From the IMG/VR virus record IMGVR_UViG_3300030419_004788, positions 58,977 through 122,976 of that record: a stretch of DNA of 64,000 nucleotides; one strand, given 5' to 3'. Positions 1 to 64,000 of the stretch are shown piece after piece (the first letter of the stretch is position 1; every line of letters begins with the position of its first letter). Both the position numbers and the translations under genes were made by a program. The DNA comes from a virus. Under the pieces are notes generated by a model. It was not told where the DNA came from. It saw nothing but the letters and a program-made list of their open reading frames with translations, and made no database searches.

Positions 1-3000
1 AATGCAATCAGGATTCGTACAACATCGTTCTGTGTTTTTATCGTAACATGTCCCACCACAACATTGCTGGTCTGTTCCGGGAACATCAGGACAACAAACA
101 CAATCATAGGGAAAGTCCATATCATATTTACAACAACAAGACTCTGAGCCAGAGTCAGCATTAACCATGTCTGGACACATGGTGTTGTTTTGGCAACAGT
201 GTGAACCATAGTCTGGTCCTCCATCTCGATTGTCGTAACATATTCCGTTACAACATCCAGAGTCTGGATGCCCATACGGGTCGGGATTAACTTTTTTATT
301 CCAACCAGTACTTTCTGTACAGAAACATTCCTCTGTAGTACCCAACCATTTACAAGGAAGAACACATTGTCCAGTTATTTCACAACATTCCTTTCTAAGC
401 ATATGTACACCATTACAACATTCATCATAATCAGGGTCATTCTCATAGCACGCGCCCTTTCCTTCCCAACCACAGTGATTCACTCCTTCGCATGGCGACC
501 CACCTTCACTATTTCGATATAGACAAGGACAATCTTGTCCTGTAAATGCACCAATTGCATCAACATCCACACCATCACATCCTTGTACTGTTGAACAACA
601 AACCCAGTTTCCAGTCGCTGTGCAATTAAAGTCATTTTCTGGGTCGTAACTTATATTACCACCACAATCCCACTCCATTGCCCATCCTGTACAACATTCT
701 CCAAACCATTCTGGTTCGTGTTCGTGTCCAGGCTTGGGTTCACCGGCATCATTACACTCATTTGCAACACAGTTATAACCCATCTCAGTACCGCACACTC
801 TCGGAATAACATAGGAATCCCCATTGCAGTGGTATCTTTCTTCCCAACCACAACAATTTACATTACCATCCCAGCCAGGACAACACGATTCGGGGGTTTG
901 TATCGGGTCACCCAATTTGTCTACTGCATCTGGAATAGTGTTGCCGTTATCACAACAAAGTTTTTCTTTAGAATCAGCACCTTGAATACTCAGACAACAA
1001 GTTTCACCCGGATGAGTGATTATATTATTTTCAATATGTGGATTTAGACAACACGATGGGTCGGGGTCATGCAAAGAATGAGCGCAACATGATTCTCCAG
1101 GTTGAGTCCACTTTGTTTTACATGTTTGATTTGCCCTGAACTGGTAAGAACCATCATCAACAGGACAAGTATTATGGTCTGTAATATAACAACCAACATC
1201 ACCCTCTGTGCCTGTGGGGAAACATGCACCCCAATCGCAAAAACCTGCTGGACCAGGCAAATCATTCCATTGTCCACCAATACCGATACATCCATTTACA
1301 GTATTACATCTACTGCACCAACACTTTCCTGTGTTAGAATCCCACATACCACCCCAAGTATTACATCCACTTTCTTGATAACAATTTTGACATCCACATT
1401 CTATAATGTTCGCACTGCCAGTACATGGGTCGGGGTTATCATCATAGAATATACCACCCTCTTTACAACATGTAGCGGGTTCATAACCAATACCATCAAA
1501 CCATTCAGAGAAACAACAATACTCTGCATCACCATGCCCATCTACTTGCCGTGTACCACCACAACATTTTCCACTTGCAGAGCCGCAACATTCTTGTCCA
1601 GGCATACAACAATTTGCAGGGTCGCCACTCCCCATAGTTGAACCACAATAAAAACCACCAGGACAATCTGTTGGCCAGTATCCGCAACATCTTTCTTCTA
1701 CACAATCACCATCAATACATGTCCAACCGCATGTATCTTCACATTCAAAAGTAACTGGACCACCAACACCAAAACAATCTGTTCCAATTCCACAATCGTT
1801 TACCCCATCACCATCTAAATCTAAACACCCGTTACAGTTTGGAAAATCCCCTTCTTGTTGTGCTGGTCTACAACATCTATAGAATACACTTCTCATCCAC
1901 GGTGGATTGTTTGAATCGATATTTTCACAATCATCTAATGGACTAGGTTCAAATGGATGCCAACAAGTTCCACTACATTGACCACCAAACTGTGGCCAAT
2001 ATGGTAAACATGAATCACCACCTGCCCAACAACAACAACAATATTGTGATGGCTCCCAACACATAAATGCTGTCATAATGTCACATACACTATCACACCC
2101 ATGAAATCCACCACCTCCTGCTTGACATGAACCCTCTGTGGTGTGTATGCATCGTGCGAAAGGTGTATTTGGGTCTACACAACATGCACCATAACAACTA
2201 CCTACATTACAATCTATACATTGTCCTGGATTTGATAAATCATTTTTCTGGTCACCACATTCTCCATTACAACAGCAAGAACCATCTGGACAATCAGAAT
2301 CAGTTGCACAAAGTTCACCAGGGCACACTTCACATACTCCATCATCATTACAACAGAATTGATACCCACCAAAAAGACAATCAGGAACTGGTCCAGTGCC
2401 CACACAACCAGCGCAACAAGAGAAATCACTTGATAAATTTTCACATGTAGTATTGGAGAAAGAACCTCCCGATGCCGTACATGATTCTTGTGTACTATCA
2501 TTTAAAACTGACTCACCATCCACACAAGTACAGCAACAACCACCGCATGAAATTGTATCACAAGATGTACCACTTCCTTGAAATTCACCACCACATGCAC
2601 TTTCTTCTGTCATGGAACATACACCATCAGTGCAACATGCACCAAAACCAAAATTACAAATGCTTGATTTTCCACATTGACAACTTCCTATTGAAGCATC
2701 TGGACAAACGCCTGAGTGCCAACTACCACCAATATATTCACACTCTGAGAATGTTAAATTTTTACAACAGTTAGTTTGTTCTTCTATAGGAGCATCACAA
2801 CAATTACACTGTGAAGAATTTAAACAACAAATTCCTGTGTCACCAAAACAACAAATATCCGTTTCACAGTCAGTTCCTGGTCCCATGAATATACCACCAA
2901 CAGATAAACATTCTTGATTTGTTACATCATAACATTGTTCAAGTTGTTCAAGACAACATGCTCCAACTACAACACTATGGTCGCAACAATCAACACTTCC

Positions 3001-4443
3001 ACAAACACCACCTTCTACTGGAACACCACCTAAAACATATTTGCAAATATTTGATGACACTGAACCAAGTTCACTAGAACCTATACTATCTGCAACACAG
3101 ACACCATCTTTACAACAAGCAATTTCATCACAAGGGCTTGCACACAAATCTTCCATGATATAACAATCAATTGGTATTGGAGTTTCTAGTTCTTTTAAGT
3201 ACCATGCACCATCTTCTGTTTCTGCATCTTCATAATATAAATGAGTCCAGAAACTCCCACCAAAGTAATTACATTCTGCTAAACCCTTTCCTTCTACACA
3301 AATACCAGTTCCAATATAATTTCCCCAATTTCCACCATCACTACAGCAAATTCCTTCAGCAGTTCTTCCACAATTTTCTGAACAGTCAGAAAGCATATTC
3401 CATATTGCCATATTCTTTTCTTCACATATATTTTTTGTTGTATATTCTATACATTGATTTTCGCCTTGGTCATCAACAAAACAACAAGAACCAATGTTTA
3501 TTATACCATCACAATCTCCCTCTGATACTCCATATCCTCTAACTGTAAATGAAGCATTCCATGTAGAACCGCCATCGGTACTTATAAAGTTTATAATATC
3601 TTCTGCACAAGAAAAGTATGCATCATCTTCATCAAAATAGACATTTACTGGCCAGTCCCATATATTATTACTTTGCATAATAATTGTAAAACTAAATACT
3701 TCATCTGAATTAAAGTCACCAGTAAATCCTGCAATCCCTATTGGTGTACTAACTTTATATACAGAAGCGTGTCTGACTTCTAATTGTATTCCTGTTCCAT
3801 CGCCAGCAGTTGGACCAGAATTATCCCAGATTCCACCAGTAATTCCAACAATTTCAACAGATTCTATTTCTGGTAAAAATATAATATTTTCTTCTGGGTC
3901 TAGTGTCACATTATTATCTAAAGACATTATACCACCAGACTCGAAAGTCAACCCCGATGCACTAGCAGTTCCCCCATCAGAAAGATATAAGAATCTGTCT
4001 GTAGCAAGTGTTCCCGCAGATGATACTTGTTTACTATTATCACCACTGATTGCAATTGTTTTACTATCTTGTGAAAGATAAACAGAAACAGAACCATCTG
4101 AAGTGATTCCTCTGAACCACAATGTGGCACCAGTAACACCGTTACCCACTGTACTGAATACAGTTATACCATCACCGAGATTAACCCCATTAACAGTCCC
4201 TGTTGCTCCTGTAATCCCTGCAACACCCTTTATTTGGACTATAGAACCATCTGATAGGTTTAAATTTAAATATGGAAATTCTTTGCTAGTAGAAACAACA
4301 TGGATACCAGTTGCACCAGTATTTCCTGTAGCACCAGTTGCACCAGTATTTCCTGTAGGTCCAGCAACAGTAGCACCACTTGGACCTGATGGACCAATTG
4401 CGTTAAAGTCTGGTGTTATTGAACTACTTCCGATTACTGGCAT
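1..4443 (-). CDS. Giant Cys-rich (GACC-repeat) fibre protein with N-terminal collagen-like GxT repeats; >1481 aa, runs off the left edge; paralog of 4474-10242
   Basis: Not in the ORF track because no stop lies in the window. ATG at 4443 gives MPVIGSSSITPDFNAIGPSGPSG..., near-identical to the 1922 aa ORF. I spot-checked the frame as open at about 3700, 3200, 2600, 2430, 1050 and 1-60 (ends ...CGGTCYDKNTERCCTNPDCI). Confidence 0.85.
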   Translation of the reverse strand, partial: MPVIGSSSITPDFNAIGPSGPSGATVAGPTGNTGATGATGNTGATGIHVVSTSKEFPYLNLNLSDGSIVQIKGVAGITGATGTVNGVNLGDGITVFSTVGNGVTGATLWFRGITSDGSVSVYLSQDSKTIAISGDNSKQVSSAGTLATDRFLYLSDGGTASASGLTFESGGIMSLDNNVTLDPEENIIFLPEIESVEIVGITGGIWDNSGPTAGDGTGIQLEVRHASVYKVSTPIGIAGFTGDFNSDEVFSFTIIMQSNNIWDWPVNVYFDEDDAYFSCAEDIINFISTDGGSTWNASFTVRGYGVSEGDCDGIINIGSCCFVDDQGENQCIEYTTKNICEEKNMAIWNMLSDCSENCGRTAEGICCSDGGNWGNYIGTGICVEGKGLAECNYFGGSFWTHLYYEDAETEDGAWYLKELETPIPIDCYIMEDLCASPCDEIACCKDGVCVADSIGSSELGSVSSNICKYVLGGVPVEGGVCGSVDCCDHSVVVGACCLEQLEQCYDVTNQECLSVGGIFMGPGTDCETDICCFGDTGICCLNSSQCNCCDAPIEEQTNCCKNLTFSECEYIGGSWHSGVCPDASIGSCQCGKSSICNFGFGACCTDGVCSMTEESACGGEFQGSGTSCDTISCGGCCCTCVDGESVLNDSTQESCTASGGSFSNTTCENLSSDFSCCAGCVGTGPVPDCLFGGYQFCCNDDGVCEVCPGELCATDSDCPDGSCCCNGECGDQKNDLSNPGQCIDCNVGSCYGACCVDPNTPFARCIHTTEGSCQAGGGGFHGCDSVCDIMTAFMCWEPSQYCCCCWAGGDSCLPYWPQFGGQCSGTCWHPFEPSPLDDCENIDSNNPPWMRSVFYRCCRPAQQEGDFPNCNGCLDLDGDGVNDCGIGTDCFGVGGPVTFECEDTCGWTCIDGDCVEERCCGYWPTDCPGGFYCGSTMGSGDPANCCMPGQECCGSASGKCCGGTRQVDGHGDAEYCCFSEWFDGIGYEPATCCKEGGIFYDDNPDPCTGSANIIECGCQNCYQESGCNTWGGMWDSNTGKCWCSRCNTVNGCIGIGGQWNDLPGPAGFCDWGACFPTGTEGDVGCYITDHNTCPVDDGSYQFRANQTCKTKWTQPGESCCAHSLHDPDPSCCLNPHIENNIITHPGETCCLSIQGADSKEKLCCDNGNTIPDAVDKLGDPIQTPESCCPGWDGNVNCCGWEERYHCNGDSYVIPRVCGTEMGYNCVANECNDAGEPKPGHEHEPEWFGECCTGWAMEWDCGGNISYDPENDFNCTATGNWVCCSTVQGCDGVDVDAIGAFTGQDCPCLYRNSEGGSPCEGVNHCGWEGKGACYENDPDYDECCNGVHMLRKECCEITGQCVLPCKWLGTTEECFCTESTGWNKKVNPDPYGHPDSGCCNGICYDNRDGGPDYGSHCCQNNTMCPDMVNADSGSESCCCKYDMDFPYDCVCCPDVPGTDQQCCGGTCYDKNTERCCTNPDCI

Positions 4444-4473
4444 TTTTTATTCCTATAGAATCTCCATTTTTAT

Positions 4474-7400
4474 TTATGTTTCGTTTGTACATGCAGGATA
4501 TGGACAACCTTCCTCATCACATCCAATCCATTCACACCTTCCATCTGGAAGTTGAAGATATTGAATATTTCCACTTTCATACCATATAAAGGTACTGCAA
4601 CTGAGGGGGTCACATGTAATACAGTTATCCCAAAAACTACAATCCAAAGTTTCACAACCGCCTTCAGTTCCATCCGCAGGACACGCCCATGAGTTTGCAG
4701 TTGCTCTACAGCACGGTGACAACGACTCACAATACAAATGCGCCGAGTCTGGACTATCTGAATGATGAATAGGCACATCTGCACAACATGCATTACCCTC
4801 ACAATATTGGTCATATAAAGAACAACAACAACAACTATATGAAGGGAAACAGTCTTTCATATTGTCTTCACAAGTTGTGCCTAAACCTTTCCATACACAA
4901 TCAGAACCACTAATTTCACAACTGAACGCATCAGGTTTCAGTTCGCATTCGCAACTTGCATCATCATCCGAAGAACATCCACAACAACAAGCACCTTCTT
5001 GACTGCCCTGCTGACACACAACACTCCCGCAATCTACGAAGCCCTCCCACGAACCTTCATTTGTTTCACATTCATCTTCATTCAACTCATAACAAGTTTC
5101 ATTTATACAACAAGCACCAATTGTTGCACAAGGATTGTTGGTACAGTCTGAACCAGTACCTTCAAAGTCATTTGTACTACAATTATCAACAATTTCTACC
5201 GTACAATTTTCACCATCGCAACAAGCACCGCAACATTCATCATATTCAGCATCTCCTGGTGAGTAATCACCACAAGTTATAGTAGTACAATCAATACCAC
5301 ATAAATCATTTGTACAGACAGAACCCAGACCTTGAAATTCTCCACCTGCAGCGTCACACTGCCATTCTGGAACTCCCTCTAAACCGACTCCATCCGCACC
5401 TATACAAACCTTCCCAAATGTCGGTGATGTCAGACAACACGCACCGCAACATTCATCAAATTCATCATCTCCTGGCGACCAATCACCACAATCTATGGTG
5501 CTACAATCGAGAGTACACTCTGATTGATAATCATTACATGTACTTCCACACCCTTTCCAAACATAACCACTGGTAGTACAGTTTGATGGGATTTCTTCAG
5601 AACAATTAGCACCACAACAATCATCATCCCAACAACATGCACCAGTAGATACTAAACAGTTCGTTCTTGTTGCACATGACTTTTCTTCAAATTGACCTCC
5701 AAAATCATAACATTCAGAACTCAACAAATTATCTTCACAAACAACACAACCATTGTCAATTTGTATGTAACAACAAGAACCATAACAACTATCGATACAA
5801 TCATTACAATCATGAATTATACTATCACAATCGTATGCATTTCCTTGAATAATCTCATCACAACTATATGGACAATTATTATTACAACAATACTTTTGTG
5901 GACAGGTAATACCAGCACAAGTATTTGCATCATTCCAATCACCGCCTGCGTCAGTGCAAACAGTGTCTACAATCCCCACCTCACAAGCACCCCAAGGCCA
6001 ACAACATCGACCAATTGTTATGTTATTGCAGTCAGTTCCTGGTTCATTATTACCATTACAGTCTGCTACACAACAAGTATTACAACCAAGCCAAGTTCCA
6101 CCTGCACCTTTACACGCATCCTCACTACCTCGTTGCTCACATGTTTCATCTGGCATACAACATGCACCATCATAAGATTCCGCAAGGCAGACCGGTCCAT
6201 TTGGAGGGCATAAATGCGTGCCACTAAATGTACCACCATTAGGACAACATTGTGACAATGTATCTTTGCAATCCGTTGGGTTTTCACAATCACCCCAACA
6301 ACATGCACCACAATCGTTACAAGGACAATCATTTGCACATACTTCATTAGGACGCCATATTATGTTTGAGTCTGTTCCCCATCCCACACAGTCAACCTCT
6401 AATACATGGTCGAAGCAAGTTATAGGGCAATCTCCAGCACATGGGCGTTCGCATATTGTACCGAAACGATGGTCACAACACATTCCATAAACTGGTTCAT
6501 CACATATAGTACCATCACCACATGAAGTATTTTTTCCTTTGAATTCATCACCTCTACCGTCACAAATTTCAAAAGTTGTTATATAACACCCACTACCACC
6601 AGAAGAACAACATGCACCTGTTATATCTGAATTACACCAAGTACTTGTTTCAATCCCAGAACAATCTAAATTTGCATCCCATAACCCAAATAATTCTTCA
6701 CATGCACATTCACGCATACTCTCACATACCACAGAACCTGTTCCATCGATATAACAACAGTGGCCATTCACTCCAACATCTAGACAACAAATAGTATTAG
6801 AGCATAATGTTCCTAATCCATGCCAATGATAAGTCCATTGGTTACATTGTTCTTCGGTTTCGATTGTACATGTACCTGTACTATAATCACAGCAAGCACC
6901 AGTTAATTGTTCAAGTTCATCCCCACAACATTTCCTTCCACCCACATCTTTAATCTGCTCGCATGTCAGGTAAGGATTCCATCGGTTACATGCTTCCCCA
7001 CCTCCTGCAACATTTAAACAATAGTCTTCGTCCCAAATAACTCCATCAAAACAAGCATATTCACAGGAATTACATTCTGGATAGTCATTCGAGGATTGTT
7101 TAAAACAACATGCACCGTATCCATTCCCGCTTGGTGGACATACGAAATCAACACATGTCGTTTGGTTGCCATGAAAAACTCCACCGAGAGTAGTGCAATC
7201 ATCCTGTGTGTCCACCATTTGACATTCATCTAGTACACAACATGCACCTATTACTGCATCACCACATGAAGTTGTATTACAAGATGTATTTGCTCCTTGC
7301 CAGTCGTTTATTGGCATCCCCCAACAATCACACTCGGTCATTTCAATACATGTCTTTGCATCTACATCTCCATAGCAACACGCACCTTCATCGACATCAT

Positions 7401-10242
7401 TACAGTTTTGCCAACAATCCACATCACCATCATTGCAATCAGAAGCATCACCGTAATATATTCCATTCAGTTTATCACAATCCGATTCTTCTCGAACAGT
7501 GCATTGTTGGTGGATGCAACATGCACCTGTTGGAATTAATTCACAATCAATGCATGTGTCTGTATCGTCCCCTTGATATACACCACCAATAGCATCACAT
7601 TGAGATTCTTCGTTTATAATACAAGTATATTTCCAACAACACGCACCTGTTGGTGTTACGGGACAATCAACTCCCTTACATGTAATACCGTCACCTTGAT
7701 ATACCCCATCGGCATCATTACATTCTTGTTCAGTATATACATCGACAGCATAACATGTACCATCAATACAACATGCACCTGTCGGGTCTGGAATAATACA
7801 AACATCATCTGAATCACAGTTTGTATTATCACCCTGATAAGTACCTTCTCCGCTTTCACAATTTCTCTGATTTGTTATAGAACATTTACCATTAATACAA
7901 CATGCACCTGTCGGGTCTGGAGTACCACAAGTGTCAGACTTACATTCTAATTCTCCCTGCCACTGACCATCATCATTAATACAGTCGGCTTCTGTTTCCG
8001 TTGTACAGGTATATCCTCTACAACAAGCACCAAATGGGTCTGATTCACACTCTAAACCATCAATACATTTTTTAGAATTCCATTTCCCACCAATTTCACC
8101 ACATTGACAAATATTTAAATCATCACATTGGAATGACTTTAACCCTGTGTCAAACCAACAGCATCCACCAACCGTATCATCCTCACAACACTTTATACCA
8201 TCACAACTATCAGAACCGTTCCAAGTATATCCAAGACTTAGACATATTGTTTCATCTTCTATATAACAATCACCATATCCTCTGCAACATGCACCAATAT
8301 CATCAGTTACCCATCCACATAATTCATCATCACAAGTACTATTATCTCCCATGTATTCACCACCAAGTAATGTTTGGCAATTATTTTTAGTTTGATTGTT
8401 ATAACATTGGTTTGTATAATCCCCATTAATACAACACGCACCTGTTGGTTCGTCTGGTTCTATACAAGATGAAGAAGTCCCACACTGACAACTACTATTT
8501 TCTATACAAGTTCCTTTTTTCCAACTACCTCCAATTCTTTGGCATATCGAATTATTTAAATTTTTACAACAGTTAGAATTTTCTTCTCTTGAGCCACAAC
8601 AATCACACGCATTAGAATTTAAACAACATATTCCTACCTCATCAGAGAAACAGCAAATATCATCTAAACATTCAGTATTTGGACCCATGAATATACCACC
8701 ACTTGTCGTACATTCTAATGCAGATGTTACAACACATCCTTCCATTTCTGGATAACAACATGCACCTTCCATCTTACTATAATTGCAACAATCTACTTCA
8801 CCACACACTGCGTTTTCTATTACTTGTCCACCAAAAACTCTTTTACATATTAGTGGTGAAACAGAACCATGTGTTGTACTTCCTATAGAATCACCAATAC
8901 ACATACCATCTTTACAACAAGCACTTTCTATACAGGGTTCTGCACATAATTTATCATAACCCGCTGGTAATTCCATAGTGCATTTAATTTCTTGTGGTTC
9001 TTCTAATAAATCCCCTTCAATATCATAATAGAAATAATCCCAGAAACTCCCACCAAAGTAATTACATTCTGCAATTCCTGCACCTTGAATACAGAGTCCA
9101 GTTCCATCAAACAATCCCCAATCACCACCTTCACTGCAACAAACACCTTCAGCAGTTCTTCCACAATTATCCGCACAGGAAGTCTGCGCTCCCCAAATTC
9201 CATGATTGAAGTCTTCCTTGCATGAATTTTGAGTAATATATTCTATACATTGTCGCATTCCATTACCATCAATAAAACAACAAGAACCAAATGTTTGTAT
9301 CCCATCACATTCTCCATACTCTGCACCATATCCTCTGGCAGCAAATGAAGCATTCCATGTAGTACCACCATCTGTTGTTATAAAATTGACTATATCTTCT
9401 GCACAAGAAAGGTATGCATCATCTTCATCAAAATAGACATTTGATGGGAAAGTCCATATGTGATTTCCATTAATAATAGCAGAGAAACTAAAGACTTCAC
9501 TAGAATTAAACTCCCCAGTAAATCCACCAATTCCTATAGGTGTATTAATTTTATATACTGAGGCATATCTAACTTCTAATTGTATTCCTTTACCATCCCC
9601 AGCAGTTTCTCCGCCTACAACAACTTCCCCGCCAGTAATTCCTACAATCTCACCAAAACTTTCAACAGAACCAATAGAGATAATATTTTCTTCTGGGTCT
9701 AGTGTCACAGTATTATCTAAAGACATTATACCACCAGATTCAAATGTTAATCCTGAAGCACTCGCAGTTCCTCCATCAGAAAGATATAAGAATCTATCAT
9801 CAGTAAGTGTTCCCGCAGATGATACTTGTTTACCAGTATCACCACTAATAGCAATAGTATTACTATCTTCAGATAAGTAGATAGAAACAGAACCATCAGA
9901 AGTGATTCCTCTAAACCATAATGTAGCACCAGTAACACCGTTGCCTACTGTACTAAATATTGTGATACCATCACCGAGATTAACACCACGAACTGAACCA
10001 GTAGAACCAGTTATTCCCGCAACTCCGTCTATTTGGACTATAGAACCATCTGATAGATGTAAATTTAAATATGGAAATTCTTTGCTAGTAGAAACAACAT
10101 GAATGCCTGTAGAACCAGTATTTCCTGTAGCACCAGTTGCACCAGTATTTCCTGTAGGTCCAGAAACAGTAGCACCACTTGGACCAGAAGGTCCTATTGC
10201 GTTAAAATCTGGTGTTACTGAACTGCTTCCGATTACTGGCAT
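4474..10242 (-). CDS. Giant Cys-rich (GACC-repeat) fibre protein, 1922 aa
   Basis: N-terminal GPTGNTGATGATG collagen-like triplets; tail-fibre-type motif WTFPSNVYF...DIVNFITTDGGTTW; then dozens of GACC...C...C..GG.(F/W).G..C repeats; TATAAATA late promoter upstream at 10276-10283. Confidence 0.85.
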   Translation of the reverse strand: MPVIGSSSVTPDFNAIGPSGPSGATVSGPTGNTGATGATGNTGSTGIHVVSTSKEFPYLNLHLSDGSIVQIDGVAGITGSTGSVRGVNLGDGITIFSTVGNGVTGATLWFRGITSDGSVSIYLSEDSNTIAISGDTGKQVSSAGTLTDDRFLYLSDGGTASASGLTFESGGIMSLDNTVTLDPEENIISIGSVESFGEIVGITGGEVVVGGETAGDGKGIQLEVRYASVYKINTPIGIGGFTGEFNSSEVFSFSAIINGNHIWTFPSNVYFDEDDAYLSCAEDIVNFITTDGGTTWNASFAARGYGAEYGECDGIQTFGSCCFIDGNGMRQCIEYITQNSCKEDFNHGIWGAQTSCADNCGRTAEGVCCSEGGDWGLFDGTGLCIQGAGIAECNYFGGSFWDYFYYDIEGDLLEEPQEIKCTMELPAGYDKLCAEPCIESACCKDGMCIGDSIGSTTHGSVSPLICKRVFGGQVIENAVCGEVDCCNYSKMEGACCYPEMEGCVVTSALECTTSGGIFMGPNTECLDDICCFSDEVGICCLNSNACDCCGSREENSNCCKNLNNSICQRIGGSWKKGTCIENSSCQCGTSSSCIEPDEPTGACCINGDYTNQCYNNQTKNNCQTLLGGEYMGDNSTCDDELCGWVTDDIGACCRGYGDCYIEDETICLSLGYTWNGSDSCDGIKCCEDDTVGGCCWFDTGLKSFQCDDLNICQCGEIGGKWNSKKCIDGLECESDPFGACCRGYTCTTETEADCINDDGQWQGELECKSDTCGTPDPTGACCINGKCSITNQRNCESGEGTYQGDNTNCDSDDVCIIPDPTGACCIDGTCYAVDVYTEQECNDADGVYQGDGITCKGVDCPVTPTGACCWKYTCIINEESQCDAIGGVYQGDDTDTCIDCELIPTGACCIHQQCTVREESDCDKLNGIYYGDASDCNDGDVDCWQNCNDVDEGACCYGDVDAKTCIEMTECDCWGMPINDWQGANTSCNTTSCGDAVIGACCVLDECQMVDTQDDCTTLGGVFHGNQTTCVDFVCPPSGNGYGACCFKQSSNDYPECNSCEYACFDGVIWDEDYCLNVAGGGEACNRWNPYLTCEQIKDVGGRKCCGDELEQLTGACCDYSTGTCTIETEEQCNQWTYHWHGLGTLCSNTICCLDVGVNGHCCYIDGTGSVVCESMRECACEELFGLWDANLDCSGIETSTWCNSDITGACCSSGGSGCYITTFEICDGRGDEFKGKNTSCGDGTICDEPVYGMCCDHRFGTICERPCAGDCPITCFDHVLEVDCVGWGTDSNIIWRPNEVCANDCPCNDCGACCWGDCENPTDCKDTLSQCCPNGGTFSGTHLCPPNGPVCLAESYDGACCMPDETCEQRGSEDACKGAGGTWLGCNTCCVADCNGNNEPGTDCNNITIGRCCWPWGACEVGIVDTVCTDAGGDWNDANTCAGITCPQKYCCNNNCPYSCDEIIQGNAYDCDSIIHDCNDCIDSCYGSCCYIQIDNGCVVCEDNLLSSECYDFGGQFEEKSCATRTNCLVSTGACCWDDDCCGANCSEEIPSNCTTSGYVWKGCGSTCNDYQSECTLDCSTIDCGDWSPGDDEFDECCGACCLTSPTFGKVCIGADGVGLEGVPEWQCDAAGGEFQGLGSVCTNDLCGIDCTTITCGDYSPGDAEYDECCGACCDGENCTVEIVDNCSTNDFEGTGSDCTNNPCATIGACCINETCYELNEDECETNEGSWEGFVDCGSVVCQQGSQEGACCCGCSSDDDASCECELKPDAFSCEISGSDCVWKGLGTTCEDNMKDCFPSYSCCCCSLYDQYCEGNACCADVPIHHSDSPDSAHLYCESLSPCCRATANSWACPADGTEGGCETLDCSFWDNCITCDPLSCSTFIWYESGNIQYLQLPDGRCEWIGCDEEGCPYPACTNET

Positions 10243-10287
10243 TGTGTTTCATTCCTTGTAGAAGTTTCCATAATATATTTATATCAA

Positions 10288-13200
10288 CTACCCACAGGAA
10301 TTGCCATCTGGGCATTCACCGCCAGCAACACCACCATTACATGTTCCTCGATGTACCCAACAACCACCGAAAAATTGACAACGAGTTTCATTCATTTGGT
10401 GTGCATAGTATCCACTCCATCCTTGTTCAATACAATCTCCTGCTTGTGGAATTTGCCAATCGTTAAATTCATATAACCATGTTAGATGGGAAGGTAATGC
10501 CCAATTATCTGTGAAGCAACAACAACCATCCATATTGACATTATTACAATTATTATCTGGGAAAGAAGTACCATGTTTAAGTGCCATACAAACTTCATCA
10601 GCACTTAGCCATGGATGAGCGGGGCTTCCTTCACTACCAATCCATTCACACGAACGACCAACAGTTTCGTTGATAGCGTCCTCTCCTTCATTCAACCACC
10701 AACAACATGATGTCATTAGTTCTGAAGTATCAAATCCATCTGGGCAGGGTTCACCTCTTTCATCACAGCAAGACATATTGGTTTTGTCAGTAATTCCTTT
10801 ATCGAAATTACCACCAATATTTTTCCCCTGCAATGCAGTACCATCATAGTCACAACAACACTCATAAGGAGTGCCATCTGCTAATATAATACTACCTGTC
10901 TGCATTGATGTTGTGGAAATTGTAACATCTTCACCACCACATGAAATTGCATGACCAATTTGATTTAAAGTGTCTTTTATATCATTAATTCCAATCATTG
11001 AATAATATTCACTGCTTGTTGCAAGGGGACTTACCCATTCAGGGTGTGTATTTTCTGTTCCTACATCAACACATATAGCGTAAATGATAACACCATCATT
11101 CTTTAGATTTTCCGCTTCTGCTATCGCTGCCTCTGCTTCTGCTGAAGAACGGAAGTTTCCATTGGATATTATTATTAATATTTTTCCATGAGTATGATTC
11201 AGTTCAGTGTTTATTCTATTTGTAACAATTTCAAAATCACCCCTAACAAGTTGCAATGGTCTGGTGAGTACTCTATCACCTATTGCCATACTGTATATGC
11301 CTTCTTTTACTCTTGCATAATTATTGGTAAGAGAAATATCTACTGAAGTGTCTGTAAATACTGAATCATTAAATCCTATTTTTTCATATCTTGAATCTAA
11401 TTGGTCTACAAACGAAGTAAGTGCAGGTTTAATAATATTTGAGAATTGGAACATTTCTATATTTGTATCTGCGAGCAACATAACATCTGGACTGCTTGTT
11501 AAACTTCGACATTCATCTGCAAGTAAGTGTTCACCACCCAAAGAAGTTGGGGGTCCTATTGGGTCGGGTGTATTATAATTGTTGGTAGAACATCCACTCC
11601 AGAAAATATGAGAGTAAGAATTATCGATACCATCATTTAAATCTGAACATGCTCGACTTGTTTTCTGCTCACATCCCCATACACCTTCAAAAGTGAGATG
11701 ACAACACATACCTAAACATTCTTCTTCTATATTCACACTGCCTGGTTGACATATTGGAAGGTCTTCTATATAACACTGACCAGGTCCATCACCATAACCA
11801 ACTTCAGGACATTCACAAATATTCCCACCAAAGTCTTCACACACACCACCTATACTTTGTTGCCATCCACGACATAAAGGACATGGTGCATATATTGGTG
11901 GGTCGTAAGGAACTCCATTTTCATCTAAACAAAGTCCATCAACATTAACAAAACCAGCAGGACCACCATTCTCTGTTGGCCAGTTATCAATATCTGTTCC
12001 ACTTTCACGACACCATGTACAACTAAATGGTGCATATGCCGCACCTTCATAATCTCCACCACCACCAATCCTATTTGGTCCAGCACAACGAGAACCAACA
12101 CCCCAGAAAGTTCCTTTAGAACCATCCGATGCAGTAAGATTTACACAAACTGAAGGGGAAGTTTCATAACATCTAGCAGATGTATTGGTATCACCGACAC
12201 AACAAGCACCGATGCTTCCTTCTAGGCAACAGTTTACAGCATCTTCTCCTGTACACGAACCACCAATAAAGAATACACTATTAGGTTCAAACGAACATTG
12301 ATATTCACTCATTTCATAACAAGCATTTTCTACACAACAAGCACCTGTTTCTTGACACGGTTCTGGACAACCTCCTAAAATTTCAACATCAACACAAGTC
12401 TTTCCTTCAACATAGAAACCACCATAAATATTTCTACATCTATTCAAAGAAGTTTCTGCACATATTCCATTTACACAACAAGCACCTTCCGAATAACAAT
12501 TTGGTCCTTCTGGTCTTGAAAGACAAGTTGTTGTATCAAATACACCACCCAGATTTGTGCAGTAATCTTCTGTAACATAATCCACACATCCAGGATAATC
12601 ATCTTCACCTATTGTATTATCTGTACAATAACAACAAGAACCTAGATTGCTAGAATCTGCGGCATATAAAGTATCATTTATAGTCTTTGAATTATCAAAT
12701 ACATGTTTTACATCTGTGGAAGTTCCTAATACAGAATCATGTGTTTGTCCCATATGGAATCCAGAATATATTTCAGTTTTACCATCAGCATTTGTGCTGA
12801 TATATGTGAATGGAACAAATTCACCAGTTTGACCAGCAGTAGAACCAACAGTCGAAGTGTTTTCAATAGAATCTTCTTTCTCTAGATTGACTGATGATTT
12901 TGCTTCTCTAAATGTTGTTAATCTTGCTATAAGATTTTTCTTATCATCATCCCAAAAAGTATTTAATGAACCATGTGCGGATAATCCATCATATATGTGT
13001 ACCAATTCTCCAGTATTTCCCATAATACCATATTGATATGTTGCACCCCTTATTCGTATATCATAATCTGTGACTCCGAGTATAGAAATATCTCTACCAC
13101 TAGAAGTAAGGGTTCTAAAATATGCAGTACCGCCAGCAGTACCGTCTGATATTAATTCTTTAAAAATTTCACTATATGGAGAATTGGTAGTAGCATTATC

Positions 13201-13551
13201 AATATCAGAAGATGTATGCCATTGACCAGAATCAAAAGTAATACCATCACCTGTTGCACCTGTACAACCTTCGACTGCAATTGTTGTTCCTGTGTCGATG
13301 GTAAATGTAAGTGTTCCAAGACCATACGAATTACCACCAGAGGTTATACCATATGAAAATCCTGAAGTTCCATCATCAAAATCATACCATTCAAATGTAA
13401 TTCCAGAACCAGTAATACCAGTAGCACCTGTTGGACCAGTAACACCAGTAGCACCAGTTGGACCTGTTGGACCTGTATTACCTGTGGGTCCTTGAATCGA
13501 ACCCATAGCACTCGTGTCGTGTATTCTACTTGAGCCGTGAATTACTGCCAT
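10288..13551 (-). CDS. Cys-rich collagen-anchored fibre protein with an internal VWA-like domain, 1087 aa
   Basis: GPTGNTGPTGPTG N-terminus; GACC repeats; VWA-like segment DVMLLAD...KILIIISNG...AENLKNDGVIIYAICV. Confidence 0.75.
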   Translation of the reverse strand: MAVIHGSSRIHDTSAMGSIQGPTGNTGPTGPTGATGVTGPTGATGITGSGITFEWYDFDDGTSGFSYGITSGGNSYGLGTLTFTIDTGTTIAVEGCTGATGDGITFDSGQWHTSSDIDNATTNSPYSEIFKELISDGTAGGTAYFRTLTSSGRDISILGVTDYDIRIRGATYQYGIMGNTGELVHIYDGLSAHGSLNTFWDDDKKNLIARLTTFREAKSSVNLEKEDSIENTSTVGSTAGQTGEFVPFTYISTNADGKTEIYSGFHMGQTHDSVLGTSTDVKHVFDNSKTINDTLYAADSSNLGSCCYCTDNTIGEDDYPGCVDYVTEDYCTNLGGVFDTTTCLSRPEGPNCYSEGACCVNGICAETSLNRCRNIYGGFYVEGKTCVDVEILGGCPEPCQETGACCVENACYEMSEYQCSFEPNSVFFIGGSCTGEDAVNCCLEGSIGACCVGDTNTSARCYETSPSVCVNLTASDGSKGTFWGVGSRCAGPNRIGGGGDYEGAAYAPFSCTWCRESGTDIDNWPTENGGPAGFVNVDGLCLDENGVPYDPPIYAPCPLCRGWQQSIGGVCEDFGGNICECPEVGYGDGPGQCYIEDLPICQPGSVNIEEECLGMCCHLTFEGVWGCEQKTSRACSDLNDGIDNSYSHIFWSGCSTNNYNTPDPIGPPTSLGGEHLLADECRSLTSSPDVMLLADTNIEMFQFSNIIKPALTSFVDQLDSRYEKIGFNDSVFTDTSVDISLTNNYARVKEGIYSMAIGDRVLTRPLQLVRGDFEIVTNRINTELNHTHGKILIIISNGNFRSSAEAEAAIAEAENLKNDGVIIYAICVDVGTENTHPEWVSPLATSSEYYSMIGINDIKDTLNQIGHAISCGGEDVTISTTSMQTGSIILADGTPYECCCDYDGTALQGKNIGGNFDKGITDKTNMSCCDERGEPCPDGFDTSELMTSCCWWLNEGEDAINETVGRSCEWIGSEGSPAHPWLSADEVCMALKHGTSFPDNNCNNVNMDGCCCFTDNWALPSHLTWLYEFNDWQIPQAGDCIEQGWSGYYAHQMNETRCQFFGGCWVHRGTCNGGVAGGECPDGNSCG

Positions 13552-13552
13552 A

Positions 13553-16500
13553 TTATTGATTAATTCCTTGGTCTGAATCTCTTATTACTTTTGGTAAATC
13601 CCAAAGTTTTTGGTTTGCATGACCACCAGTAGCATATTTACCATCGCATCTGATTAAACGAATTGGTCTTACCTTATATGTATTTCGTGTTCTGTTTTTC
13701 TTTCCTACAAGGAAATTATTTTCTTTTTCATTTATATCGAACTTCATTGCCCATGCAAGACTGCCTGCATCTGCGGTAGAACCACCACTACCTATAACTC
13801 CTTCTCCCGATGCAGTTCTTCCTTTTGTTTCATCGAATGCACCAGTAGATGTCCAGTGCCAACCATCAAGTGGAACAGCACCTTTTATTAAGAGAGAAGC
13901 ATTTAAATCAAAATCGTGTGGATTACTGCTTACACAATTTGAAGCAATGAATGACATTTCATCATGACTTGGAATATACCACGATGAAACTACAGCATCA
14001 TTTGTTCCAGTTCCACCAGTAATAGTTGTTAAGTTATCATCCATTAATCTTGTTGCTCGGAATGCAGAAATATAGTCACTCGTCAATCCTGGACCAAAGT
14101 CTGTTGATGAATAGTGACCATCTTTATCATCATATCCTTCATATAATACATTGTCAGCATTAATGATTCTAATGGTATTATAAATTCCCCAGTTCCTGTG
14201 CCAAAGTCCATGTGCAGACTGCAAAGGTTTTGTGGTAAGTTTTTGTGCATATCCCGAACCAAGTCTTCGTGCATTCCTACAAGATGTAAATGTGTGACTT
14301 CCTAAAACATTTAATGATTTCTCACCAATATTTTCATTAAACCAATATCCTTCGGAAAGTTTAAATACTGTTTGAATATAATTTTCGTGTATTTCATCAA
14401 CCTGTCCTGTATCTGGATTGTGCAATGGTCCCCATGAACTTCCTCTATTACCCCAATAGAATTCTTGAGTTGCACCATCAAAGTCTGAATTATAATAGTT
14501 TATAACTTGTCTGTCGCCAGTTATTGCAACTGGTGATGGTGAGATTATCATATAATATGCATCTGGTCTAGATAACTCATCGTCCTCTAATGGTAATCTA
14601 TCATAATCTGGACATCCTTTTTCTGAAGTAAAACCATATCCATGCCAGTCATATTTAGAACGATATAAATCACAGGTTAATCCTAAATTGTCCGATAAAG
14701 AACCAGTTGCACCAAGCATTAAGTTTTGCCAATCAGCATCTTTACTTTCACCAAAACTTTTAGAACCAAATACCTGTGAACCAAATGGTCTATAGAGTCC
14801 AACTACAACACCACCTGCATATTCATCTCCAGGCATAAGGTCTAATCCTGCAACAACTGGAACACAACTACTGTGTTCGTCTGTTCTGTGTCTGGTATCT
14901 TCACACTTTGTACCCTTGCCTGCATATAAGTTACCACCACTTATACAGTCACTTCCTGTAATCCCATTACCACATGTTCCACCAGAATAATAGCAAGCAC
15001 CTGTTCCTCCATAACAAATTTCAGTTCCATCATCTAATGAACATACACTTCCTTCTCCATGAAAATAATAACCAAGTGCAAGACATTCTTTTCTTGTTCT
15101 TTGTGAACATCCTCCTCTACCATCACAACATGCACCCAAACCTCTACTAGCATTATCACAGTCCATGTTTCTACAGTCTGCTGATAGTCCACCAAATGAA
15201 GTTTCTACATCTAAAAGTTCACCGAGATTTATACAATCATCTACACTTAAATCATTAAAACATTCTATCTTTCCACTGTTTGTGTAGTGAACACAACACG
15301 CACCTGTATCAAAACAAATACTTCCTGTCCATCCACTAGTTAGTCCACCACATACTGTATTAGAACCGTGCCAATATCCTGTGCATAAATCTTCTATTGT
15401 GTGTATACATTCACCTTCTCCTCTACAACACGCACCTGTAGAACCAGTTGCACCAAATAGTTTTCTTTCACTACCCTTATATGAAACTTGTTCTTCTGGA
15501 TAATATAAAAACTCACCGCATTGTTTTTCTCTATCATGACAGAAAAATGGGTCATCAGAAGTTCCTTCTGATATAACAGTACCAGCAGAATTCCATTGAA
15601 CTATGTTTCCATGCCACGCTACACCATCTGGACAAATTCTACCGCCTGGGCAATCAGAATTTCTTGTTTCACATGGCAACCAGAAGAAGTTAAATATATC
15701 TGTTCCACCACTAAAACAAGGTTGTCTGTCGAATGGCCATATAACATTAGAAAATTGAAAATTGTTTTGAGGTCCATATGTTGCACCCTTAACTATAAGT
15801 GTAAAGGATTTACCTATATCATTTAATGTACCTATATTATTTCCAGTGTATCCAAAACTTGCATCTGCAATATCAATCGTTTGTATTGGTCCAGTACTAC
15901 CTACACTATAATCAAAATCATTAAGAGCAGTTAAGTCCAATTCAACTACACCAAATTTGTTTGGTTCTAACACACCACCAATTCCACCAGACTGCAACAC
16001 ATATGGTGGCCAAGCACCATCATATGTTGTAATTTCATATGTTGTTCCTGCTCCATCGTTATTGTGTCGGAAACTTAAATACTTTGAGTTTTCTCTATAA
16101 CTTTTTAGTCTAACACTAATACCACCAGAAGTTCCACTTATATTATAAGTTGCTCCAGTAAGTCCTGTTAATTGTCCACCAACTAACTGTCCAGTAACCC
16201 CCGAACCACCTGTAACATCTAAGTAACCAAAGTTTCCTCGGTCATAATTTAAGTCGATTGTATTTAAATGTTCTAATGTTGTGTTTGTTAAAACACCACC
16301 AGTACCTTCGATGCTTCTTATAGTAATTTTATTTGAAGAATCTTGAACCTTAAATACTGTAGCACCACCAGAACCACCAAATCCTAATAGATTTTCACCA
16401 TAGGTATTTCCACCATCTATGATAGTTTCTGTATTACCAGTAGGTCCTATAATAGAAGTGGGAGTTGTCCAAGTGGTAATAACAGAAGTTCCACCATCTT

Positions 16501-16699
16501 CAAACCTTTCAAATTGTGTGTAGAGTCCATCCGTTGCATTTATAGACATTGCAGTGATACCACCACCACTCCAACCAATAGGTCCTTCAACTGTTGGTCC
16601 ATCAGGTCCAGTAGGTCCCGTTTCACCAGTGTTACCAGTCGGTCCAGTTACTTCGGTTGCCCCAACGACTTTAAAATAACTGCTACCATATACTACCAT
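13553..16699 (-). CDS. Cys-rich collagen-anchored fibre protein with a C-terminal DUF1566/Lcl-type (C-type lectin fold) domain, 1048 aa
   Basis: GPTGNTGETGPTG N-terminus; GACC repeats; C-terminal motifs GDEYAGGVVVG, WYIPSHDEM, WHWTST, AWAMKF, YKVRPIR. Confidence 0.75.
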   Translation of the reverse strand: MVVYGSSYFKVVGATEVTGPTGNTGETGPTGPDGPTVEGPIGWSGGGITAMSINATDGLYTQFERFEDGGTSVITTWTTPTSIIGPTGNTETIIDGGNTYGENLLGFGGSGGATVFKVQDSSNKITIRSIEGTGGVLTNTTLEHLNTIDLNYDRGNFGYLDVTGGSGVTGQLVGGQLTGLTGATYNISGTSGGISVRLKSYRENSKYLSFRHNNDGAGTTYEITTYDGAWPPYVLQSGGIGGVLEPNKFGVVELDLTALNDFDYSVGSTGPIQTIDIADASFGYTGNNIGTLNDIGKSFTLIVKGATYGPQNNFQFSNVIWPFDRQPCFSGGTDIFNFFWLPCETRNSDCPGGRICPDGVAWHGNIVQWNSAGTVISEGTSDDPFFCHDREKQCGEFLYYPEEQVSYKGSERKLFGATGSTGACCRGEGECIHTIEDLCTGYWHGSNTVCGGLTSGWTGSICFDTGACCVHYTNSGKIECFNDLSVDDCINLGELLDVETSFGGLSADCRNMDCDNASRGLGACCDGRGGCSQRTRKECLALGYYFHGEGSVCSLDDGTEICYGGTGACYYSGGTCGNGITGSDCISGGNLYAGKGTKCEDTRHRTDEHSSCVPVVAGLDLMPGDEYAGGVVVGLYRPFGSQVFGSKSFGESKDADWQNLMLGATGSLSDNLGLTCDLYRSKYDWHGYGFTSEKGCPDYDRLPLEDDELSRPDAYYMIISPSPVAITGDRQVINYYNSDFDGATQEFYWGNRGSSWGPLHNPDTGQVDEIHENYIQTVFKLSEGYWFNENIGEKSLNVLGSHTFTSCRNARRLGSGYAQKLTTKPLQSAHGLWHRNWGIYNTIRIINADNVLYEGYDDKDGHYSSTDFGPGLTSDYISAFRATRLMDDNLTTITGGTGTNDAVVSSWYIPSHDEMSFIASNCVSSNPHDFDLNASLLIKGAVPLDGWHWTSTGAFDETKGRTASGEGVIGSGGSTADAGSLAWAMKFDINEKENNFLVGKKNRTRNTYKVRPIRLIRCDGKYATGGHANQKLWDLPKVIRDSDQGINQ

Positions 16700-16715
16700 A
16701 GAATTATTACCTCAT

Positions 16716-18038
16716 TCAAGGGGTGACCGCAGAAACTGTAGAAGTTAAATTGAGTTTATCATTAGCAGTTCTTACATCAGTGGTAAGACTTTGTACATGG
16801 TTTGCCAAATCTGCAATTGTTGCACCGTCAGTAGTCTTAGCAGAAATTGTACCAGTTGCTGTAATACTACTGATATTGATATTATCTGCAATGGTAACTG
16901 CCGCTTCTCTCATATCCCCTCCAGTATAAATTACTAGTTTTTTGCTTTTTGTTGTTGAATTTCCATACATGTCGGTGAAGGACATTGAAGTAGTATCACT
17001 TATAAGTGGCAACCTAAATGCCATTTTGGTGACACTACTTGGTGTATATTGAGTATTGTTGTGATATACCGTTTTATTAACATCTGGTCCAACCGAATAA
17101 TTATTACTGTCTATTACCGCAGATTGAACAGTGATTGTACTTGTTACTCTATTTACTGCTGTAACCACACCCCTCCACACAACTTTACCTTTGTCATTCT
17201 TCTGCATAATCGTTTTATTTGTCATAGTGGTTGATGGGGTAGAAGAAACAACCACATCATCTTCTCTACCATAAATCCCACCTGCAAGGTATCCATCACA
17301 GAAACCCACATATGTTCTATCTTTATATGAATCGTGTGATGAATCATAAGGCAACCATGTTACTTCACTTAAATCATGCCAATTATCATCAGTAGCACTA
17401 ATATCAAGGCTGCCATCGAAATCGATAACCTCTGCAATAGCACCCTCTACATTTGTGGGTTCTGTTTGTCCTGCAACATTACCCCCAATTTGATATCCGA
17501 TATAATTTACAACATGTGCATTAAACACACCATCATTTGCAACCTGAAGAATTGGTTTAGCAATCTGTCCAGAAACATTTGGTGCAAGGTTGCTAACACC
17601 ACCGGCAGTTACTCCACTTAAAAAGTAAACATCATTACCACCAGATGCACCACCTATTCTATTTGAAGGTTGATAATCTGCTGTGGCAAATCTAGCAGTT
17701 GGAAAATTAATCTGTCCAGATAGAACAACATTAACGACTTCAAACCCACTATCACCCTGCATACTTTCAATAACACCAACAACCTCTGCATGTTCGGATA
17801 CATCACCCTTTGCTTTAGTAAACTTTTGATAACTTGAAGAATCTGGGTCTGTGTCATATCGAATAACATCACCAGCCGTAACACCATCACCATTATATGT
17901 TCCACCAAGAGGAATAGACATAACACCACCAGAAAATCCACTAATAGGATGCGACATTAAAAGTCTTGCACCACTATTAGAAATATCGATGTTATTCGTA
18001 TTTCCCCAAAGATTTGAACTACTTCTAGTACTTGACAT
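16716..18038 (-). CDS. Virion structural/tail-associated protein, 440 aa
   Basis: Lies in the baseplate-fibre operon; shares the AEV.GV...SG.I...VYFL...G......P..SGQ..KP.L...NY.G domain with the 785 aa neighbour. Confidence 0.6.
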   Translation of the reverse strand: MSSTRSSSNLWGNTNNIDISNSGARLLMSHPISGFSGGVMSIPLGGTYNGDGVTAGDVIRYDTDPDSSSYQKFTKAKGDVSEHAEVVGVIESMQGDSGFEVVNVVLSGQINFPTARFATADYQPSNRIGGASGGNDVYFLSGVTAGGVSNLAPNVSGQIAKPILQVANDGVFNAHVVNYIGYQIGGNVAGQTEPTNVEGAIAEVIDFDGSLDISATDDNWHDLSEVTWLPYDSSHDSYKDRTYVGFCDGYLAGGIYGREDDVVVSSTPSTTMTNKTIMQKNDKGKVVWRGVVTAVNRVTSTITVQSAVIDSNNYSVGPDVNKTVYHNNTQYTPSSVTKMAFRLPLISDTTSMSFTDMYGNSTTKSKKLVIYTGGDMREAAVTIADNINISSITATGTISAKTTDGATIADLANHVQSLTTDVRTANDKLNLTSTVSAVTP

Positions 18039-18056
18039 TATCGTATAACTCCTCTA

Positions 18057-20414
18057 TTAACTAGGCCTTCTCCAGACCATATTGTCATCCAACTCTGCAT
18101 CTGCAAGGTAATGTAATGAAATATTATCAAACAAAACTGCTCCGGCAGGAATGCTTATATACATTCCATACTTATCATAATAATCTGCACTAATTGTTGT
18201 TGCACCTGCTCCTGCTATTCTTTCAGTACCATTCCACCCAGAAGTTCCTGATGTATTTCTTAGGTCTTTTTGTGCAGTTCTATTATATGCATCTCCTGTA
18301 TATCCACTACCAGGCGAATAGAATGTAATAGATGGAGTATCTCTCAGTGGTACTGGGAATTTATAGAAGAAATCTTTTTCTGGTGTGATTGTAAAGTCTA
18401 CAACACTAAGAACAGGAGTATTTGAATCCAACATAGTTGTCCAGTGTGTAAGTTCATCCATATTATAACTTCTTTGATAGAATCTCTTACACTTATTGTG
18501 TTCTTCGTCTTCATCTGTCCACGGATTGTTTGTAGCAACCAATCCTCTTTCCAATTTAACCTTTGCCAAATCTAAAGTTGTACCAGATAATTTTTCTGTT
18601 CTAAACCCTACACCAAGATAATGTTTTCCTGTTGGGGTTGTAGTTATATTTGGAACTTGGAATGCCACTTCATATTTGTTCCACACTGTTCCTAAAGAAA
18701 CTGTGGAAGGGTATGTTGTTGATGCAGTATTACCATCCCATTGAGTAACAGCAATATCCATAGTTGAACCAGTGACACCGCACTTAGACCAGAACGATAA
18801 TGTTACTGTTTCGTTTCTAGCAGTACGAACATCTTCTATTCTATTTTCAATATGAACATAATCTAATGTTGTTCCAGATGAAATATCGTTCTTAATAGAA
18901 CAGTAATATTTTGGTCTACCATATACTTCTGTTTGGTTTGTATCGAAAGTTCGTCTTTCAAGATTCCATGTTGAACCATATGATGAACCAGTTCCATAAG
19001 AAATACCATCATTTCTTACCCACCTATCTGCAAAGTATGTGCTTCCTGTTGTTCCGTATGGTTCTCGTCTACCGATATCTCTCTGCCATACATCAAACCC
19101 ACCATTAATTAACATGTTTGGATTTATTGCACTTCCGAATGTAACACCACCGGCAGTAGAGGAACGGGCAGCCCAACTACCAACTTCACCACCCGATGGT
19201 GCAGATGATTTGTATAGACCACTATTTTGAGCCAATCGGTTCATTATAACACCACGAGTTGTTCCACCTTCATCCCATGCAATTGCAAATACTTTATCCA
19301 ACGAACCTACTACATTGCTTGTTAATTTTCCGTCTGCACCAATATATAACAAACCGTAATTGCTATTTGATGGGAAGTTGTCTACCCATCCAGTATTTGC
19401 TATTTCAATATATTTATTTCCACCTATATCAAAGTTTGCTTTTGTGCATATACCTACTGCTTTGTCTATAGAATCAATATTATTTTCGTTGCAGATGAAC
19501 CAACCATATGCTCCACCCACATCAGCAGTTAAATCTTGACCAACAACATGACCAGTTTCAAATGTAACTGTGTTGTCCACCAACACTATAAATCTATTAT
19601 TATCAATACCACCTGTGCCACCTGTACCAGTACCTTGTAAATATTGTCCTCTATAATTAAGAACCATTGCTTTATCAGCAGTGATTCCCAACAGAACTGG
19701 TTTGCTGACTTGTCCTGAAATTACGGGTTCGGTTGTAGTTAATCCACCTGTTACGCCAGGGTCTAAGAAATATACTTCACCCGCACTAAGACCAAAACCT
19801 GTAACATTTGCTGTTGTAAAGTCACCTTGAATTATTCCACTTGTAGCAACTTCAACATATGTGTTTGTTGTTGTATAAGGTCCTTCTGGTGTACCTGAAC
19901 TACTCGGCCAAGTGATACCAGTAACAACACCAAAAACTTCTGCACCTGTTACACCACTCGCTTGTGCAAGTGTAATACCATAACCGTGAGTACCGCCCGG
20001 AAGTGCTTCTAACCTAACAGGTTGTCCGAATATATAACCACCACCAGTTCCTAGTCCACCAGCACCACCAGAAATACCTGTTAATCCTGCGGAATGACCA
20101 AATCTGGTTTTCAATGCATCAAGATTAAATCCACCATCTACATTTAAAGTACCCTTAATGGTAATATCATCACTAAATGTAATACCTTTGGTAATAGTAT
20201 CGTTTAAATCACATCTAAATACACCACCCCAAGTTGTACCATCCATGGTCGTGCCAAGTGTTATTCCTATACCATCACCAGAAACACCATTAAAAATTCG
20301 TATATTATTTAATTTTTCAACGGTATAATTATTGTAATGGTTTACCCAATCCAAAAAGGTATCGTTACCTGTTAGATATGGTATATCAAAGTTATTGTCG
20401 TCTACTGTTGCCAT
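18057..20414 (-). CDS. Tail fibre/baseplate-attached protein, 785 aa
   Basis: N-terminal DTFLDWVNHYN motif of the type seen at baseplate-proximal fibre ends; C-terminal NMLINGGFDVWQR...FADRW...VTLSFW...VKLERG...CKRFYQ domain typical of phage tail proteins; TATAAATA at 20433-20440. Confidence 0.65.
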   Translation of the reverse strand: MATVDDNNFDIPYLTGNDTFLDWVNHYNNYTVEKLNNIRIFNGVSGDGIGITLGTTMDGTTWGGVFRCDLNDTITKGITFSDDITIKGTLNVDGGFNLDALKTRFGHSAGLTGISGGAGGLGTGGGYIFGQPVRLEALPGGTHGYGITLAQASGVTGAEVFGVVTGITWPSSSGTPEGPYTTTNTYVEVATSGIIQGDFTTANVTGFGLSAGEVYFLDPGVTGGLTTTEPVISGQVSKPVLLGITADKAMVLNYRGQYLQGTGTGGTGGIDNNRFIVLVDNTVTFETGHVVGQDLTADVGGAYGWFICNENNIDSIDKAVGICTKANFDIGGNKYIEIANTGWVDNFPSNSNYGLLYIGADGKLTSNVVGSLDKVFAIAWDEGGTTRGVIMNRLAQNSGLYKSSAPSGGEVGSWAARSSTAGGVTFGSAINPNMLINGGFDVWQRDIGRREPYGTTGSTYFADRWVRNDGISYGTGSSYGSTWNLERRTFDTNQTEVYGRPKYYCSIKNDISSGTTLDYVHIENRIEDVRTARNETVTLSFWSKCGVTGSTMDIAVTQWDGNTASTTYPSTVSLGTVWNKYEVAFQVPNITTTPTGKHYLGVGFRTEKLSGTTLDLAKVKLERGLVATNNPWTDEDEEHNKCKRFYQRSYNMDELTHWTTMLDSNTPVLSVVDFTITPEKDFFYKFPVPLRDTPSITFYSPGSGYTGDAYNRTAQKDLRNTSGTSGWNGTERIAGAGATTISADYYDKYGMYISIPAGAVLFDNISLHYLADAELDDNMVWRRPS

Positions 20415-20450
20415 GTGTATTTCTCTTTACTTTATTTATACCTTTTATAC

Positions 20451-21482
20451 TTAAACTTTATGAATTAATAAATTATTCATATATCTTATTTGCGATAACA
20501 TTGAACTAGATGCTGAACCAGTATCCACCACACATACAGGATTCATATTTTCTCTTATTGCGAAATCAGGATTATTTAAACTCCATGCTTCACCCGAACT
20601 AGGAGATGCAGGGATTTCAACATAATGAGCCGAATCTTCATTGTCTGAACCAAATATATCTCCATGAAAGTTGATAGTATATCTACTTGCACCACAAGAA
20701 GCAGAGTTAGGTATACCTGTTGCGTTATCTGCAAGGTCTTCATCTTGATTTGTTCCTGTTCCACATTCTGTGATGTCGGTAACAAGATTAAGACCTACGG
20801 CAATATATCTAGTATTTCCATCAGTAGGCACATCTTTTACGATTTGATTTTTTAGATAAATCCAGTGTTTTAATCCACTAATATTTGTTGGCATAGGAGT
20901 ATTATCATCATCTCCATTCCAGTGTCCTTTATTTTCTACTAACCACCATCCTGGATTAAATGCAAGTCTAACACTGCTAGAAGTATGTGAGATGTATTGT
21001 ACAGATTTACTATTACCCCCACCTTGATATGGTGAGTAATAAGGATGTAGTGGTGTTGCACCCCTCCATCCAGGACCAGATACAACAAGTTCTTGATTGT
21101 GTCCTCCATCTGGAATACCACCAATACCTATTCCTGTTTCAGTAGTTGAATTTGGCAACTCACCGTCCCAAGCACCACCTTCACCACCAAGAGAATTAGA
21201 TTTCCAAGGCATCCATAAATGTCCTGCACCAGAAGTAATCCAGTTGTGCATCATTGAAATAGTTAAAGACATCTGCAATTGAAAATTTTCTTGCATTTCA
21301 TTTAGTTCAGATGCTTGTAGGGAAAATCCAGGTCTAAATGCAACAAATTGATTATTACCATATTCATGAATAGCAGTAGCATCAAAGTCTACATTTTTAT
21401 CTTCGATTCTACTATAGTAGGGTTTTGGTGATAGGGGAAATGACGGGTCCCCTCCTTTGTATAATGGTTGTATATTTGTCAT
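20451..21482 (-). CDS. Short VrlC/DUF4815-like structural protein, 343 aa
   Basis: N-terminal PYYSR...FVAFRPGFSLQASELNEMQENFQLQ matches the PYFDDF...LFRPG..VQARELTQLQ motif; syntenic position after gp8. Confidence 0.6.
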   Translation of the reverse strand: MTNIQPLYKGGDPSFPLSPKPYYSRIEDKNVDFDATAIHEYGNNQFVAFRPGFSLQASELNEMQENFQLQMSLTISMMHNWITSGAGHLWMPWKSNSLGGEGGAWDGELPNSTTETGIGIGGIPDGGHNQELVVSGPGWRGATPLHPYYSPYQGGGNSKSVQYISHTSSSVRLAFNPGWWLVENKGHWNGDDDNTPMPTNISGLKHWIYLKNQIVKDVPTDGNTRYIAVGLNLVTDITECGTGTNQDEDLADNATGIPNSASCGASRYTINFHGDIFGSDNEDSAHYVEIPASPSSGEAWSLNNPDFAIRENMNPVCVVDTGSASSSMLSQIRYMNNLLIHKV

Positions 21483-21496
21483 TTTAAATTAATCTC

Positions 21497-23494
21497 CTAA
21501 GATGTTGTTACCTTACTAGGGTCTTGGCTACCCCACAAAATTTCAAAACTTATTACACTTTGTGTTGATGCTTGATTGTCACTTAAATCAATTGTTACTG
21601 GATTTCTAAATAGTGTTTTTGTTTTGGTAAAATCTATATCAGCATTTCCATTACTTTTTGGATGATAATAAACAGACTCCACATCCATTGACAATTTTGC
21701 GGCAATGTCATCAATGTTTGTAACTACACAAAGAGTTTTGCCTACTAAATCCTTTGCATAAGAAGTTTGAAGTGGAACTCTAACTGCTTTGTCGCTTATG
21801 TATTCTGCATCGTATGCAACAAGATTATTCAAAGTGGTGTTACTATATATTTTTTTATTCCCTGTTGTTACTAGTCGTTCACTGTTGTGCATTACATCTT
21901 TTGATTTTGGCAATGCTTCAAATCCACTCCCATCTGATTCAAAATTCCCCGATACTGGACCTACTGTAACCACAGGTACTAGAGATTTATAATTTGTAGC
22001 ATTTTTACCCAAACCACTATAAATTGACTGTCCTTCTTCATCTTTAAATTCTTGAATAGAATAAAAGTCAAATTCTTTAGGTCCAGGGCTATTTGTTGAA
22101 ATCCCCTCAAAAGTATCTGAAATATTTTTTGTATTTACCACTACATGTATTACTGTAGAAAGTTCCAAAATTTCATCAAGATGCATCGCTATGCCACCAA
22201 TAGGTGTTAAGTTAATTTTAACTCTATCATTAACATCTCCAGACCAATTTGGAAATATCTGACCCCATACATTTGTATCAACTACTGCTGATGTATATCC
22301 AGAACCTCTTTCGTGTTCTTTTGGTTTTCCAAAACCATCGATTATATGTCTTCCCCTTGCAGAATCATATACTGTAGAGATTGGAATAAATGCTTCTTTT
22401 TTAGTACTACCTGCTCTTATAGGAAGATATAATGTTCCATTTTTTATATTAGTATCATAAGTTTCGGTAGTAATCATCTTTTCTTCAATTGTCAAATTAC
22501 TCAAATCAATATTTGCAGACAATACAGAACCAGAAAGATTTTCTTTATGGTGATTAATTATTGTTGCATTTCTTCCTAATGCAGTATTTGATGTTATATT
22601 ATTGTCATTAATAACATTTATGTAGGAACTATTCTCATTCCAATCGATTGTACACCCGCAAGGACCACAGTCATCTGCTTTATTATCCTCAGAGTCACAT
22701 CCTTTACATGCAGGTCCAGTTGCACCTGTTCCACCAGTTGTTCCAGTTCCACCAAGAAACTTATGAAACACATATTTCATATTCAATGCTTCTGCCATCT
22801 CTACACATCTATAGCATTTAGAACATAGACATTTGTAGAACTCACCAGCGGCATATGTAATACCGGCGATGGAGTCATATCCAGACTCACTATAATATAA
22901 ACAGCAATTTCCTGTTTTTAGTTCATTGCCTGCACCACATATATTCATTGCTCTAGTTGACTCCGAAGTCGTTGAATTAACTTTTTCAAGCAAATCATCA
23001 AACAGTGCAACTTCCTGATATCTACTACTCATTTGGTCAAAAGAATCTGGCACAGCATTAATTGCCATGTATGATATTCCGTCTACAGTTTCTATCCCAC
23101 CATCAATTCTTGAAGGTTTATTTCTTGTAAGGATAGAACCCATCTTGTCTATTCTGTTTTGAATACCAGACATACCAACAACCATAAACAAAATTCCATC
23201 ACTAACAAATAGATGTTGTCCCTTAGAAGTTCCGTCAGAGTAATAGCAATGTGGCGCTAAACCAGTTGTCCAATACTTTGTTTCTGTCGCTCCAAATTGA
23301 ACAACTGTTTTTATATCGTTACTAGTAATTCTTTGTGCAAACATACTATTATCGTTAGTATCATTATTGCCCTCTGGGGAGTTGTTTATAATACTAGAAT
23401 CAGACCTACCAAGACAAAACGATAAATTTCGTTCTTTGAGTCCAGCACTCATGAGTATTGCTTGGTCGTTTCTTTTTCCTACTGATTGCGCCAT
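21497..23494 (-). CDS. gp8: Baseplate wedge subunit, T4 gp8-like (extended, with a Cys-rich insert)
   Basis: SFCLGRS...MFAQRITSNDI...WTTG motif; order gp25-gp6-gp7-gp8. Confidence 0.6.
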   Translation of the reverse strand: MAQSVGKRNDQAILMSAGLKERNLSFCLGRSDSSIINNSPEGNNDTNDNSMFAQRITSNDIKTVVQFGATETKYWTTGLAPHCYYSDGTSKGQHLFVSDGILFMVVGMSGIQNRIDKMGSILTRNKPSRIDGGIETVDGISYMAINAVPDSFDQMSSRYQEVALFDDLLEKVNSTTSESTRAMNICGAGNELKTGNCCLYYSESGYDSIAGITYAAGEFYKCLCSKCYRCVEMAEALNMKYVFHKFLGGTGTTGGTGATGPACKGCDSEDNKADDCGPCGCTIDWNENSSYINVINDNNITSNTALGRNATIINHHKENLSGSVLSANIDLSNLTIEEKMITTETYDTNIKNGTLYLPIRAGSTKKEAFIPISTVYDSARGRHIIDGFGKPKEHERGSGYTSAVVDTNVWGQIFPNWSGDVNDRVKINLTPIGGIAMHLDEILELSTVIHVVVNTKNISDTFEGISTNSPGPKEFDFYSIQEFKDEEGQSIYSGLGKNATNYKSLVPVVTVGPVSGNFESDGSGFEALPKSKDVMHNSERLVTTGNKKIYSNTTLNNLVAYDAEYISDKAVRVPLQTSYAKDLVGKTLCVVTNIDDIAAKLSMDVESVYYHPKSNGNADIDFTKTKTLFRNPVTIDLSDNQASTQSVISFEILWGSQDPSKVTTS

Positions 23495-23507
23495 ATAATT
23501 ATCCTAT

Positions 23508-24749
23508 TTATGTCCAACATTGTCCAGTACCTAAAGTACATCCCGTTATCCCTATATTTGGACTGCTTGTAGAGGGATAAAGATATATAAAGTCACGAAT
23601 ATATATGCCTCCAAAAGTTAGTCCGGCATCAATATCAGAATCCCAAGTAGGCCATTGGTGTGATGGTAAATTATATTCAGCAGATATGCCTCCGCCACCT
23701 ACTGCACCCCAACCTTGCCCCATTGTCCAACCACCAGATGGACCACCGAATGCACCTAAAGTTGCACCAATATATGCGGTAGGACCGTCATAACCAAACG
23801 CACTGCCACAACAGCCAATACATGCAGAATATCCTGTAGTTCCTAACGCAGAACCAATTCCTCCTGTATTACTTAAACGATATGCAAAATAATTTCCTAA
23901 TACTGTCTGTTCACCCTGAAATATATTACCTTCATAATCATCTGGGGGAACATAATCATTAATGGTTTGTTCAAAAAATCCTTTAGTACCAGCAGGATGT
24001 AACATTTTATTTAAATCATTATAATAAATTGGCAATCCAGTTGTTTCATCAACAACATCAACTCCTGCTTTCACAACATAAGAGAAATCTTGATAGAAAT
24101 CACTGTCTTGTATTTTATAATTCCCATTTAGGAAACTACCACCAAGATGATTAAGACTTTCATAATAACCAGTAGAACCATCCGCACCCCATCCTTGGTC
24201 ATCAAATTTACCACCGTTTAAACGAAATACGGTTTGCTTAGGATACTGTATGGATACATCAGTTCCTTTAGAACCAAAAAGACTTTGAAAGAAATATCGA
24301 TATGCTTGTTCATTACTTTTCTGTTGATATAGATTTTGGCGAATTCCCTTTATGAACTCTCTTATATTTTCATCTGAAACTCCAGAAGTTGCACCAATAG
24401 ATTCTGTTGAAAGACCAGTTGCATAAGAATAAGCAAATTGTTTTAAAAATTTTGTGGGGGTTTCGTCCACATCTGATAATTTTCCAAACCCATTGTAATG
24501 ATATGATGTTTTATTTAATTCATATCCACTCTTGATGTATAACCAATTATAATATTCTTGTACAAAATTAACCAAAAAATTAGTAGGATTGCTTGATGAC
24601 GACCTTTCCACTATCCAATATGGGAATAGGTCTGTAATATCCACCATTCTCTCATATTCTACATCTATTGACTGAAGTTCAGGTCCAAACGAAAGAGTTT
24701 GGTATCTAGTATTAGCATCAGAATTTTTTAGAATAGAGCCATAAAACAT
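23508..24749 (-). CDS. gp7: Baseplate wedge initiator, T4 gp7-like (short form)
   Basis: FVQEYYNWL, DVDET, LYQQKSNEQAYRYFFQSLFG, YPKQTVFRLNGGK, IQDSDFYQDFSYVVK, LHPAG motifs. Confidence 0.7.
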   Translation of the reverse strand: MFYGSILKNSDANTRYQTLSFGPELQSIDVEYERMVDITDLFPYWIVERSSSSNPTNFLVNFVQEYYNWLYIKSGYELNKTSYHYNGFGKLSDVDETPTKFLKQFAYSYATGLSTESIGATSGVSDENIREFIKGIRQNLYQQKSNEQAYRYFFQSLFGSKGTDVSIQYPKQTVFRLNGGKFDDQGWGADGSTGYYESLNHLGGSFLNGNYKIQDSDFYQDFSYVVKAGVDVVDETTGLPIYYNDLNKMLHPAGTKGFFEQTINDYVPPDDYEGNIFQGEQTVLGNYFAYRLSNTGGIGSALGTTGYSACIGCCGSAFGYDGPTAYIGATLGAFGGPSGGWTMGQGWGAVGGGGISAEYNLPSHQWPTWDSDIDAGLTFGGIYIRDFIYLYPSTSSPNIGITGCTLGTGQCWT

Positions 24750-24753
24750 AGTA

Positions 24754-26589
24754 TTAATTTCTTGCTACTAACGCAAAGTCCTCAAAAATTAAATTAGAAA
24801 AATACATATTTTCTTTTATTTCAAATTTATCAGAACCAATACCACCAGGCTTAACTTCCAAATCAATACTGTTGTCAGAGAAAATGTTTACCGTCACATT
24901 AACTTCTCCTGTTAGTGGTTTCCAATTTCCAACTGAATAAATGGTATCTCCAACGGAATTAACAACATATAACTTTTGAAATCCTTTTGAATCAAGATTA
25001 CCTTCTGAATATAGTTTTATTAACTCTCCGTCATCCAATCCCATTTCACCTTTGATATAAGAACTTGGTGTGAAAAATTCAGTTACCAGAGAACTTTCTT
25101 CGCATATATTTCTAAAGTGTTGTGTATCTATACCACCGTTAGTAACTGGACATGGTTTTCTTAATTTTAAAGAAAGTTCGTCAGAAGAAACACCAAAAGA
25201 AGAATCTATAGAATTTATAGTGGTTGATATCCAAGAAGTGTCAAATTTTTCTAATTCAAATCTGGATGAATATGTTTCTAAAAGTTTTTGTCTTACATAT
25301 CCCATTAATGTTTCTTGAGAATATTCTGTTTCTCCAGGATTGTATGTGCATTCACCAGAAACAACACCATTGACTGTTTCCAGATTCATAAATTCTGGAA
25401 TAATAGTGACACAAGTTTTCTCTTTTAAAATATTCATTGCAGTTGTAGATGCATATGGGTCTGTTGTAGTATCTAAAGAAACAAAAAGTCTTCCGTATCT
25501 TGGAGGTGTCATTGTTTCCCCACCCCACACATTAAATACAGAATAAGGGTCTTCAGAACCTGTTACAAATCCTGCTTCTGCAAGAATACCTCTACAGTCG
25601 TCCAAAGTAACTGCTCTATTTTGTGAAGCAAACCACTTTGGAGCAAAAAATCTAATTGCTTCTAAATCTGGTTTGTCCATACCACCGTTAGAAAGACCAT
25701 TACTAGGAGTAGAACTAGTGAGGGATACACTAGATGTACTTGCACCGTCAGGGGGATATGTTATATCTCTAATAGTAAAATTACCACAAGCATTTCCAAC
25801 AGAACCACTACTCTTTAAATATGAAACTCTTACTTGTTGATTTGGGGTAAGTTCTTTTCCTATTTTTTCGTAGGAAGAATCAAACCCACCACCAAACACT
25901 ACAAAGAATCCAAGTTCACTTCTTTCTAACCAATATACTTTACTTGTCTGATTTAATCCTGATTGTGTGTTAGTTGCTTGTGACCATTGTTCCCATCCCA
26001 CATCACTTCCATCAGTATTTTGTTCTGTGCTATACACTTCGATTCTAACTGTCGATATGTCTATATCTAAACCAAAAAGAAATGATTTATTTGTTACACT
26101 ATCTACAACTATTGGAGATTCTTTTACCAGAGCCTTTCCTTCTACAACAGTAAATGTATTTTCACCTTGACTGTCTAAAACCCCATCTTCAAGTGTATAG
26201 AAATTATATGCTATACCATTCGGAGAATTTCCAGTAAATCTTGTATATCTAGGAATAAGATATCCAGAACCATTGGCGCCATCACTAGACGAAACGGTTG
26301 CTAATCCTTTGGCAGAGGTTTTTCCTGGAACAACATAACCCAAAGGTTTTACAAGTGAAACTATAGATTGTTCTTTTTGTGCGGTGTCTAAAAACATTTC
26401 ATTAGCAGTCATGTTTGCATAATATCCATAATATAAAGTATTATATGCAAGCATATCTAAAAGAACTTGTGCAGCCGAACCATTATAATCATAATCTTTA
26501 ATATCGTTTTGTGTTTTAAGGTGTTCTATGATACTGGATTTAATAGATTCAAAATCAAGATTACCAAGTTGAATGTTTACATTACTCAT
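24754..26589 (-). CDS. gp6: Baseplate wedge subunit gp6
   Basis: LDFESIKSSI...DYDYNGSAAQVLLDMLAYNT...ANEMFLDTA; IRFFAPKWFASQNRAVTLDD. Confidence 0.9.
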   Translation of the reverse strand: MSNVNIQLGNLDFESIKSSIIEHLKTQNDIKDYDYNGSAAQVLLDMLAYNTLYYGYYANMTANEMFLDTAQKEQSIVSLVKPLGYVVPGKTSAKGLATVSSSDGANGSGYLIPRYTRFTGNSPNGIAYNFYTLEDGVLDSQGENTFTVVEGKALVKESPIVVDSVTNKSFLFGLDIDISTVRIEVYSTEQNTDGSDVGWEQWSQATNTQSGLNQTSKVYWLERSELGFFVVFGGGFDSSYEKIGKELTPNQQVRVSYLKSSGSVGNACGNFTIRDITYPPDGASTSSVSLTSSTPSNGLSNGGMDKPDLEAIRFFAPKWFASQNRAVTLDDCRGILAEAGFVTGSEDPYSVFNVWGGETMTPPRYGRLFVSLDTTTDPYASTTAMNILKEKTCVTIIPEFMNLETVNGVVSGECTYNPGETEYSQETLMGYVRQKLLETYSSRFELEKFDTSWISTTINSIDSSFGVSSDELSLKLRKPCPVTNGGIDTQHFRNICEESSLVTEFFTPSSYIKGEMGLDDGELIKLYSEGNLDSKGFQKLYVVNSVGDTIYSVGNWKPLTGEVNVTVNIFSDNSIDLEVKPGGIGSDKFEIKENMYFSNLIFEDFALVARN

Positions 26590-26590
26590 T

Positions 26591-27013
26591 TTATCTTACC
26601 TTCTGTACTGTTACTTCTAAAGTGTCTGTTAATTGTGTCCTTCTTCCTTTAAGAATACTATAATTGATTTTTATATTAAACTGATTTGCAGTTCCAGAAC
26701 TTCCTTCCTTTGCAACACTAGAATCTTCTTCTATAACAACAGAATCGATTCTTGCTCTGGGTTCTAATCTAGAAATTGCTCCAACTATATCTCTTTGTAA
26801 TTTTTTCTCTGTCAATGGAGTCCACAATTCAAACAAACGACTACGAAGACCTACACCAAAATCATCATTAAATCTTTTTTCTCCAGGAACGGTCAAAACT
26901 ATATTCATAATAGATTGACGAATAGCATCCCTATCTCTAACTATAGAGATATCATCGTTAAATGGATTTTTGTTTAAATCTATATCAAAATCTGTAAATT
27001 GAAAAGTTGACAT
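26591..27013 (-). CDS. gp25: Baseplate wedge subunit gp25
   Basis: DFDIDL...DAIRQSIMNIVLTVPGEKRFN..FG...LFE...EPR. Start re-set to MSTFQF at 27013 (AAGGA RBS; TATACATA at 27033-27040). Confidence 0.9.
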   Translation of the reverse strand: MSTFQFTDFDIDLNKNPFNDDISIVRDRDAIRQSIMNIVLTVPGEKRFNDDFGVGLRSRLFELWTPLTEKKLQRDIVGAISRLEPRARIDSVVIEEDSSVAKEGSSGTANQFNIKINYSILKGRRTQLTDTLEVTVQKVR

Positions 27014-27045
27014 TAAATGTTCCTTTTTGATATATGTATAATATC

Positions 27046-27861
27046 TTAACCAGATATCCAATTCCAAATTTCACCAAAGAGTCCCAAATATTCACTTGTT
27101 TCTGGGTCGATTGGACTGCTATCCCTCACTAAAGTTATTAACATCTTATGTTGTCCTCCCCTTATAATATTATGATGAATTTCAGCAACTAACCATCTAC
27201 CACCCATTCTTCTTTCTTTATCCGAACCAACATTTTTATTTGTTATATTGATTAATTCGCCAGGTCTTAAAGTCAAATCGCCATTTAACATAATTACTGC
27301 TTGTTGTGACTTGATTAACATCATTTGTGCATCTCTCCAAAGAGGAGTGTATGTTGGAGTATCCCAATATGTTGCACTTGTTCTTGAATATTCAATATAT
27401 TTTTTAAAGTCTTCACCTACACATGGACAATTACAACTGCTAGGGTGGTTTTGGTCTTTCCATAAACATCCCATCCAAGATTCTCCAAGTAAAGGATTGT
27501 TTTCAATCAAATCACATTCTTTTATAGATTTTATAGATTCTATTATTTGTTCTTTTGTTGGTTCTTCATATGCACCACCCCCCAATAAAGAATTCAATAT
27601 ACCTTCTACAATACCAGTAGCAACACCAAAAGACCACCAAGGCAGGTCTATCAAATCATTTTCTTTGTATGGATTTAATTCTTGACATGGACAATTGCAA
27701 AGAGGATTATCATCAGAACAATCTGAATTATCCACAGGACCTTCTGGATTAGCACAGGGATAAGTATCATCAAATGCACCAACAGAATGTCCCAACTTGA
27801 CACTAGGCCATTCGGTATTAGCAAAGTGAGTGAGTTTTACTAGAAAGTCATGTTTTGCCAT
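27046..27861 (-). CDS. Protein carrying the C-terminal part of a gp27-like baseplate hub, 271 aa
   Basis: C-terminus I.LNGDLTLRPGELINI...GGRWLVAEIHH...MLITLVRDS is the typical hub C-terminal motif; own AGGAG RBS and TATAAATA at 27877-27884. Confidence 0.65.
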   Translation of the reverse strand: MAKHDFLVKLTHFANTEWPSVKLGHSVGAFDDTYPCANPEGPVDNSDCSDDNPLCNCPCQELNPYKENDLIDLPWWSFGVATGIVEGILNSLLGGGAYEEPTKEQIIESIKSIKECDLIENNPLLGESWMGCLWKDQNHPSSCNCPCVGEDFKKYIEYSRTSATYWDTPTYTPLWRDAQMMLIKSQQAVIMLNGDLTLRPGELINITNKNVGSDKERRMGGRWLVAEIHHNIIRGGQHKMLITLVRDSSPIDPETSEYLGLFGEIWNWISG

Positions 27862-27888
27862 ATATTTCTCCTAATCTATTTATACGAT

Positions 27889-30800
27889 TTATAGACATAC
27901 TATACCATTTCTTGTGTTTAAACAATTACATTCACACCCTGCATCGATGCATTCTTGTCGGCAATCTCTTTCTCCGTTAGAAGGCTCATCATAGTCATCG
28001 TCATCCGTTAGCCCGACTAGCGGGCTCCATCCACAACCGTTCTTCTGCTCCCAGTAGAAGTCACCACATTGACCCCAAGTGGAGTCATCGGGATTATACC
28101 AAGACCAATCACCATCAGAACCAGCACATTCGTTCAAACATACCTCCCCACTGAATTCCTGAACAAAGCAATCCCCGCAATAAACCCCACAACAATTTAT
28201 CATACAAGGAACTTGCGCGCATGAAACACAAGGACCTCTCCACGCAGGCCACCACATCCAACCATCATCAATGTCTGATTGATTCTGACATTCTGCCTGC
28301 GTGAGATAGTCTGTACAGCGTATATAGTCGTCATTCGATTGCTGCCAACAACAAGCACCCCTCCAAGTGCAAAAATCACTACAACTTGTACCCGAACCTT
28401 GGAAATCACCACCTAAAAGTTGACATTGAAGTAGACCAATTTCCATACAATGCCCACAGTTATCGAGGCAACATGCACCAATATCTACATCACAGTCAAA
28501 ATTACAATATTCACAACACGATTGGTTGTCAGGTATATAAGGCAACCAGTATCCATCATCAACTGCATCGCAATAAGGTTCTACACACCAGAAGTCACCA
28601 ATACATTCACACCCTCTGCATGGGTTTGGAATTCCCTGAATTTCACACGCCGTCATACTTGTTGCATCCTGATTGCAACATGTTCCTTTTGGATAAACAC
28701 ATTGATATTGTGCAAATCCTCCAGTATCACAAACAGAACCTACACCCAGAAAAACACCCGAATAATTTTTTATACAATCATCTTCAGTATATCCATCACC
28801 ACAATTACCAAAACAAGGACCAGGACTACAAAATTCATCAACATCAATACAACAAGCACCAGTTTGGTCTGGGTCACATATACTATTATTTGTATCGTAG
28901 CAAGTAGGGTCTGGGTAATCATCTGCTAAACAATCATACTCATTCCAAGAAATTCCAAGCAAGTCATCAAGACATTCATTTTCAAATGAGCAGTCTTTAC
29001 AGCAATAGTCATCCTTGCAATCATCATGACAACAATATCCAGGATTACAATTTGTATCTTCACACAATCGTCCTTGATTATAATATACTGTCTTTGTTCC
29101 ATTTTCGTCTTTGTCTTCACAGTCATCTTGACTTACAACATCTTCACACTGTCCTACACAAGTAATTGGTTTGCCAACTTTATCAAAACATTCAGAAATA
29201 CAACATGAGCCAAAGTCTAGACAATTTATTGATTCATCGACATTACAGTCTTCCCCACAAGCACAATCTTCACAAGAATGCCATACTACAGTTCCCTCGC
29301 ATTGTCCTTGCCCTGCGATATAAACTTCACATAACCAATTACTCATCATATCACAACTACTTAGACATTGACTTTGATTACCATCTATACAACAACAAGA
29401 ACCACAACAATCAACTTCATCACAAGATATTCCTTCATGGAAAGTATTGGTTGCTATTCCATCCTGTGGTCCTACACCCTTTAACATACATTCTTCATAT
29501 GAATTTGCATAGACACAACAACACCCAAACTCTCCAGTATTATCACATTCAGGACTTGCCCCAGCGTCCAAACCAATACAACATGCACCACCTTCACATT
29601 CACTTGTGTCGCATGGATTATTTTCACATTTATATCCTTCTTGCCAATCACCCTCATACTTATCACACCCTTGTTGTGTTATTGTGTCTATGCATTGTTG
29701 GCAAGTTTCTCCATAAGGAAAACAACATGCCCAACCTTCACTCGGTTCTTCGCATTCAGCATCTTGACAAGAAACTCCATCTCCCTGATAATAACCACCA
29801 CTACCCTCACATGCAAGTAGTGTAAGTTCTAGACAATTCCCCTCATCGTAACAACATGCACCTACTTCAAATTCACAAATACTACCATCACCGCATACTG
29901 TATCTGGACCTCGCCAAGACCCAGTTGAACTAACACAATCTGATTCAGTTAGTTCGTCAAAACATTCATCACTTTCTTCAAAACAACATGCACCAACTGG
30001 GTCACATATATTTTCATTATCCTCGCAAATAACATCTTCGTGAAAGTTTGCTTCTCCAGAATTTTTTACACATAAATGCTTTCTCACATTATTATTACAC
30101 CCATCATTAGGCCAATTACAACACACACCTGTAATATAACAAGCATCACAATTGCCTCCATCGGATTCATCCGCAGAGAGTGTCCACATATTTTCAACAT
30201 CCGATGGTTCATATCCATTCTCTTGTGCAATTCTACAACATTCATATTTGTATACTAAATTACCACCATCGAATCCTTTCCCTTCACTCAAACAACAATT
30301 AGGGTCTGTAAGACTATTTGCAGAACATCCCTCTGCTAAAGAACAACATAATTTTTTATCTTGTTCATCACAAGTAATATCTGCACATGTTAAATCACAA
30401 GAACCAATACCACTTGGATGAACTTCTTCTGGACCCCACCAAATTCCAGGCAATCTATTTCCGTTGTCATCTTCATACCCAAAACATTCCCAGACAGTAA
30501 CATCGTCTAGACACTCACCGTTTGGTAAACAACATGGTGCAGTTGGAAGACATGGATTTTCAGAAGTATAATTATCTGGGGCTTTGTTATCCCAATAACT
30601 ATCACTCTCTGTGCATGAATAATTTGGCATCTCACCATCAAGAAAATCATCACACATAAATCTCCAGAAATCACTATTGCAGGCTCTTAGTTTTAATGTT
30701 TCTGCATCGAGTTGAATTTCTGGATGTAAAGTTTCTTGCTCCCACCACCACATTGGAATCTGTGAATTGGTAGCACCCCAAACATTGGAATCATATACAA

Positions 30801-31980
30801 CAACAACTGCACCGTCACCATTAGGTTTCCATACAACCGTACACCCTTCACCGTTACAATGTCCAACTAGTCCTTCACCTTTTCCTTTTGGAAGGAGTCC
30901 ACTGCTAGAAGAACAATGAAACGAAAATGATTTTACTACTTCTTCATCTTGTTTTAGGAATGGTCTTTTTGACCTTTGACAACAAGAAATTGTTGGTGAT
31001 GTTCCATCTTCCCTTGCAAATGCTTCAAAATTATTGATATAGTTTTCATCTCTTTCTGAATCATAATATTCATCATTTCTGAATTCAAAGAATTCTTCTA
31101 TTTCTTCTTCATCATCTTGTCTTGCACAATGCAATGCAAAGTTTCTTAATAGTTCTGCCACTTCTTCACCAGATAAAGGCTCTGCATCGTCAACATCTAG
31201 ACACTTAGTAGTATAATAATTTGAATCATTAAAGAATCCTATCTTCTCTTTACATTCTATTGCTCCCGGACTTCCACTGGATTCTCCCATCACAATTAAT
31301 TTACCACCAGACTTAACCCACTCGCGAACTTCATCCCAATCACTTTCTGGTGGTGGGACAGTAACAATGTCAGAACCACATAACGGAAATTGGTCTGTGT
31401 TTGGATTTTGAGAACCAAAGTTCTTTCCGATAGCACCAACGAATGCCAATTTATGACAACCAAGATTACCTTCCGCACCAAGAGTACAGTGCATTGTACA
31501 ATCACCTTTTGGTAATAGTGGTCCTTCCCAATTGTCTATCCAATCTGTAAATGCTTGTGGTGACCATGGCAAAAGTCCCATAGGAGAATCGTATTGATAG
31601 AATGTAGATTTTGGAATAATCTTATCATGAAAAGAATACGATTCGTCATTGATGTATTCTGTCCAACAACTATTCCACTCCTCACCACACCCCAACGAAT
31701 AAAAGTCCCAACCTTCTTCTCCATTGTGCCAACACAAATTTCCATAATGTAAATTGTCTGGATGCCCATCACTTTCTTGCAGTCTACCATCCCATTCCTC
31801 ATCACCTTGATTTCGTGTAGGTTGATATGGAGCAAATTCTTCAAAGTCTGTTGCACTAATTGTAGTTGTACCCAATGCACATATGGGACAGTTTGCTCCT
31901 CCACCGTTATAACGATATTCGTTATCCCACTCTTTACAAGGTTTATCTCCGCAACAGCAACATGTTTTATATGTTCTCAT
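27889..31980 (-). CDS. Giant Cys-rich GACC-repeat protein with a GATase-like/DUF4350 (GIFT)-like domain, 1363 aa
   Basis: Begins MRTYKTCCCCGDKPC; EVREWVKSGGKLIVMGE...GAVVVVYDSNVW domain; more than 800 aa of GACC/GSCC repeats. Confidence 0.75.
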   Translation of the reverse strand: MRTYKTCCCCGDKPCKEWDNEYRYNGGGANCPICALGTTTISATDFEEFAPYQPTRNQGDEEWDGRLQESDGHPDNLHYGNLCWHNGEEGWDFYSLGCGEEWNSCWTEYINDESYSFHDKIIPKSTFYQYDSPMGLLPWSPQAFTDWIDNWEGPLLPKGDCTMHCTLGAEGNLGCHKLAFVGAIGKNFGSQNPNTDQFPLCGSDIVTVPPPESDWDEVREWVKSGGKLIVMGESSGSPGAIECKEKIGFFNDSNYYTTKCLDVDDAEPLSGEEVAELLRNFALHCARQDDEEEIEEFFEFRNDEYYDSERDENYINNFEAFAREDGTSPTISCCQRSKRPFLKQDEEVVKSFSFHCSSSSGLLPKGKGEGLVGHCNGEGCTVVWKPNGDGAVVVVYDSNVWGATNSQIPMWWWEQETLHPEIQLDAETLKLRACNSDFWRFMCDDFLDGEMPNYSCTESDSYWDNKAPDNYTSENPCLPTAPCCLPNGECLDDVTVWECFGYEDDNGNRLPGIWWGPEEVHPSGIGSCDLTCADITCDEQDKKLCCSLAEGCSANSLTDPNCCLSEGKGFDGGNLVYKYECCRIAQENGYEPSDVENMWTLSADESDGGNCDACYITGVCCNWPNDGCNNNVRKHLCVKNSGEANFHEDVICEDNENICDPVGACCFEESDECFDELTESDCVSSTGSWRGPDTVCGDGSICEFEVGACCYDEGNCLELTLLACEGSGGYYQGDGVSCQDAECEEPSEGWACCFPYGETCQQCIDTITQQGCDKYEGDWQEGYKCENNPCDTSECEGGACCIGLDAGASPECDNTGEFGCCCVYANSYEECMLKGVGPQDGIATNTFHEGISCDEVDCCGSCCCIDGNQSQCLSSCDMMSNWLCEVYIAGQGQCEGTVVWHSCEDCACGEDCNVDESINCLDFGSCCISECFDKVGKPITCVGQCEDVVSQDDCEDKDENGTKTVYYNQGRLCEDTNCNPGYCCHDDCKDDYCCKDCSFENECLDDLLGISWNEYDCLADDYPDPTCYDTNNSICDPDQTGACCIDVDEFCSPGPCFGNCGDGYTEDDCIKNYSGVFLGVGSVCDTGGFAQYQCVYPKGTCCNQDATSMTACEIQGIPNPCRGCECIGDFWCVEPYCDAVDDGYWLPYIPDNQSCCEYCNFDCDVDIGACCLDNCGHCMEIGLLQCQLLGGDFQGSGTSCSDFCTWRGACCWQQSNDDYIRCTDYLTQAECQNQSDIDDGWMWWPAWRGPCVSCAQVPCMINCCGVYCGDCFVQEFSGEVCLNECAGSDGDWSWYNPDDSTWGQCGDFYWEQKNGCGWSPLVGLTDDDDYDEPSNGERDCRQECIDAGCECNCLNTRNGIVCL

Positions 31981-31996
31981 AATATAAGTATACTAA

Positions 31997-34168
31997 TTAA
32001 GAAAGACACCCGCACAATCCATCGTGTGCATTTGGAACATCGAAGAAATATATGTCTTTCGGAATAGTTGGGTCTGGGTCACCCAATGGGTCTTCTTCGT
32101 TTGGAGCAATTGTTCCCTTTACAACTTCTCCGTCTTCATTTAATTCTCCTAGCATATAATTAGGAATTCTATACATTTGTACAATATGGCGTTGCATGGT
32201 CCAAGGTCCATCCATTATATCGTTCTCGTTACTTTGTAAATCGCATGGGTCGTCCAATATATCAGCATCATCTGCAACTTGAAAATATCCACCTACTGGC
32301 ATCATTTGATATGATTCGGGATAATCATTATATTCTAAATCAGCAACATTAATACCAGGACCAACATTAACATTAGTACCGTCTGTTGTGTTCATTAATT
32401 CGTTTAAGTTATAAGCAGGGTTTGTCCATTCCTCACCTTCTGGGTTTGCTCCTCTAAATGTTCCTGCTAGACCTTGACCTTCAGGCGGTATAACAATTTT
32501 TACTGGTGAACCTTCTGGACTAATGTCTGTACCTATATAGTTTTCCTCGTCCACATGGTCACTAGGCCATATCTCAACTTCTCTCCAAGAATATTCGTAG
32601 ATTCCGCCCCTGTCATCTGGTGTAACCTTTTTTGCATCTTCAATAACTGCAAGAAACACAAAAGGTTTAATAGTTTGTTTATCACAACAAATCGAGTGTC
32701 TGTACACATTAAACTTTTCTTTAAGGTTTATTAATTGTAAATGTTCTTTAAAGTTTTCAGATGTTGGGACTTTAACATCTTCTTGAATAGTTTTTATTAT
32801 TTTACCCTCAAGGTTTGTTTGGTCGAACATTGTTTGCCAAAGAATATCATTTCTTTTTCCTTGTTTTCCTTCTAGTGCGGCAGAACCGAGAAAATCATAA
32901 GACTTATCCCCGTAGTAATTATATGGAGAATCAAAATATCCATACAGCCCAGTATGGTCATGTTTCCTCACTGACTTTCTTTCTATGTTTACTGGATTGT
33001 CAATGTTTATAGAAGTGTCCACACTTTCAGGTATAATTTTAAATCTTTCAACTCGTCCACCGTCCTCATTGTCCCCCCAATTTTCTTCTACATCTCGATG
33101 GTAATCATATGTAATAATTTCTCTACCACCCCAATCAGTTGATAGCGGATGCGTATGCATTGTAGTGAAATCTAAATAATCAAAATATGGGTCATTATAA
33201 TTTGGTTTAATTCTTTCATAATATGCTGTATATGCACCACTCTTAAAAAGATTCAAATGGTCATATTCACTGATAGTTATCATTGCACCAATTCTTCTGT
33301 CGGGTTCTCCTTCTTGCATTTTTTCCCAATCTTCTTCATCAGTAATTGCATATTCATTTTTTCCGCCATGGTCCCCACCAAGTAATACACCCTTTTCGTT
33401 AGCATCTAAAATCATTTTCCTAATAGACTTAAAATGCCATCCATCTAAATCCGCATAGAATAAATAATTTGCACCTTTCATGTCTTCATCAATGGAATTT
33501 TCTGAAAGGTTATTGAGAAGTTGCATAAGATTTGGTGGATGAACATCCTTACCCCAAGGATACATACTTTGATTCTTTTTCAACCATATCCAGTTGTGTG
33601 TAGGGTCGATTTCCATTTCCTTTTGGGCAAAACTAAAATCACTTACTCCAGGATTTAAATATTTCCCTGCTAACTCATTTACTAAACCATCATCGCCAGC
33701 AATTTTACCAATAAAATCTTTATCCATATAATCTAGATTATCCCAATCTAAGATATAACTTTCACAAGATACAAATTCCACTTCCCATCCTGCTCCAGGT
33801 CTAGCACTTGGTCCAGATGTTGCTTCTAATGCATCATCACCAAGTGGTCTTACATCATTCACACAAAAAGTTAATTCATGTCTTGAATCTTCTATCAGTG
33901 GAGATTCTATCACAATGTCAATAAATTCGTTACCTGTCATGTTGAAATAGTCACCAACAGAAGAAGGTTCTTTGAATTTTAAAGTTCCACTTATACCACT
34001 CGAAAATATACTTTCATTTATCTGTAGACTGACAAAGATTTCTTCCATCACACCATCTTGTACTTCAGCGGGTAAAACTTTAAGTTCTGTTTCACTTCTT
34101 ACATTTCGTAAAACTATCTTTTCGACATTAATATCTGATGATGTTTGTTTTTCGTTGTCTGGGGGCAT
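31997..34168 (-). CDS. gp27-like baseplate hub, N-terminal part plus an appended domain, 723 aa
   Basis: LQINESIFSSGISGTLKFKE...MTGNEFIDIVIESP and YLFYADLDGWHFKSI hub motifs; follows gp53; ends YFFDVPNAHDGLCGCLS without the hub C-terminal motif. Confidence 0.7.
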   Translation of the reverse strand: MPPDNEKQTSSDINVEKIVLRNVRSETELKVLPAEVQDGVMEEIFVSLQINESIFSSGISGTLKFKEPSSVGDYFNMTGNEFIDIVIESPLIEDSRHELTFCVNDVRPLGDDALEATSGPSARPGAGWEVEFVSCESYILDWDNLDYMDKDFIGKIAGDDGLVNELAGKYLNPGVSDFSFAQKEMEIDPTHNWIWLKKNQSMYPWGKDVHPPNLMQLLNNLSENSIDEDMKGANYLFYADLDGWHFKSIRKMILDANEKGVLLGGDHGGKNEYAITDEEDWEKMQEGEPDRRIGAMITISEYDHLNLFKSGAYTAYYERIKPNYNDPYFDYLDFTTMHTHPLSTDWGGREIITYDYHRDVEENWGDNEDGGRVERFKIIPESVDTSINIDNPVNIERKSVRKHDHTGLYGYFDSPYNYYGDKSYDFLGSAALEGKQGKRNDILWQTMFDQTNLEGKIIKTIQEDVKVPTSENFKEHLQLINLKEKFNVYRHSICCDKQTIKPFVFLAVIEDAKKVTPDDRGGIYEYSWREVEIWPSDHVDEENYIGTDISPEGSPVKIVIPPEGQGLAGTFRGANPEGEEWTNPAYNLNELMNTTDGTNVNVGPGINVADLEYNDYPESYQMMPVGGYFQVADDADILDDPCDLQSNENDIMDGPWTMQRHIVQMYRIPNYMLGELNEDGEVVKGTIAPNEEDPLGDPDPTIPKDIYFFDVPNAHDGLCGCLS

Positions 34169-34190
34169 TGCTATTCACCTTTAATAATCA

Positions 34191-35195
34191 TTACGAGTAA
34201 GTTATAATTTTGGTAGTACCTCTAGGAACATTTCCTTTTAATAGTGTGGTTATTTCTGAGGATACTTGTCCTGCTAAGTTTGGAGATAATAGTTTAATTG
34301 TTCTACTTCTATCATTATCATATACAATTTCTTCTTCAACGGTAACTATAGAAACTGCTTCTGGTAATGATGCTCCTGTCATATATTTATAGAGTAAAGT
34401 TCCAGTCAAGCCACACATATTACGGAATTGAAAATAATCAGCAGTTAGTCCATCATTGGTATAGGGATTTAAATCATTTACTAATTCTCCAGTTCTGTAT
34501 GAAAATCTAGAAACTGCTTCTTTGATAGAAGTTTTCTTTTGTACCTTTGCAAATGTTGCACCTGCGGTTGCACACAATGGAGCGGCATCTGAATCAGGAG
34601 CAGTAAATACAGTACAACCTGTAGCAGTCACATTTTGTCTAAAGCATCCTGTTTCACCAAATCCTTCTGTTAATGGGTTTGTCCACTGTCCTTGTCCGTC
34701 TAATCCAAATGCACATATTTCATCTCCTGTAGAAATAGTTCCTTTCTTTTGTTTCACATCTATCCTATGAAAAATTTTATCATATGAGTCTACTACTCCA
34801 AAATGGTCTATATCAATCCCTCCAGTTTTAGTTGTATCTCTTTTGACTACTATATCTCCAGGACCGATGACTAAATCTTCTAATACAAAATAACTATCTC
34901 CATTTAAAAAGTTATTAAATAATGATTTTATTTGAGATTGAGATTTAGGCCATTCTGTTTGTACATCAACTATATTATTTGACAATAAAACTAACCACCA
35001 ATAATTTGAACTCCCATAAAAAATTCTTGCAACATCATCTGGTCTTGCTCCTTCTGGAACTAAAAACTCCTCAAAGTTTTTAGCATCTGCAAGGGTTTTA
35101 TCTGTAAATTTTACCCTACTAAATATGTCCTGCATTTCCAATTCTGGAATACCAGGAAAATTGTAATTTAACTGTTGCATCTTTTCAAAATACAT
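34191..35195 (-). CDS. gp53: Baseplate wedge protein gp53 (LysM-like)
   Basis: MYFEKMQQLNY...GARPDDVARIFYGSSNYWWLVLLSNNIVD; start re-set to 35195. Confidence 0.85.
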   Translation of the reverse strand: MYFEKMQQLNYNFPGIPELEMQDIFSRVKFTDKTLADAKNFEEFLVPEGARPDDVARIFYGSSNYWWLVLLSNNIVDVQTEWPKSQSQIKSLFNNFLNGDSYFVLEDLVIGPGDIVVKRDTTKTGGIDIDHFGVVDSYDKIFHRIDVKQKKGTISTGDEICAFGLDGQGQWTNPLTEGFGETGCFRQNVTATGCTVFTAPDSDAAPLCATAGATFAKVQKKTSIKEAVSRFSYRTGELVNDLNPYTNDGLTADYFQFRNMCGLTGTLLYKYMTGASLPEAVSIVTVEEEIVYDNDRSRTIKLLSPNLAGQVSSEITTLLKGNVPRGTTKIITYS

Positions 35196-35197
35196 TA

Positions 35198-36016
35198 TTA
35201 ATCTCCACCTCTGGCAGCACCACTTCGCAACTGACTTCTTGATTGTATAAATGCTCCAGTATTGATTGCTGGTTCTAGTTCTTGGAATTGCAAGGTAAGT
35301 CCTGTAGCGGCAGGCCATCCACCAGAAACTCTATGTAATGAACCTTGTGCTGTAGTAACTTTTACATTTGCTAATACACTTGGTAATGGCTCCATGTCCC
35401 ATCTGACTCCTTGACCTTCTGAAAAGTCAAAAGCAGAAATGTGCCACACAGGAGGATGAATAACTCTTGAGTATTGTTCATATCCAGATGCCATAGGAAA
35501 TGCTAATGCTTGAAATGCCATGACAATATCATGAATCTTTTGTCCTTGTTCAGAATTTTTTGGTATCAGTGTCCAAGAATAACTATGATTTCTAAAGTTC
35601 GCACCTTGAAATATACTATCTCTTTCATCCATTGGTCTTTGTCCATAAAGAGCAGAAAACCCTAACATATCCTTTGCCCAAGAAACAGCACCAAATCCAG
35701 TTTTAAGTGATTCCCACCAACCACCAGGCGTCATGTCCCACAAACCACCAGTAGTTTCCGATTGTCCAGTACCATAATTTATTGCATTGTCCACTCCAAC
35801 ATTTAAAGGCAAAGGTAAAGTTATATCAGCAAATTTACCAACACCAGCATTTTCTCTAATTGCTTGTTTGTTTGTATATGGGTCTGCCAAAAAATTAATA
35901 CTTACTGGAATTTTTAATCCATTATTTGAGGGGTCTGCGCCAAAATCTTCTTCACTTGGAAATGTTAATTCTCCGTGACTAAAATCCGTTCCCATACCAT
36001 GAAATTCTTCTGCCAT
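35198..36016 (-). CDS. gp48: Baseplate tail-tube cap gp48-like
   Basis: ITLPLP...YG; FQGANFRNHSYSWTLIPKNSEQGQKIHDIVMAF; LQFQELEP. Confidence 0.8.
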   Translation of the reverse strand: MAEEFHGMGTDFSHGELTFPSEEDFGADPSNNGLKIPVSINFLADPYTNKQAIRENAGVGKFADITLPLPLNVGVDNAINYGTGQSETTGGLWDMTPGGWWESLKTGFGAVSWAKDMLGFSALYGQRPMDERDSIFQGANFRNHSYSWTLIPKNSEQGQKIHDIVMAFQALAFPMASGYEQYSRVIHPPVWHISAFDFSEGQGVRWDMEPLPSVLANVKVTTAQGSLHRVSGGWPAATGLTLQFQELEPAINTGAFIQSRSQLRSGAARGGD

Positions 36017-36063
36017 GCTAATGCTCTCCTGTATAATATATATCTAAAGAAAAGATATAATAT

Positions 36064-36498
36064 ATGGCATATAAAACAAAATATAAAACAATAAATCCAT
36101 CAAAATATATAGGAAACCCAACAAACATAATATGCCGCTCTCTGTGGGAAAGGAGAGTGTGTAAATACCTAGACTATAACAAAAATGTTATTAGGTGGGG
36201 CAGTGAAGAAGTAATAATCCCATATTATTCTCCAGTGGACAAGAAGAATCATAGATACTTTCCAGATTTCATCGCAGAAATAAAAACCAATGATGGTGAT
36301 ATAAAAACCTATATCATAGAGGTTAAACCCAAAAAGCAAACTATCCCACCACCAAAGAAAAAGAAATCAACTAGGTCATATATTAAAGAATGTTTAACCT
36401 ATAGTGTAAACGAAGCAAAATGGAAATCTGCTAAAAAATATTGTAAACAAAAAGGCTGGAATTTTATTATTTTGACAGAAGATACCATATTACCTTAA
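36064..36498 (+). CDS. gp4: Head completion protein gp4 (TnsA-like nuclease fold)
   Basis: MAYKTKY...NPSKYIGNPTNIICRSLWERRVCKYLD...WGSEE..IPY.SPVD...HRYFPDF...IEVKP. Confidence 0.9.
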   Translation: MAYKTKYKTINPSKYIGNPTNIICRSLWERRVCKYLDYNKNVIRWGSEEVIIPYYSPVDKKNHRYFPDFIAEIKTNDGDIKTYIIEVKPKKQTIPPPKKKKSTRSYIKECLTYSVNEAKWKSAKKYCKQKGWNFIILTEDTILP

Positions 36499-36530
36499 AT
36501 TTGTTATAAATATTATAGAGAAAAATAAAC

Positions 36531-37088
36531 ATGGCAAACGAAGCATCAATAGATTATTTCAAAGAAAACTTTCTTAAATACGGATTAGCAAAACCCTCTA
36601 GATATAGGGTTGAATTTGCTAATGTGCAAGATGGTGGTCGTTCTCAATCAAGGCAGGATATTATGCCGGCAGAAACAGTCACCCTACCCACAAGAAGTTT
36701 TATTGTACTTGATGAACAATGGTTTGGTCCAAAAAGAGATATTCCTGTTGGTAACAATTATGCTGGAGATGTAGTTATTTCGTTTCCTGTATCTGCTGAC
36801 CAAACAGAAAGAACATTCTTTGAGGGTTGGATGGACGAAATAGTTCCACCGCATATGGGGGTAGCAGGTGGTGATGGTGAACAACATAATTGGTTGAGTA
36901 CCATTGCAAGCAGTACAACTATGAAGATAAAAACACTCAATGAATTAAATGAAGTAACTTCAACCTACACCCTACACGAAGCCTACCCCAACAATATATT
37001 TCCTATATCGTTGGGAGCAAGTATGTTTAATGATTATACAAGATTACAAGTTTCGTTTAGATATAGGTCTTATACCTATGAGATATAA
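36531..37088 (+). CDS. Tail tube gp19/gp54-like protein
   Basis: GLAKPSRYRVEF...AETVTLP...FFEGWMDEI...YTLHEAYP...LQVSFRYR; TATAAATA at 36505-36512. Confidence 0.8.
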   Translation: MANEASIDYFKENFLKYGLAKPSRYRVEFANVQDGGRSQSRQDIMPAETVTLPTRSFIVLDEQWFGPKRDIPVGNNYAGDVVISFPVSADQTERTFFEGWMDEIVPPHMGVAGGDGEQHNWLSTIASSTTMKIKTLNELNEVTSTYTLHEAYPNNIFPISLGASMFNDYTRLQVSFRYRSYTYEI

Positions 37089-37111
37089 ATATAATAAAAG
37101 TGAGGTAAATA

Positions 37112-37831
37112 ATGAACAAATTGTCAAATTTATTATTGTCAGACATTCCAAAATATGAAGTAATTCTTCCATCATCTGGTGATAGAAAATCTTTTAGACC
37201 ATTTTTAGTAAAAGAAGAAAAAATACTCCTTCTTGCTCAACAATCTGGCGAAGATTCTTCTATGATTAGAGCAATAAAAAATATTATTGAATCGTGTGTA
37301 GATGGTGTAGAAGATGCAGGGTCATTGCCACTATTTGATGTAGAGTACATATTCCTACAAATAAGAGCAAAATCTGTTGGTGAAGGAATCGAACCAACAA
37401 TTGTATGTCCTGTTACAGAAGAAAACATACAAGTAAAGATACTAATACCAGATATAGAAATAATAAAAGATAAAAACCACACAAACGAAATAAAAATAAG
37501 CAAAGAAATTATACTTAAAATGAGATATCCGTCATTAAATGATTTAGATAACAGGGATGGAGTTATTAATTATGAAGACCCTTCTTCTTTCTATGATTTA
37601 ATTTCTGATTGTATAGTTTCTATACAAACAACTAGTGGAATAGTCGATGCTTCGACTTTACCAAGAGAGGAAATATTAGAATTTGTTGACAATATGACAA
37701 AAACTCAATTTGAAAAGTTATTGGATTTCTTTTTAACCGCTCCTAAAATAGAACATAAAGTTTTATATACTGCTTCTGATGATGTTGAAAGAGAGGTGTT
37801 GCTCTCTGGGTTATCGGATTTTTTCGGCTAG
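37112..37831 (+). CDS. gp26: Baseplate hub assembly protein gp26
   Basis: PKYEVILPSSG...FRPFLVKEEKILLLA...LPLFDVEYIFLQIRAKSVGE...LKMRYPS...GLSDFF; TATAAATA at 37084-37091. Confidence 0.9.
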   Translation: MNKLSNLLLSDIPKYEVILPSSGDRKSFRPFLVKEEKILLLAQQSGEDSSMIRAIKNIIESCVDGVEDAGSLPLFDVEYIFLQIRAKSVGEGIEPTIVCPVTEENIQVKILIPDIEIIKDKNHTNEIKISKEIILKMRYPSLNDLDNRDGVINYEDPSSFYDLISDCIVSIQTTSGIVDASTLPREEILEFVDNMTKTQFEKLLDFFLTAPKIEHKVLYTASDDVEREVLLSGLSDFFG

Positions 37832-37849
37832 GGCTCAGTCATTTGAGTC
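37819..37849 (+). promoter_or_regulatory. Putative -1 programmed ribosomal frameshift signal (U UUU UUC plus downstream hairpin)
   Basis: T TTT TTC in the gp26 reading phase at 37819-37825; 6 nt spacer; GGCTCA-GTCATT-TGAGTC hairpin at 37832-37849; the -1 frame is open into gp51. Confidence 0.65.
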
Positions 37850-38055
37850 TTAAAGATTATTATCAAACTACATTTCAGATGGTACAACACCACAAATATA
37901 GTTTATCTGAATTAGAAAATCTTTTACCTTGGGAAAGAGATGTGTATCTGGCTCAGTTAATTGAATATATAGAGGTAGAGAATGAAAAAATAAAATTAGC
38001 GTATATTGAAGAACAAAGAGCAGAATCAATTAGACAAAACAATCCATTTGGGTAG
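37843..38055 (+). CDS. gp51: Baseplate hub assembly catalyst gp51 (possibly expressed as a gp26-gp51 frameshift fusion)
   Basis: SLKDYYQTTFQMVQHHKYSLSELENLLPWERDVYLAQL; only a TTG start with no RBS. Confidence 0.85.
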   Translation: MSLKDYYQTTFQMVQHHKYSLSELENLLPWERDVYLAQLIEYIEVENEKIKLAYIEEQRAESIRQNNPFG

Positions 38056-38059
38056 ATAA

Positions 38060-39241
38060 ATGAAGAATAAAAAGAAAATTAAAGAATCTATTTTTTCCCA
38101 TTTCAACAAAAGAAAAGGTAAAAAGGCTGTGGACATACTTCCAAAGGATGTAACTCCAGTACCTCAAATTATAGAACCTATTAGAAAAGAAAAAGAAAAG
38201 AAATCAGAAAAGAAAAAGAAGAATTATATTCCTCAAGAATTGAACGAAACAATATTAAAATTAAGCAAAAAAATAGATTTCATTTCCAAACAACCAAAGG
38301 ATTATCTTAATATAAAAACAATAGAAAAGCATTATAATAAAGATACAAACAATAAAACAATAGAAAAGCATTATAATAAAGATACAAACAATAAAACAAC
38401 AGAAAAGCATTATAATAACACACAAGAAAAACAAAGAATAATCAATATTCCAAAGGAAATTAAAATTCCTACTATTATAAATCCACCATCAACAAAAGAA
38501 AAGGGTTTAAATAATAAAAATGTAGAATTAAAAGAAACCAAAATAGAAAATATACACAAAAATATCAATAAAATACTATTTCAAAATTCTAAAAATGAAA
38601 ATAAACACTTAAAGACCGATATAAGAAACAATAAACATATAAAAATACCAACAATAACTAACAAAACAGAAAATCCCTTCTCGTTTGTTGTAAATAAAAC
38701 TAATATGCCAAATAAGGTAATATCAAAGGTATTAAATTCACACACAGATACCAATAATAAAAATATAACCAAAAAATCTTATTCTATAGACAAATCTACA
38801 GTAAATAAGATATTATCTGGTAAGGTACAAGTCCCAAAAACCATACCTGCATACCAATATGGTGGACCAGTACAATCTTCTTTTGGTGGTAAGTTGGTTC
38901 TTGCAGGGGAAGCAGGGGAAAATGAAGTTATTGTGCCAAACTCGAAAATCAAAACTGTGTCAAGAGAAGCACTACCAAACGCAATAAACAAAACAGACAA
39001 AACAATGTCATCGATTGCTTCAGAAACAATGATGCAAAATGCGGCACTAAAAACAGATAAAATTTCAGAAAGACCAAAAACAGAATCTGCACAACAATCA
39101 CCGTCTGTAGTGGTTCAAAATAATACATCAAGTGGTGGTAATGGGGGTGCTTCTATAGGCGGTGGTGGCGGTTCTACAAAAGCAACCACTGCAATTGGAA
39201 TTCAAACCCAATACCCAATTTGGCGTAGAGGACTTGGTTAA
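38060..39241 (+). CDS. Lys/Asn-rich low-complexity protein at the tape-measure position, 393 aa
   Basis: Follows gp26/gp51; C-terminal YQYGGPV...LAGEAGENEVIVP motif resembles tape-measure-associated tail proteins. Confidence 0.5.
   Translation: MKNKKKIKESIFSHFNKRKGKKAVDILPKDVTPVPQIIEPIRKEKEKKSEKKKKNYIPQELNETILKLSKKIDFISKQPKDYLNIKTIEKHYNKDTNNKTIEKHYNKDTNNKTTEKHYNNTQEKQRIINIPKEIKIPTIINPPSTKEKGLNNKNVELKETKIENIHKNINKILFQNSKNENKHLKTDIRNNKHIKIPTITNKTENPFSFVVNKTNMPNKVISKVLNSHTDTNNKNITKKSYSIDKSTVNKILSGKVQVPKTIPAYQYGGPVQSSFGGKLVLAGEAGENEVIVPNSKIKTVSREALPNAINKTDKTMSSIASETMMQNAALKTDKISERPKTESAQQSPSVVVQNNTSSGGNGGASIGGGGGSTKATTAIGIQTQYPIWRRGLG
38315..38418 (+). repeat. 39-bp tandem repeat, about 2.7 copies (KTIEKHYNKDTNN)
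   Basis: AAAACAATAGAAAAGCATTATAATAAAGATACAAACAAT repeated in frame. Confidence 0.95.
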
Positions 39242-39242
39242 T

Positions 39243-39276
39243 AAAAAAAGGGAGTCACAAGGACTCCCTCTTTTTT
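39243..39276. terminator. Bidirectional intrinsic terminator
   Basis: A-run, GGGAGTC-ACAAG-GACTCCC, T-run, between convergent genes. Confidence 0.9.
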
Positions 39277-39291
39277 GAAGATTTAGATTAC

Positions 39292-40179
39292 TTATTCATT
39301 TGCTAACTTTTCAAAGTAAGAAAGAGCATCTGTTTCTTCTGTATCTTCCCCACCAAATGCTTTTTCTGCTCTGGCAGCACCGTCATCTTCAGATTCACTA
39401 ATGGTTTCAGCAGTAGTAGATGTGGCTTGAGTTGTCTGACGAATATCAGCACCAAGAACAGCATCTCGTTTTGTCTTTAATTCGTCATACGACTTAAAGT
39501 TTTTAGGGTCTGTAAATTCAGAAAGTGCATATTGAGTCTTCCAAAGTTCTTCTAACTTCGCATCATCACCATCAAGCAATGCGGAAGTAGATTCAAATTC
39601 ACTCTTATCATAGTTAATAAAACCTGCAACCTTACGAACCTTTAGTTTGAAGTTTGCACCACTCCAGAAATCGAATGGGTTGATTGCATCTTCATCAGCA
39701 AATTCTGGGTTCATCACATCGTTGATTTTATCAAAAATCTTCTTACCATATTTGTAAAGGAAAACCTTACCTTCGTTTTGAGGATTGGCAGGGTCACTTA
39801 CAATCATAATGTTTGAAGTGTAGTGCAAACGGCGTTTACGACTCCTTGCAATATCCTTATCCTTTTCAATTCCACTATTCCAGAGTTCACTGTTTGCTTC
39901 GCATATAGGGCACTTTTGACCAATAGTTGTAGGACAATTTTCAATAAACCATCCACCCTTGCCTTGGAAACCGTGTGAATAATACTTTGCCCATGGCAAG
40001 TCTTCACCGTCTGGTGCGGGAAGGAATCTAATTACAGCATAACCGTTACTAGCCTTGTCCAACTCTGGACGCCAGAAACGGTCATCGGTATATGATTCTT
40101 TCTTGTTTGTTTCTTCAATCTTCTTAGTCAACTCATTAATACTTGACTGAGAACGCTTCTTAAAATCTGCAAATGACAT
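39292..40179 (-). CDS. gp32: Single-stranded DNA-binding protein gp32
   Basis: DDRFWRPELDKASNGYAVIRFLPAP...YSHGFQGKGGWFIENCPTTIGQKCPICE...GKVFLYKYGKKIFDKI...FDFWSGANFKLK; acidic tail. Confidence 0.97.
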   Translation of the reverse strand: MSFADFKKRSQSSINELTKKIEETNKKESYTDDRFWRPELDKASNGYAVIRFLPAPDGEDLPWAKYYSHGFQGKGGWFIENCPTTIGQKCPICEANSELWNSGIEKDKDIARSRKRRLHYTSNIMIVSDPANPQNEGKVFLYKYGKKIFDKINDVMNPEFADEDAINPFDFWSGANFKLKVRKVAGFINYDKSEFESTSALLDGDDAKLEELWKTQYALSEFTDPKNFKSYDELKTKRDAVLGADIRQTTQATSTTAETISESEDDGAARAEKAFGGEDTEETDALSYFEKLANE

Positions 40180-40297
40180 ATAAAATGCTCCTTATTTTGC
40201 TACTCATGGGACTACCATGTTCTAATACTCGATTGGGAACTACCCAACCACAATTACTATATGTATATAATACTACAAACCTACTAATAGTCAAACA

Positions 40298-40525
40298 TTA
40301 AACTGGTAATTTAGAAGTATTTTTAGAGAACATATTATATTCTCTGCCTTCTTCTTCTATTTTTTCAATAATTGGCTTTGTTAGAAATTTTGATGCGGCT
40401 TGTGGCTCTATCTCATATTCTTCACATGCCATAATGACTGCTTCTATATAGCCACTTCCATCACCTAAAACTATTTTTTCTATTCTTTTCAGAAATTCTG
40501 CTTGTGTTTTTTCGCTAAATAACAT
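40298..40525 (-). CDS. gp33: Late transcription coactivator gp33
   Basis: FLKRIEKIV...YIEAVIMACEEYEIEP...KPIIEKIEEE; adjacent to gp32. Confidence 0.8.
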   Translation of the reverse strand: MLFSEKTQAEFLKRIEKIVLGDGSGYIEAVIMACEEYEIEPQAASKFLTKPIIEKIEEEGREYNMFSKNTSKLPV

Positions 40526-40639
40526 GTAAGATTCCTTTTCATAATATACAAATTCCGTGTAAGATATTTATTATATATAGTATAATACGATTATTATATA
40601 AATCAAGAAGAAACTTGATACTTTGGAGATTTTTCAAAC

Positions 40640-42064
40640 ATGGCAGATATAACAGACAATATTATAATTAACACTACAGGTGATACCGCATCAATGGCAA
40701 CCGACTATGGAAATGCGGGGACTGGTTTTACAAACTCCCACATTCCCATCTCGAAAATTGCATGGGGAGATATAGACAACGGATATAGGACTTCTCTTAC
40801 AAATCCACTTCCAGCCCAAATAGCAGGTCAAACTGGACCAATAGATGTAAATCTTGTCGGTTCAACTGGTGCAACCGCTAATATAAAAATACAGAACTAT
40901 GGTTCTCTTGGTGTTGCTAGTAGTTTAGAGTATGTTGCAGTTTCAGGAAACACTGCCGGTACTCAAGCAGTCGGTATATCTGGTTGGATTCAAGGTGTAA
41001 CAAATGGAATTCCTGTAATTATTGCAACAACTGGACCAGCAAATGGAGATTATTCAACAGGTATTCATTTAAGAGGTGCAATGGCAAGTGATGGTGCAGG
41101 AACAACACTTGGTGGTACATTTGGTACTGCGTTAGGTATTCTTGTACAAGGAACTTCAGCAGGTGCAACAGCAACAGTTGCAGGAGAAGTATTTCCCGGA
41201 TATGGATTCGGTGTTCCAATCGCAACCACAGCAGGGCGAAGACTCAGCAAAGATACAGACACTATAACTGTAACTGGTGATGTTGGAACTAGTCGTAGTT
41301 GGACAACTTCTTCTGCAACAGATTCCATTTCTGTATTTGGTGCAGACCAAACACAATACATTCGTGCTAATCTTTATAATGGAACAGGTGGTGCAAGTTG
41401 TGGATTCTCTGGAGATGCACTTAAAGTCGCAGTAGTTAATGGTGGAATCACATTTAGTGTAACTATCGGTTCTACTTATGATTTGGGTGTAACAAATGGT
41501 TCAGCAGGAGCATTACGGATTCAAGGACCTACTGGTTCATATGGTGATGCAATTACAGTTCGTGGTGAACAAGCAGGTGCTGTAGATGTTGTTTCTACCG
41601 CAGGACTCTCAACCACAGTATCTGGAACAGTCACTATTGACGATGATGACATCCTACAAGAACTCAAAGGAACAACTGGTGAACTTATTGGTGGGTTGAT
41701 AAACATCAAAAAGGGAACAGACCAAATATCTGCCATCCGTACAGATTTAAAGAGTGGTAGTGTAAGGACTACGGTTTCTTCTATAACAAAACCAGAAAAT
41801 CTTAGAGCAGGAAACAAAAAGGTACTCAATGATGCAACAAGCATTCATAAAGGAACAGAACTATTAACTGGAGTAACGATTAAAAACTTGGTAACAAGTG
41901 ATACAGATGTTTATATCGGTTCATCTTCACTGGTATCAAATCCAACAATGGGATATTTATTAGAGCCAGGAGAAAGCATCTACCTAGAAATTAATAATTT
42001 AAACAAGATATATTGCAGGAAAGATGGCGAACAATCGGCAACACTACACTATATTGGAACTTGA
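40640..42064 (+). CDS. Gly/Thr-rich putative virion protein, 474 aa
   Basis: GxT-rich like the tail proteins; C-terminal VTIKN...VYIG...GYLLEPGESIYLEINNLNKIY domain. Confidence 0.55.
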   Translation: MADITDNIIINTTGDTASMATDYGNAGTGFTNSHIPISKIAWGDIDNGYRTSLTNPLPAQIAGQTGPIDVNLVGSTGATANIKIQNYGSLGVASSLEYVAVSGNTAGTQAVGISGWIQGVTNGIPVIIATTGPANGDYSTGIHLRGAMASDGAGTTLGGTFGTALGILVQGTSAGATATVAGEVFPGYGFGVPIATTAGRRLSKDTDTITVTGDVGTSRSWTTSSATDSISVFGADQTQYIRANLYNGTGGASCGFSGDALKVAVVNGGITFSVTIGSTYDLGVTNGSAGALRIQGPTGSYGDAITVRGEQAGAVDVVSTAGLSTTVSGTVTIDDDDILQELKGTTGELIGGLINIKKGTDQISAIRTDLKSGSVRTTVSSITKPENLRAGNKKVLNDATSIHKGTELLTGVTIKNLVTSDTDVYIGSSSLVSNPTMGYLLEPGESIYLEINNLNKIYCRKDGEQSATLHYIGT

Positions 42065-42071
42065 TTGAAAC

Positions 42072-43985
42072 ATGGCATTTCGTACTCGTAGAAATTCTAG
42101 ACGAAGAACTAAAAAACCAATAGAACAAAAGAAATTGGTTGGTGAGGGATTCTTTATAGGTTTAGATTTTGTCACTAGAATATCTGAAATCGTTGATAGC
42201 GTAGAATCTTTTGCAGTTAATCCTAATATTCTTTTTAAGGGTGATAGTGTTTTAGTGGACTATGGTGATGCACTAAAAGGAAAAAAGAGGATTAGGGATG
42301 AAATTCAAACCTTCTTTGAAGCAACCGCAGTTAAGGGAGATACACTTACATGTACCAATGGTGAGTTTCTTGACGAAAGAACTGGTGACCCAACAACATA
42401 TAATTTGTCTGGTACTTACACATTAGTAAGTTTTAATCCTAACACACTTATAGCATTACTTACTAAAGTTTCTGTAAATAATGAAAGTTCGACATACTCT
42501 AGATATGACAAAGACTTTTTCATCAATGGTTCTTTACAATGGACCACATCGTCAAGCACACAAGAAAACAAAACAGAACAAATCAACTCGTTGGTTAATC
42601 GTATTGGTAAACATTCTGTAAACTCTTTTTATTCTATATTTAAAAGAATTCTACCAAACGACACATTAGATATTAAAATAGGAAGCAACATATCTTCTTA
42701 TACAGTTTCTTCATACTATGTCGATGCAGAAAATATGGAACATATAGAATTGGTTGAAGATGTCCCCACAGATACCACTTTATTTGGCAGTGAAGTATTT
42801 GTCATATTAAGAAGAAAAGAAATAGAGGAAAGTAGAAATCCTTCACTTCCACCACAAGTTGGTGTAGGCATGGGTGGTGGTAGTGAATCTATGCTACCAG
42901 ATTCACCATCACGAACAACTTCTGTTTGGGTTTGTTGTAATCCTACTGGCTCTCCTGCCGGACATTGTGTTACTGACAAAACATTTAATGAAGACGACTG
43001 TATTGGAGAGGGGGGAACTTGGACAGAAAGTAATTGGTTGGGTTGCAACCAGGCAGGTATATGTGAAGGGGAAGTTGAAACAGCAGTCCCGAACCAAAAC
43101 GAAGTATTAGATTTGGTAAAATCTGCACAGGAAACACTCACTCATTTACAGAATAGAAACTCCACACTTCCAAGAACATCTACTGCTAATAGTTCTATGT
43201 TATCAAATCTTCAGACTGCAAAAGAGAAATGGCAACAGTCTGGAAAGAAAACACTTAATGTTTCTATAGAAACAGATAGTAAAGGTACTTGGTCATATGT
43301 AATTAACGGAAAAACAAAACCCACACTAGAATTAGATGCAGGTAAAACCTACAGGTTTAACATTTCTCATATATCAAATGGTATAAAAGGATTTACAAAC
43401 ATGTCCCATGAGTTTACTATTGTAGGGGAAAATGGCGAAAATCTTGCAGGGAATCACACATACTCTACATCAAAGATGGGAAGCAGAGGAGCATATGTTT
43501 ATTTCACAATACCAACAAATAGAATTACTTTAAAATATATGTGCAAAGAAAGAACTGTAGAAGGTAGTACAATAAAAGTTATTATGACCAGAGAACAGAA
43601 AAGACAAATTTCATATAAACCGACAGCGGCGCCATCACATCCAGGCTGGGTTTGTTGTCATGACGATGGTCAAGGTGGCTCTTATTGTGATACTGACTTA
43701 TCAGTAAATAAATCGGACTGTAGTGGAATGGGAGGGCGTTGGGTTCAAGGGCATTGCAACATTGGATGTCCTTGTTGTGCAGAACCAGAACAAAAAACAG
43801 CAGAACAAATTTGCAATGAGAATCCAAATACACACTGGATGGCTGGTACAAACGGAAACTCAGGTTATTGTATGCAAGGTGCTTCCCACTCAACTACCAC
43901 ACAAACAAATACAAGTAGTACAAGTAATGGAACAAGTACAAGTGGTGGAACAAGTACAAGTGGTGGAATGAGTTCTGGATATTAA
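42072..43985 (+). CDS. Protein with Cys-rich WVCC modules and a cupredoxin-like beta domain, 637 aa
   Basis: YVINGKTKPTLELDAGKTYRFN...HEFTI...GAYVYFTIP...LKYMC; two WVCC..C..GG.W modules; Ser/Thr/Gly tail. Confidence 0.55.
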   Translation: MAFRTRRNSRRRTKKPIEQKKLVGEGFFIGLDFVTRISEIVDSVESFAVNPNILFKGDSVLVDYGDALKGKKRIRDEIQTFFEATAVKGDTLTCTNGEFLDERTGDPTTYNLSGTYTLVSFNPNTLIALLTKVSVNNESSTYSRYDKDFFINGSLQWTTSSSTQENKTEQINSLVNRIGKHSVNSFYSIFKRILPNDTLDIKIGSNISSYTVSSYYVDAENMEHIELVEDVPTDTTLFGSEVFVILRRKEIEESRNPSLPPQVGVGMGGGSESMLPDSPSRTTSVWVCCNPTGSPAGHCVTDKTFNEDDCIGEGGTWTESNWLGCNQAGICEGEVETAVPNQNEVLDLVKSAQETLTHLQNRNSTLPRTSTANSSMLSNLQTAKEKWQQSGKKTLNVSIETDSKGTWSYVINGKTKPTLELDAGKTYRFNISHISNGIKGFTNMSHEFTIVGENGENLAGNHTYSTSKMGSRGAYVYFTIPTNRITLKYMCKERTVEGSTIKVIMTREQKRQISYKPTAAPSHPGWVCCHDDGQGGSYCDTDLSVNKSDCSGMGGRWVQGHCNIGCPCCAEPEQKTAEQICNENPNTHWMAGTNGNSGYCMQGASHSTTTQTNTSSTSNGTSTSGGTSTSGGMSSGY

Positions 43986-44197
43986 TCGAATAAAGTTTTA
44001 CTAGATGTTGGGTCAGTTTCGTATAGCATTTTAGAAACTTCACTCACAGAATGCCAATCTATTGAACCATCTTCATATTTAATTTTTACAGATTCGGTAG
44101 TTCCGTCTTCTGTGCTTTCTGCGGCGTCAACTACTTCGCCCATCTTTCCACTGCCTCGATGTACTACCGATTCTCCTAAATCATATGTTTCATTCAT
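43982..44197 (-). CDS. Small hypothetical protein (SH3/KOW-like beta fold possible)
   Basis: MNETYDLGESVVHRGSGKMGEVV...VKIKYEDG; start taken at the ATG after AAGGAAAG. Confidence 0.5.
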   Translation of the reverse strand: MNETYDLGESVVHRGSGKMGEVVDAAESTEDGTTESVKIKYEDGSIDWHSVSEVSKMLYETDPTSSKTLFD

Positions 44198-44555
44198 TGT
44201 TTTCTTTCCTTTCGTTTGATATACTATGTAGTGTTTCGGATGCAATTTCTTCCATTGCTTTATTAATTTCACTATCCATCATGATAGCACGGCCGTTCTT
44301 TGTTTTATAAACTGACTCTGTTCTTTTTATTTCGTGATTTTCTGAGGTAGCATAATCAATCCAAGTATTCCAAAACTCCCTTGCAAGGTCAATATTTACG
44401 ATACCTCTGATATCTTGATATTTAACTTCTTTGCCAGTTTCTAAATCATATACATTAATACCCACGACATTCTTTCCATCATGACCAGTTCTTTTCTTTG
44501 ATACTACTCCGAATATCGTCAAGGTATCGTCTATTTCAAGAAGATGTATTTTCAT
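44190..44555 (-). CDS. Hypothetical protein, ARxxW family
   Basis: ORF track; motif IDLAREFW. Confidence 0.6.
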   Translation of the reverse strand: MKIHLLEIDDTLTIFGVVSKKRTGHDGKNVVGINVYDLETGKEVKYQDIRGIVNIDLAREFWNTWIDYATSENHEIKRTESVYKTKNGRAIMMDSEINKAMEEIASETLHSISNERKENNE

Positions 44556-45090
44556 TTACAAGAACACCATTAGGAACAACAACATTACCAGATTCAATAC
44601 AATCAAGTAATTTCTTGCGAACTTCTTCCTGTCCTTCTTCTGTAGACATATCTGGTTTTTTATCCCACTCCCTTTCAACATAAGGAACTTCAAATTCACT
44701 CATAACATATGCAAGTGAAAGTGCTTCTGCACTTGCCCAAGATACATCATATTCCTCATAGAGTTTATGAAACAACACAGTCATATACTGTGCCTTTGCT
44801 TCTGTCATCTTTGGTTCTTCCCATGAAAAAGTATGGAAGCCGTTTGGACTTGAGAATCCCCACAACTTCTCTATACGAACACAGTCATCGCCAAACTTGA
44901 CGAAGTAACCTTTGTCATCACGGATTTCTTCTGCCCAATCGCCATCTTTGTCATATCCGTTTTCCATCATAACGGATACGGTGATGTTATTTTCTTTCAA
45001 GTAGGAATCTACTTCCTCTTGAGTCATACCGCATAGTCTTGATTTTTCTGTCATATTACCTTCTTCGTCTTGTTGCACTAATACCTGCAA
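44536..45090 (-). CDS. Hypothetical protein (start probably MTEKSR)
   Basis: ORF track; codon usage and packing like its neighbours. Confidence 0.6.
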   Translation of the reverse strand: MQVLVQQDEEGNMTEKSRLCGMTQEEVDSYLKENNITVSVMMENGYDKDGDWAEEIRDDKGYFVKFGDDCVRIEKLWGFSSPNGFHTFSWEEPKMTEAKAQYMTVLFHKLYEEYDVSWASAEALSLAYVMSEFEVPYVEREWDKKPDMSTEEGQEEVRKKLLDCIESGNVVVPNGVLVNENTSS

Positions 45091-45466
45091 TACCCATCAA
45101 TGCAATTGCGCCAGGCGCTGGAACATTAACAGGAGTAATGATTTTAAAATATTCTCCGTAATTATCAGAAGAAATAAATCCTGTTCCGTATTCATATCCG
45201 CCATCTACGGTGAATTCAAATGTTGTTAATGTGGCAGGTTCTAAATCAATATCATCCACCACAAAGAAGTCATTCAACTCAAAGTAGTCAATATTTGTAC
45301 TTGACCAAAAAGCATTTAGAATATCATACTCAAAGAAATTGGCTTCTTCGTAATAGTTTACTTTGATTCTTGCAGACCAATCTTCTGTATGAATCCATTG
45401 CGTGTCTGTATAAGTCGGAAAGTCTGTAAGACTTGCAACTACGGTAAGTGTTAGTGCTTCAATCAT
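45056..45466 (-). CDS. PEP-CTERM-type sorting-domain protein, 136 aa
   Basis: C-terminus VPAPGAIALMGIAGISATRRRR; hydrophobic N-terminus; beta-rich acidic core. Confidence 0.8.
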   Translation of the reverse strand: MIEALTLTVVASLTDFPTYTDTQWIHTEDWSARIKVNYYEEANFFEYDILNAFWSSTNIDYFELNDFFVVDDIDLEPATLTTFEFTVDGGYEYGTGFISSDNYGEYFKIITPVNVPAPGAIALMGIAGISATRRRR

Positions 45467-45472
45467 GAGTAT

Positions 45473-45500
45473 ATTGTACCAAAATTAAAAAGGATGTCAA
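45473..45500 (-). promoter_or_regulatory. Sigma70-type promoter TTGACA-N16-TACAAT (extended -10), probably giving a leaderless mRNA
   Basis: Read directly; ATG lies 6 nt after the -10 hexamer. Confidence 0.75.
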
Positions 45501-45673
45501 ACGCCATATACTGCGAAATATGAAATAACTGCAATGAAAAACATACACTCAAGAGTAATCATGGCAACAGAAATCAACTTCACTCTGTGTTGTCTTTCTT
45601 TTTCCTGCCTCCATTCGGCAGTATTTTGTTTAGGCTTCTTAAACTCAGTGTATTGATAATTATCATTACTCAT
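45497..45673 (-). CDS. Small membrane protein, 58 aa
   Basis: Hand-translated MSNDNYQY...KLISVAMITLECMFFIAVISYFAVYGV; ATGA coupling to the upstream ORF. Confidence 0.5.
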   Translation of the reverse strand: MSNDNYQYTEFKKPKQNTAEWRQEKERQHRVKLISVAMITLECMFFIAVISYFAVYGV

Positions 45674-45813
45674 CTGATTTTACTGCCATTTCCTTTTTTA
45701 GATGTGCGGGAAGGAGCATTACCTTTCTTTCTAAAAATTTTAGAAGTTCTTGGTTTTCCAATCTTTACTCTATTTGCAACCGATGGGTCATATCCTGATT
45801 TTCTTTTTGCCAT
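45670..45813 (-). CDS. Small basic protein, 47 aa
   Basis: Hand-translated MAKRKSGYDPSVANRVKIGKPRTSK...; tightly coupled to its neighbours. Confidence 0.5.
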   Translation of the reverse strand: MAKRKSGYDPSVANRVKIGKPRTSKIFRKKGNAPSRTSKKGNGSKIR

Positions 45814-46151
45814 TAGTTATAGTCACCAATCTTTAAAGACTCTGCTCCAGGCATTGGCGCTCCACTGATTACACCAGACTTTTTAGGAACAACTAAACCA
45901 GAACCAAATGCTTCTTCATATTGTGATGCCATTTCATCTATAGGCGATACATTAAATACAACATATTTTTTTGAAATTTCAATTCCTTCTTTAAGGTTTG
46001 CATAAGGCAACCATTGACCAAAAGCAAGTTGGTCTTTACCCGCAGGAATAAGAATTGCAGGTTTATTTAATTTTACATGTGTGTCTGTTTCTTCTACCTT
46101 TGCAATTAATTCTTCACCAGATGTTAATCTTATAATTTTTACTTCACTCAT
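45813..46151 (-). CDS. Conserved T4-like phage protein (Sm-like fold possible)
   Basis: VKIIRLTSGEELIAKVEE...LNKPAILIP...FGQWLPY...YEEAFGSGLVVP. Confidence 0.7.
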   Translation of the reverse strand: MSEVKIIRLTSGEELIAKVEETDTHVKLNKPAILIPAGKDQLAFGQWLPYANLKEGIEISKKYVVFNVSPIDEMASQYEEAFGSGLVVPKKSGVISGAPMPGAESLKIGDYN

Positions 46152-46285
46152 TTCGACTTTCCTTTTTTCTTTTTAGGTTTCTTTTTTGTTTTGTTTTTAC
46201 CGAAAGCCCTTTCCCAGTTCTCGGCATATTTTTCTTGATTTACTGGACGGTATTTACTACCTTTACCTGCTTGTCCATCAACCAT
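46148..46285 (-). CDS. Small basic hypothetical protein, 45 aa
   Basis: MVDGQAGKGSKYRPVNQEKYAENWERAFG plus Lys-rich tail (3' part of the 93 aa track ORF). Confidence 0.55.
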   Translation of the reverse strand: MVDGQAGKGSKYRPVNQEKYAENWERAFGKNKTKKKPKKKKGKSK

Positions 46286-46454
46286 CCTCGCAACAATCCT
46301 GTGCTTCACCATCAAGGGAGTCAATCCATTGATTTGCAACACGAATATCTTCCATAACAGCATCGCACTCGCACCTATCCGCAGGTGTACATGTACAAGA
46401 TTCGTATAATAGTTTTGCTTTAAGACCACGAATCACTTGTTCATTTAGTTCCAT
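46278..46454 (-). CDS. Small acidic Cys-containing protein, 58 aa
   Basis: Hand-translated MELNEQVIRGLKAKLLYESCTCTPADRCEC...CCEDG; AAGGAG RBS; CATAAATA at 46486-46493. Confidence 0.55.
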   Translation of the reverse strand: MELNEQVIRGLKAKLLYESCTCTPADRCECDAVMEDIRVANQWIDSLDGEAQDCCEDG

Positions 46455-46484
46455 AACATTCTCCTTATAATATAAATGTCTATA

Positions 46485-46937
46485 TTATTTATGCTCATTT
46501 TTAAACCTATTCTCTAAAAGTGATGTTAATTTAGTTTCAAAATCAGAATTGTCGTATGCTCCTCTGCCCTTGTTGACAAGTCTGGTAGTTAGTGCAATGT
46601 TTTCTAAATGATAACCTTTACTACTATCCAATCTATCTACAGAAGGTGCGAAAGGAGAATGTGCCACAAACAAATCTTCTACCGACATATCAACACCTAA
46701 CCAATAACATTTTCCCTTTTGCTTTAACCATAATTTTTTTAAATCATCTTTTTCTATTGTAATTTCGTGTCTTCTGGTACTTTGATTTCCTTTACGAAGT
46801 CTACCAGAAAGTTTTGGATTGTTTTCAATTCTTGGTCCTGCGGCGCCATGTTTGGAAGACATGTTGGTATTGGTCCAAAGTCTTGTCCAATACTTTTTAT
46901 ATTTTTTATCTGTCACATATTTTGTATAATCATCCAT
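46485..46937 (-). CDS. HNH-like phage endonuclease-domain protein
   Basis: LKKLWLKQKGKCYWLG...PSVDRLDSSKGYHLENIAL...VN; start MDDYTK after AAGGA RBS. Confidence 0.65.
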   Translation of the reverse strand: MDDYTKYVTDKKYKKYWTRLWTNTNMSSKHGAAGPRIENNPKLSGRLRKGNQSTRRHEITIEKDDLKKLWLKQKGKCYWLGVDMSVEDLFVAHSPFAPSVDRLDSSKGYHLENIALTTRLVNKGRGAYDNSDFETKLTSLLENRFKNEHK

Positions 46938-46959
46938 GTTATATTTCCTTTTTCTATTA

Positions 46960-46987
46960 ATTATACCACAACATAAAAAGATGTCAA
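46960..46987 (-). promoter_or_regulatory. Sigma70-type promoter TTGACA-N16-TATAAT
   Basis: Perfect hexamers with TG extension. Confidence 0.8.
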
Positions 46988-46988
46988 A

Positions 46989-47500
46989 TAAAAAAGTCGG
47001 GTTTCGTGCCACGAACCTCTATACAGAGAACACTACTAACCGACTTTCTTATTCGTCCCCACTGCGAGGCCTCACAGTGTAAAATGGTAATGAATCTTAC
47101 ATCATCTTCACACCCGAAGGTGTCAACAAATGCCTCTACTTTTCCACAAGGACGGATGTTTACTTGGTGGTTCGGATACGGTTTGCAATTTTCACCATCG
47201 TCCGATTAATCCCTCAGGCGCGCGCTTGGGAAACTATCCATGCTTCTGCATCACCAAATTAATTGTCGAATCGGGGAAGGAGGAGTCCTTCATCTACTGT
47301 GGTGGCAGTGGAAGTGTCTTCCTTCCACTTCCCCAATTCAATTTATCACACTCCGACAGGATTCAGCATACCTGTAACTTTCGGGAACACTACTGGTTAT
47401 TCCTACTCGCACTACGGCTGTTCTAGTTATAAACTGCTACATCCATTTGGACATTCACACTCCACTACAGAGAACCGCATACTTTATTTCGCATAACAAA
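46989..47500 (-). ncRNA. Candidate large structured non-coding RNA (boundaries approximate)
   Basis: No credible CDS; GC richer than flanks; many hairpins, including ACACC-TTCG-GGTGT, GTGGAAG/CTTCCAC and CACTGTGAG/CTCGCAGTG; closing AAAGTCGG/CCGACTTT stem plus U-tract. Confidence 0.6.
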
Positions 47501-47656
47501 AATTATTCAGTCACGGAGTTAGTGCAGGTCATGACCCCTGCACAAAAATTATTCACTTTTCAAACCTAACTAAATTCTTGAATGGGCTTAATCACCGTAA
47601 GGTCTTCCCCCATCCAAGAGGAAATGAATGGAATCGTTAGATTCCAAAAGAATCGT

Positions 47657-47911
47657 TTACACGATTCCAGCACGGATGGCGAATGGGTTATCTGTGTAAC
47701 CGTGGAAATCCATCCCATAACAAGTTGTACCATTGTCAAGTGTGCGAGTAGTAACTTCCCAGTTGCCATACTTTTCTACTTGCTCTTTAATGTTGCTCAT
47801 TGTGGCACGAAGATTTTTAATACCAAATCTGCTATATGCTTGCTTTGGTGTAATGTCCCAACCTCGTGAAAGGTGATTCATCAATCGTGCTTTTTTTGTG
47901 TATACTGCCAT
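47657..47911 (-). CDS. Small helix-turn-helix protein
   Basis: MAVYTKKARLMNHLSRGWDITPKQAYSRFGIKNLRATMSNIK; start after CAGGAG. Confidence 0.65.
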   Translation of the reverse strand: MAVYTKKARLMNHLSRGWDITPKQAYSRFGIKNLRATMSNIKEQVEKYGNWEVTTRTLDNGTTCYGMDFHGYTDNPFAIRAGIV

Positions 47912-48024
47912 AGTCCTAAAACTCCTGTCTTTGCGGTTCTCACTGTTGAAGGATTTTGATGCACACCGCAATACATCTGTTCCTTAATTGTCATACAAGT
48001 ATTATACTTTATATTAGTCGCCAT

Positions 48025-48267
48025 TCAAGACTTTTTTTGTACGAAATCGTAAATTTTTTCTGCTTCAACTAAAATTTCTTCGTGTGTTGGAAATTCTGGT
48101 CGTAATGGAACTGGCGCCTCCGCAGTTACATTCTTGCATTCTAATTCTTGTTCTCGTTTCCATTCCTCAAACTGAAACCACATTTCGTGGTCGTTGTGGA
48201 ACTTGTCCATTAGTCTGTGTTGTGCTTCTTGATAAATGCTGTATCGTAGTTCGTAAGGGTTTGCCAT
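48025..48267 (-). CDS. Hypothetical protein, 80 aa
   Basis: AAGGAG RBS; promoter TTGACT-N16-TATAAT at 48335-48362. Confidence 0.7.
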   Translation of the reverse strand: MANPYELRYSIYQEAQHRLMDKFHNDHEMWFQFEEWKREQELECKNVTAEAPVPLRPEFPTHEEILVEAEKIYDFVQKKS

Positions 48268-48369
48268 AATAATTCTCCTTGTGTGTATGTGTGGCTTTTC
48301 TTTGATGACACTGTATCATCTACTTACATATGTAATTATATACCATAATGAATGAAAGTCAAGTAAAAA

Positions 48370-48750
48370 TTAATATTTTATTTTAGGTAATGGTACTTCA
48401 TAGTAAATATCAATACCGATTGCTTTTGCCAGATGATATTCTGCTAATGCACCACGACTATTTTCAAACCCAGACATACAGTAAATGGCTGTACAGTCTT
48501 CTGCGATTGCTTTCAAGTCACGATTGAGTGCATCTCGCATAAACTCTCTGTCTTCGTAATCTGTTGTGGGGTCATATTCCATTGGACCAGATTCTGGACT
48601 TCCATTCTGCCTGTCCAATTCCGCAGGATTGATAACTCTCCATCCTTGTTTACGAAGTAAATCTGCTTGTCTGTCAAATGCAGGGAAGTTGAAATCTTCT
48701 ATTCCCCTCATTGGACCTGCAACATAAATTGTTGGTTTTCTTGTTTCCAT
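48370..48750 (-). CDS. DUF4406 / nucleoside deoxyribosyltransferase-like protein
   Basis: IYVAGPMRGIEDFNFPAF...GWRVINPAE...IYCMSGFENSRGALAEYHLAKAIG. Confidence 0.8.
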   Translation of the reverse strand: METRKPTIYVAGPMRGIEDFNFPAFDRQADLLRKQGWRVINPAELDRQNGSPESGPMEYDPTTDYEDREFMRDALNRDLKAIAEDCTAIYCMSGFENSRGALAEYHLAKAIGIDIYYEVPLPKIKY

Positions 48751-48752
48751 AC

Positions 48753-49019
48753 CTAACTCTCTTTCGCTCTGCACATTTTGTGGAATTCTTCCATGTTCCA
48801 CATCTTACATTTATGGCTTAATTTTTCATCAAGAACATATCCAATTCTAATATACTCATTCCAAAAAGTACGACCTGCTCTTATTAAATAAGTTTTACCG
48901 TCAACATTTACTGTACCATTTTCTATGCATTCTTTGTCTATGCTAAATGTATGTACTGTATTATCACTGGTACGAACAAGAACCCATCGTTCCGTTGTGT
49001 ATGTCTTGTTTGAATCCAT
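48753..49019 (-). CDS. Hypothetical protein
   Basis: ORF track; operon packing. Confidence 0.55.
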   Translation of the reverse strand: MDSNKTYTTERWVLVRTSDNTVHTFSIDKECIENGTVNVDGKTYLIRAGRTFWNEYIRIGYVLDEKLSHKCKMWNMEEFHKMCRAKES

Positions 49020-49027
49020 AACTAATA

Positions 49028-49258
49028 TTAGGCGCCTGTAGTTCCTTTTGGTAGATGACTTCTTAGATTGGTCATTATCCTCGCTAAATCTTTATAATTT
49101 AATTCATCTAATAAATATTTTTCATAGCCCACAACTGCGGAAAGAGAAATTTTTGCAAGTTCATCTAATTCTTTCTGGACTTCCTTTAGTGTTTTCTTTT
49201 CCGTTTTCTTTTTCATATAGACAACCTGTTCTTTATATTTATTCATACTAAAACTCAC
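49028..49258 (-). CDS. Hypothetical protein
   Basis: ORF track; operon packing. Confidence 0.55.
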   Translation of the reverse strand: MSFSMNKYKEQVVYMKKKTEKKTLKEVQKELDELAKISLSAVVGYEKYLLDELNYKDLARIMTNLRSHLPKGTTGA

Positions 49259-49269
49259 ATATTACATGT

Positions 49270-49512
49270 TTATTCTTTTTCGCTAAAATTTAAAACAGAA
49301 TCTACTCGGAAACTTCTCCATCCCATCTTTTCTATATCCCACACAGGAATCACCTCAAGGTTATCTTTTGATGTTTTTGTTTCTAATATCTCTGGAGCAA
49401 GCATAGGATTAAGTGTACATTTCATGTGTCTTATATTTCCATCTTTTTTTGTAAATATAATTTCTCTCATACCTTCTTGAAGTTGTCCTATCATTTCATC
49501 TCTAGTAATCAT
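49270..49512 (-). CDS. WYL_2/DUF2693-like SH3-fold phage protein
   Basis: IIFTKKDGNIRHMKCTL...VWDIEKMGWRSFRVDSV. Confidence 0.75.
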   Translation of the reverse strand: MITRDEMIGQLQEGMREIIFTKKDGNIRHMKCTLNPMLAPEILETKTSKDNLEVIPVWDIEKMGWRSFRVDSVLNFSEKE

Positions 49513-49660
49513 ATTTCAACTCCTTTTTTGAAATTCTTCTATCTCTCTTTGTGCAATTAAAAGTGCCACCCCAAGTTTTTGCTCTGTTCTTTGGAGTACC
49601 AAACATATCTCGTTCTTCATCACGAGAAGTGTATATTTTGTTTGTTCTTTTGCTTTTCAT
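49502..49660 (-). CDS. Small basic protein, 52 aa, probably leaderless
   Basis: Hand-translated MKSKRTNKIYTSRDEERDMFG...; TTGAAA-N16-TACAAT at 49668-49695, 7 nt before the ATG. Confidence 0.5.
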   Translation of the reverse strand: MKSKRTNKIYTSRDEERDMFGTPKNRAKTWGGTFNCTKRDRRISKKELKYDY

Positions 49661-49691
49661 TTCTTTTATTGTATCAAATTAGATTTGAATT

Positions 49692-50564
49692 TCAAGAAGT
49701 TTCTTCTTCTTTGTCGAATAATTTGTTTGTAAGTGTTTTGGGTGCATTTTGCGATATCCAATTATATGCTTGCTTTTTCAAATTACTATCTCTTGTCATT
49801 CTACTTCCAGGCACTTTCATTGTAAGATATGAAAAGTCTTTTACCACAACTGTGTCTTTATTTTTGCCAGTCTTTATTGGTTTACCTTGACTGTCTGTAT
49901 ATAATACAGTATTCTTTCTTCCACCCAGAACAATATAAACCCCACCGTCTATAGTACGAGGTGTGCCATGTTTAATAAAGTTATACATTGTCGTTGAGGC
50001 GCCTTCATGGGTTATTAACATAATATCGTCTGGAACAATTCTTTCCCTTTCACGATTTTGTTCGATGGCAACAGCATAGTCTGTAAGTACCCATATAATA
50101 TGAATATTCTTTGGGTCATAACCGGCTTGCAATAATGAAGGAAGTGCATCTTTAATCTTATTTTTGTTTTGAAGTGTTGTGTCTATCAATATATTTGGCA
50201 GAATGCCTCGTCTTGCATCTTTAAGTAATAGGTTCAGAGTCTTTTCCTTGATGCGTTTATTTTCAATCCACTTGTGTAGTTTGAATGCATCTTTAGGATT
50301 TCTCAAATCAAGACCACGAATCTCTTTGTATTTCTTTTGAAATTCTGCCAATCTAAGAAATGCTTTTTTATATTCGTCTGGGTCACGGACTTTAAACTTT
50401 TCACCTTCCATAAAATTTTTAATGGCAAAACCCTTACCAGAACCTGCACCACCTGCCATAAAAACAACCTGACCATATCGTTTACCCTTACCGACAATAA
50501 TTTGTTTCTCGATAAGGTCAACTATGTTTCTTTTCTCTGTAATATATTGTCTAAAGGTTTGCAT
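49692..50564 (-). CDS. P-loop NTPase/kinase (zeta-toxin/AAA_33-like) with a capsid-targeting-like N-terminus
   Basis: Walker A MAGGAGSGKG; ILIDTT; N-terminus MQTFRQYITE. Confidence 0.7.
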   Translation of the reverse strand: MQTFRQYITEKRNIVDLIEKQIIVGKGKRYGQVVFMAGGAGSGKGFAIKNFMEGEKFKVRDPDEYKKAFLRLAEFQKKYKEIRGLDLRNPKDAFKLHKWIENKRIKEKTLNLLLKDARRGILPNILIDTTLQNKNKIKDALPSLLQAGYDPKNIHIIWVLTDYAVAIEQNRERERIVPDDIMLITHEGASTTMYNFIKHGTPRTIDGGVYIVLGGRKNTVLYTDSQGKPIKTGKNKDTVVVKDFSYLTMKVPGSRMTRDSNLKKQAYNWISQNAPKTLTNKLFDKEEETS

Positions 50565-50578
50565 ATACTATGTATTCT

Positions 50579-50989
50579 CTACCAATCCTCAAGAATCCAT
50601 GTGCCAAACACATAAGGGTGTTCTATTTCAAACTGTTCACCTTCTTCGTCTTCAACCATAACAAATATCTCGTTATAGTCTTTTACTGTTCCGCGAAATC
50701 CTGTTTGTCCACTGTCATGAGTGATATAAACTTCTTTGTTCATATAATCATCCCATGATTCTCCTTCTAATAATCCCATGATTCTCCTTTATTCGTCCCA
50801 AGGTTTCTTTTTTGGATGTCTTGGATGGGAGTGTAAATCGTTTGTGAATTCTCCTACGAGCCAATTCGCAAATGCTTCTTTATATTCTTCCCAACTCTCA
50901 GAATGTTCATAAGTTCCGTACACACGAAATTCCTTACAAAATGCCTCATCCAGTTTATTCTCTATATATTCGGAAAGTGGTGCGAACAT
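50579..50989 (-). CDS. Two small hypothetical proteins (50579-50779 and 50789-50989)
   Basis: ORF track; AAGGAG/GGAG RBS. Confidence 0.55.
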
Positions 50990-51325
50990 CTATGCTCCAT
51001 AATATTTTTTTATCTCTTTTATGTAAGCAGGACCATATAGTCCAATAAAAAGAAATGGGTCTTCATCAAATATGTTTCCACGATTGTGTTTTGCGGGTGT
51101 TTTCCATGTTGCGGGTTTTAATATGTCACCATTTGACCTTTCTACAAATCCCCACACTGTGCGTGAATTTCTATCCGTACCAACATCCTCTGAAATTATC
51201 TTAATATACTTACTACCTTTTCTGGCAGTCAGTTTCCGTTCCCAAGAATAGTTACTCATACCTTCATCTACTATCTTCTGGCAACCTTCTAAAAACTCAT
51301 CAAACTTTTTATCAAAGTCATTCAT
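50990..51325 (-). CDS. Conserved phage hypothetical protein
   Basis: KYIKII...VWGFVE...GDILKPATWKTPAKHNRGNIF. Confidence 0.7.
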   Translation of the reverse strand: MNDFDKKFDEFLEGCQKIVDEGMSNYSWERKLTARKGSKYIKIISEDVGTDRNSRTVWGFVERSNGDILKPATWKTPAKHNRGNIFDEDPFLFIGLYGPAYIKEIKKYYGA

Positions 51326-51584
51326 TCATTTTTTCCAATACATCATAAAGTTCTTCAAGTTCATCCGTACCAAACATGGCACGAATCTTTTCGCCACCAC
51401 CACACGGGCAGCCATTGTGTCTAAGACAAGAGAGAATGTTAGGATTTCTAATCTCTCCTGTTCTCATATTCATACTCCCACAATCCGTTTTTCGCCATTC
51501 TTCTTCCCAATCCATAAAAACGATTTCCAGAAGTTTCTTCATTAATTCTTTTTGAATATCTGTCATAGTATTCCTTCTTGCCAT
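51318..51584 (-). CDS. Hypothetical protein
   Basis: ORF track. Confidence 0.5.
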   Translation of the reverse strand: MARRNTMTDIQKELMKKLLEIVFMDWEEEWRKTDCGSMNMRTGEIRNPNILSCLRHNGCPCGGGEKIRAMFGTDELEELYDVLEKMNE

Positions 51585-51904
51585 AATTTGTCTGTTAGTT
51601 TATATTGTAGTCTGTTTGCTTGTCTTTCGCCTTCACCACTCCATTCGCCAGTTTCCCATTGCATCACATGAACCATCTCATGTACAATGGTTGCAACAAA
51701 ATCTCTTAATGTCTGGTCTGTTGCAATCTTTATATTATACAAATGTTCTTTGTTGCCTTCAACACAATATCCCCAACAATCTTTATGTTTTTCTAACCGA
51801 AAGTTGATAGCGACATCAACCAAATCGAAATGAAGTATACACCATTCAGCAGTTAGAATGGCAATTTCTTTGTGGTGCTTCTTACCACCTTTAACTTTAA
51901 TCAT
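51563..51904 (-). CDS. SprT-like HExxH metallopeptidase-domain protein
   Basis: GYC...IKI...ATIVHEMVHVMQ...E..A. Confidence 0.75.
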   Translation of the reverse strand: MIKVKGGKKHHKEIAILTAEWCILHFDLVDVAINFRLEKHKDCWGYCVEGNKEHLYNIKIATDQTLRDFVATIVHEMVHVMQWETGEWSGEGERQANRLQYKLTDKLWQEGIL

Positions 51905-52065
51905 TTACCATCTCCTGCCGCAAGAACAAGTCCAACATTTGCCAATGCATATGATGTCCATACAAGACACCAAGCATATTCTTTTTTAAATAAGTATCCA
52001 ATAGCAACCATAGCATAAAGTATTGCGGCAAGTATTGGACATATTTTTACTAACCACTCCAACAT
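51901..52065 (-). CDS. Small two-helix membrane protein, 54 aa
   Basis: Hand-translated MLEWLVKICPILAAILYAMVAIGYLFKKEYAWCLVWTSYALANVGLVLAAGDGK; overlaps both neighbours via ATGA. Confidence 0.55.
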   Translation of the reverse strand: MLEWLVKICPILAAILYAMVAIGYLFKKEYAWCLVWTSYALANVGLVLAAGDGK

Positions 52066-53204
52066 CACATATCCTCTGTAAGTCTAATACCCAATCCAAC
52101 AGGGAATCGTGGAATACCATCGTCAGTCAGTTCAAAGTATTTCACTTTGAGATAATCTCCAATACCTTCTCCGTCTTTTCGTGCATTGTAATATGTCTTT
52201 TGCCGTTCTTCCATTGTTCCTTGTGGAACAACTTTGAATTCTAATCGGTCTTCACCATTCCAAGTTTCGCATATCCATACAATACATCCGTCAAATCTGC
52301 CAACGCCAGTTGTGAATCCTGTAATGAGATATTCCTCGTCCATGAAGTTCTTGACTTTGAGAAGTTTGTTAGAACGATATCCGAATTTATATTCGCCATC
52401 GGACTCTCGTACAATAGCACCTTCATATCCATCTTCAAGAAATGCAGATTGAATTCGATATACTTCTTCTTCATTCATGGCAATATGTGTGGGTACTACA
52501 ACGACAGATTCCTCATGGTTTTCATAGGGATAAGGAGCATTGAATTCATTCTCTAATATGTTTGCTCTGTGTTTCCATTCACCCACATCTTTTCCATCCA
52601 CTCTTGGAATATCATATACATGGTATTTCACATTAACAGATTCTGGTCGAAGTTTCTTTACCAGTTTGGTAATCTCCTGAAAGGTAGAACCATGAATATA
52701 AAGTTCACCATCGACAACAGTTCCTTTTGGTAAAATGCTTTTTAGTTCTTCTATGATATGGTCGCAACATTCCCATTGCTTACCACCACGACTCATCAAT
52801 TTTATATCATCACCATCCCAATATGCCAGACACCGAACACCATCTAGTTTCGGTTGAACACTTACTGGGTAAGTTACTTTGTCTTTTCGTTTATCAAAAG
52901 ATGCGGCAAGCATAGGAAGAAATACTTCCTTCTTTGCATCTTCAATGGTCAAACTGTATTTGCCATCTAGTCGTTTCTTGTGCATTGCAGTTGCTTCAAG
53001 GATTGCTTGTTCTTCCGCAGTAGTGGCATTTGCACGACCAACATTCTTTGGTGTTGCAGTCTTTCTTGCAGTCTGCATCTTCCCACCAATCTGTCCATAC
53101 TCCGTACAGATGTCTGCACCTTCTGTCCATATATCCCATTGCACGATTGCGCCAGTTTTACCTTGATGGTATAGTGTTTCTAATTTTGTTGTCATGCTAT
53201 TCAT
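52065..53204 (-). CDS. ATP-dependent DNA ligase
   Basis: QPKLDGVRC (motif I), VDGELY, EGAIVR, LLKVK, RFPV. Confidence 0.95.
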   Translation of the reverse strand: MNSMTTKLETLYHQGKTGAIVQWDIWTEGADICTEYGQIGGKMQTARKTATPKNVGRANATTAEEQAILEATAMHKKRLDGKYSLTIEDAKKEVFLPMLAASFDKRKDKVTYPVSVQPKLDGVRCLAYWDGDDIKLMSRGGKQWECCDHIIEELKSILPKGTVVDGELYIHGSTFQEITKLVKKLRPESVNVKYHVYDIPRVDGKDVGEWKHRANILENEFNAPYPYENHEESVVVVPTHIAMNEEEVYRIQSAFLEDGYEGAIVRESDGEYKFGYRSNKLLKVKNFMDEEYLITGFTTGVGRFDGCIVWICETWNGEDRLEFKVVPQGTMEERQKTYYNARKDGEGIGDYLKVKYFELTDDGIPRFPVGLGIRLTEDM

Positions 53205-54209
53205 TCCTTATTCATCCTTTTTAATTTGTCATGTCCTGTCATTGCTGATTTTACTCTTTGTTTTCTTCTTCGTGTTCGTTCAGGCTTTTTGTGTAAGTCC
53301 ATCATATACTTTCCTGTCATCTTATTCTTCTTCGATTTTCTGTAGTTCATACTTTCGCCCTCCCAACTACTTCTGCCACCTTTGAGATAATCTTCTACTT
53401 CTGATATTTCGTATCCACCATAATTTACCCAATTATACCAACACTCTCTTGCATCATCAATATCCCATACTTCTTGGTTGTCCCCATTATTTTTTCTTTG
53501 CCATCTTGGATTACAAAAAGGGTCGCCATTCAGATAGGTTGTTACTTCTACCTTATTTTCTGTTAATGGTCGAAAGTAGATTTCAAAACAGGTTTGCTTG
53601 TTCCAGATTTTAAACAACTTACTCAAATCTTTACATCTCCTAATGGCAAACCTTCGATATAAGAATCATCTCTGTGCATACCTTCATTAATATGAACTTG
53701 CCATATCTTTCTTGCATTTTCATAGGAATGGTGATGTTGATTGATAATGATTCCATTTTCAAATTCAACAATCATTGCAGTATTTCCATTGTATATCATA
53801 AACACATTCACCCATACTCCTGCATCATCGTGTTCTTCACTAGACCGCAATGCATAGACTTCTTTCGGTCTTGTACGGCCAGTACTAGCATTGAATGTTT
53901 TGGTAACATCTTTTCCGTTAGTCATAACAACAGAAATCCCATCCCAATCCGTATTATAAGGACCATCTAATTTATCTGGATTCATGGAGTTGTAATCCTT
54001 TCAAATCCATGATGCACTAAATTGCCCCACCATGCTCTGGCATTTTCTATACTCAAACCCTTCATACTTTCTTCTTGATTCCAATCTTCGTCAATATAAC
54101 AATCAACATCCATAATCTCCCTATCAGAATCCCGAACAATAAACACATAGTCCATTATCTGACCATCTTTTATCTTTCGTAGTTGGGGATTTACACTTGG
54201 TATGTTCAT
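53201..54209 (-). CDS. Three tandem hypothetical proteins of the ARxxW family (53201-53626, 53623-53985, 53982-54209)
   Basis: ORF track; each contains the AR-x2-W-x2-(L/W/H)-x3-G motif. Confidence 0.65.
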
Positions 54210-54559
54210 TCTAATATATCCTTCTGTAAGTTTTCTAATGTATATGTGCCACTTGCAAGGTTCGCAAGTATCTCTACTGCATCACCATCGGAATCTTCTC
54301 CCAAGAAATCAAGTACTTGTTCTTCAGTAACCAAAACATCTTTCAGTTTAGTTTCTTCAAAGTAGTTTCGCCAGAACGGATAGTTCTTCGCAGGATATCC
54401 CTCATCTCTCTGTTTCGCAATTTTTTTGCGAAGTTCCGTCAGTTCACGAATAGTATTTCCATCCGTTCTCATATGACAAATCTCACCCAAAACGCCCTGA
54501 ATGATATTCAGTTCGTTCCAAGAGAGTATTAAGTTGTGCATTGATGCTGCCATTTTCAT
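54206..54559 (-). CDS. Hypothetical protein
   Basis: ORF track; AAAGGA RBS just after the tRNA. Confidence 0.55.
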   Translation of the reverse strand: MKMAASMHNLILSWNELNIIQGVLGEICHMRTDGNTIRELTELRKKIAKQRDEGYPAKNYPFWRNYFEETKLKDVLVTEEQVLDFLGEDSDGDAVEILANLASGTYTLENLQKDILE

Positions 54560-54572
54560 TTCCTTTTTGCAA

Positions 54573-54646
54573 AGAGCGAGGTGGGATTTGAACCCACGAA
54601 TAACGGATTTGCAATCCGTCCCCTTAGTCCACTTGGGTACTCGCCC
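54573..54646 (-). tRNA. trnC: tRNA-Cys (GCA), CCA not encoded
   Basis: GGGCGAG/CTCGCTC acceptor stem with U discriminator; anticodon arm ACGGA-TTGCAAA-TCCGT; T-loop GGTTCAAATCC. Confidence 0.95.
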
Positions 54647-54647
54647 A

Positions 54648-55010
54648 TTATTGTGTCATTCCGTCTGATTTGTAGAAACCTTCGTCTGTGATATCATCCA
54701 ATCCTTCAAAAAGACCAGAAAGATATTCGTCAGATGCTTGGAGTTTATTCTTATTATTCTCTGCACCTTCGCCAGTGAGTTGTTCAATATCAATCACATA
54801 GTGTGCAGTTAATATCTGCCACTTCTCTTTTGGTACATTGAATACTGCGAACATATTTGGGTCGTCTGGAACATCCATTGTATCACAATCATGTGGAAGA
54901 TGTGTCTGTGACAAAGTGCCCATCATTGAGAATTCCACAGAGTATTCGTCTGTGTAAGTAATTTCGCAAATGCCACTTTGTAGTGTTTTAATTATATCTC
55001 GTTTGTTCAT
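54648..55010 (-). CDS. Second WYL_2-like protein
   Basis: LQSGICEITYT...GTL...AVFNV.KEKWQ resembles 49270-49512. Confidence 0.55.
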   Translation of the reverse strand: MNKRDIIKTLQSGICEITYTDEYSVEFSMMGTLSQTHLPHDCDTMDVPDDPNMFAVFNVPKEKWQILTAHYVIDIEQLTGEGAENNKNKLQASDEYLSGLFEGLDDITDEGFYKSDGMTQ

Positions 55011-55076
55011 ATGTGTGTATTATACCTTATGTGTCTTTGTGTGCATAGAGCAAAACAGCCATGTTGGAATTATTTT

Positions 55077-55472
55077 TTACCAAATTCCATCACCACCATC
55101 AAAACCGCCATTGTCTTGTGTAAAGTCATCCAAGTTGTTCATCAAGTCATCAATGGCATCTTTGAGTGCATCTTCGATGTCCTCAATGCTTTCAGGCGAA
55201 TTTCCTTGATTCTGCATAGAGGTTGTCTGACCTTTGGCGTATTCTGCCATGGTCTTATTCCATTCTATTCCGATTGCTCTTAACCAGTTATATTCTTCAT
55301 CTGAAAGATATTCAGGAGTTATTAGAGATTTCAGTTTATTATAGACATGACTGGCATCGTAAATCATACCACACCTTTCACCTATTAGGACGGTGTTGTT
55401 GATTTCTTCGTTCATGATGTTTATGTCATGTAGTAGTTGACTGATTGTTGTTTCTGAATGTTTCATTTCCAA
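55077..55472 (-). CDS. Acidic hypothetical protein
   Basis: ORF track; AAGGA RBS. Confidence 0.6.
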   Translation of the reverse strand: MEMKHSETTISQLLHDINIMNEEINNTVLIGERCGMIYDASHVYNKLKSLITPEYLSDEEYNWLRAIGIEWNKTMAEYAKGQTTSMQNQGNSPESIEDIEDALKDAIDDLMNNLDDFTQDNGGFDGGDGIW

Positions 55473-55592
55473 TTCCTTTTTAAAACGAATCCTGTAGAGG
55501 CAATTTTGCCTCCGAGTTATTTTGCTAACGCTGGGACTCCCCCCAAACTTTTTTTGCCATACACTGTTTTTTAAAAAATAATGTTGATTTTA

Positions 55593-55958
55593 TTAATTTT
55601 GGGTTGACATCTCCAACATGTCGTCAGACACAGTATGGTCACCCATATCGTCAGAAACGACTTCATACACATGTGTCGAATCTGATAGTTCGTCACCATC
55701 TGTACCATGACCTGGCGATACTGCTTGGAGTGCGTTCCACTGTTCCATAATCTCAGGAATGGTGAATACACCTCTGTCTGCTCTGCGTGATAAGTCATGT
55801 GTAATCCAATTGGGAATCCACTTCTTACCCTTAAATGCCATTGACACTTGACGCAATTCAGCACGACTAAATGTATTCTTGTTTAAATCAATACCTAAAG
55901 CGGGTGCGTGTTCTAAGACTGCACTTACATATTTTTGTTGTTGTTTTGAAAGTTCCAT
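55593..55958 (-). CDS. Stand-alone homolog of the N-terminal domain of the AAA+ ATPase at 57027-58223
   Basis: FSRAEL...PNWITHD..RRADRGVF..PE aligns with VSRQEI...PSWLTQD..RKVGRGLY..PE. Confidence 0.65.
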   Translation of the reverse strand: MELSKQQQKYVSAVLEHAPALGIDLNKNTFSRAELRQVSMAFKGKKWIPNWITHDLSRRADRGVFTIPEIMEQWNALQAVSPGHGTDGDELSDSTHVYEVVSDDMGDHTVSDDMLEMSTQN

Positions 55959-56281
55959 TATACTAATTCTCCTTGTGAATCTAGTGTGTATAAAAAGTTA
56001 TAGGCTTCACCTGTAAGACCACCTTCAGGGTTAAACCAGTACGCATCAGGTGTCCATGCACAATCGTCCATATCACCATCATCTATTATTAGTTCTTCTT
56101 CATCCTCTATGATGCAATCGTCATCATCAACTTCTACATGATGCCAAGCATTGTCAGATTGGTATTCTGCCACTATTGAGGGTGCGTATATATTCGTTCC
56201 CTCTGGGACGATTAATTCGTCTATTTCGTTGCTCCATGTGGCGATTCCTCTATCGTCCAACCACATCATAAAGTCTTTCAT
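55958..56281 (-). CDS. Acidic hypothetical protein, probably leaderless (MKDFMMW...)
   Basis: TTGAAA-N16-TACAAT at 56289-56316 overlaps the track ATG, so the start was moved to 56281. Confidence 0.55.
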   Translation of the reverse strand: MKDFMMWLDDRGIATWSNEIDELIVPEGTNIYAPSIVAEYQSDNAWHHVEVDDDDCIIEDEEELIIDDGDMDDCAWTPDAYWFNPEGGLTGEAYNFLYTLDSQGELV

Positions 56282-56312
56282 ATTGCTCATTGTATCATAA
56301 TTCCTTTGCGTT

Positions 56313-56816
56313 TCAAGAGTTTTCTACTCGATTATATCCACCATTTACGAGTTCATCCCAATGGGTTCTGGCGTTTTCTACCGTAAACCATTTACCTATC
56401 CCATACGATGAGGATGTTGGGGTTGAACTCACGAATTCGACAGCATCGACTTCCTCAAACCAATTTACTTTAAGTGAATCCTTATTGCCATTACGGAGTG
56501 TATATTGCACATAATGACCCATTCGATTCGTATCAACCTTCTGGATTTCGCCATATTGTCCCATCACCATCTGCATATCGTTCAGATAATCTTCAACAAG
56601 ACTACCATTCGGAGGACCACCATATTGTTCAGCATCCTTTTTGAGATTCTTTACTGGCATCCACCAAGTCATTTCTTCAGCGTCCCATCGTCCACCCATG
56701 CGTTTGACGATATCTTTCTCATCAAACAGAACGGCGAGTTTGTACCCCTCAAATACGCACTTTTTCTTATAGTCCGTATAGGTCTTTCTGAATTTGCGTA
56801 TTTCTCTAGATTTCAT
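56313..56816 (-). CDS. DUF5710-like N-terminal domain plus ARxxW C-terminal domain
   Basis: LAVLFDEKDIVKRMGGRWDAEEMTWWMP; TVENARTHWDELVNGGY. Confidence 0.65.
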   Translation of the reverse strand: MKSREIRKFRKTYTDYKKKCVFEGYKLAVLFDEKDIVKRMGGRWDAEEMTWWMPVKNLKKDAEQYGGPPNGSLVEDYLNDMQMVMGQYGEIQKVDTNRMGHYVQYTLRNGNKDSLKVNWFEEVDAVEFVSSTPTSSSYGIGKWFTVENARTHWDELVNGGYNRVENS

Positions 56817-57039
56817 AGTTCGTTGTAAATCCTTGTTTTATAAGGGAGTTCCAAAATGTTCTTGCAAGTGGCGTTTCATAGTTTCCACCAATCCGTGCAT
56901 CGTCATATGTCCGCCATCCGTGTCCATCATCGATATGCACGATTACTAGATTAGCACCTTGAGGTTTGAACATATACTGGCAACCTGTTTCGTGATTGAT
57001 TAGATGGAATGTTGTCATTATTGCACTCAAAATGGACAC
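56806..57039 (-). CDS. Hypothetical protein, ARxxW family
   Basis: TPLARTFWNSLIKQGF. Confidence 0.6.
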   Translation of the reverse strand: MSILSAIMTTFHLINHETGCQYMFKPQGANLVIVHIDDGHGWRTYDDARIGGNYETPLARTFWNSLIKQGFTTNYEI

Positions 57040-58223
57040 TCATTTCCTGTTGCGGATTCGACTGCTTCTGCATCTTCTGCTGGCATATCCGCATCGACTT
57101 TTTCGTACAAATCCAAGAGGGACTTTTTGGTGAGGTCATCAAACCGACTCATGCACATCTCAAGAGCAGTTCGTTTGCTACCGAAGATGTTCCATGCTTC
57201 AACGATGTTCACCAAACGGCGAGTTGAAACGACTTCATCAATTCCACCTTCTGCGAAGGTTTTACGGATGATTTCTGCCCATTTGGTCAGATTTTCTGCG
57301 AAGTCCGAATCATCGCAACCGGCCTTGACGAGAATCTTCTTCTCTGTCGCCTTGGTCGCATATGGTTGTTCCATAGTGATTGGGAATCGGTCAAGGAATG
57401 CTTCATTCATGACGCCAGTACCCACGAATCGTCCGTCATCCGAACCTTTACCTTTAGTATTCGCAGTTGCAAACACTTGGAAACCGGCGGCAGGAGTTAC
57501 CCATTGTCCGATTTTCTTCAGGAATACACCCTTACCTTCAAGGACAGGTTGCAAGCACATGATATTTCGTGATGCAAGGTCGACTTCATCAAGAAGAAGA
57601 ACACCACCAGATTTCATTGCGGAAACGACAGGACCATCTTGCCAGACTGTATTACCATTGATAAGACGGAAACCACCTAGAAGGTCATCTTCATCAGTTT
57701 GAGCAGTGATATTGATACGATAACATTCTCGTTTCAATTTCGCACAAACTTGTTCTACCATCAAAGTCTTACCATTACCAGAAAGACCAGTAATGAAGAT
57801 AGGGTAGAATTTGCGAGATTTTACAATCTTGGCGACATTACTAAAGTGACCCCAAGTTACATAACCATCAAATTTTTGTGGGACGAGAGAATCTCTATCG
57901 CCACCGGTCATACCCATCACTAATGATGCGGTATTCATTTCGGGAACGGATTGCTCAACCGCACCCTGTACAGGTGCAACAGGTGCAGGTGCAACAGGTG
58001 CGGGAGCAGAATCCGCAGAATCGACAAATTGTGCGAGTTCGGGGCACTCATACAAACCACGACCTACTTTGCGGGTCGAATCTTGAGTCAACCACGAAGG
58101 TGGACACGCATATGCGCCAGTTGCTTCACACGCATCAAAGATTTCTTGTCTAGACACGGGGGAAGTACATCCGGCAGAAGCCATATGTTTCAAGATTGCG
58201 ATTTGTTTTGGTTTTAGATTCAT
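57027..58223 (-). CDS. cobS: MoxR/CbbQ-type AAA+ ATPase (phage CobS-like) with an N-terminal accessory domain
   Basis: Walker A GLSGNGKT, Walker B LLLDEVD, DDLLGG, ATANTKG, AFLDRF, STRRL; start MNLKPKQ after AAAGGA. Confidence 0.85.
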   Translation of the reverse strand: MNLKPKQIAILKHMASAGCTSPVSRQEIFDACEATGAYACPPSWLTQDSTRKVGRGLYECPELAQFVDSADSAPAPVAPAPVAPVQGAVEQSVPEMNTASLVMGMTGGDRDSLVPQKFDGYVTWGHFSNVAKIVKSRKFYPIFITGLSGNGKTLMVEQVCAKLKRECYRINITAQTDEDDLLGGFRLINGNTVWQDGPVVSAMKSGGVLLLDEVDLASRNIMCLQPVLEGKGVFLKKIGQWVTPAAGFQVFATANTKGKGSDDGRFVGTGVMNEAFLDRFPITMEQPYATKATEKKILVKAGCDDSDFAENLTKWAEIIRKTFAEGGIDEVVSTRRLVNIVEAWNIFGSKRTALEMCMSRFDDLTKKSLLDLYEKVDADMPAEDAEAVESATGNECPF

Positions 58224-58251
58224 AAATTCGATTCCTTTGTTTTTCACTCGT

Positions 58252-58617
58252 ATGCGTATATTGTACCATAATTCTCGGTCTTATGTACCCCTATAGTCCC
58301 TTTTTTATTATCGGACTGACACTATGTTGTCAGTAGGCGGTTAAACCATTGCAAAACAAGCACTTATGAGGCGAGTTTCCCCATATCGGCACCTTCATTA
58401 TTGACCCAAAAACGCACATTGTGGATAACTTGTGGATAAAGTCGTAAGTCCTTTAATACCAAGGGTTTACGATTTTCGTTCGACGCTTAATTAATTTTCG
58501 CCTAAATGCAGTAATATCAATGGTTTAGACACCACATGACAACATAGTGTCAGTCCGATAATAAAAAGTGAACTATAGTGCTACATATTTTGCCCAGTTA
58601 TGGTACAATATACGCAT
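58252..58617. promoter_or_regulatory. Mirror-symmetric divergent control region: two 81-bp inverted arms, three 25-bp palindromes and two DnaA boxes
   Basis: Arms 58252-58332 and 58537-58617 align without gaps (31-bp and 20-bp perfect blocks); TGTGGATAA at 58420-58428 and 58431-58439. Confidence 0.85.
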
Positions 58618-60871
58618 GTTGATGGAAAAAACCCAAGTTAATCGTGCTACCAAGGATATCCTTGCTAAGTGTATGGCAACAGAGGACTTACGAGTCATTC
58701 ATGATGCAAATGCTGAAACTGCGTATTTCGATACTGAAAATCGGGTTTTATGTCTTCCTGTCTGGGAAGATATGTCAAATGCTACCTATGACATGCTTGT
58801 GGGACATGAAGTATCTCACGCATTGCACACTCCAAAAGAGGGTTGGCAAAAGTTTGTCGGTGAAGGTAAAGGTTCACGCATTCGCCACATGTTCTGCAAC
58901 ATTGTTGAAGATGCACGAATCGAACGACTTATTAAAGATAAATTTCCTGGCATTCGCCGTGACTTTGCTACCGCATATGCGGAACTACACGAACGAGATT
59001 TGTTTGAACTAGCAAATCGTACAATCGATATTAATATGCCACTCATTGACCGATTGAACCTTCACTTCAAGTTGGGTTTGTTCGGTTTGGAAACAATTCC
59101 ATTTGCTGATGATGAACAACAATATGTTACTCGCATGGCCGACACAGTAACATTTGAAGATGTTGTTGCACTTGCAAAAGAATTGTACGAAAAACATCAA
59201 GACGAATTAGAAGATGAAGATGAAAATCAACCACAATCTGGTTCGCAATCTGAATCTGGTGATGGTGAATCACAAGATGGTGAATCACAAGATGGTTCAC
59301 AGTCTGGTTCAGAATCTGAAGATGGTGATGAAGAAGAAGGTCAAAATTCTGGTGATGGTGACGAATCTGGTGAAGATTCTGGTCAATCACAAACCGATGA
59401 TACTGATGATGGTGAAGGTGCTGAATCTGGTGAAGGTGAACAACAGCAATCTGGTGATGGTCAATCTGGTTTAGATTATGACGATTACCAATCAGGTGTT
59501 GGACAACCAAGTGCAGGTTCAACTCAAAACGCATTTGAAAATGGTGTCAATGACCTTCGTGCTGAAAATGGTACTCATCATGAGTATCATTCACTACCAA
59601 CAATGAAACTTGAAAACTGTGTAGTCGATTACAACGAAGTAGCCAGCATTTGGGAATCATTTGAGAATAAGTTTTCTGAAAAAGATGAAACTTACTTCCA
59701 ACGATATACTGAAAAAACCGAAAAATCAAAAGCCGATTGTCGTGAATTTCTTCAACGAACTAAATCAACTGTTGCACAAATGGTTCAACACTTCCAAATG
59801 AAGCAAGCAGCCGATGCCGCAAAACGAACAGATATTGCAAAAACTGGCGTTCTTGATACAGTCAACATGATTAACTACCGATGGAGTGAAGACATCTTCC
59901 TAAAGAATGAAGTTCACGCAGATGGTAAAAATCATGGAATCGTCATGTATCTTGACTGGTCTGGTTCAATGTGCAATATCATCAAGGATACAGTTGAACA
60001 ACTTTTAATCCTTACAGAATTCTGTCAAAAGGTTAATATTCCTTTTGATGTCTACGCATTCTCAAGCAAGAATCATCCATCATTGAATGAAACCGATGAT
60101 GAAGGAAAACAATTCAATCACCAATACAACGAACATGGTGTCGATGGCGTATTGCAACCACATGGTTTCTCACTGATTCAATTCTTGTCTTCAGATATGA
60201 AAACAAACGAATACAAGCAAGCAGTTCAAAAATTGTACTACTTGGGTGAAGCAAGTTCATACTACAGTGGTGGATACACTTATCCTTCCGAATTGGGAAT
60301 GGGTTGCACGCCTTTGAACGAAGCAATCATGTGTGCTTTCCATCAAATCCCTGAATTCCAAGCAAAGCATGGTATTCAAATCGTCAATACAGTATTCCTT
60401 ACTGATGGTGACGGACACTCAATGGGTGCGAGTCGTGGGTGGTCTGGAAACAAAGTACTAGTACACGACCCAAAAACTCGTAAAGATTACAATGTCGGTA
60501 ACAAAGGATATAGTGATGAAACTAACACTTATCTTCAGATTCTTCAAGAAAGAACTGGCACAAACCTTATCGGTATTCGTCTTCACGATTCAAAGCATGT
60601 GAAAGGCCTTCAGCATCGATACTTTGGAGGTGAAGATATGACTTCTGCTGCCAAGTCGTGGAAAACAAATAACTTTATCGCAGTCGAAGGACACGGATAC
60701 GACAAACTGTTCATCGTTCGTGGTAATCTTCAAGTTGAAACAGAAGCACTTGATAATCTATCAGAAGACGCATCCTATGCGAAAATCAAGAATGCATTCA
60801 TGAAGGGTGCAAATAACCAAAAGAGCAGTCGAGTCATCGCAACTCAAATGGTAGATATCATCGCCGCATAA
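58616..60871 (+). CDS. CobT-like VWA protein with an N-terminal HExxH metallopeptidase-like domain and an acidic linker
   Basis: AYFDTENRVL.LP.W...DMLVGHEVSHAL; VMYLDWSGSM (MIDAS); GCTP; VFLTDGD; start moved to the ATG 6 nt after TACAAT. Confidence 0.85.
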   Translation: MLMEKTQVNRATKDILAKCMATEDLRVIHDANAETAYFDTENRVLCLPVWEDMSNATYDMLVGHEVSHALHTPKEGWQKFVGEGKGSRIRHMFCNIVEDARIERLIKDKFPGIRRDFATAYAELHERDLFELANRTIDINMPLIDRLNLHFKLGLFGLETIPFADDEQQYVTRMADTVTFEDVVALAKELYEKHQDELEDEDENQPQSGSQSESGDGESQDGESQDGSQSGSESEDGDEEEGQNSGDGDESGEDSGQSQTDDTDDGEGAESGEGEQQQSGDGQSGLDYDDYQSGVGQPSAGSTQNAFENGVNDLRAENGTHHEYHSLPTMKLENCVVDYNEVASIWESFENKFSEKDETYFQRYTEKTEKSKADCREFLQRTKSTVAQMVQHFQMKQAADAAKRTDIAKTGVLDTVNMINYRWSEDIFLKNEVHADGKNHGIVMYLDWSGSMCNIIKDTVEQLLILTEFCQKVNIPFDVYAFSSKNHPSLNETDDEGKQFNHQYNEHGVDGVLQPHGFSLIQFLSSDMKTNEYKQAVQKLYYLGEASSYYSGGYTYPSELGMGCTPLNEAIMCAFHQIPEFQAKHGIQIVNTVFLTDGDGHSMGASRGWSGNKVLVHDPKTRKDYNVGNKGYSDETNTYLQILQERTGTNLIGIRLHDSKHVKGLQHRYFGGEDMTSAAKSWKTNNFIAVEGHGYDKLFIVRGNLQVETEALDNLSEDASYAKIKNAFMKGANNQKSSRVIATQMVDIIAA

Positions 60872-60886
60872 TCCAGTCCTCAACAT

Positions 60887-60922
60887 CGCCCTGTCAGTCC
60901 TACGGATTGGCGGGGCGTTTTT
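60887..60922 (+). terminator. Intrinsic terminator
   Basis: CGCCCTGTCAGTCC-TAC-GGATTGGCGGGGCG-TTTTT. Confidence 0.85.
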
Positions 60923-61018
60923 ACGCGTCGAAGTATATACTACCCGGTACACCCGGTGTCCCAGCAAAATTTTTCTCAGATATATGTGCCATTGGCATAT
61001 ATACTATAGGAGTACAAT

Positions 61019-61315
61019 ATGGTTGCAAAGAAGACTGGGAAAGATTACGATATGGTTGAAGTGCTGTGGATAGATGCAGAAGAACATGGCGAAATTGGAT
61101 GGAACAACCTCAAAGCACAACTGAAGTATGCGAAGAAACCTTGCCCACTGATGCGTTCGATTGGGTTTGAAGTGTGGCGAGATGCCAAACACATCGCACT
61201 AATCAGTTCAATAGGTGACAAGGAATGCAGTAGTGTTGAGAAGATTCCGATTGGTTTCATTGAATCTATAACCAAACTGAGTAGGGGCAAATCTGTCAAA
61301 TTGACATCCGAATAA
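61019..61315 (+). CDS. Conserved phage hypothetical protein, 98 aa
   Basis: VEVLWIDA...W...SIGF...IP...I motif; AGGAG RBS. Confidence 0.7.
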   Translation: MVAKKTGKDYDMVEVLWIDAEEHGEIGWNNLKAQLKYAKKPCPLMRSIGFEVWRDAKHIALISSIGDKECSSVEKIPIGFIESITKLSRGKSVKLTSE

Positions 61316-61388
61316 CCTCGAATCCCCTCTATTTAATCTGGCATTTCAATGTTTGCCATTTACCCCACAATCTCCCACAATACACCAC

Positions 61389-61425
61389 AAAAAACCCCAC
61401 TGGCATTTACTCCAATGGGGTTTTT
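61389..61425. terminator. Bidirectional intrinsic terminator
   Basis: A6-CCCCA...TGGGG-T5 between convergent genes. Confidence 0.75.
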
Positions 61426-61447
61426 AAGACTACGAAAACAACACAAA

Positions 61448-61918
61448 TTACTCTGTTTTCTCTACCTCTGTCTTTCCATTGATTACTTTATTATCACTCA
61501 TAATCTCTATTTTTCGTGGTTTTAATTCTTCGGGTACTACTCTCTCTAGATAGACTCTTAATATACCACAATCAACACTCGCACCATTGACTTCTATATG
61601 GTCTGCAAGTGCAAATGTTCTTGTAAAGTTTCTATACGCAATACCCTTATGGCGATATTTGTCGTCATCTAACTTTACATCTTTATTACCAGTGATTGTA
61701 AGTTTGTTATCCGATACCTCAATATCTAAATCATGTTCACTAAAACCGGCAACAGCCAATTCAACAACACTCTGTGTTTCACTTTCATTTATGATATTGT
61801 AGGGTGGATATTTACTTCCTGTTTGTGTATTGGCGATGTTCGTAAATCTATCAAACATGTCATCAAAGCCAATTCCAAAGTTCATCGGAAACGATAATTC
61901 ATAAAAATTCTCTCTCAT
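61448..61918 (-). CDS. hsp20: Small heat-shock protein Hsp20
   Basis: GFDDMFDR...YPPYNI...VELAVAGF...HKGIAYRNFTRTFALAD...GILRVYLERVVPEELKPRKIEI; promoter TTGACA-N16-TATAAT at 61992-62019. Confidence 0.95.
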   Translation of the reverse strand: MRENFYELSFPMNFGIGFDDMFDRFTNIANTQTGSKYPPYNIINESETQSVVELAVAGFSEHDLDIEVSDNKLTITGNKDVKLDDDKYRHKGIAYRNFTRTFALADHIEVNGASVDCGILRVYLERVVPEELKPRKIEIMSDNKVINGKTEVEKTE

Positions 61919-62033
61919 CTGTATTCTCCTTATGTAAGCAAGAAATTTTATATGGTCGAGTCCCTACTATAGGCAACTCATGTATACCACTATTATATAG
62001 TAAACTGATGTGGTGTCAATGTTTATTTTGTTT

Positions 62034-62375
62034 TTATATGTATACTTCTGCGTATCCTTCGTCTAGTAACATTTGGTTCAAAGATATTTTACGGTCTGGC
62101 AACATAATCGTTCCAAGTATTCTGCCGTACTTACCCTTCTTGTCTATCTCTGTAATGATTGTAAAATCTTTTGAGTATTTGAATGCTTCCTCTACTCGGT
62201 CTTTGGCCGCAAATCCTTGTTTCTTTTCTTCTAAATCTCTTGTGCGAATTTCGGGTGTGTCAATCCCTTTGAGTCGTACTCTCTCTTTGATTCGTACATT
62301 GAAACCCAAATCAATAATACAATCTATGGTATCACCGTCAATCACTCTTAATAGTTTTGCTTTGTATTCATACAT
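62034..62375 (-). CDS. Thermonuclease (SNase-like), copy 1
   Basis: MYEY.AK..RVIDGDT...IDLGF...RVRLKGIDTPE.R...KYGRILG; start re-set to MYEYK. Confidence 0.9.
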   Translation of the reverse strand: MYEYKAKLLRVIDGDTIDCIIDLGFNVRIKERVRLKGIDTPEIRTRDLEEKKQGFAAKDRVEEAFKYSKDFTIITEIDKKGKYGRILGTIMLPDRKISLNQMLLDEGYAEVYI

Positions 62376-62388
62376 GATATAGTATATA

Positions 62389-63117
62389 TCATCTTCTTCG
62401 TCTTGTAAACACCATTGGCAAAAACGCAAAGGTAAACGCAGTATGGCTTTCTGGTACTTGCGTTGCAACAAATGTATACGGTATAACAGGTTCTAATACT
62501 AAAGGAGTTAGTTCTAATGGTGGAACTATGCTATCGGATAATATCACATCATTGTCAAACTCAATTGGCGTTTGTAACATATCATCTAGAATCATATCTG
62601 TTATTGTAGGTATGGTATCCATTGATGTATCAATTAAACTACTCAACGATATCATGTAGTCTATGTTTGGTTTGTTCTGATATGCTTTGATGTCTGATGT
62701 AGACATCAAAACTGGCCATGCACTGGTGTCTACTTTTCGTGGTGCAAGTGTGAGTGTTCTTGTATACTCTAATTCTTCTACTTCTTCATCGTTCTTGTTT
62801 TCTTCTGGTGGTGGTTCGTTCGGAAGTGCAGAAATGAGTTTGTTTGCAGTATCTTTGATGCTGTTGAAACTTTGAATATACTCTGCAATCTTATCCAACA
62901 CATCCTTACCAACAATAGTACCACCAACAACTGCGGCAATGGTCATAGTGAGAATCTTTTTCTCAAGTCCTTTTATCTTTTTATCTCTGGCTTTATTTCT
63001 TTCTTCACATTTGTGTAGTGCATCCTTCGCACTCCGTTCACGAGAATCTTTCTCCTTCTTGAGTTCTTCTACCACTTCATCATAGTCATCACATCTTGGA
63101 CATCTATTATCAACCAT
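62389..63117 (-). CDS. Membrane protein with coiled coil, internal TM segment and PEP-CTERM-like C-terminus, 242 aa
   Basis: ILTMTIAAVVGGTIVG TM segment; ends VPESHTAFTFAFLPMVFTRRRR. Confidence 0.65.
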   Translation of the reverse strand: MVDNRCPRCDDYDEVVEELKKEKDSRERSAKDALHKCEERNKARDKKIKGLEKKILTMTIAAVVGGTIVGKDVLDKIAEYIQSFNSIKDTANKLISALPNEPPPEENKNDEEVEELEYTRTLTLAPRKVDTSAWPVLMSTSDIKAYQNKPNIDYMISLSSLIDTSMDTIPTITDMILDDMLQTPIEFDNDVILSDSIVPPLELTPLVLEPVIPYTFVATQVPESHTAFTFAFLPMVFTRRRR

Positions 63118-63400
63118 TGCTGTTCCCCTTGTGCAATTCCTTCAATGCATCTTGAATCTCTTTACTATCTTCTCTATATGAACTTCTGGTGAGAAACTCA
63201 GACCTTTGCTTGTTCATAGAAAATAACCTATCCATTGCCTTATCGTGGTCACCTTCTATCTGTTTTATTCTTCTACCATTCTCCCCTACCTTCTGTTCCA
63301 TCTTTGTGACTTTGTGTGACCATTTCCATACAAAACCAATCAACGCAAACAGTCCTGCTGTAAGAATAGTTATAGCAATATCTATCCAATCTATTGTCAT
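63110..63400 (-). CDS. Single-TM coiled-coil protein (holin/XhlA-like candidate)
   Basis: MTIDWIDIAITILTAGLFALIGFVWKW then coiled coil; TATAAATA at 63423-63430. Confidence 0.6.
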   Translation of the reverse strand: MTIDWIDIAITILTAGLFALIGFVWKWSHKVTKMEQKVGENGRRIKQIEGDHDKAMDRLFSMNKQRSEFLTRSSYREDSKEIQDALKELHKGNSNG

Positions 63401-63439
63401 TTTAGAAATCTCCGTGCTACAATATTTATACATATTCTA

Positions 63440-63781
63440 ATGTACGAGTATAAAGCAAAACTATTAAGAGTGATTGACGGCGATACGGTAGACTGTATTA
63501 TTGATTTGGGTTTCAATGTACGAATCAAAGAGAGAGTACGACTCAAAGGAATTGACACACCCGAAACTCGTACAAGAGATTTGGAAGAAAAGAAACGAGG
63601 ATTTGCTGCCAAAGAACGAGTGGTGGAAGAATTTAAATGGTCAAAAGATTTCACAATCATTACAGAGATAGACAAGAAGGGTAAGTATGGTAGAATACTT
63701 GGAACGATTATGTTGCCAGACCGTAAAATATCTTTGAACCAAATGTTACTAGACGAAGGATATGCAGAGGTATACGCATGA
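63440..63781 (+). CDS. Thermonuclease (SNase-like), copy 2
   Basis: Same motifs as copy 1; about 92% nucleotide identity by hand count. Confidence 0.9.
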   Translation: MYEYKAKLLRVIDGDTVDCIIDLGFNVRIKERVRLKGIDTPETRTRDLEEKKRGFAAKERVVEEFKWSKDFTIITEIDKKGKYGRILGTIMLPDRKISLNQMLLDEGYAEVYA

Positions 63782-64000
63782 AATCATTCATACAACACAT
63801 CAATGAAAAGTCTGCTGCCTGGCAACGCAAGGAAGGCAAGAACAAAGAGGGCGGATTGAATGCCGCAGGTCGAAAGTCATACGAACGAGAGAATCCTGGC
63901 AGTGACTTGAAAGCACCAGTATCTGCCGCACAAGCAAAGAAGAGCAAAGGTGGCAAAGCAGCCAAAAGACGAAAATCATTCTGTGCAAGAATGGGTGGAA
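63778..64000 (+). CDS. Basic conserved phage protein (DUF6321-like), partial
   Basis: Hand-translated MKSFIQHINEKSAAWQRKEGKNKEGGLNAAGRKSY...RRKSFCARMGG; runs off the right edge. Confidence 0.75.
   Translation, partial: MKSFIQHINEKSAAWQRKEGKNKEGGLNAAGRKSYERENPGSDLKAPVSAAQAKKSKGGKAAKRRKSFCARMGG

What the first reader, a model, noticed from the sequence alone, without database searches (positions are those of the whole stretch)
1..16699. Array of four giant collagen-anchored, ultra-Cys-rich fibre genes with different binding modules
Seen: four consecutive ORFs (>1481, 1922, 1087, 1048 aa) follow the baseplate genes. All start with a GSS motif and (Gly-x-Thr)n triplets and carry many GACC...C...C..GG.(F/W).G..C repeats; for example, 12 of 55 residues in CCLNSNACDCC...CQCGTSSSC are Cys. 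With the 1363 aa and 637 aa genes, more than 20 kb of the window encodes Cys-repeat proteins. Known: T4-type fibres are typically Cys-poor trimeric beta structures folded in the reducing cytoplasm. Inference: this is a different virion appendage architecture, a disulfide- or metal-stapled repeat stalk carrying interchangeable heads (VWA, Lcl lectin, GATase-like). The repeat looks borrowed from Phycisphaerae-type secreted proteins and may mimic or bind the host surface layer.
Basis: partly seen in the sequence, partly recalled or inferred. Interest (0 to 1): 0.85.

Follow-up and report, generated by a model that had tools for sequence, protein, structure and literature searches.

The report
Cysteine-bead tail fibres, marine phage
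An uncultured marine T4-like phage carries, where tail-fibre genes normally sit, a row of giant proteins built from an uncatalogued six-cysteine "bead" also found in secreted proteins of planctomycete bacteria; they are probably disulfide-stiffened host-binding fibres, but this is untested.

Summary
Four co-directional ORFs lie at window 1-16699, on the minus strand. The first runs off the window and is 1653 aa when complete. A fifth gene of 568 aa follows beyond the edge.

All carry a ~43-aa six-cysteine "GACC" module. F2 has at least 25 copies and is 13% Cys; F4 has exactly 4. Pfam, NCBIfam and PHROGs hold no model for it.

The genes sit between the baseplate wedge genes and neck gp14, in the host-recognition slot of T4-like marine phages. 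The four in-window proteins start with an invariant GSS motif followed by 6-10 collagen-like GxT triplets.

Heads:
- F4 ends in an Lcl_C-type C-type-lectin fold (Z 8.6 to PDB 8q4e).
- F3 holds an internal VWA domain, shown by Pfam in an ortholog and by Foldseek, with a degenerate MIDAS motif.
- The "GATase-like" head was not supported.

More than 100 marine phage clusters keep F4, followed by 1-4 hypervariable bead proteins. The bead is abundant (6884 clusters) in signal-peptide proteins of Phycisphaerae, other Planctomycetota and Eisenbacteria.

Virion location, disulfide versus metal chemistry and the host are all inferred, not shown. This scan has already noted the same bead fibres on other phage genomes.

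Verdict: a new variant of a known kind (phage receptor-binding fibres).

The parts
1..4443 (-). F1, bead fibre gene. It is cut by the window edge; the complete gene is 1653 aa (L001:8458-13419:-). The N-terminal ~600 aa are paralogous to F2. The distal ~900 aa are a different, CC-doublet-rich, uncatalogued Cys region.
4474..10242 (-). F2, 1922-aa bead fibre gene with 249 Cys (13.0%).
4813..9297 (-). F2 bead array (aa ~316-1810): at least 25 six-Cys 'GACC' units of ~40-49 aa, with some longer or irregular units.
10276..10283 (-). T4-type late-promoter-like TATAAATA, 34 nt upstream of the F2 start codon.
   Evidence: The motif is not enriched in the window as a whole (7 matches against 6.3 expected), but 5 of the 7 matches lie 16-34 nt upstream of structural-gene starts.
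10288..13551 (-). F3, 1087-aa fibre gene. Order of parts: GSS + 10 GXY triplets, beta-rich N-domain, 4 beads, Cys-rich linker, VWA domain, Cys-rich C-terminal region.
12067..12651 (-). F3 bead block (aa ~301-495).
10930..11493 (-). F3 internal VWA / integrin-I-like domain (aa ~687-874). The MIDAS positions read D-T-N-I-E and S-N-G instead of DxSxS and T-D-G.
13553..16699 (-). F4, 1048-aa conserved core fibre gene of the clade.
14900..15445 (-). F4 bead block (aa ~419-600). It has exactly 4 units, with Cys invariant across 69 aligned orthologs. Each unit is predicted as strand-strand-helix-strand at pLDDT 80-90.
13556..14881 (-). F4 head (aa ~607-1048): an Lcl_C-type C-type-lectin-like fold with large insertions.
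16592..16645 (-). F4 collagen-like segment of 6 GXY triplets. The equivalents are F3 13402-13491 (10 triplets), F2 10099-10161 and F1 4300-4362 (7 triplets each).
27889..31980 (-). Related 1363-aa protein with at least 9 beads, lying between the two hub pieces. It is outside the array and has no GSS/collagen start.
42072..43985 (+). 637-aa protein with only 2-3 degenerate bead-like units (2.8% Cys). It is a marginal member.

Best explanation
These genes are the host-recognition (tail-fibre / receptor-binding) module of a clade of uncultured marine T4-like phages.

Each protein has three sections:
1. A shared N-terminal docking and trimerisation piece. This is an invariant GSS strand, 6-10 collagen-like GxT triplets and a beta-rich domain.
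2. A stalk made of 4 to about 30 small strand-strand-helix-strand beads, each held by six invariant cysteines. The cysteines most likely form three disulfides. These would form when the particle meets oxic seawater, or late in infection.
3. In some members, an adhesin-type binding domain. F4 has an Lcl_C / C-type-lectin fold. F3 has a VWA domain.

F4 is the conserved core fibre. The genes after it are hypervariable: they keep the N-terminal anchor and change bead number and distal parts by unit duplication, deletion and cassette exchange. That is how phages usually retune host range.

Shown here: gene order, domain identities, conservation, and the distribution of the bead.
Inferred: virion location, trimer state, disulfide chemistry and binding role.
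For: Position:
- Order along the transcribed strand is gp53, hub pieces, gp25, gp6, wedge-like genes, a phrog_4492 'tail fiber' gene, F4-F3-F2-F1-F5, then neck gp14, gp15 and TerL.
- This is the VrlC-to-gp14 'host recognition cluster' described for cyano- and pelagimyophages (PMC7029224).
- Gaps between the genes are 1-45 nt. A late-promoter-like TATAAATA lies 34 nt before F2.

Fibre character:
- PHROG tail-fibre hits and BclA-like GPT repeats at the N-termini.
- Foldseek of the F4 model against BFVD returns many annotated phage tail fibres at probability 1.0.
- The F4 N-domain resembles tailspike N-domains, but weakly (Z 4.4-5.3).

Heads:
- F4 head: 8q4e (Lcl C-terminal domain) Z 8.6, rmsd 3.0, 126 of 131 residues aligned; 4eps Z 10.5; also Mtd, TvpA and the Bd2740 fibre tip at Z 5-6. 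Pfam Lcl_C matches weakly in 6 of 14 orthologs.
- F3: its ortholog P0331 passes Pfam VWA at 35.1 bits against a cut-off of 23.8. The model matches TRAP, CMG2 and integrin I domains at probability 1.0.

Mosaicism:
- F1 and F2 are close to 90% identical over the first ~300 aa, then diverge completely beyond about aa 600.
- 18 IMG/VR loci keep F4 with 4 beads, followed by 1-4 variable proteins of 885-2430 aa carrying 4-29 beads. All start with GSS plus collagen-like triplets, except one extra protein in L007.
- Adjacent units are 90% identical at DNA level, 129 nt apart. A 99.3%-identical variant lacks 138 aa.
- Natural populations keep the frame open through an in-frame indel and compensated frameshift pairs.

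Disulfide reading:
- Six Cys are invariant in 2104 bacterial units and in F4 orthologs.
- 118 of 141 bacterial holders have signal-peptide-like N-termini, so they are extracytoplasmic.
- Disulfide-linked fibres are proven in cyanophage Pam3.
Against: - There are no virion proteomics and no cultured relative. tblastn of F2 and F4 against 50,697 phage records finds nothing.
- The phage proteins have no signal peptide and are made in a reducing cytoplasm.
- No Erv, DsbA or free thioredoxin/glutaredoxin gene was found in the contig. The contig is only 68% complete.
- The collagen-like runs are short, and Pfam Collagen is below its cut-off.
- F1 and F2 have no recognisable binding head.
- F5 lacks the GSS/collagen anchor. 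Its similarity to the F4 head is motif-level only (hhalign probability 28%).
- The last genes of the array sit at the T4 'wac' position, so some could be neck whiskers or decoration rather than baseplate fibres.
Confidence: 0.65

Rival explanations
1. The beads are metal-stapled rather than disulfide-bonded. For example, each unit could hold a Zn(Cys)4 site plus one further Cys pair. That would let them fold in the reducing cytoplasm before lysis.
For: The proteins lack signal peptides. No thiol oxidase was found in the 68%-complete contig. Small cytoplasmic Cys-rich modules are usually zinc binders (general knowledge).
Against: Six cysteines, not four or eight, are invariant, and no conserved His or Asp accompanies them. 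The same module in bacteria sits in signal-peptide proteins with dockerin, peptidase and P-domains, which are extracytoplasmic and where disulfides are the rule. The only weak solved-structure match is a disulfide-rich extracellular region.
Confidence: 0.15
2. Some or all of these proteins are not baseplate fibres. They could be neck whiskers at the wac position, capsid or tail decoration adhesins of the Hoc/Ig-like type that stick virions to particles or mucus, or soluble proteins released at lysis.
For: The distal genes F1 and F5 lie just before the neck genes, where T4 has wac. F5 has no GSS/collagen anchor. A 1363-aa bead protein sits elsewhere, among the hub genes. In bacteria the bead serves as a generic extracellular spacer for many unrelated domains.
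Against: F4 is a constant-length core gene directly following the wedge and fibre genes in all 18 loci. The invariant shared N-terminal motif argues for one common docking site. F4 resembles annotated tail fibres in BFVD.
Confidence: 0.15
3. The bead was captured from the host, and the phage clade infects Planctomycetota (Phycisphaerae-like) bacteria. The fibres would then mimic or engage the host's own bead-bearing surface proteins.
For: Named holders of the bead are almost all Phycisphaerae, other Planctomycetota or Eisenbacteria. Of 80 loci listed, 57 are Planctomycetota and 36 of those are Phycisphaerae. The phage also encodes a protein with a borderline PEP-CTERM tail, which would fit a host with an exosortase.
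Against: There is no host link of any kind: no spacer, prophage or tRNA evidence. The phage is 33-43% GC, while the bacterial holders have strongly GC-type amino-acid usage, with an (A+G+P+R)/(F+I+K+N+Y) ratio of 2.3 against about 1.1 in the phage proteins. TerL is closest to cyanomyoviruses at 60%. Sharing a domain shows neither the direction of transfer nor the host.
Confidence: 0.25

Closest known systems
Host recognition cluster / tail-fibre module of marine T4-like myophages (cyanomyophages and pelagimyophages; PMC7029224)
   Same: The position is the same: between the baseplate wedge genes and neck gp14. The region is hypervariable, holds large modular proteins, and includes collagen repeats and lectin-type domains among the putative receptor-binding proteins.
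   Different: Here the cluster is compact, with five genes and no glycosyltransferases. It is built around a six-Cys bead that is not reported for those phages. There is no detectable sequence match to any of 50,697 deposited phage genomes.
Unnamed six-cysteine 'GACC' repeat of secreted Planctomycetota (mainly Phycisphaerae) and Eisenbacteria proteins
   Same: The ~43-aa module is the same, with the same six invariant Cys and the GG.(F/W/Y).G motif. A phage-derived HMM hits 6884 cluster representatives, 616 of them at E<=1e-30.
   Different: The bacterial proteins have signal peptides and dockerin, T9SS or PEP-CTERM-like tails, and carry peptidase, P-domain or CHRD modules. The phage proteins have none of these. 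They start instead with a GSS/collagen anchor.
Legionella pneumophila Lcl: collagen-like region plus C-terminal Lcl_C domain (PF07603; PDB 8q4e)
   Same: Both combine a collagen-like N-terminal segment with an Lcl_C-type C-type-lectin-like C-terminal domain. For the F4 head: Z 8.6, rmsd 3.0, 126 of 131 residues aligned, 19% identity.
   Different: F4 has only 6 triplets. It has four Cys beads and a beta-rich domain in between, and large insertions in the head. Pfam Lcl_C matches orthologs only weakly, and does not match F4 itself. Its binding specificity is unknown.
Cyanophage Pam3 disulfide-linked tail fibres and wedge (PMC9942802)
   Same: It is an aquatic myophage whose tail components depend on disulfide bonds, shown by cryo-EM, MS and DTT treatment.
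   Different: In Pam3 a few cysteines tie the fibre to the wedge. Here hundreds of cysteines would form intramodule staples along the stalk. The proteins are not homologous.
C-type-lectin-fold receptor-binding tips (BPP-1 Mtd, DGR variable proteins TvpA and TaqVP, Bdellovibrio fibre tip Bd2740)
   Same: The F4 head shares this fold class (Z 5.2-6.1) and sits at the end of a fibre-like protein.
   Different: No DGR (reverse transcriptase with template repeat) was looked for or seen near the array. The similarity is at fold level only.
iRhom homology domain of animal iRhom1/2 (PDB 8snl, 9o58, 9q7y)
   Same: One F4 bead superposes on about 40 residues of it: Z 3.6-3.9, rmsd 1.8-1.9, 16-18% identity.
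   Different: The match is very weak and short. I did not check it directly.

Membership tests
GACC six-cysteine bead (uncatalogued family) | A ~43-aa unit with G-A/S-C-C, then C, C, GG.(F/W/Y).G, C, C; six conserved Cys | tested here: met
   Alignment A1. Local HMM counts per protein. Six Cys are ~100% conserved in 2104 bacterial units and invariant in F4 orthologs.
GACC six-cysteine bead (uncatalogued family) | Three intramodule disulfide bonds | not testable with these tools
Cys presence/absence covariation was uninformative because no Cys is ever missing.
Collagen triple helix repeat (PF01391) | Long uninterrupted G-X-Y runs scoring above the Pfam cut-off | tested here: inconclusive
   Runs are 6-10 triplets long. 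Pfam scores F3 at 16.5 bits against a cut-off of 27.2. BclA GPT repeats match at E 2e-7 to 1.6e-10.
VWA domain (PF00092) | Sequence match above the Pfam gathering score | tested here: inconclusive
   F3 itself gives no hit at E<=1. Its ortholog P0331, 48% identical over this region, scores 35.1 bits against a cut-off of 23.8, E 2e-8.
VWA domain (PF00092) | Rossmann-like alpha/beta fold of integrin I / TRAP type | tested here: met
   Foldseek gives probability 1.00 and TM (target) ~0.6 to 4hqf, 7n1o, 3n2n and 5hj2, with 45 hits at E<=1e-3. The model's pLDDT is 65-91 in this part but low elsewhere.
VWA domain (PF00092) | Intact MIDAS motif (DxSxS ... T ... D) | tested here: not met
   F3 reads D-T-N-I-E, and S-N-G in place of T-D-G. 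Close orthologs read D-T-S-I-E.
Lcl C-terminal domain (PF07603, formerly DUF1566) | Sequence match to the Pfam model | tested here: inconclusive
   6 of 14 orthologous C-termini match, best E 0.0099. F4 itself does not match.
Lcl C-terminal domain (PF07603, formerly DUF1566) | C-type-lectin-like fold covering the whole domain | tested here: met
   8q4e: Z 8.6, rmsd 3.0, 126 of 131 residues aligned. 4eps: Z 10.5. These stand above the next rows at Z ~6. Head pLDDT is mostly 80-95.
T4 fibre families (gp12, gp34-37, wac) | Sequence homology to T4-type fibre proteins | tested here: not met
   PHROG hits are restricted to the collagen-like N-terminus. Pfam finds no fibre family. tblastn against the phage collection finds nothing.
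Virion structural protein | Physical presence in purified particles | not testable with these tools
   Only synteny, a late-promoter-like motif and fold resemblance to tail fibres are available.
   No Pfam hit at E<=1 for aa 1-600. Atlas neighbours score only 0.84 and are unrelated. The region was not folded.

The most novel reading that the evidence does not exclude
This clade is the first T4-like phage group of Planctomycetota (Phycisphaerae-type hosts). Its fibres would be built from a surface-protein bead captured from the host. They would fold or lock only by oxidation after lysis, so that infectivity is switched on by the redox jump from cytoplasm to seawater.
Probability: 0.15. Interest if true: 0.85.

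Novelty: new variant of a known kind. Interest (0 to 1): 0.6.

Why it matters
Phage receptor-binding fibres are normally cysteine-poor trimeric beta structures. A widespread ocean phage clade that builds its fibres from dozens of six-cysteine beads would be a different engineering solution. It also raises a direct question: how does a protein with about 250 cysteines fold in, and leave, a reducing cell?

The bead is also one of the larger protein families absent from Pfam and NCBIfam. It has thousands of clusters in Planctomycetota and Eisenbacteria, so defining it would improve annotation of many bacterial surface proteins.

The shared module is a possible, but unproven, clue to the host of an abundant uncultured phage group.

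Tried and rejected
- Pfam, NCBIfam and PHROGs on all bead proteins and on the isolated 'heads' gave no family except weak collagen and tail-fibre N-terminal hits. NCBIfam and Pfam on bacterial holders gave only dockerin-type tails.
- tblastn of F2 and F4 against the phage collection gave no match.
A degenerate DNA pattern was used instead.
- Profile searches of the PDB sequences with the F4 and F3 families gave only collagen-like hits.
- Tandem Repeats Finder found no DNA-level array for the beads, only the collagen triplets. The units are old and divergent apart from a few recent duplications.
- Cys co-absence analysis, meant to infer disulfide pairing, was uninformative.
- Erv/ALR and DsbA were not found. 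Thioredoxin and glutaredoxin models hit only the thioredoxin-like part of the glutamine synthetase fusion, below their cut-offs. The record is 68% complete, so this does not show absence.
- The Atlas search on the N-terminal half of the 1363-aa protein gave nothing above chance.
- F5 against the F4 family profile gave only motif-level similarity.
- No RNA holder was listed for F2 among public runs.
- The 'goes back' joint in the laid contigs is the paralogous F1 start, not a rearrangement.
- A weak bead-HMM hit on an antisense ORF at window ~41159-41500 overlaps a plus-strand gene and was dismissed.
- Literature searches found no description of this repeat or of Cys-bead phage fibres.
Full report
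**What is there.**
The window is the right-hand 64 kb of a 122,976-bp viral contig, which CheckV rates 68% complete. Four long co-directional ORFs lie on the minus strand at 13553-16699 (F4, 1048 aa), 10288-13551 (F3, 1087 aa), 4474-10242 (F2, 1922 aa) and 1-4443 (F1).

On the whole contig, F1 is complete at 1653 aa. A fifth related gene, F5 (568 aa), follows it just outside the window.

Cys content:

| Protein | Cys % |
|---|---|
| F1 | 11.8 |
| F2 | 13.0 |
| F3 | 6.1 |
| F4 | 3.2 |
| F5 | 5.1 |

Almost every other ORF of the contig is at 0-3%.

**The repeat.**
Cutting F2 at each G-x-C-C gives 28 units, most of them 40-49 aa long. Fourteen clean units align to xxTGACCxxxxxCxxxTExxCxxxGGxxxGxxxxCxxxxC, with six conserved Cys.

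A local HMM, iterated once, finds:
- at least 25 units in F2
- at least 9 in the 1363-aa protein at 27889-31980
- 6 in F1
- 4 in F4
- 4 in F3
- 3-4 in F5
- 2-3 weak units in the 637-aa protein

The distal ~900 aa of F1 are Cys-rich in a different, CC-doublet style that the HMM does not recognise.

Pfam, NCBIfam and PHROGs have no model for the unit, either in the phage proteins or in bacterial proteins that are full of it.

**Genomic context.**
Reading along the transcribed strand, the order is:
- gp53
- two hub pieces around the 1363-aa gene
- gp25, gp6, a wedge-like 413-aa gene
- three conserved genes, one of them a phrog_4492 'tail fiber'
- a 440-aa gene
- F4, F3, F2, F1, F5
- two small genes
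- neck gp14, gp15 and the large terminase

This is the T4 gp9-gp12/wac position. It is also the 'host recognition cluster' between the wedge genes and gp14 described for cyano- and pelagimyophages, where collagen repeats and lectin-type domains were noted among putative receptor-binding proteins (PMC7029224).

TerL is about 60% identical to cyanomyovirus TerL. gp6 is only about 28% identical. So this is a separate marine T4-like lineage.

Gaps between the array genes are 1-45 nt. A TATAAATA motif lies 34 nt before the F2 start. The motif is not enriched in the window as a whole (7 matches against 6.3 expected), but 5 of the 7 matches lie 16-34 nt upstream of structural-gene starts.

**N-terminal anchor.**
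F1-F4 all begin x-x-(I/V)-x-G-S-S, followed by 6-10 G-X-Y triplets, mostly GxT. These match BclA-type GPT repeats and tail-fibre PHROGs.

F1 and F2 are close to 90% identical over the first ~300 aa. They stay similar to about aa 600 and are then unrelated. F3 is distantly similar to F2 and F4 over the first ~200 aa. F5 lacks this anchor.

**Heads.**
A deep alignment of F4 orthologs (69 sequences) gave an AlphaFold model with pLDDT 80-95 over aa 420-1048.

The head (aa ~607-1016) matches:

| Structure | Z | rmsd | Aligned |
|---|---|---|---|
| Bacteroides fimbrial protein 4eps | 10.5 | 4.9 | 212 |
| Legionella Lcl C-terminal domain 8q4e | 8.6 | 3.0 | 126 of 131 |

At Z 5-6 it also matches other C-type-lectin-fold binders: PvdO, TvpA, the Bdellovibrio fibre tip Bd2740 and Mtd. 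Pfam Lcl_C matches 6 of 14 orthologous C-termini weakly. Against viral models, the best matches are annotated tail fibres.

F3 has an insert at aa ~687-874 that is present only in the closer orthologs. One ortholog passes Pfam VWA at 35.1 bits. The model of this part matches TRAP, CMG2 and integrin I domains at probability 1.0. The MIDAS residues are not canonical in F3.

F1 and F2 have no recognisable head. F5 shares only the W-x-IPS-x-D...W-x-WTST motifs with the F4 head.

**The bead fold.**
In the F4 model each unit is strand-strand-helix-strand at pLDDT 80-90. The only solved match is about 40 residues of chains in ADAM17-iRhom complexes (Z 3.6-3.9, rmsd 1.8-1.9).

The residue numbering differs by 29 between entries, and one matched chain comes from an iRhom1 complex. 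I did not check this directly, and the match is weak.

**Conservation in phages.**
F4 has more than 100 cluster-level relatives, all from marine metagenomes and nearly all 930-1100 aa long. Of 92, 83 have exactly four beads, and the bead Cys are invariant.

In 18 IMG/VR loci, the block gp6...F4 is syntenic and constant in size. It is followed by 1-4 proteins of 885-2430 aa with 4-29 beads. All start with GSS plus collagen triplets, except one extra gene in L007. So F4 is a core fibre and the rest are a hypervariable set.

Variation arises in several ways:
- Recent unit duplication: 50 nt at 90% identity, 129 nt apart. A second pair is 82% identical, 216 nt apart.
- Deletion: a 99.3%-identical variant lacks 138 aa.
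- Apparent cassette replacement between 8040 and 8284, seen in two seawater runs.

Near-identical F2 DNA occurs in at least 10 seawater runs from about 9 studies. The differences seen are substitutions, a 3-nt insertion and compensated frameshift pairs, so the frame is kept open.

**Distribution in bacteria.**
The phage-derived HMM hits 6884 representatives at E<=1e-3 and 616 at E<=1e-30.

The top 150 hits are almost all bacterial proteins. Of the 141 that begin with M, 118 have signal-peptide-like N-termini. None of the phage proteins does.

Named holders are Phycisphaerae, other Planctomycetota and Candidatus Eisenbacteria. In them the bead is fused to S8 and M12 peptidases, P-domains, dockerins, CHRD and multicopper oxidase domains.

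A degenerate DNA pattern for GACCLPDGxC listed 80 loci:

| Group | Loci |
|---|---|
| Phycisphaerae | 36 |
| Other Planctomycetota | 21 |
| Eisenbacteria | 10 |
| Zixibacteria | 1 |
| Unclassified | 6 |
| Other (probably chance) | 6 |

One Eisenbacteria genome holds at least 132 units. The direction of transfer and the host remain open. The bacterial holders use GC-type amino acids, unlike the phage proteins.

**How it most likely works.**
The shared GSS/collagen N-terminus and beta-rich domain probably trimerise the protein and dock it to a common site on the baseplate periphery. That would give a phage with several different fibres, as in multi-tailspike phages.

The beads would form a stiff, protease-resistant spacer. 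The Lcl_C-type and VWA domains, and unknown distal Cys modules, would bind host surface ligands.

Because the bacterial homologs are extracytoplasmic, three disulfides per bead is the simplest reading. In the phage they would have to form late in infection or after release.

Disulfide-dependent fibre attachment is experimentally established in cyanophage Pam3 (PMC9942802), so the idea has precedent. No thiol oxidase was found in the incomplete contig, and metal stapling cannot be excluded. Virion location, oligomer state, redox chemistry and ligand are all inferences.

**Novelty.**
I found no paper describing the bead or bead-built phage fibres.

Within this scan, the same bead fibres were already reported on other phage genomes, and the bead on a planctomycete protein. 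This window is therefore a further, particularly rich example, not a first sighting.

I class it as a new variant of a known kind (modular phage receptor-binding fibres) built on an uncatalogued domain family.

Noticed in passing
window 45056-45466 (-): A 136-aa protein ends in ...VPAPG + hydrophobic stretch + RRRR. NCBIfam PEP_CTERM scores it at 15.6 bits against a cut-off of 16. It may be a phage-encoded exosortase substrate, which would imply a host with an exosortase. The second candidate (62389-63117) gave no hit.
   Followed up: partly
window 10276, 20433, 27877, 36505, 37084: Five of the seven TATAAATA matches lie 16-34 nt upstream of start codons of structural genes, consistent with T4-type late promoters. 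The total count is not above chance.
   Followed up: partly
window 8040-8284 (F2 aa ~653-734): Contigs from two independent seawater runs leave the reference at 8040 and rejoin at 8284 with other sequence. This suggests a two-bead cassette has been replaced in natural variants.
   Followed up: no
L007:19468-23142 (+): A related phage has an extra bead protein of more than 1225 aa with 15 units. It lacks the GSS/collagen start and begins with a Cys-rich segment.
   Followed up: no
L001:6723-8429 (-), i.e. 547-2253 bases before the window start: The fifth array gene, F5 (568 aa), starts directly with beads and has no anchor. It ends in a region sharing only the WxIPSxD / WxWTST motifs with the F4 head.
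   Followed up: partly
G003 (Candidatus Eisenbacteria MAG behind L022): A single bacterial genome holds at least 132 bead units spread over many genes. The family is greatly expanded in Eisenbacteria as well as in Planctomycetota.
   Followed up: no
window 1-2700 (F1 aa ~640-1500): The distal half of F1 is a second kind of Cys-rich sequence, with many CC doublets and about 12% Cys. The bead HMM does not recognise it, and it has no hit in any library.
   Followed up: no

What the first reader, a model, noticed from the sequence alone, without database searches (positions are those of the whole stretch)
27046..34168. Baseplate hub apparently split in two around a 4.1 kb Cys-rich gene; no gp5 spike at its usual site
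Seen: hub N-terminal motifs are in the 723 aa ORF, which ends in an unrelated domain (...NAHDGLCGCLS). The hub C-terminal motif (GDLTLRPG...GRWLV..IHH...LVRDS) is in a separate 271 aa ORF with its own TATAAATA and AGGAG. The 1363 aa GACC protein lies between them, and gp25 follows directly. Known: in T4-like phages the order is typically gp53, hub, gp5 spike/lysozyme, (PAAR), gp25. Inference: a remodelled puncturing device with a two-piece hub, in which a Cys-rich protein may occupy or decorate the spike position. This could be an adaptation to the unusual planctomycete envelope.
Basis: partly seen in the sequence, partly recalled or inferred. Interest (0 to 1): 0.8.

Follow-up and report, generated by a model that had tools for sequence, protein, structure and literature searches.

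The report
Phage baseplate hub encoded in pieces
An uncultured marine T4-like phage builds the central hub of its tail tip from two separate proteins that complete one fold, with a giant cysteine-rich protein gene between them and no recognisable needle gene, and a whole clade of ocean phages shares this hub as one, two or three genes.

Summary
On the minus strand the order is gp48, gp53, a 723 aa ORF, a 1363 aa ORF with 11.4% Cys, a 271 aa ORF, gp25, gp6.

- **Split hub.** The hub profile phrog_350 is the unsplit 445 aa hub of Pelagibacter phage HTVC008M. It is divided between the 723 aa ORF (profile positions 31-275) and the 271 aa ORF (349-435). Predicted folds agree. The 723 aa protein matches T4 gp27 residues 4-235. 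The 271 aa protein matches gp27 296-359, the rest of the second ring barrel.
- **Relatives.** Some encode both parts in one 1450-2160 aa protein with a large insert at this one site. Others use two genes. At least 26 non-redundant loci use three or more.
- **Conserved junction.** In the loci with a gene in between, the N-piece ends in HDGLCxC and the middle protein starts with CCCxC. Fused forms lack both motifs.
- **No needle found.** No gp5, gpV or PAAR profile hits this 68%-complete genome. No gp5 profile hits an 87%-complete relative.

The two-piece hub is well supported (about 0.9). Attachment of the Cys-rich protein to the hub in place of the spike is inferred (about 0.5). The planctomycete host idea was not tested. 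I class this as a new variant of a known kind. The same stretch was also noted from an overlapping window of this genome.

The parts
35198..36016 (-). gp48-like baseplate tail tube cap, the upstream synteny anchor
   Evidence: phrog_230 8.3e-16. Conserved upstream of gp53 in relatives and in HTVC008M.
34191..35195 (-). gp53 baseplate wedge subunit. The likely start is the ATG at 35195, giving 334 aa as in relatives.
   Evidence: PF11246 3.5e-08 and phrog_232 3.5e-29. Homology begins at residue 42 of the longest ORF.
31997..34168 (-). Hub N-piece (P0001, 723 aa). It holds ring barrel 1, domain 2, the first strands of ring barrel 2 and further hub parts (about residues 1-450), then a long helix (455-492), then a conserved beta-rich C-terminal domain (501-723).
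   Evidence: phrog_350 positions 31-96 and 173-275. Model residues 6-297 align to T4 gp27 4-235 with Z 13.2, and Foldseek gives E 2e-6 to 1e-3 against gp27, Mu gp44, VgrG and the P1 hub. Forty-five homologues were found, most of them full length.
32006..32026 (-). C-terminal HDGLCGC motif of the hub N-piece (residues 715-721)
   Evidence: H715, G717 and C719 are invariant in A2 and A3. The motif is present in 25 of 26 non-redundant loci that have a gene between the hub pieces and absent from fused forms.
27889..31980 (-). Middle protein (P0003, 1363 aa, 11.4% Cys). It has an N-terminal CCCC..C / CPxC cluster (residues 7-34), a conserved N-domain (about 1-620) and a variable array of GACC six-cysteine beads (about 630-1363).
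   Evidence: Translation. The family has a conserved N-domain from residue 1, a variable Cys-rich C-part and lengths of 785-2368 aa, and is never fused to the hub pieces. Bead similarity to the fibre ORFs at 1-16699 reaches BLAST 4e-6. There is no Pfam, PHROG or NCBIfam hit.
27877..27884 (-). TATAAATA, a T4 late-promoter-like box ahead of the hub C-piece. AGGAG lies at 27868-27872.
   Evidence: Read directly from the sequence. TATAAATA lies within 70 nt upstream of the hub C-piece in 9 of 26 related loci.
27046..27861 (-). Hub C-piece (P0002, 271 aa). It has an N-terminal helix (1-25) and a region with two C..CNCPC motifs (about 30-160), followed by the hub C-terminal beta segment.
   Evidence: phrog_350 positions 349-435 at 3.6e-09. 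Eighty-three homologues, most with full coverage. Invariant Cys are listed. In fused relatives the same region (profile positions about 25-258) is the C-terminus of 1445-2118 aa proteins.
27112..27342 (-). Hub C-terminal beta segment (P0002 residues 174-250), which completes the second ring barrel
   Evidence: It aligns to T4 gp27 296-359 (Z 5.5, rmsd 2.0 over 64 residues), P1 hub 272-335 of 335 (Z 5.9, rmsd 1.7), pyocin R2 hub 258-325 and Mu gp44 263-335. In gp27 the second barrel is residues 207-239 plus 307-368 (PMC3004832).
26591..27013 (-). gp25 baseplate wedge / sheath initiator, directly downstream (likely ATG at 27013)
   Evidence: PF04965 1.7e-12 and phrog_261 1.6e-31. Junction sequence.
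24754..26589 (-). gp6 baseplate wedge, the downstream synteny anchor, used for the tree
   Evidence: phrog_219 1.6e-84. It is 28% identical to cyanophage gp6. Tree.

Best explanation
The phage's central baseplate hub is a gp27 / Mu gp44-type protein of the phrog_350 family. It is assembled from two polypeptides that complete one fold.

The 723 aa protein supplies the first ring barrel, domain 2 and the first strands of the second ring barrel. The 271 aa protein supplies the remaining strands of that second barrel. The two must therefore co-fold by strand complementation to give the pseudo-sixfold ring that continues the tail tube.

The break lies at the family's single insertion hot spot. That spot is at phrog_350 positions about 333-341 and corresponds to where T4 gp27 carries its inserted domain (residues 240-306). 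Relatives fill this site with an 800-1400 aa module within one chain, or cut the gene there into two, three or four ORFs.

The Cys-rich 1363 aa protein encoded at the break is most likely a hub-borne appendage, in three copies per virion. I infer that its N-terminal CCCC..C / CPxC cluster is clasped to the HDGLCxC end of the hub N-piece, by a shared metal site or by disulfides. Its conserved N-domain would be the anchor. Its variable GACC-bead array would be a distal central fibre or adhesin on the spike side of the hub, where related phages have gp5.

Shown: the split, the fold complementarity, the fused relatives and the motif pairing. Inferred: physical attachment, stoichiometry, location and replacement of the spike.
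For: - **Profile complementarity.** phrog_350 positions 31-275 fall in P0001 and 349-435 in P0002. phrog_350 matches the unsplit 445 aa hub of HTVC008M over its full length.
- **Fold complementarity on the same chains**. P0001 matches T4 gp27 4-235 and P0002 matches 296-359. On the P1 hub the ranges are 15-259 and 272-335. On the pyocin R2 hub they are 1-246 and 258-325. On diffocin they are 1-248 and 258-312. The gp27 barrel boundaries come from PMC3004832.
- **Fused relatives.** Twenty representative proteins of 1445-2118 aa carry the P0001 N-part at their start and the P0002 part at their end. In these, phrog_350 breaks at about position 333/341.
- **Synteny.** The order gp48, gp53, hub module, gp25, gp6 is conserved, with the hub module as one, two or three or more genes. 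All ORFs are intact down to about 40% identity.
- **Junction motifs.** The HDGLCxC tail occurs in 25 of 26 non-redundant loci. A CCC head occurs in 23 of 26 by the script. It is also present on the first ORF after the hub N-piece in L041 and L045, which makes 25 of 26. Both motifs are absent from fused forms. L078 departs in both partners.
- **Coupling.** The gap from the N-piece stop to the start of the next ORF is -1 to 21 nt, with no Shine-Dalgarno sequence in the window.
- **Fibre-like architecture.** The P0003 family has a conserved N-domain and a variable Cys-rich distal part, as tail fibres do.
- **No needle found.** There is no match to PF06714, PF06715, PF04717, PF05488, phrog_430 or phrog_1922 in the genome. 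There is no phrog_430 match in an 87%-complete relative with a fused hub, nor in four smaller relatives.
Against: - No complex was modelled or observed, so attachment of P0003 to the hub rests on genomic and motif evidence alone.
- The P0002 fold matches are weak (Z 5-6) and cover only about 65 residues. Both models have mean pLDDT 64.
- Middle proteins differ widely between loci (264-2745 aa, several unrelated families). The insert of fused hubs shows no similarity to the P0001 C-terminal domain or to the P0003 N-domain. The three-gene form is therefore not a simple cut of the fused form.
- The genome is only about 68% complete, so a divergent gp5 or PAAR could lie elsewhere or escape the profiles.
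- The hub C-piece has its own late-promoter-like box in the window and in 8 of the 25 related loci checked (9 of 26 in all), which argues against obligatory co-expression.
- The position of the insert relative to the tail axis is inferred from T4 gp27, not shown.
Confidence: 0.6

Rival explanations
1. The hub is truly split and reassembles from its two pieces. The gene in between, however, is only a passenger. It would be a fibre or adhesin gene that landed in a permissive spot of the hub gene, and its product attaches elsewhere on the baseplate or not to the hub at all. A conventional spike would be encoded elsewhere.
For: - Middle genes vary greatly in size and family (264-2745 aa). Some loci have two middle ORFs or an extra small ORF.
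- The fused-hub insert is unrelated to them.
- The hub C-piece has its own TATAAATA and AGGAG.
- P0003 shares its beads with the four fibre genes at 1-16699.
- The genome is 68% complete.
Against: - The HDGLCxC tail and the CCC head co-occur in nearly all of the 26 loci, whichever middle-protein family is present. They vanish together in fused forms and depart together in L078.
- The gaps from the hub N-piece stop to the next ORF are -1 to 21 nt, with no ribosome-binding site in the window.
- The position is conserved across two well-supported clades.
- No gp5 was found in an 87%-complete relative.
Confidence: 0.28
2. The 723 aa protein is a VgrG-like hub-spike fusion. Its long helix and C-terminal beta domain would form the needle, with the HDGLCxC end as a metal-binding tip. 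The N-terminal Cys cluster of the middle protein would cap it as PAAR caps gp5 or VgrG, carrying the bead array as an extension.
For: - No separate gp5, gpV or PAAR was found.
- A 38-residue helix followed by a beta-rich domain comes after the hub part.
- A His/Cys motif sits at the extreme C-terminus next to a Cys cluster at the extreme N-terminus of the next protein.
- The ESM Atlas structure rows for residues 501-723 list VgrG clusters first.
Against: - The Atlas match is weak (TM 0.34/0.16) and rests on a poor model.
- The PDB profile search with the C-terminal domain found nothing, and the fold searches did not cover that domain.
- In VgrG the spike follows a complete hub, whereas here the chain would have to leave the hub before its last barrel strands.
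- Fused relatives lack this C-terminal domain entirely.
Confidence: 0.1
3. There is no split. The 271 aa protein is an independent small baseplate or tube-related protein that merely resembles a tube-like barrel, or the break is an assembly error, a pseudogene, or an intein- or intron-type interruption.
For: - The C-terminal fold also aligns, at similar Z, to first-barrel regions of hubs and to a tail tube protein.
- P0001 ends in CLS, the three residues that often open an intein (from my own knowledge).
Against: - The profile match is to the last 87 positions of the same hub family.
- Twenty representative proteins join the two parts in one chain.
- The break is conserved with intact ORFs in at least 26 independent loci.
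- Three in-frame stops and a separate ribosome-binding site are present.
- No intein, Hint or homing-endonuclease domain appears in any of the three ORFs, and only three residues follow the Cys.
Confidence: 0.02

Closest known systems
Unsplit hub ('tail protein', phrog_350) of Kyanoviridae and other non-Tevenvirinae T4-like phages, e.g. Pelagibacter phage HTVC008M gp029 (445 aa)
   Same: It is the same protein family (phrog_350) and sits in the same place after gp48 and gp53. An unsplit 436 aa relative of this type (P0278) has matches in 835 phage records.
   Different: There it is one chain of about 440 aa with almost no Cys, followed by a gp5 spike-lysozyme gene. Here it is cut at profile position about 333/341. 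The pieces carry an extra helix, a C-terminal domain and Cys-motif regions. A 4.1 kb gene lies in the cut, and no gp5 follows.
T4 gp27 (PDB 1k28, 2z6b) and Mu gp44 (1wru) hub trimers
   Same: The fold is shared. P0001 residues 6-297 match gp27 4-235 (Z 13.2), and P0002 174-246 matches gp27 296-359 and Mu gp44 263-335. In gp27 the second ring barrel is also discontinuous in sequence (207-239 plus 307-368), with a domain inserted between the two stretches (PMC3004832).
   Different: In gp27 and gp44 both halves of the barrel lie in one polypeptide and the inserted domain has about 65 residues. Here the two halves lie in different polypeptides, and the inserted material runs from hundreds to more than a thousand residues or is a separate protein.
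Hubs with extra domains, e.g. Anabaena myophage A-1(L) hub (PDB 8kea, 878 aa; PMC10966104), and VgrG hub-spike fusions
   Same: They show that hub proteins tolerate large added domains. P0001 and P0002 align to residues 1-640 and 646-714 of the A-1(L) chain. VgrG and T4 show that hub and spike can be fused or separate.
   Different: Those are single chains. The known fission or fusion point (gp27 | gp5) lies after a complete hub, not inside its second barrel. My four literature searches turned up no report of a hub split within the barrel, though they could not be exhaustive.
GACC six-cysteine-bead fibre proteins of the same phage
   Same: The C-terminal 730 residues of P0003 carry the same bead type (nine G[AS]CC repeats) and give BLAST 4e-6 to those ORFs.
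   Different: P0003 lacks their collagen-like start. It has its own conserved 600 aa N-domain with a terminal Cys cluster, and it is encoded inside the hub module rather than in the fibre array.

Membership tests
gp27 / Mu gp44 / phrog_350 baseplate hub | Sequence-profile match over the whole hub family model | tested here: met
   Met only by the two ORFs together: phrog_350 positions 31-96 and 173-275 in P0001 (1.9e-16) and 349-435 in P0002 (3.6e-09). The same model covers HTVC008M gp029 at positions 8-433.
gp27 / Mu gp44 / phrog_350 baseplate hub | First tube-like barrel plus domain 2 fold | tested here: met
   P0001 model residues 6-297 align to T4 gp27 4-235 (Z 13.2, rmsd 3.4, 221 aligned). 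Foldseek probability is 1.00 against gp27, Mu gp44, VgrG and the P1 hub.
gp27 / Mu gp44 / phrog_350 baseplate hub | Second tube-like barrel complete within the same polypeptide | tested here: not met
   The last barrel segment lies in a separate ORF. P0002 174-246 matches gp27 296-359, P1 hub 272-335 and pyocin hub 258-325. P0001 covers only the earlier parts of those same chains. Three stops and a 4.1 kb gene separate the ORFs.
gp27 / Mu gp44 / phrog_350 baseplate hub | Genomic place in the hub/wedge module of T4-like phages (after gp48 and gp53) | tested here: met
   The window order is gp48, gp53, hub pieces, gp25, gp6. HTVC008M has gp48, gp53, hub. The order is conserved in the related loci.
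gp27 / Mu gp44 / phrog_350 baseplate hub | Trimer forming a pseudo-sixfold ring under the tail tube | not testable with these tools
   No multimer prediction was available. This needs co-folding or cryo-EM.
gp5 / gpV / VgrG-type central spike (OB-fold plus beta-helix) | Profile match to the OB-fold or beta-helix repeat in any ORF of the genome | tested here: inconclusive
   No match to PF06714, PF06715, PF04717, phrog_430 or phrog_1922 in the 123 kb record, which is 68% complete. No phrog_430 match in five related records, one of them 87% complete. Divergent spikes could escape these profiles.
PAAR spike-tip protein | PAAR_motif profile match | tested here: inconclusive
   PF05488 finds nothing in the genome. 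The Cys cluster at the start of P0003 is not a PAAR motif by sequence.
Intein-, intron- or homing-endonuclease-interrupted gene | Hint/intein blocks or an endonuclease ORF at the break | tested here: not met
   No such Pfam, PHROG or NCBIfam domain occurs in the three ORFs. Only CLS follows the last Cys of P0001. The intervening ORF is a bead-repeat structural-type protein.
GACC six-cysteine bead proteins of this phage | Repeated GACC..C..C..G.(F/W/Y).G..C..C beads | tested here: met
   Nine G[AS]CC repeats lie in P0003 residues 663-1208. BLAST gives 4e-6 to 3e-5 against the ORFs at 1-4443, 4474-10242 and 13553-16699.

The most novel reading that the evidence does not exclude
In this clade of ocean myoviruses the gp5-PAAR needle has been given up. 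A hub-borne module grown out of the hub's internal insertion site replaces it. In the split form, a cysteine/histidine clasp, either metal-bound or disulfide-linked, would join the end of the hub N-piece to the start of an exchangeable giant bead protein. That would make a swappable central fibre or spike, and the hub ring itself would be closed by a second polypeptide. This would be a new way to build and diversify the cell-contacting tip of a contractile tail.
Probability: 0.3. Interest if true: 0.85.

Novelty: new variant of a known kind. Interest (0 to 1): 0.66.

Why it matters
The hub is the most conserved and most constrained part of contractile tails, tailocins and type VI secretion spikes, and it has been treated as a single-chain trimer.

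This finding shows a large, widespread group of marine phages in which the hub tolerates insertions of 800-1400 residues at one site. In many of them its ring barrel is closed by a second gene product. That gives three things:
- a natural test case for split-barrel assembly;
- a mapped permissive site for engineering hubs of phages, tailocins and injection systems;
- a candidate new solution for the cell-puncturing tip in phages that lack a recognisable needle.

It also means that routine annotation misses the hub in these genomes, because neither piece reaches any Pfam threshold.

Tried and rejected
- **Read-through.** The 1363 aa and 271 aa ORFs share a frame, but TAA, TAA and TAG lie between them, so read-through is rejected.
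- **Frameshift fusion of the 723 aa and 1363 aa ORFs.** The gaps vary from -1 to 21 nt among relatives, with no conserved slippery site. I did not pursue this further.
- **Intein or intron split.** No such domains were found.
- **Cultured-phage relatives.** tblastn of P0001 and P0002 against 50,697 phage records found nothing.
- **PDB sequence-profile searches.** Alignments A1, A2 and A3 gave nothing meaningful.
- **Domain libraries.** Pfam and NCBIfam found nothing for P0001 and P0003. Pfam found nothing in the inserts of six fused hubs or in eight middle proteins of other loci. PHROGs named only phrog_350 (and, in one, the related tail family phrog_24827) in five fused hubs.
- **A simple cut of the fused form.** BLAST, hmmsearch and hhalign found no similarity between fused-hub inserts and the P0001 C-terminal domain or the P0003 N-domain.
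- **ESM Atlas.** The P0003 N-domain scored below 0.9. For the P0001 C-terminal domain, VgrG rows came first but only at TM 0.34 on a poor model. These are leads only.
- **Foldseek on the whole P0002 model.** Nothing reached E <= 0.001. Only VIA-align with trimming gave consistent hub C-terminal matches.
- **Direction of evolution.** On the gp6 tree the fused forms fall in three basal clades, but the backbone is unresolved and the outgroup branch is long. I make no claim about which form is ancestral.
Full report
**What is there**

The window is the right half of a 122,976 bp uncultured virus record, estimated 68% complete. By gp6 it is a distant T4-like phage, 28% identical to cyanophage gp6. 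On the minus strand the ORFs run in this order:
- a gp48-like tube cap (35198-36016);
- gp53 (34191-35195);
- a 723 aa ORF (31997-34168, P0001);
- a 1363 aa ORF (27889-31980, P0003);
- a 271 aa ORF (27046-27861, P0002);
- gp25 (26591-27013);
- gp6 and a gp7-like wedge protein.

P0003 and P0002 share a frame, but TAA, TAA and TAG lie between them. TATAAATA and AGGAG precede the P0002 start codon. P0003 starts 16 nt after the P0001 stop and has no Shine-Dalgarno sequence.

**The hub is split**

Neither piece reaches a Pfam threshold. The PHROG family phrog_350 has 436 positions and is named only 'tail protein'. It matches P0001 at positions 31-96 and 173-275, and P0002 at positions 349-435. This family is the unsplit 445 aa protein that follows gp48 and gp53 in Pelagibacter phage HTVC008M, where a gp5 spike-lysozyme gene lies just downstream. 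An unsplit 436 aa relative (P0278) finds matches in 835 phage records, including cyanophages, Pelagibacter, Methylophilales, Vibrio, Rhizobium and Salmonella phages.

AlphaFold models built on alignments of homologues have mean pLDDT 64 for both proteins. Their fold matches are complementary on the same solved chains:

| Solved hub | P0001 covers | P0002 covers |
|---|---|---|
| T4 gp27 | 4-235 (model 6-297, Z 13.2) | 296-359 (model 174-246, Z 5.5, rmsd 2.0) |
| P1 hub | 15-259 | 272-335 of 335 |
| Pyocin R2 hub | 1-246 | 258-325 |
| Diffocin hub | 1-248 | 258-312 |
| Mu gp44 | 3-249 | 263-335 |

The T4 tail review states that the two homologous ring barrels of gp27 are residues 2-111 and residues 207-239 plus 307-368 (PMC3004832). 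P0001 therefore carries barrel 1, domain 2 and the opening strands of barrel 2. P0002 carries the closing strands of barrel 2. The cut falls where gp27 has its inserted domain (240-306). The P0002 matches are weak taken singly, but they consistently fall at the same C-terminal segment of hubs.

**Relatives join the pieces**

I searched a profile of the P0002 family against 1.84 billion representative proteins and then ran my own hmmsearch. This gave 20 proteins of 1445-2118 aa. Each has the P0001 N-part (profile positions 1 to about 500 of 699) at its start and the P0002 part (profile positions about 25-258) at its end. In these proteins phrog_350 stops at about position 333 and resumes at about 341. 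That marks one insertion site holding 790-1400 residues. The search also found unsplit hubs of 420-450 aa that match both profiles.

I fetched 80 related viral loci and annotated them with home-made profiles. The order gp48, gp53, hub module, gp25, gp6, gp7-like, 665 aa ORF is conserved. The hub module comes in several forms:
- one fused gene of 1457-2162 aa;
- two genes, adjacent or overlapping (975-1029 aa plus 303-311 aa, and others);
- three genes, as in the window, in at least 26 non-redundant loci;
- in the three-gene class, L041 and L045 have the middle gene in two ORFs, and L040 and L046 have an extra small ORF.

Both pieces are conserved at full length down to about 40% identity. Pseudogenes and assembly errors are therefore excluded.

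On a gp6 tree the three-gene loci form two well-supported clades. Fused forms fall in three separate basal clades. At least four changes of architecture are needed. The backbone is unresolved and the outgroup branch is long, so I do not say which state is ancestral.

**The break is not a simple cut**

The inserts of the 20 fused hubs are all related to one another. They show no similarity to the C-terminal domain of P0001 (residues 501-723) or to the N-domain of P0003, whether by BLAST, HMM or profile-profile comparison. The elements shared by fused and split forms are the hub N-part, a long helix (P0001 455-492), the region with two C..CNCPC motifs (P0002 about 30-160) and the closing barrel strands. 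Specific to split forms are the P0001 C-terminal domain, the first 25 residues of P0002, and the separate middle protein.

**The middle protein**

The P0003 family comprises 26 proteins of 785-2368 aa. It has a conserved N-domain of about 600 residues starting at residue 1 and a variable C-part with 7-13% Cys in nearly all members. It is never fused to either hub piece. One member carries a VWA domain. In P0003 the C-part holds nine GACC beads of the kind found in the four giant fibre ORFs at 1-16699. I did not test that link.

Across the 26 non-redundant loci that have a gene between the hub pieces, the middle proteins belong to several families and range from 264 to 2745 aa. Even so, 25 of the hub N-pieces end in [HV]DG.C..C within a few residues of the stop. 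The first ORF after the N-piece starts with M..(R/K).CCC.C in 23 loci by the script, and in 25 once L041 and L045 are read correctly. In the P0003 family this is followed by CPxCA.G. Fused forms have neither motif. L078 departs in both partners.

These points make a physical junction between the P0001 tail and the middle protein's head the most economical reading. The junction could be a shared metal site or disulfides. This is inference and nothing here shows it.

**No needle found**

The following profiles find nothing in the 123 kb record:
- Gp5_OB and Gp5_C;
- Phage_base_V;
- PAAR_motif;
- the gp5 families of Kyanoviridae, phrog_430 and phrog_1922.

phrog_430 also finds nothing in a 157 kb, 87%-complete relative with a fused hub, or in four smaller relatives. 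The hub module is tightly packed, with no small ORF that could be a PAAR. Other hub genes are nearby: gp26 (phrog_150, 37112-37831) and a tube-like protein. Absence from incomplete genomes and from profile searches is not proof. It does fit the idea that the module at the hub's insertion site takes over the role of the spike. In gp27 the inserted domain lies in the part of the cylinder that holds the gp5 N-terminal domains. That rests on my own knowledge plus PMC3004832, and I did not test its transfer to this hub.

**Verdict**

The two-piece hub is well supported (about 0.9). The Cys-rich protein as a hub-borne central appendage replacing gp5 is plausible (about 0.5). A VgrG-like reading of the P0001 C-terminal domain remains a weak lead. 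I found no paper describing a hub split inside its barrel. Hubs with added domains, such as A-1(L), are known. I class this as a new variant of a known kind that is widespread in marine viromes.

Noticed in passing
L056, L064, L065, L071-L073 (e.g. L064:6838-10837): In the two-gene form, the long hub N-piece (975-1029 aa, Cys-rich between about residues 500 and 900) and the hub C-piece (303-311 aa) overlap by 8 nt. I did not look for a frameshift signal that could make a fused product.
   Followed up: no
L041:6479-9567 and L045:6094-9242: The middle gene is itself in two ORFs: the conserved N-domain alone (491-498 aa, starting with the CCC motif), then a separate 536-549 aa protein with 17.5% Cys. 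L040 and L046 also have an extra 157-158 aa ORF just before the hub C-piece.
   Followed up: partly
L028:7141-7935, L029:7034-7918; protein P0296: The short middle proteins (264-294 aa) start with the CCC motif and carry a MIDAS-like DxSGS string (LSLDYSGSM), but have no Pfam hit. One P0003-family member (P0296) has a clear VWA domain (PF00092, 1.2e-16). This hints at adhesin-type heads on the same anchor.
   Followed up: partly
Fused hubs P0140-P0185 (20 proteins), residues about 450-1900: The 790-1400 aa inserts of fused hubs form one conserved family (all-against-all BLAST below 1e-5). The family has no Pfam or PHROG name and no similarity to the split-form modules.
   Followed up: partly
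window 38060-39241, 40640-42064, 42072-43985, 21497-23494, 16716-18038: These ORFs of 393, 474, 637, 665 and 440 aa lie beside the hub and wedge genes and have no PHROG hit. They are candidates for gp51, gp29 tape measure, gp28 or unknown baseplate parts, and any divergent spike would have to be among them. The 665 aa ORF is conserved after the gp7-like gene in the related loci that reach that far.
   Followed up: partly
window 27046-27861 (P0002 residues 30-160): Two similar motifs, C..C..CNCPC and GC..SCNCPC, have nine conserved Cys. They lie in the part of the hub C-piece that fused hubs also carry. A similar GC(E/D)C(N/H)CL string ends P0003 and its close orthologues.
   Followed up: no
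window 36064-37831: The plus-strand neighbours are head closure gp4 (phrog_218, 2e-56), a tube-like protein (phrog_45) and baseplate hub gp26 (phrog_150, 1.6e-60). This is the same local order as in HTVC008M.
   Followed up: partly

What the first reader, a model, noticed from the sequence alone, without database searches (positions are those of the whole stretch)
46989..47560. Candidate ~500 nt ornate non-coding RNA
Seen: about 650 bp with no credible CDS in an otherwise tightly packed region. On the minus strand it has many GC-closed helices: ACAGG/CCTGT, GGGGAAG/CTTCCCC enclosing GTGGAAG/CTTCCAC, TCGGA/TCCGA, a C(UUCG)G hairpin, CACTGTGAG/CTCGCAGTG, and a terminal AAAGTCGG/CCGACTTT multiloop plus U-tract. 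Internal 10-mers recur (GTTCTCTGTA at 47466 and 47022; AGTAGTGTTC at 47385 and 47028). Upstream, a GTGCAGG/CCTGCAC hairpin is flanked by a 14-bp direct repeat (47496, 47542). Known: phages carry large structured RNAs of unknown function (GOLLD, ROOL classes). Inference: a member of such a class or a new one.
Basis: partly seen in the sequence, partly recalled or inferred. Interest (0 to 1): 0.8.

Follow-up and report, generated by a model that had tools for sequence, protein, structure and literature searches.

The report
Modular manA phage RNA gene
The gene-free gap in this uncultured marine T4-like phage holds a real folded non-coding RNA: the known cage-forming "manA" RNA at the front, then three uncatalogued folded modules, one with a loop built to pair with a second copy of itself.

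Summary

It is neither GOLLD nor ROOL, and it is not one 500-nt fold. It is a chain of separately closed domains:
- manA RNA (Rfam RF01745): 51.7 bits, just under the cut-off. Syntenic orthologues score 63-70 bits.
- A1: a long branched hairpin.
- A2: a domain whose loop holds a 6-nt palindrome.
- B: a compact pseudoknotted domain with about 40 invariant bases.
- An intrinsic terminator, followed at once by a perfect sigma-70 promoter for the next gene, an HNH-type endonuclease.

A1, A2 and B match no Rfam family. All three recur in marine viral and metagenome contigs, with compensatory base changes and in shuffled order. B also sits alone between tRNA genes.

The A2 loop switches among GCGCGC, GCAUGC, UCUAGA and CCUAGG. 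This is the accepted signature of a symmetric intermolecular kissing loop.

A 2026 preprint reports that manA RNAs build 8-, 10- and 60-mer RNA cages in vitro. The best reading is therefore a stand-alone, self-assembling multi-domain phage RNA, not a riboswitch. Its function in infection is unknown.

This scan has found manA-like phage RNA genes before on other DNA. None shares sequence with this locus.

The parts
47576..47620 (-). Upstream terminator-like hairpin (CUUGGAUGGG...CCCAUUCAAG) with a G-rich GGGGGAA element, followed by a weak U-rich run. It lies between the wHTH gene and the RNA.
   Evidence: Read. The equivalent hairpin plus U-run precedes manA in most relatives, with different stems (CUGGUGAUG/CAUCACCAG, CCACUUGGG/CCCAAGUGG, and others). 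Whether it belongs to the RNA or ends the upstream transcript is not settled.
47542..47560 (-). Leader box AAAAGUGAAUAAUUUUUGU. Its UGAAUAAUUUUUGU (47555-47542) is repeated at 47509-47496 inside manA.
   Evidence: Exact 14-nt direct repeat. The (A/C)AGUGAAUAA box precedes the first module in nearly all relatives. It also stands directly in front of module B where manA is absent (L016).
47346..47542 (-). manA-family RNA domain (Rfam RF01745).
   Evidence: cmscan gives 51.7 bits (gathering score 55.2), E 4e-12, covering model positions 1-192 of 192. Over the whole virus record the E-value is 1.2e-13. The same position in six relatives scores 70.2, 63.7, 63.2, 53.6, 53.6 and 50.9 bits.
47268..47339 (-). 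Module A1: a 12-bp closing helix (GAAUUGGGGAAG/CUUCCCCGAUUC) around a GGAAG-ACA-CUUCC hairpin and a hairpin with a C-rich loop (CCACCAC).
   Evidence: 13 distinct copies were found in viral and metagenome loci. RNAalifold recovers the closing helix, with 3 pairs changed on both sides. No Rfam match.
47164..47257 (-). Module A2: closing helix UUGGUGA/CCACCAA, a UGC-AGAA-GCA hairpin, the UCCC/GGGA hairpin that carries the palindromic loop, and the CGGA/UCCG plus AUGGU/ACCGU arm.
   Evidence: 17 distinct sequences give 96.6% of cells paired, against 35-43% when partners are slid. 7 pairs are changed on both sides, and 0 of 500 shuffles reach the observed covariation score. No Rfam match.
47218..47223 (-). 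Palindromic hexamer GCGCGC in the A2 hairpin loop (GCGCGCGC, 47225-47218, in this phage): a predicted symmetric kissing-loop (dimerisation) site.
   Evidence: At this position the 18 distinct homologues carry GCGCGC, GCAUGC, UCUAGA or CCUAGG. All are self-complementary.
47054..47154 (-). Module B: P1 CGUCC/GGACG; P2 UGG/CCA; P3 C(UUCG)G hairpin; invariant core GAUGAUGUAAGAUUCAUUA (47106-47088); P4 CACUGUG/CGCAGUG with loop GGCC, which pairs with AGGC in the junction (pseudoknot).
   Evidence: My covariance model R1 scores 99.7 bits here and 38-99 bits in 25 other loci. P1, P3 and the invariant core hairpin together are 98.5% paired, against 30-52% when slid. P2 is paired in 26 of 26 sequences with 7 strand combinations. 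The pseudoknot reads GGC/GCC in 18 and AGC/GCU in 8, never mixed.
46990..47047 (-). Intrinsic terminator: stem AAAGUCGG/CCGACUUU with a branched insert, then U6.
   Evidence: Read. The window's own fold is -12.3 kcal/mol with TTTTTT. A relative has the plain form AGUCGGUU-UAA-AACCGACU plus U6 (L008). 21 of 37 distinct arrays end this way.
46960..46987 (-). Consensus sigma-70 promoter (TTGACA-16-TATAAT, with TG before the -10 hexamer) of the next gene.
   Evidence: 12 of 12 matches. 20 of 37 distinct arrays are followed by a promoter matching TTGACA-16-TATAAT at 10 or more of 12 positions.
46485..46937 (-). Downstream neighbour, not part of the RNA: an HNH/endonuclease VII-like gene.
   Evidence: phrog_3322 endonuclease 2e-20; phrog_1035 endonuclease VII 4e-12; phrog_3118 HNH 8e-11. 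Relatives carry other genes at this place.

Best explanation
On the minus strand the gap encodes the non-coding 3' end of a transcription unit, about 560 nt of RNA. The RNA is built as beads on a string: a leader box, a manA-family domain, then modules A1, A2 and B. Each is closed by its own terminal helix. The string ends in an intrinsic terminator.

It is a trans-acting structural RNA, not a leader that controls the next gene. The most likely mode of action is self-assembly:
- The manA domain oligomerises. This has been shown for the family in vitro only.
- A2 docks two copies through its palindromic loop.
- B is an autonomous, tightly folded pseudoknotted unit. In related phages it is carried alone inside tRNA arrays, where tRNA processing would release it.

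Shown here: the domain anatomy, the covariation, the module shuffling, the terminator-plus-promoter boundary and the absence of coding signal.

Inferred: multimer formation by this RNA, whether the modules stay joined or are cut apart, the 5' end, and the role in infection.
For: manA identity:
- 51.7 bits, E 4e-12, full-length match.
- The same position in six relatives scores 50.9-70.2 bits.

Modularity:
- The fetched loci show manA-B, manA-A1-A2-B, manA-A2-B, manA-A1-B, manA-B-A2, B-A2, manA-A1-A1-A2-B, manA-A2-A1-B and tRNA-B-tRNA.

Real RNA structure:
- A2: 96.6% paired against 35-43% when slid, with 7 compensatory pairs.
- B: 98.5% paired against 30-52% when slid. P2 is paired in 26 of 26 sequences with 7 strand combinations. 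The pseudoknot covaries perfectly, and 0 of 5000 shuffles reach this.
- A1: closing helix with 3 compensatory pairs.

Self-pairing:
- The A2 loop hexamer is GCGCGC, GCAUGC, UCUAGA or CCUAGG in all 18 distinct sequences.
- Adjacent-base covariation that keeps a palindrome is the criterion Kretsch et al. 2025 (PMC12286853) used for intermolecular kissing loops in OLE and GOLLD.
- manA RNAs form 8-, 10- and 60-mers in vitro (bioRxiv 10.64898/2026.07.01.735769).

Not a leader:
- Terminator at 47047-46990, then a 12/12 promoter.
- 21 of 37 arrays end in a hairpin plus U-run. 20 of 37 are followed at once by a near-consensus promoter, whatever gene follows.
- L011 and L025 have TTGAC(A/T)-16/17-TACAAT directly upstream of manA.
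- In cyanophage S-CREM1 manA abuts tRNA-Leu and tRNA-Asn.

Not coding:
- Mismatches in the 98-aa antisense ORF fall 15/17/17 by codon position.
- Module-sized indels: relatives L002/L003 align to window 47660-47350 and 47161-46959 but not to 47349-47162.

Weak sign of expression:
- Contigs from two seawater/aquatic RNA libraries cover B (47060-47154) and manA (47351-47518) of close relatives.
Against: - No transcript ends, abundance or strand have been measured. The RNA-library contigs could be DNA carry-over, and they come from relatives rather than this phage.
- I found no convincing promoter in front of manA in this window. The hairpin at 47620-47576 may terminate upstream transcription.
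- The window's own manA score is 3.5 bits under Rfam's cut-off, and one of the four junction stems does not fit the model.
- Multimerisation of manA is known only from an un-reviewed preprint on the isolated ~200-nt motif in vitro.
- Nothing shows that manA with a 350-nt tail still assembles, or that A2 dimerises.
- Module shuffling fits independent small RNAs as well as it fits one composite particle.
Confidence: 0.6

Rival explanations
1. An array of independent small stable RNAs. manA, A1, A2 and B are separate functional RNAs that are merely co-transcribed, like passengers in a tRNA operon. RNase P, Z or E cut them apart, and each acts alone. No composite particle forms.
For: - Modules occur in any order and alone.
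- B sits between two tRNA genes with 2-6 nt spacers in L010 and L020.
- manA abuts two tRNAs in S-CREM1.
- Each module has its own closing helix and short linkers.
- T4 keeps two stable RNAs of unknown role, rnaC and rnaD, in its tRNA region.
Against: - This window has no flanking tRNAs or known processing signals, and the linkers are only 2-10 nt.
- manA-B adjacency is kept in most loci.
- The A2 palindrome indicates pairing between RNA copies, either as free A2 molecules or between whole arrays.
- This rival differs from the best explanation only in whether the string is cut.
Confidence: 0.22
2. A cis-regulatory riboswitch or attenuator, which is the catalogued reading of manA. The RNA senses a ligand and decides whether transcription stops at the terminator or reads into the downstream genes.
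For: - Rfam and Weinberg et al. 2010 (PMC2864571) class manA as a probable cis-regulator and riboswitch candidate.
- In P-SSM2 manA lies between regA and purL, like a leader.
- A terminator follows the array here.
Against: - About 350 nt of self-contained modules separate manA from the terminator.
- The terminator stem does not overlap any module helix, so no switch between alternative pairings is apparent.
- The downstream gene has its own 12/12 promoter.
- The downstream gene differs between relatives (endonuclease, methyltransferase-like, hypothetical proteins).
- manA and B occur inside tRNA arrays.
Confidence: 0.1
3. An RNA that belongs to the neighbouring HNH-type endonuclease: a guide, intron-like or homing-cassette RNA that moves with the gene.
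For: - The endonuclease gene follows directly.
- L019 reads the same opening codons (ATGGATGATTATACAAA) behind the same promoter as the window's endonuclease gene.
- T4 has the homing endonuclease segB inside its tRNA and stable-RNA region.
Against: - Most loci with the same RNA modules have other genes downstream and no endonuclease.
- The endonuclease has its own promoter, placed after the RNA's terminator.
- There is no Rfam match to group I or II introns or to HEARO.
Confidence: 0.03
4. A protein-coding gene on the plus strand: the 98-aa ORF at 47130-47426 or one of its neighbours.
For: Plus-strand ORFs of 67-98 aa exist here, and ORFs of 79-143 aa exist in relatives.
Against: - The frames and lengths of these ORFs differ between relatives.
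- Mismatches fall evenly over codon positions (15/17/17, 14/16/17, 20/19/20).
- The relative-specific gaps listed for this ORF's span include lengths 1 and 2, which are not multiples of three.
- Helices covary as RNA.
Confidence: 0.01

Closest known systems
manA RNA motif (Rfam RF01745; Weinberg et al. 2010, PMC2864571; cryo-EM preprint bioRxiv 10.64898/2026.07.01.735769)
   Same: - The 5' domain (47542-47346) aligns over the whole model, with both 5' hairpins, the GUGACUGAAUAA box, the multi-stem junction and the CUCCG/CGGAG pseudoknot.
- It comes from a marine T4-like phage, the family's typical home.
   Different: - It scores 3.5 bits under the gathering cut-off, and one junction stem is replaced.
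- A conserved leader box lies 5' of the model.
- Three conserved extra domains and a terminator follow it, instead of a gene.
- It is placed as a stand-alone RNA, not a 5' UTR.
GOLLD and ROOL RNAs (ornate phage RNAs that form RNA-only nanocages; Kretsch et al. 2025, PMC12286853)
   Same: - Phage-encoded, large, multi-domain and of unknown function.
- Encoded in or near tRNA islands: relatives of this locus have tRNA-Lys and tRNA-Arg within about 1 kb, and B lies between tRNAs.
- Covariation points to intermolecular loop pairing.
   Different: - No sequence or structure match to either family.
- It is built from shuffled autonomous modules rather than one conserved fold.
- Any cage would come from the small manA core.
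Symmetric kissing loops that keep a palindrome (OLE L9.3 and GOLLD L21a in PMC12286853; the HIV-1 dimerisation initiation site GCGCGC/GUGCAC, from my own knowledge)
   Same: The A2 loop hexamer changes between four different palindromes while its surroundings stay about 90% identical. This is the same signature: adjacent bases covary, so the pairing cannot be within one chain.
   Different: - The domain and its context are different and have no known family.
- Dimerisation has not been tested.
- The loop is 14 nt, closed by a 4-bp stem.
T4 rnaC and rnaD (species 1 and 2 stable RNAs in the T4 tRNA region)
   Same: Small stable RNAs of unknown function in a T4-like phage, lying next to tRNA genes and a homing endonuclease gene. 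This resembles B between tRNAs and the endonuclease next to this array.
   Different: There is no similarity. Model R1 finds nothing in the T4 region, and the sequences look unrelated.

Membership tests
manA RNA (RF01745) | Full-length match to the covariance model at or above the gathering score (55.2 bits) | tested here: inconclusive
   The window scores 51.7 bits over model positions 1-192 of 192, with E 4e-12 (1 kb searched) and 1.2e-13 (whole 123-kb record). That is below the cut-off. At the same syntenic place L004, L006 and L005 score 70.2, 63.7 and 63.2 bits, above the cut-off. L002/L003 score 53.6 and L007 50.9.
manA RNA (RF01745) | Two 5' stem-loops with the conserved GUGACUGAAUAA stretch between them | tested here: met
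   UGCAGG...CCUGCA, then CUCCGUGACUGAAUAAU, then the UUUUGUU/GCGAAA hairpin. All are aligned with high posterior probability.
manA RNA (RF01745) | Four-stem junction | tested here: inconclusive
   The closing helix and two of the stems align without flags. The two hairpins after the CUC/GAG hairpin each carry two pairs marked non-standard. The 7+4-bp stem is marked non-standard (vvvv) and is mostly deleted or replaced; a shorter GGAAUA/UGUUCC stem can form there instead.
manA RNA (RF01745) | Pseudoknot between the stretch after hairpin 1 and the 3' end | tested here: met
   CUCCG (after hairpin 1) and CGGAG (47350 region) are complementary and aligned to the model's [[[[[ ]]]]] columns.
manA RNA (RF01745) | Catalogued role: cis-regulatory element in the 5' UTR of the next gene | tested here: not met
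   Between manA and the next gene lie about 350 nt of other domains, an intrinsic terminator and a 12/12 promoter. This is a context feature, not a structural one.
manA RNA (RF01745) | Self-assembly into pentamer-based 8-, 10- or 60-mers (preprint) | not testable with these tools
   Known only from cryo-EM of other manA sequences.
GOLLD / ROOL | Match to the Rfam covariance models | tested here: not met
   A cmscan of 46800-47800 against all 4227 families at E<=10 lists neither. The gathering-score scan of the whole window lists only one tRNA.
Riboswitch with a terminator expression platform | Terminator or anti-terminator strand that overlaps the sensing domain | tested here: not met
   The terminator stem AAAGUCGG/CCGACUUU (47047-46993) shares no bases with P1 of module B (47058-47054) or with manA. 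Terminator hairpins differ freely between relatives.
Symmetric kissing-loop dimerisation site | A loop sequence that stays self-complementary while it changes | tested here: met
   18 of 18 distinct A2 sequences carry one of 4 palindromes. The central pair reads AU in 6, GC in 6 and UA in 5. The outer pair reads GC in 12 and UA in 3; the remaining 2 are CCUAGG offset by an alignment gap.
T4 rnaC / rnaD | Sequence or structure similarity | tested here: not met
   Model R1 has no hit in T4 69000-74000 at E<=1.

The most novel reading that the evidence does not exclude
This is a natural manA cage subunit with tethered passenger domains. The manA core assembles into a 10- to 60-mer RNA shell in the infected cell. 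The covalently attached A1, A2 and B domains are displayed on the shell or packed inside it. A2's palindromic loop links subunits or whole shells, and B is the working payload, which other phages deliver as a free RNA cut out of tRNA precursors. That would make a phage-encoded, protein-free RNA compartment with exchangeable cargo modules.
Probability: 0.15. Interest if true: 0.9.

Novelty: new variant of a known kind. Interest (0 to 1): 0.66.

Why it matters
manA has been filed for 16 years as an orphan riboswitch candidate. A 2026 preprint now reports that the isolated motif builds RNA-only cages, with no biological context given.

This locus and its roughly 45 relatives supply that context:
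- In marine T4-like phages manA is the head of a terminator-bounded non-coding RNA.
- It carries exchangeable, conserved extra domains.
- One domain bears the covariation signature of RNA-RNA docking.
- Another also travels alone in tRNA arrays.

This argues against the riboswitch reading. It gives three uncatalogued RNA motifs with alignments ready for modelling. It also turns 'what are phage RNA cages for?' into concrete experiments: do the natural long forms assemble, and what do the appended modules bind?

Tried and rejected
Searches that found nothing or nothing usable:
- blastn of the whole gap and of module B against 50,697 phage records gave no real match. The family is not in cultured phages at that sensitivity.
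- Model R1 found no module B in S-CREM1, P-SSM2, Syn9, S-PM2, HTVC008M or the T4 tRNA region.
- The exact 19-mer core in 185,579 prokaryote genomes gave three hits that score only 22-25 bits with R1. These are chance matches.
The exact A2 18-mer found only loci already in hand.
- The module B core was not found in the supplementary files held for the paper (200 of 438, manA.sto cut short).

Identifications considered and dropped:
- Ocean-VI, a Weinberg 2010 motif that is not in Rfam: its AU-rich sequence is unlike any module here.

Technical problems:
- Re-alignment with the covariance model did not correct the register of P2 and P4 between B subfamilies. I counted those helices from anchored extractions instead.

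Unresolved or too weak to use:
- I found no convincing sigma-70 promoter directly upstream of manA in this window.
- The read-laying used assembled contigs only. It shows that relatives of B and manA are present in two RNA libraries, but gives no ends, strand or level.
- HTVC008M has only a 25.9-bit manA-like hit under an annotated small ORF. I did not pursue it.
- tblastn of the 637-aa ORF (42072-43985) against phage records found nothing.

Full report
**1. What is at the coordinates**

Genes in this part of the window run on the minus strand.
- A 104-aa winged-helix-like gene ends at 47657 (Pfam HTH_39, weak).
- The next gene starts at 46937. It is 150 aa and matches phrog_3322 endonuclease at 2e-20, with weaker matches to endonuclease VII and HNH families.
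- The 719 bp between them hold no minus-strand ORF of 30 aa or more between 47013 and 47565.
- The strand folds far better than shuffles: -213 kcal/mol against -179 +/- 7, z = -4.8.

The window is part of a 123-kb IMG/VR virus record. It carries T4-type baseplate genes and CobS/CobT. Its CobS is about 65% identical to cyanomyovirus CobS and 52% identical to that of pelagiphage HTVC008M. All sequencing runs that hold the stretch are marine. It is therefore an uncultured marine T4-like phage whose host is unknown.

**2. The 5' third is manA**

No Rfam family reaches its gathering score here. A permissive scan gives one strong match: manA (RF01745) at 47542-47346. It scores 51.7 bits against a cut-off of 55.2, with E 4e-12, over the whole model.

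The alignment shows hairpin 1, the GUGACUGAAUAA box, hairpin 2, the junction and the CUCCG/CGGAG pseudoknot. One junction stem does not fit.

Six relatives were fetched through the upstream protein. All have manA at the same place, scoring 70.2, 63.7, 63.2, 53.6, 53.6 and 50.9 bits.

The hairpin 'flanked by a 14-bp repeat' is manA hairpin 1. It lies between the family's UGAAUAA box and a second copy of that box in a conserved leader 5' of the Rfam model.

**3. The rest is three further domains, each autonomous**

Alignment with relatives shows block-wise presence and absence.

*Module B (47154-47054)*
- It contains an invariant 19-mer, which I used to fetch 30 viral loci.
- A covariance model built from 19 sequences finds 26 copies at 38-100 bits.
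- P1, P3 and the invariant core hairpin together are 98.5% paired, against 30-52% when partners are slid, with five pairs changed on both sides.
- The 3-bp P2 is paired in 26 of 26 sequences using seven strand combinations.
- A junction triplet pairs with the P4 loop as GGC/GCC (18 sequences) or AGC/GCU (8 sequences), never mixed. For both P2 and this pseudoknot, 0 of 5000 shuffles reach the observed pairing.
- P3 varies from a UUCG hairpin to a 50-nt insert.

*Module A2 (47257-47164)*
- It was enlarged to 17-18 distinct sequences with one metagenome scan.
- It is 96.6% paired, against 35-43% when slid, with seven compensatory pairs.

*Module A1 (47339-47268)*
- It has 13 distinct copies and a 12-bp closing helix with three compensatory pairs.

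None of the three matches Rfam at E<=10 in this window, nor at E<=0.1 in seven related loci.

**4. The modules are shuffled**

Across about 45 loci the orders found are: manA-B (the commonest), manA-A1-A2-B (this window), manA-A2-B, manA-A1-B, manA-B-A2, B-A2, manA-A1-A1-A2-B and manA-A2-A1-B.
- In L010 and L020, B stands alone between two tRNA genes with spacers of a few bases.
- In L167, A2 stands where the manA junction should be.
- In L016, the leader box is followed directly by B.
- Many loci have tRNA-Lys about 1 kb upstream and tRNA-Arg about 1 kb downstream.

**5. It is the end of a transcription unit, not a leader**

After B comes AAAGUCGG...CCGACUUU plus U6, and then TTGACA-16-TATAAT at 12 of 12 matches.
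- Of 37 distinct 3' contexts, 21 end in a hairpin plus U-run. Twenty are followed at once by a near-consensus promoter and 8 by TATAAATA. This holds whichever module is last and whichever gene follows.
- The terminator shares no strand with any module, so I see no switch.
- L011 and L025 have a TTGAC(A/T)-16/17-TACAAT promoter just upstream of manA.
- In this window I found no such promoter. A terminator-like hairpin with a weak U-run (47620-47576) precedes the leader box, so the 5' end is open.
- In the cultured cyanophage S-CREM1 the deposited annotation puts manA flush between tRNA-Leu and tRNA-Asn. In P-SSM2 it lies between regA and purL.

**6. It is not coding**

Antisense ORFs exist, but their frames and lengths differ between relatives. 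Mismatches are flat over codon positions, for example 15/17/17.

**7. A loop made to pair with itself**

The 14-nt loop of the UCCC/GGGA hairpin in A2 holds a hexamer that reads GCGCGC, GCAUGC, UCUAGA or CCUAGG in all 18 distinct sequences. The flanks stay nearly constant.

Adjacent bases cannot pair within one chain. Kretsch et al. 2025 used exactly this pattern (GGCC to GAUC or AGCU) as evidence for intermolecular kissing loops in OLE and GOLLD.

A July 2026 preprint reports that manA RNAs form octamers, decamers and a 60-subunit icosahedral-like cage in vitro through kissing loops. It does not discuss genomic context.

**8. Reading**

The best-supported account is a stand-alone, multi-domain structural RNA that assembles with copies of itself. 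It has a manA core, an A2 docking loop, and B as an autonomous unit that other phages carry in tRNA arrays.

The main rival is that the string is simply cut into independent small RNAs. My data cannot separate the two.

The riboswitch reading, a link to the endonuclease, and coding are each disfavoured by specific tests (sections 5 and 6).

Expression evidence is weak. Contigs from two RNA libraries cover B and manA of close relatives.

**9. Novelty**

manA itself is known. The composite architecture, the three extra motifs, their shuffling and the palindrome-switching loop are not in Rfam or in the papers I could search.

Module B is absent from five cultured marine T4-like phages and from the T4 tRNA region. 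By exact core match it has no true copy in the prokaryote genomes searched.

This scan has repeatedly reported manA-like phage RNA genes on other DNA. None shares sequence with this locus.

Noticed in passing
window 46485-46987 (minus strand): An HNH/endonuclease VII-like gene with a perfect TTGACA-16-TATAAT promoter sits right after the RNA's terminator. L019 reads the same opening codons (ATGGATGATTATACAAA) behind the same promoter, but other relatives carry unrelated genes there. It looks like a free-standing homing-type endonuclease insertion, much as segB sits in T4's tRNA and stable-RNA region.
   Followed up: partly
window 47022-47037 (minus strand), inside the terminator hairpin: The 16-mer AGUAGUGUUCUCUGUA is made of two overlapping 10-mers that each recur inside manA (47394-47385 and 47475-47466). 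As a result GUAGUG occurs three times in the RNA. L013 shares this terminator insert. About 0.25 such 10-mer repeats would be expected by chance in 721 nt, by my own estimate. The meaning is unknown; it could be loop mimicry or a partial duplication.
   Followed up: partly
window 47576-47620 (minus strand) and relatives: The hairpin between the wHTH gene and the RNA keeps a G-rich GAUGGGGGAA element while its stem changes between relatives. In most relatives a U-run and the box (A/C)AGUGAAUAA follow it. It could be a terminator, a processing signal or part of the RNA.
   Followed up: partly
L175 (Synechococcus phage S-CREM1, OP535465) 10132-10643: As deposited, manA lies flush between tRNA-Leu and tRNA-Asn. 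A short 'abiF' RNA hit lies between tRNA-Asn and tRNA-Gly, and wcaG RNA lies just before tRNA-Met. Several catalogued 'cis-regulatory' phage RNAs therefore sit as passengers in a tRNA array.
   Followed up: partly
L167 60-260 (minus strand); L016 8920-9060: In L167, manA hairpin 1 and its GUGACUGAA box are followed by A2 in place of the manA junction. In L016 the leader box is followed directly by module B, and both the wHTH gene and manA are missing.
   Followed up: partly
L023 2221-2302 (minus strand): A tmRNA-model hit (RF00023, 51.8 bits, only 82 nt, so probably a tRNA-like piece) lies about 300 nt downstream of a module B copy.
   Followed up: no
window 47270-47290 (minus strand), module A1: The 3' strand of A1 carries CUCCUCCUUCC (AACCUCCUUCC in most relatives). 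From my own knowledge this resembles the anti-Shine-Dalgarno end of 16S rRNA.
   Followed up: no
L191 (Pelagibacter phage HTVC008M, NC_020484) 5037-5223: A weak full-length manA-model hit (25.9 bits, E 7e-6) lies upstream of the ssDNA-binding protein gene and overlaps an annotated 56-aa hypothetical ORF.
   Followed up: no
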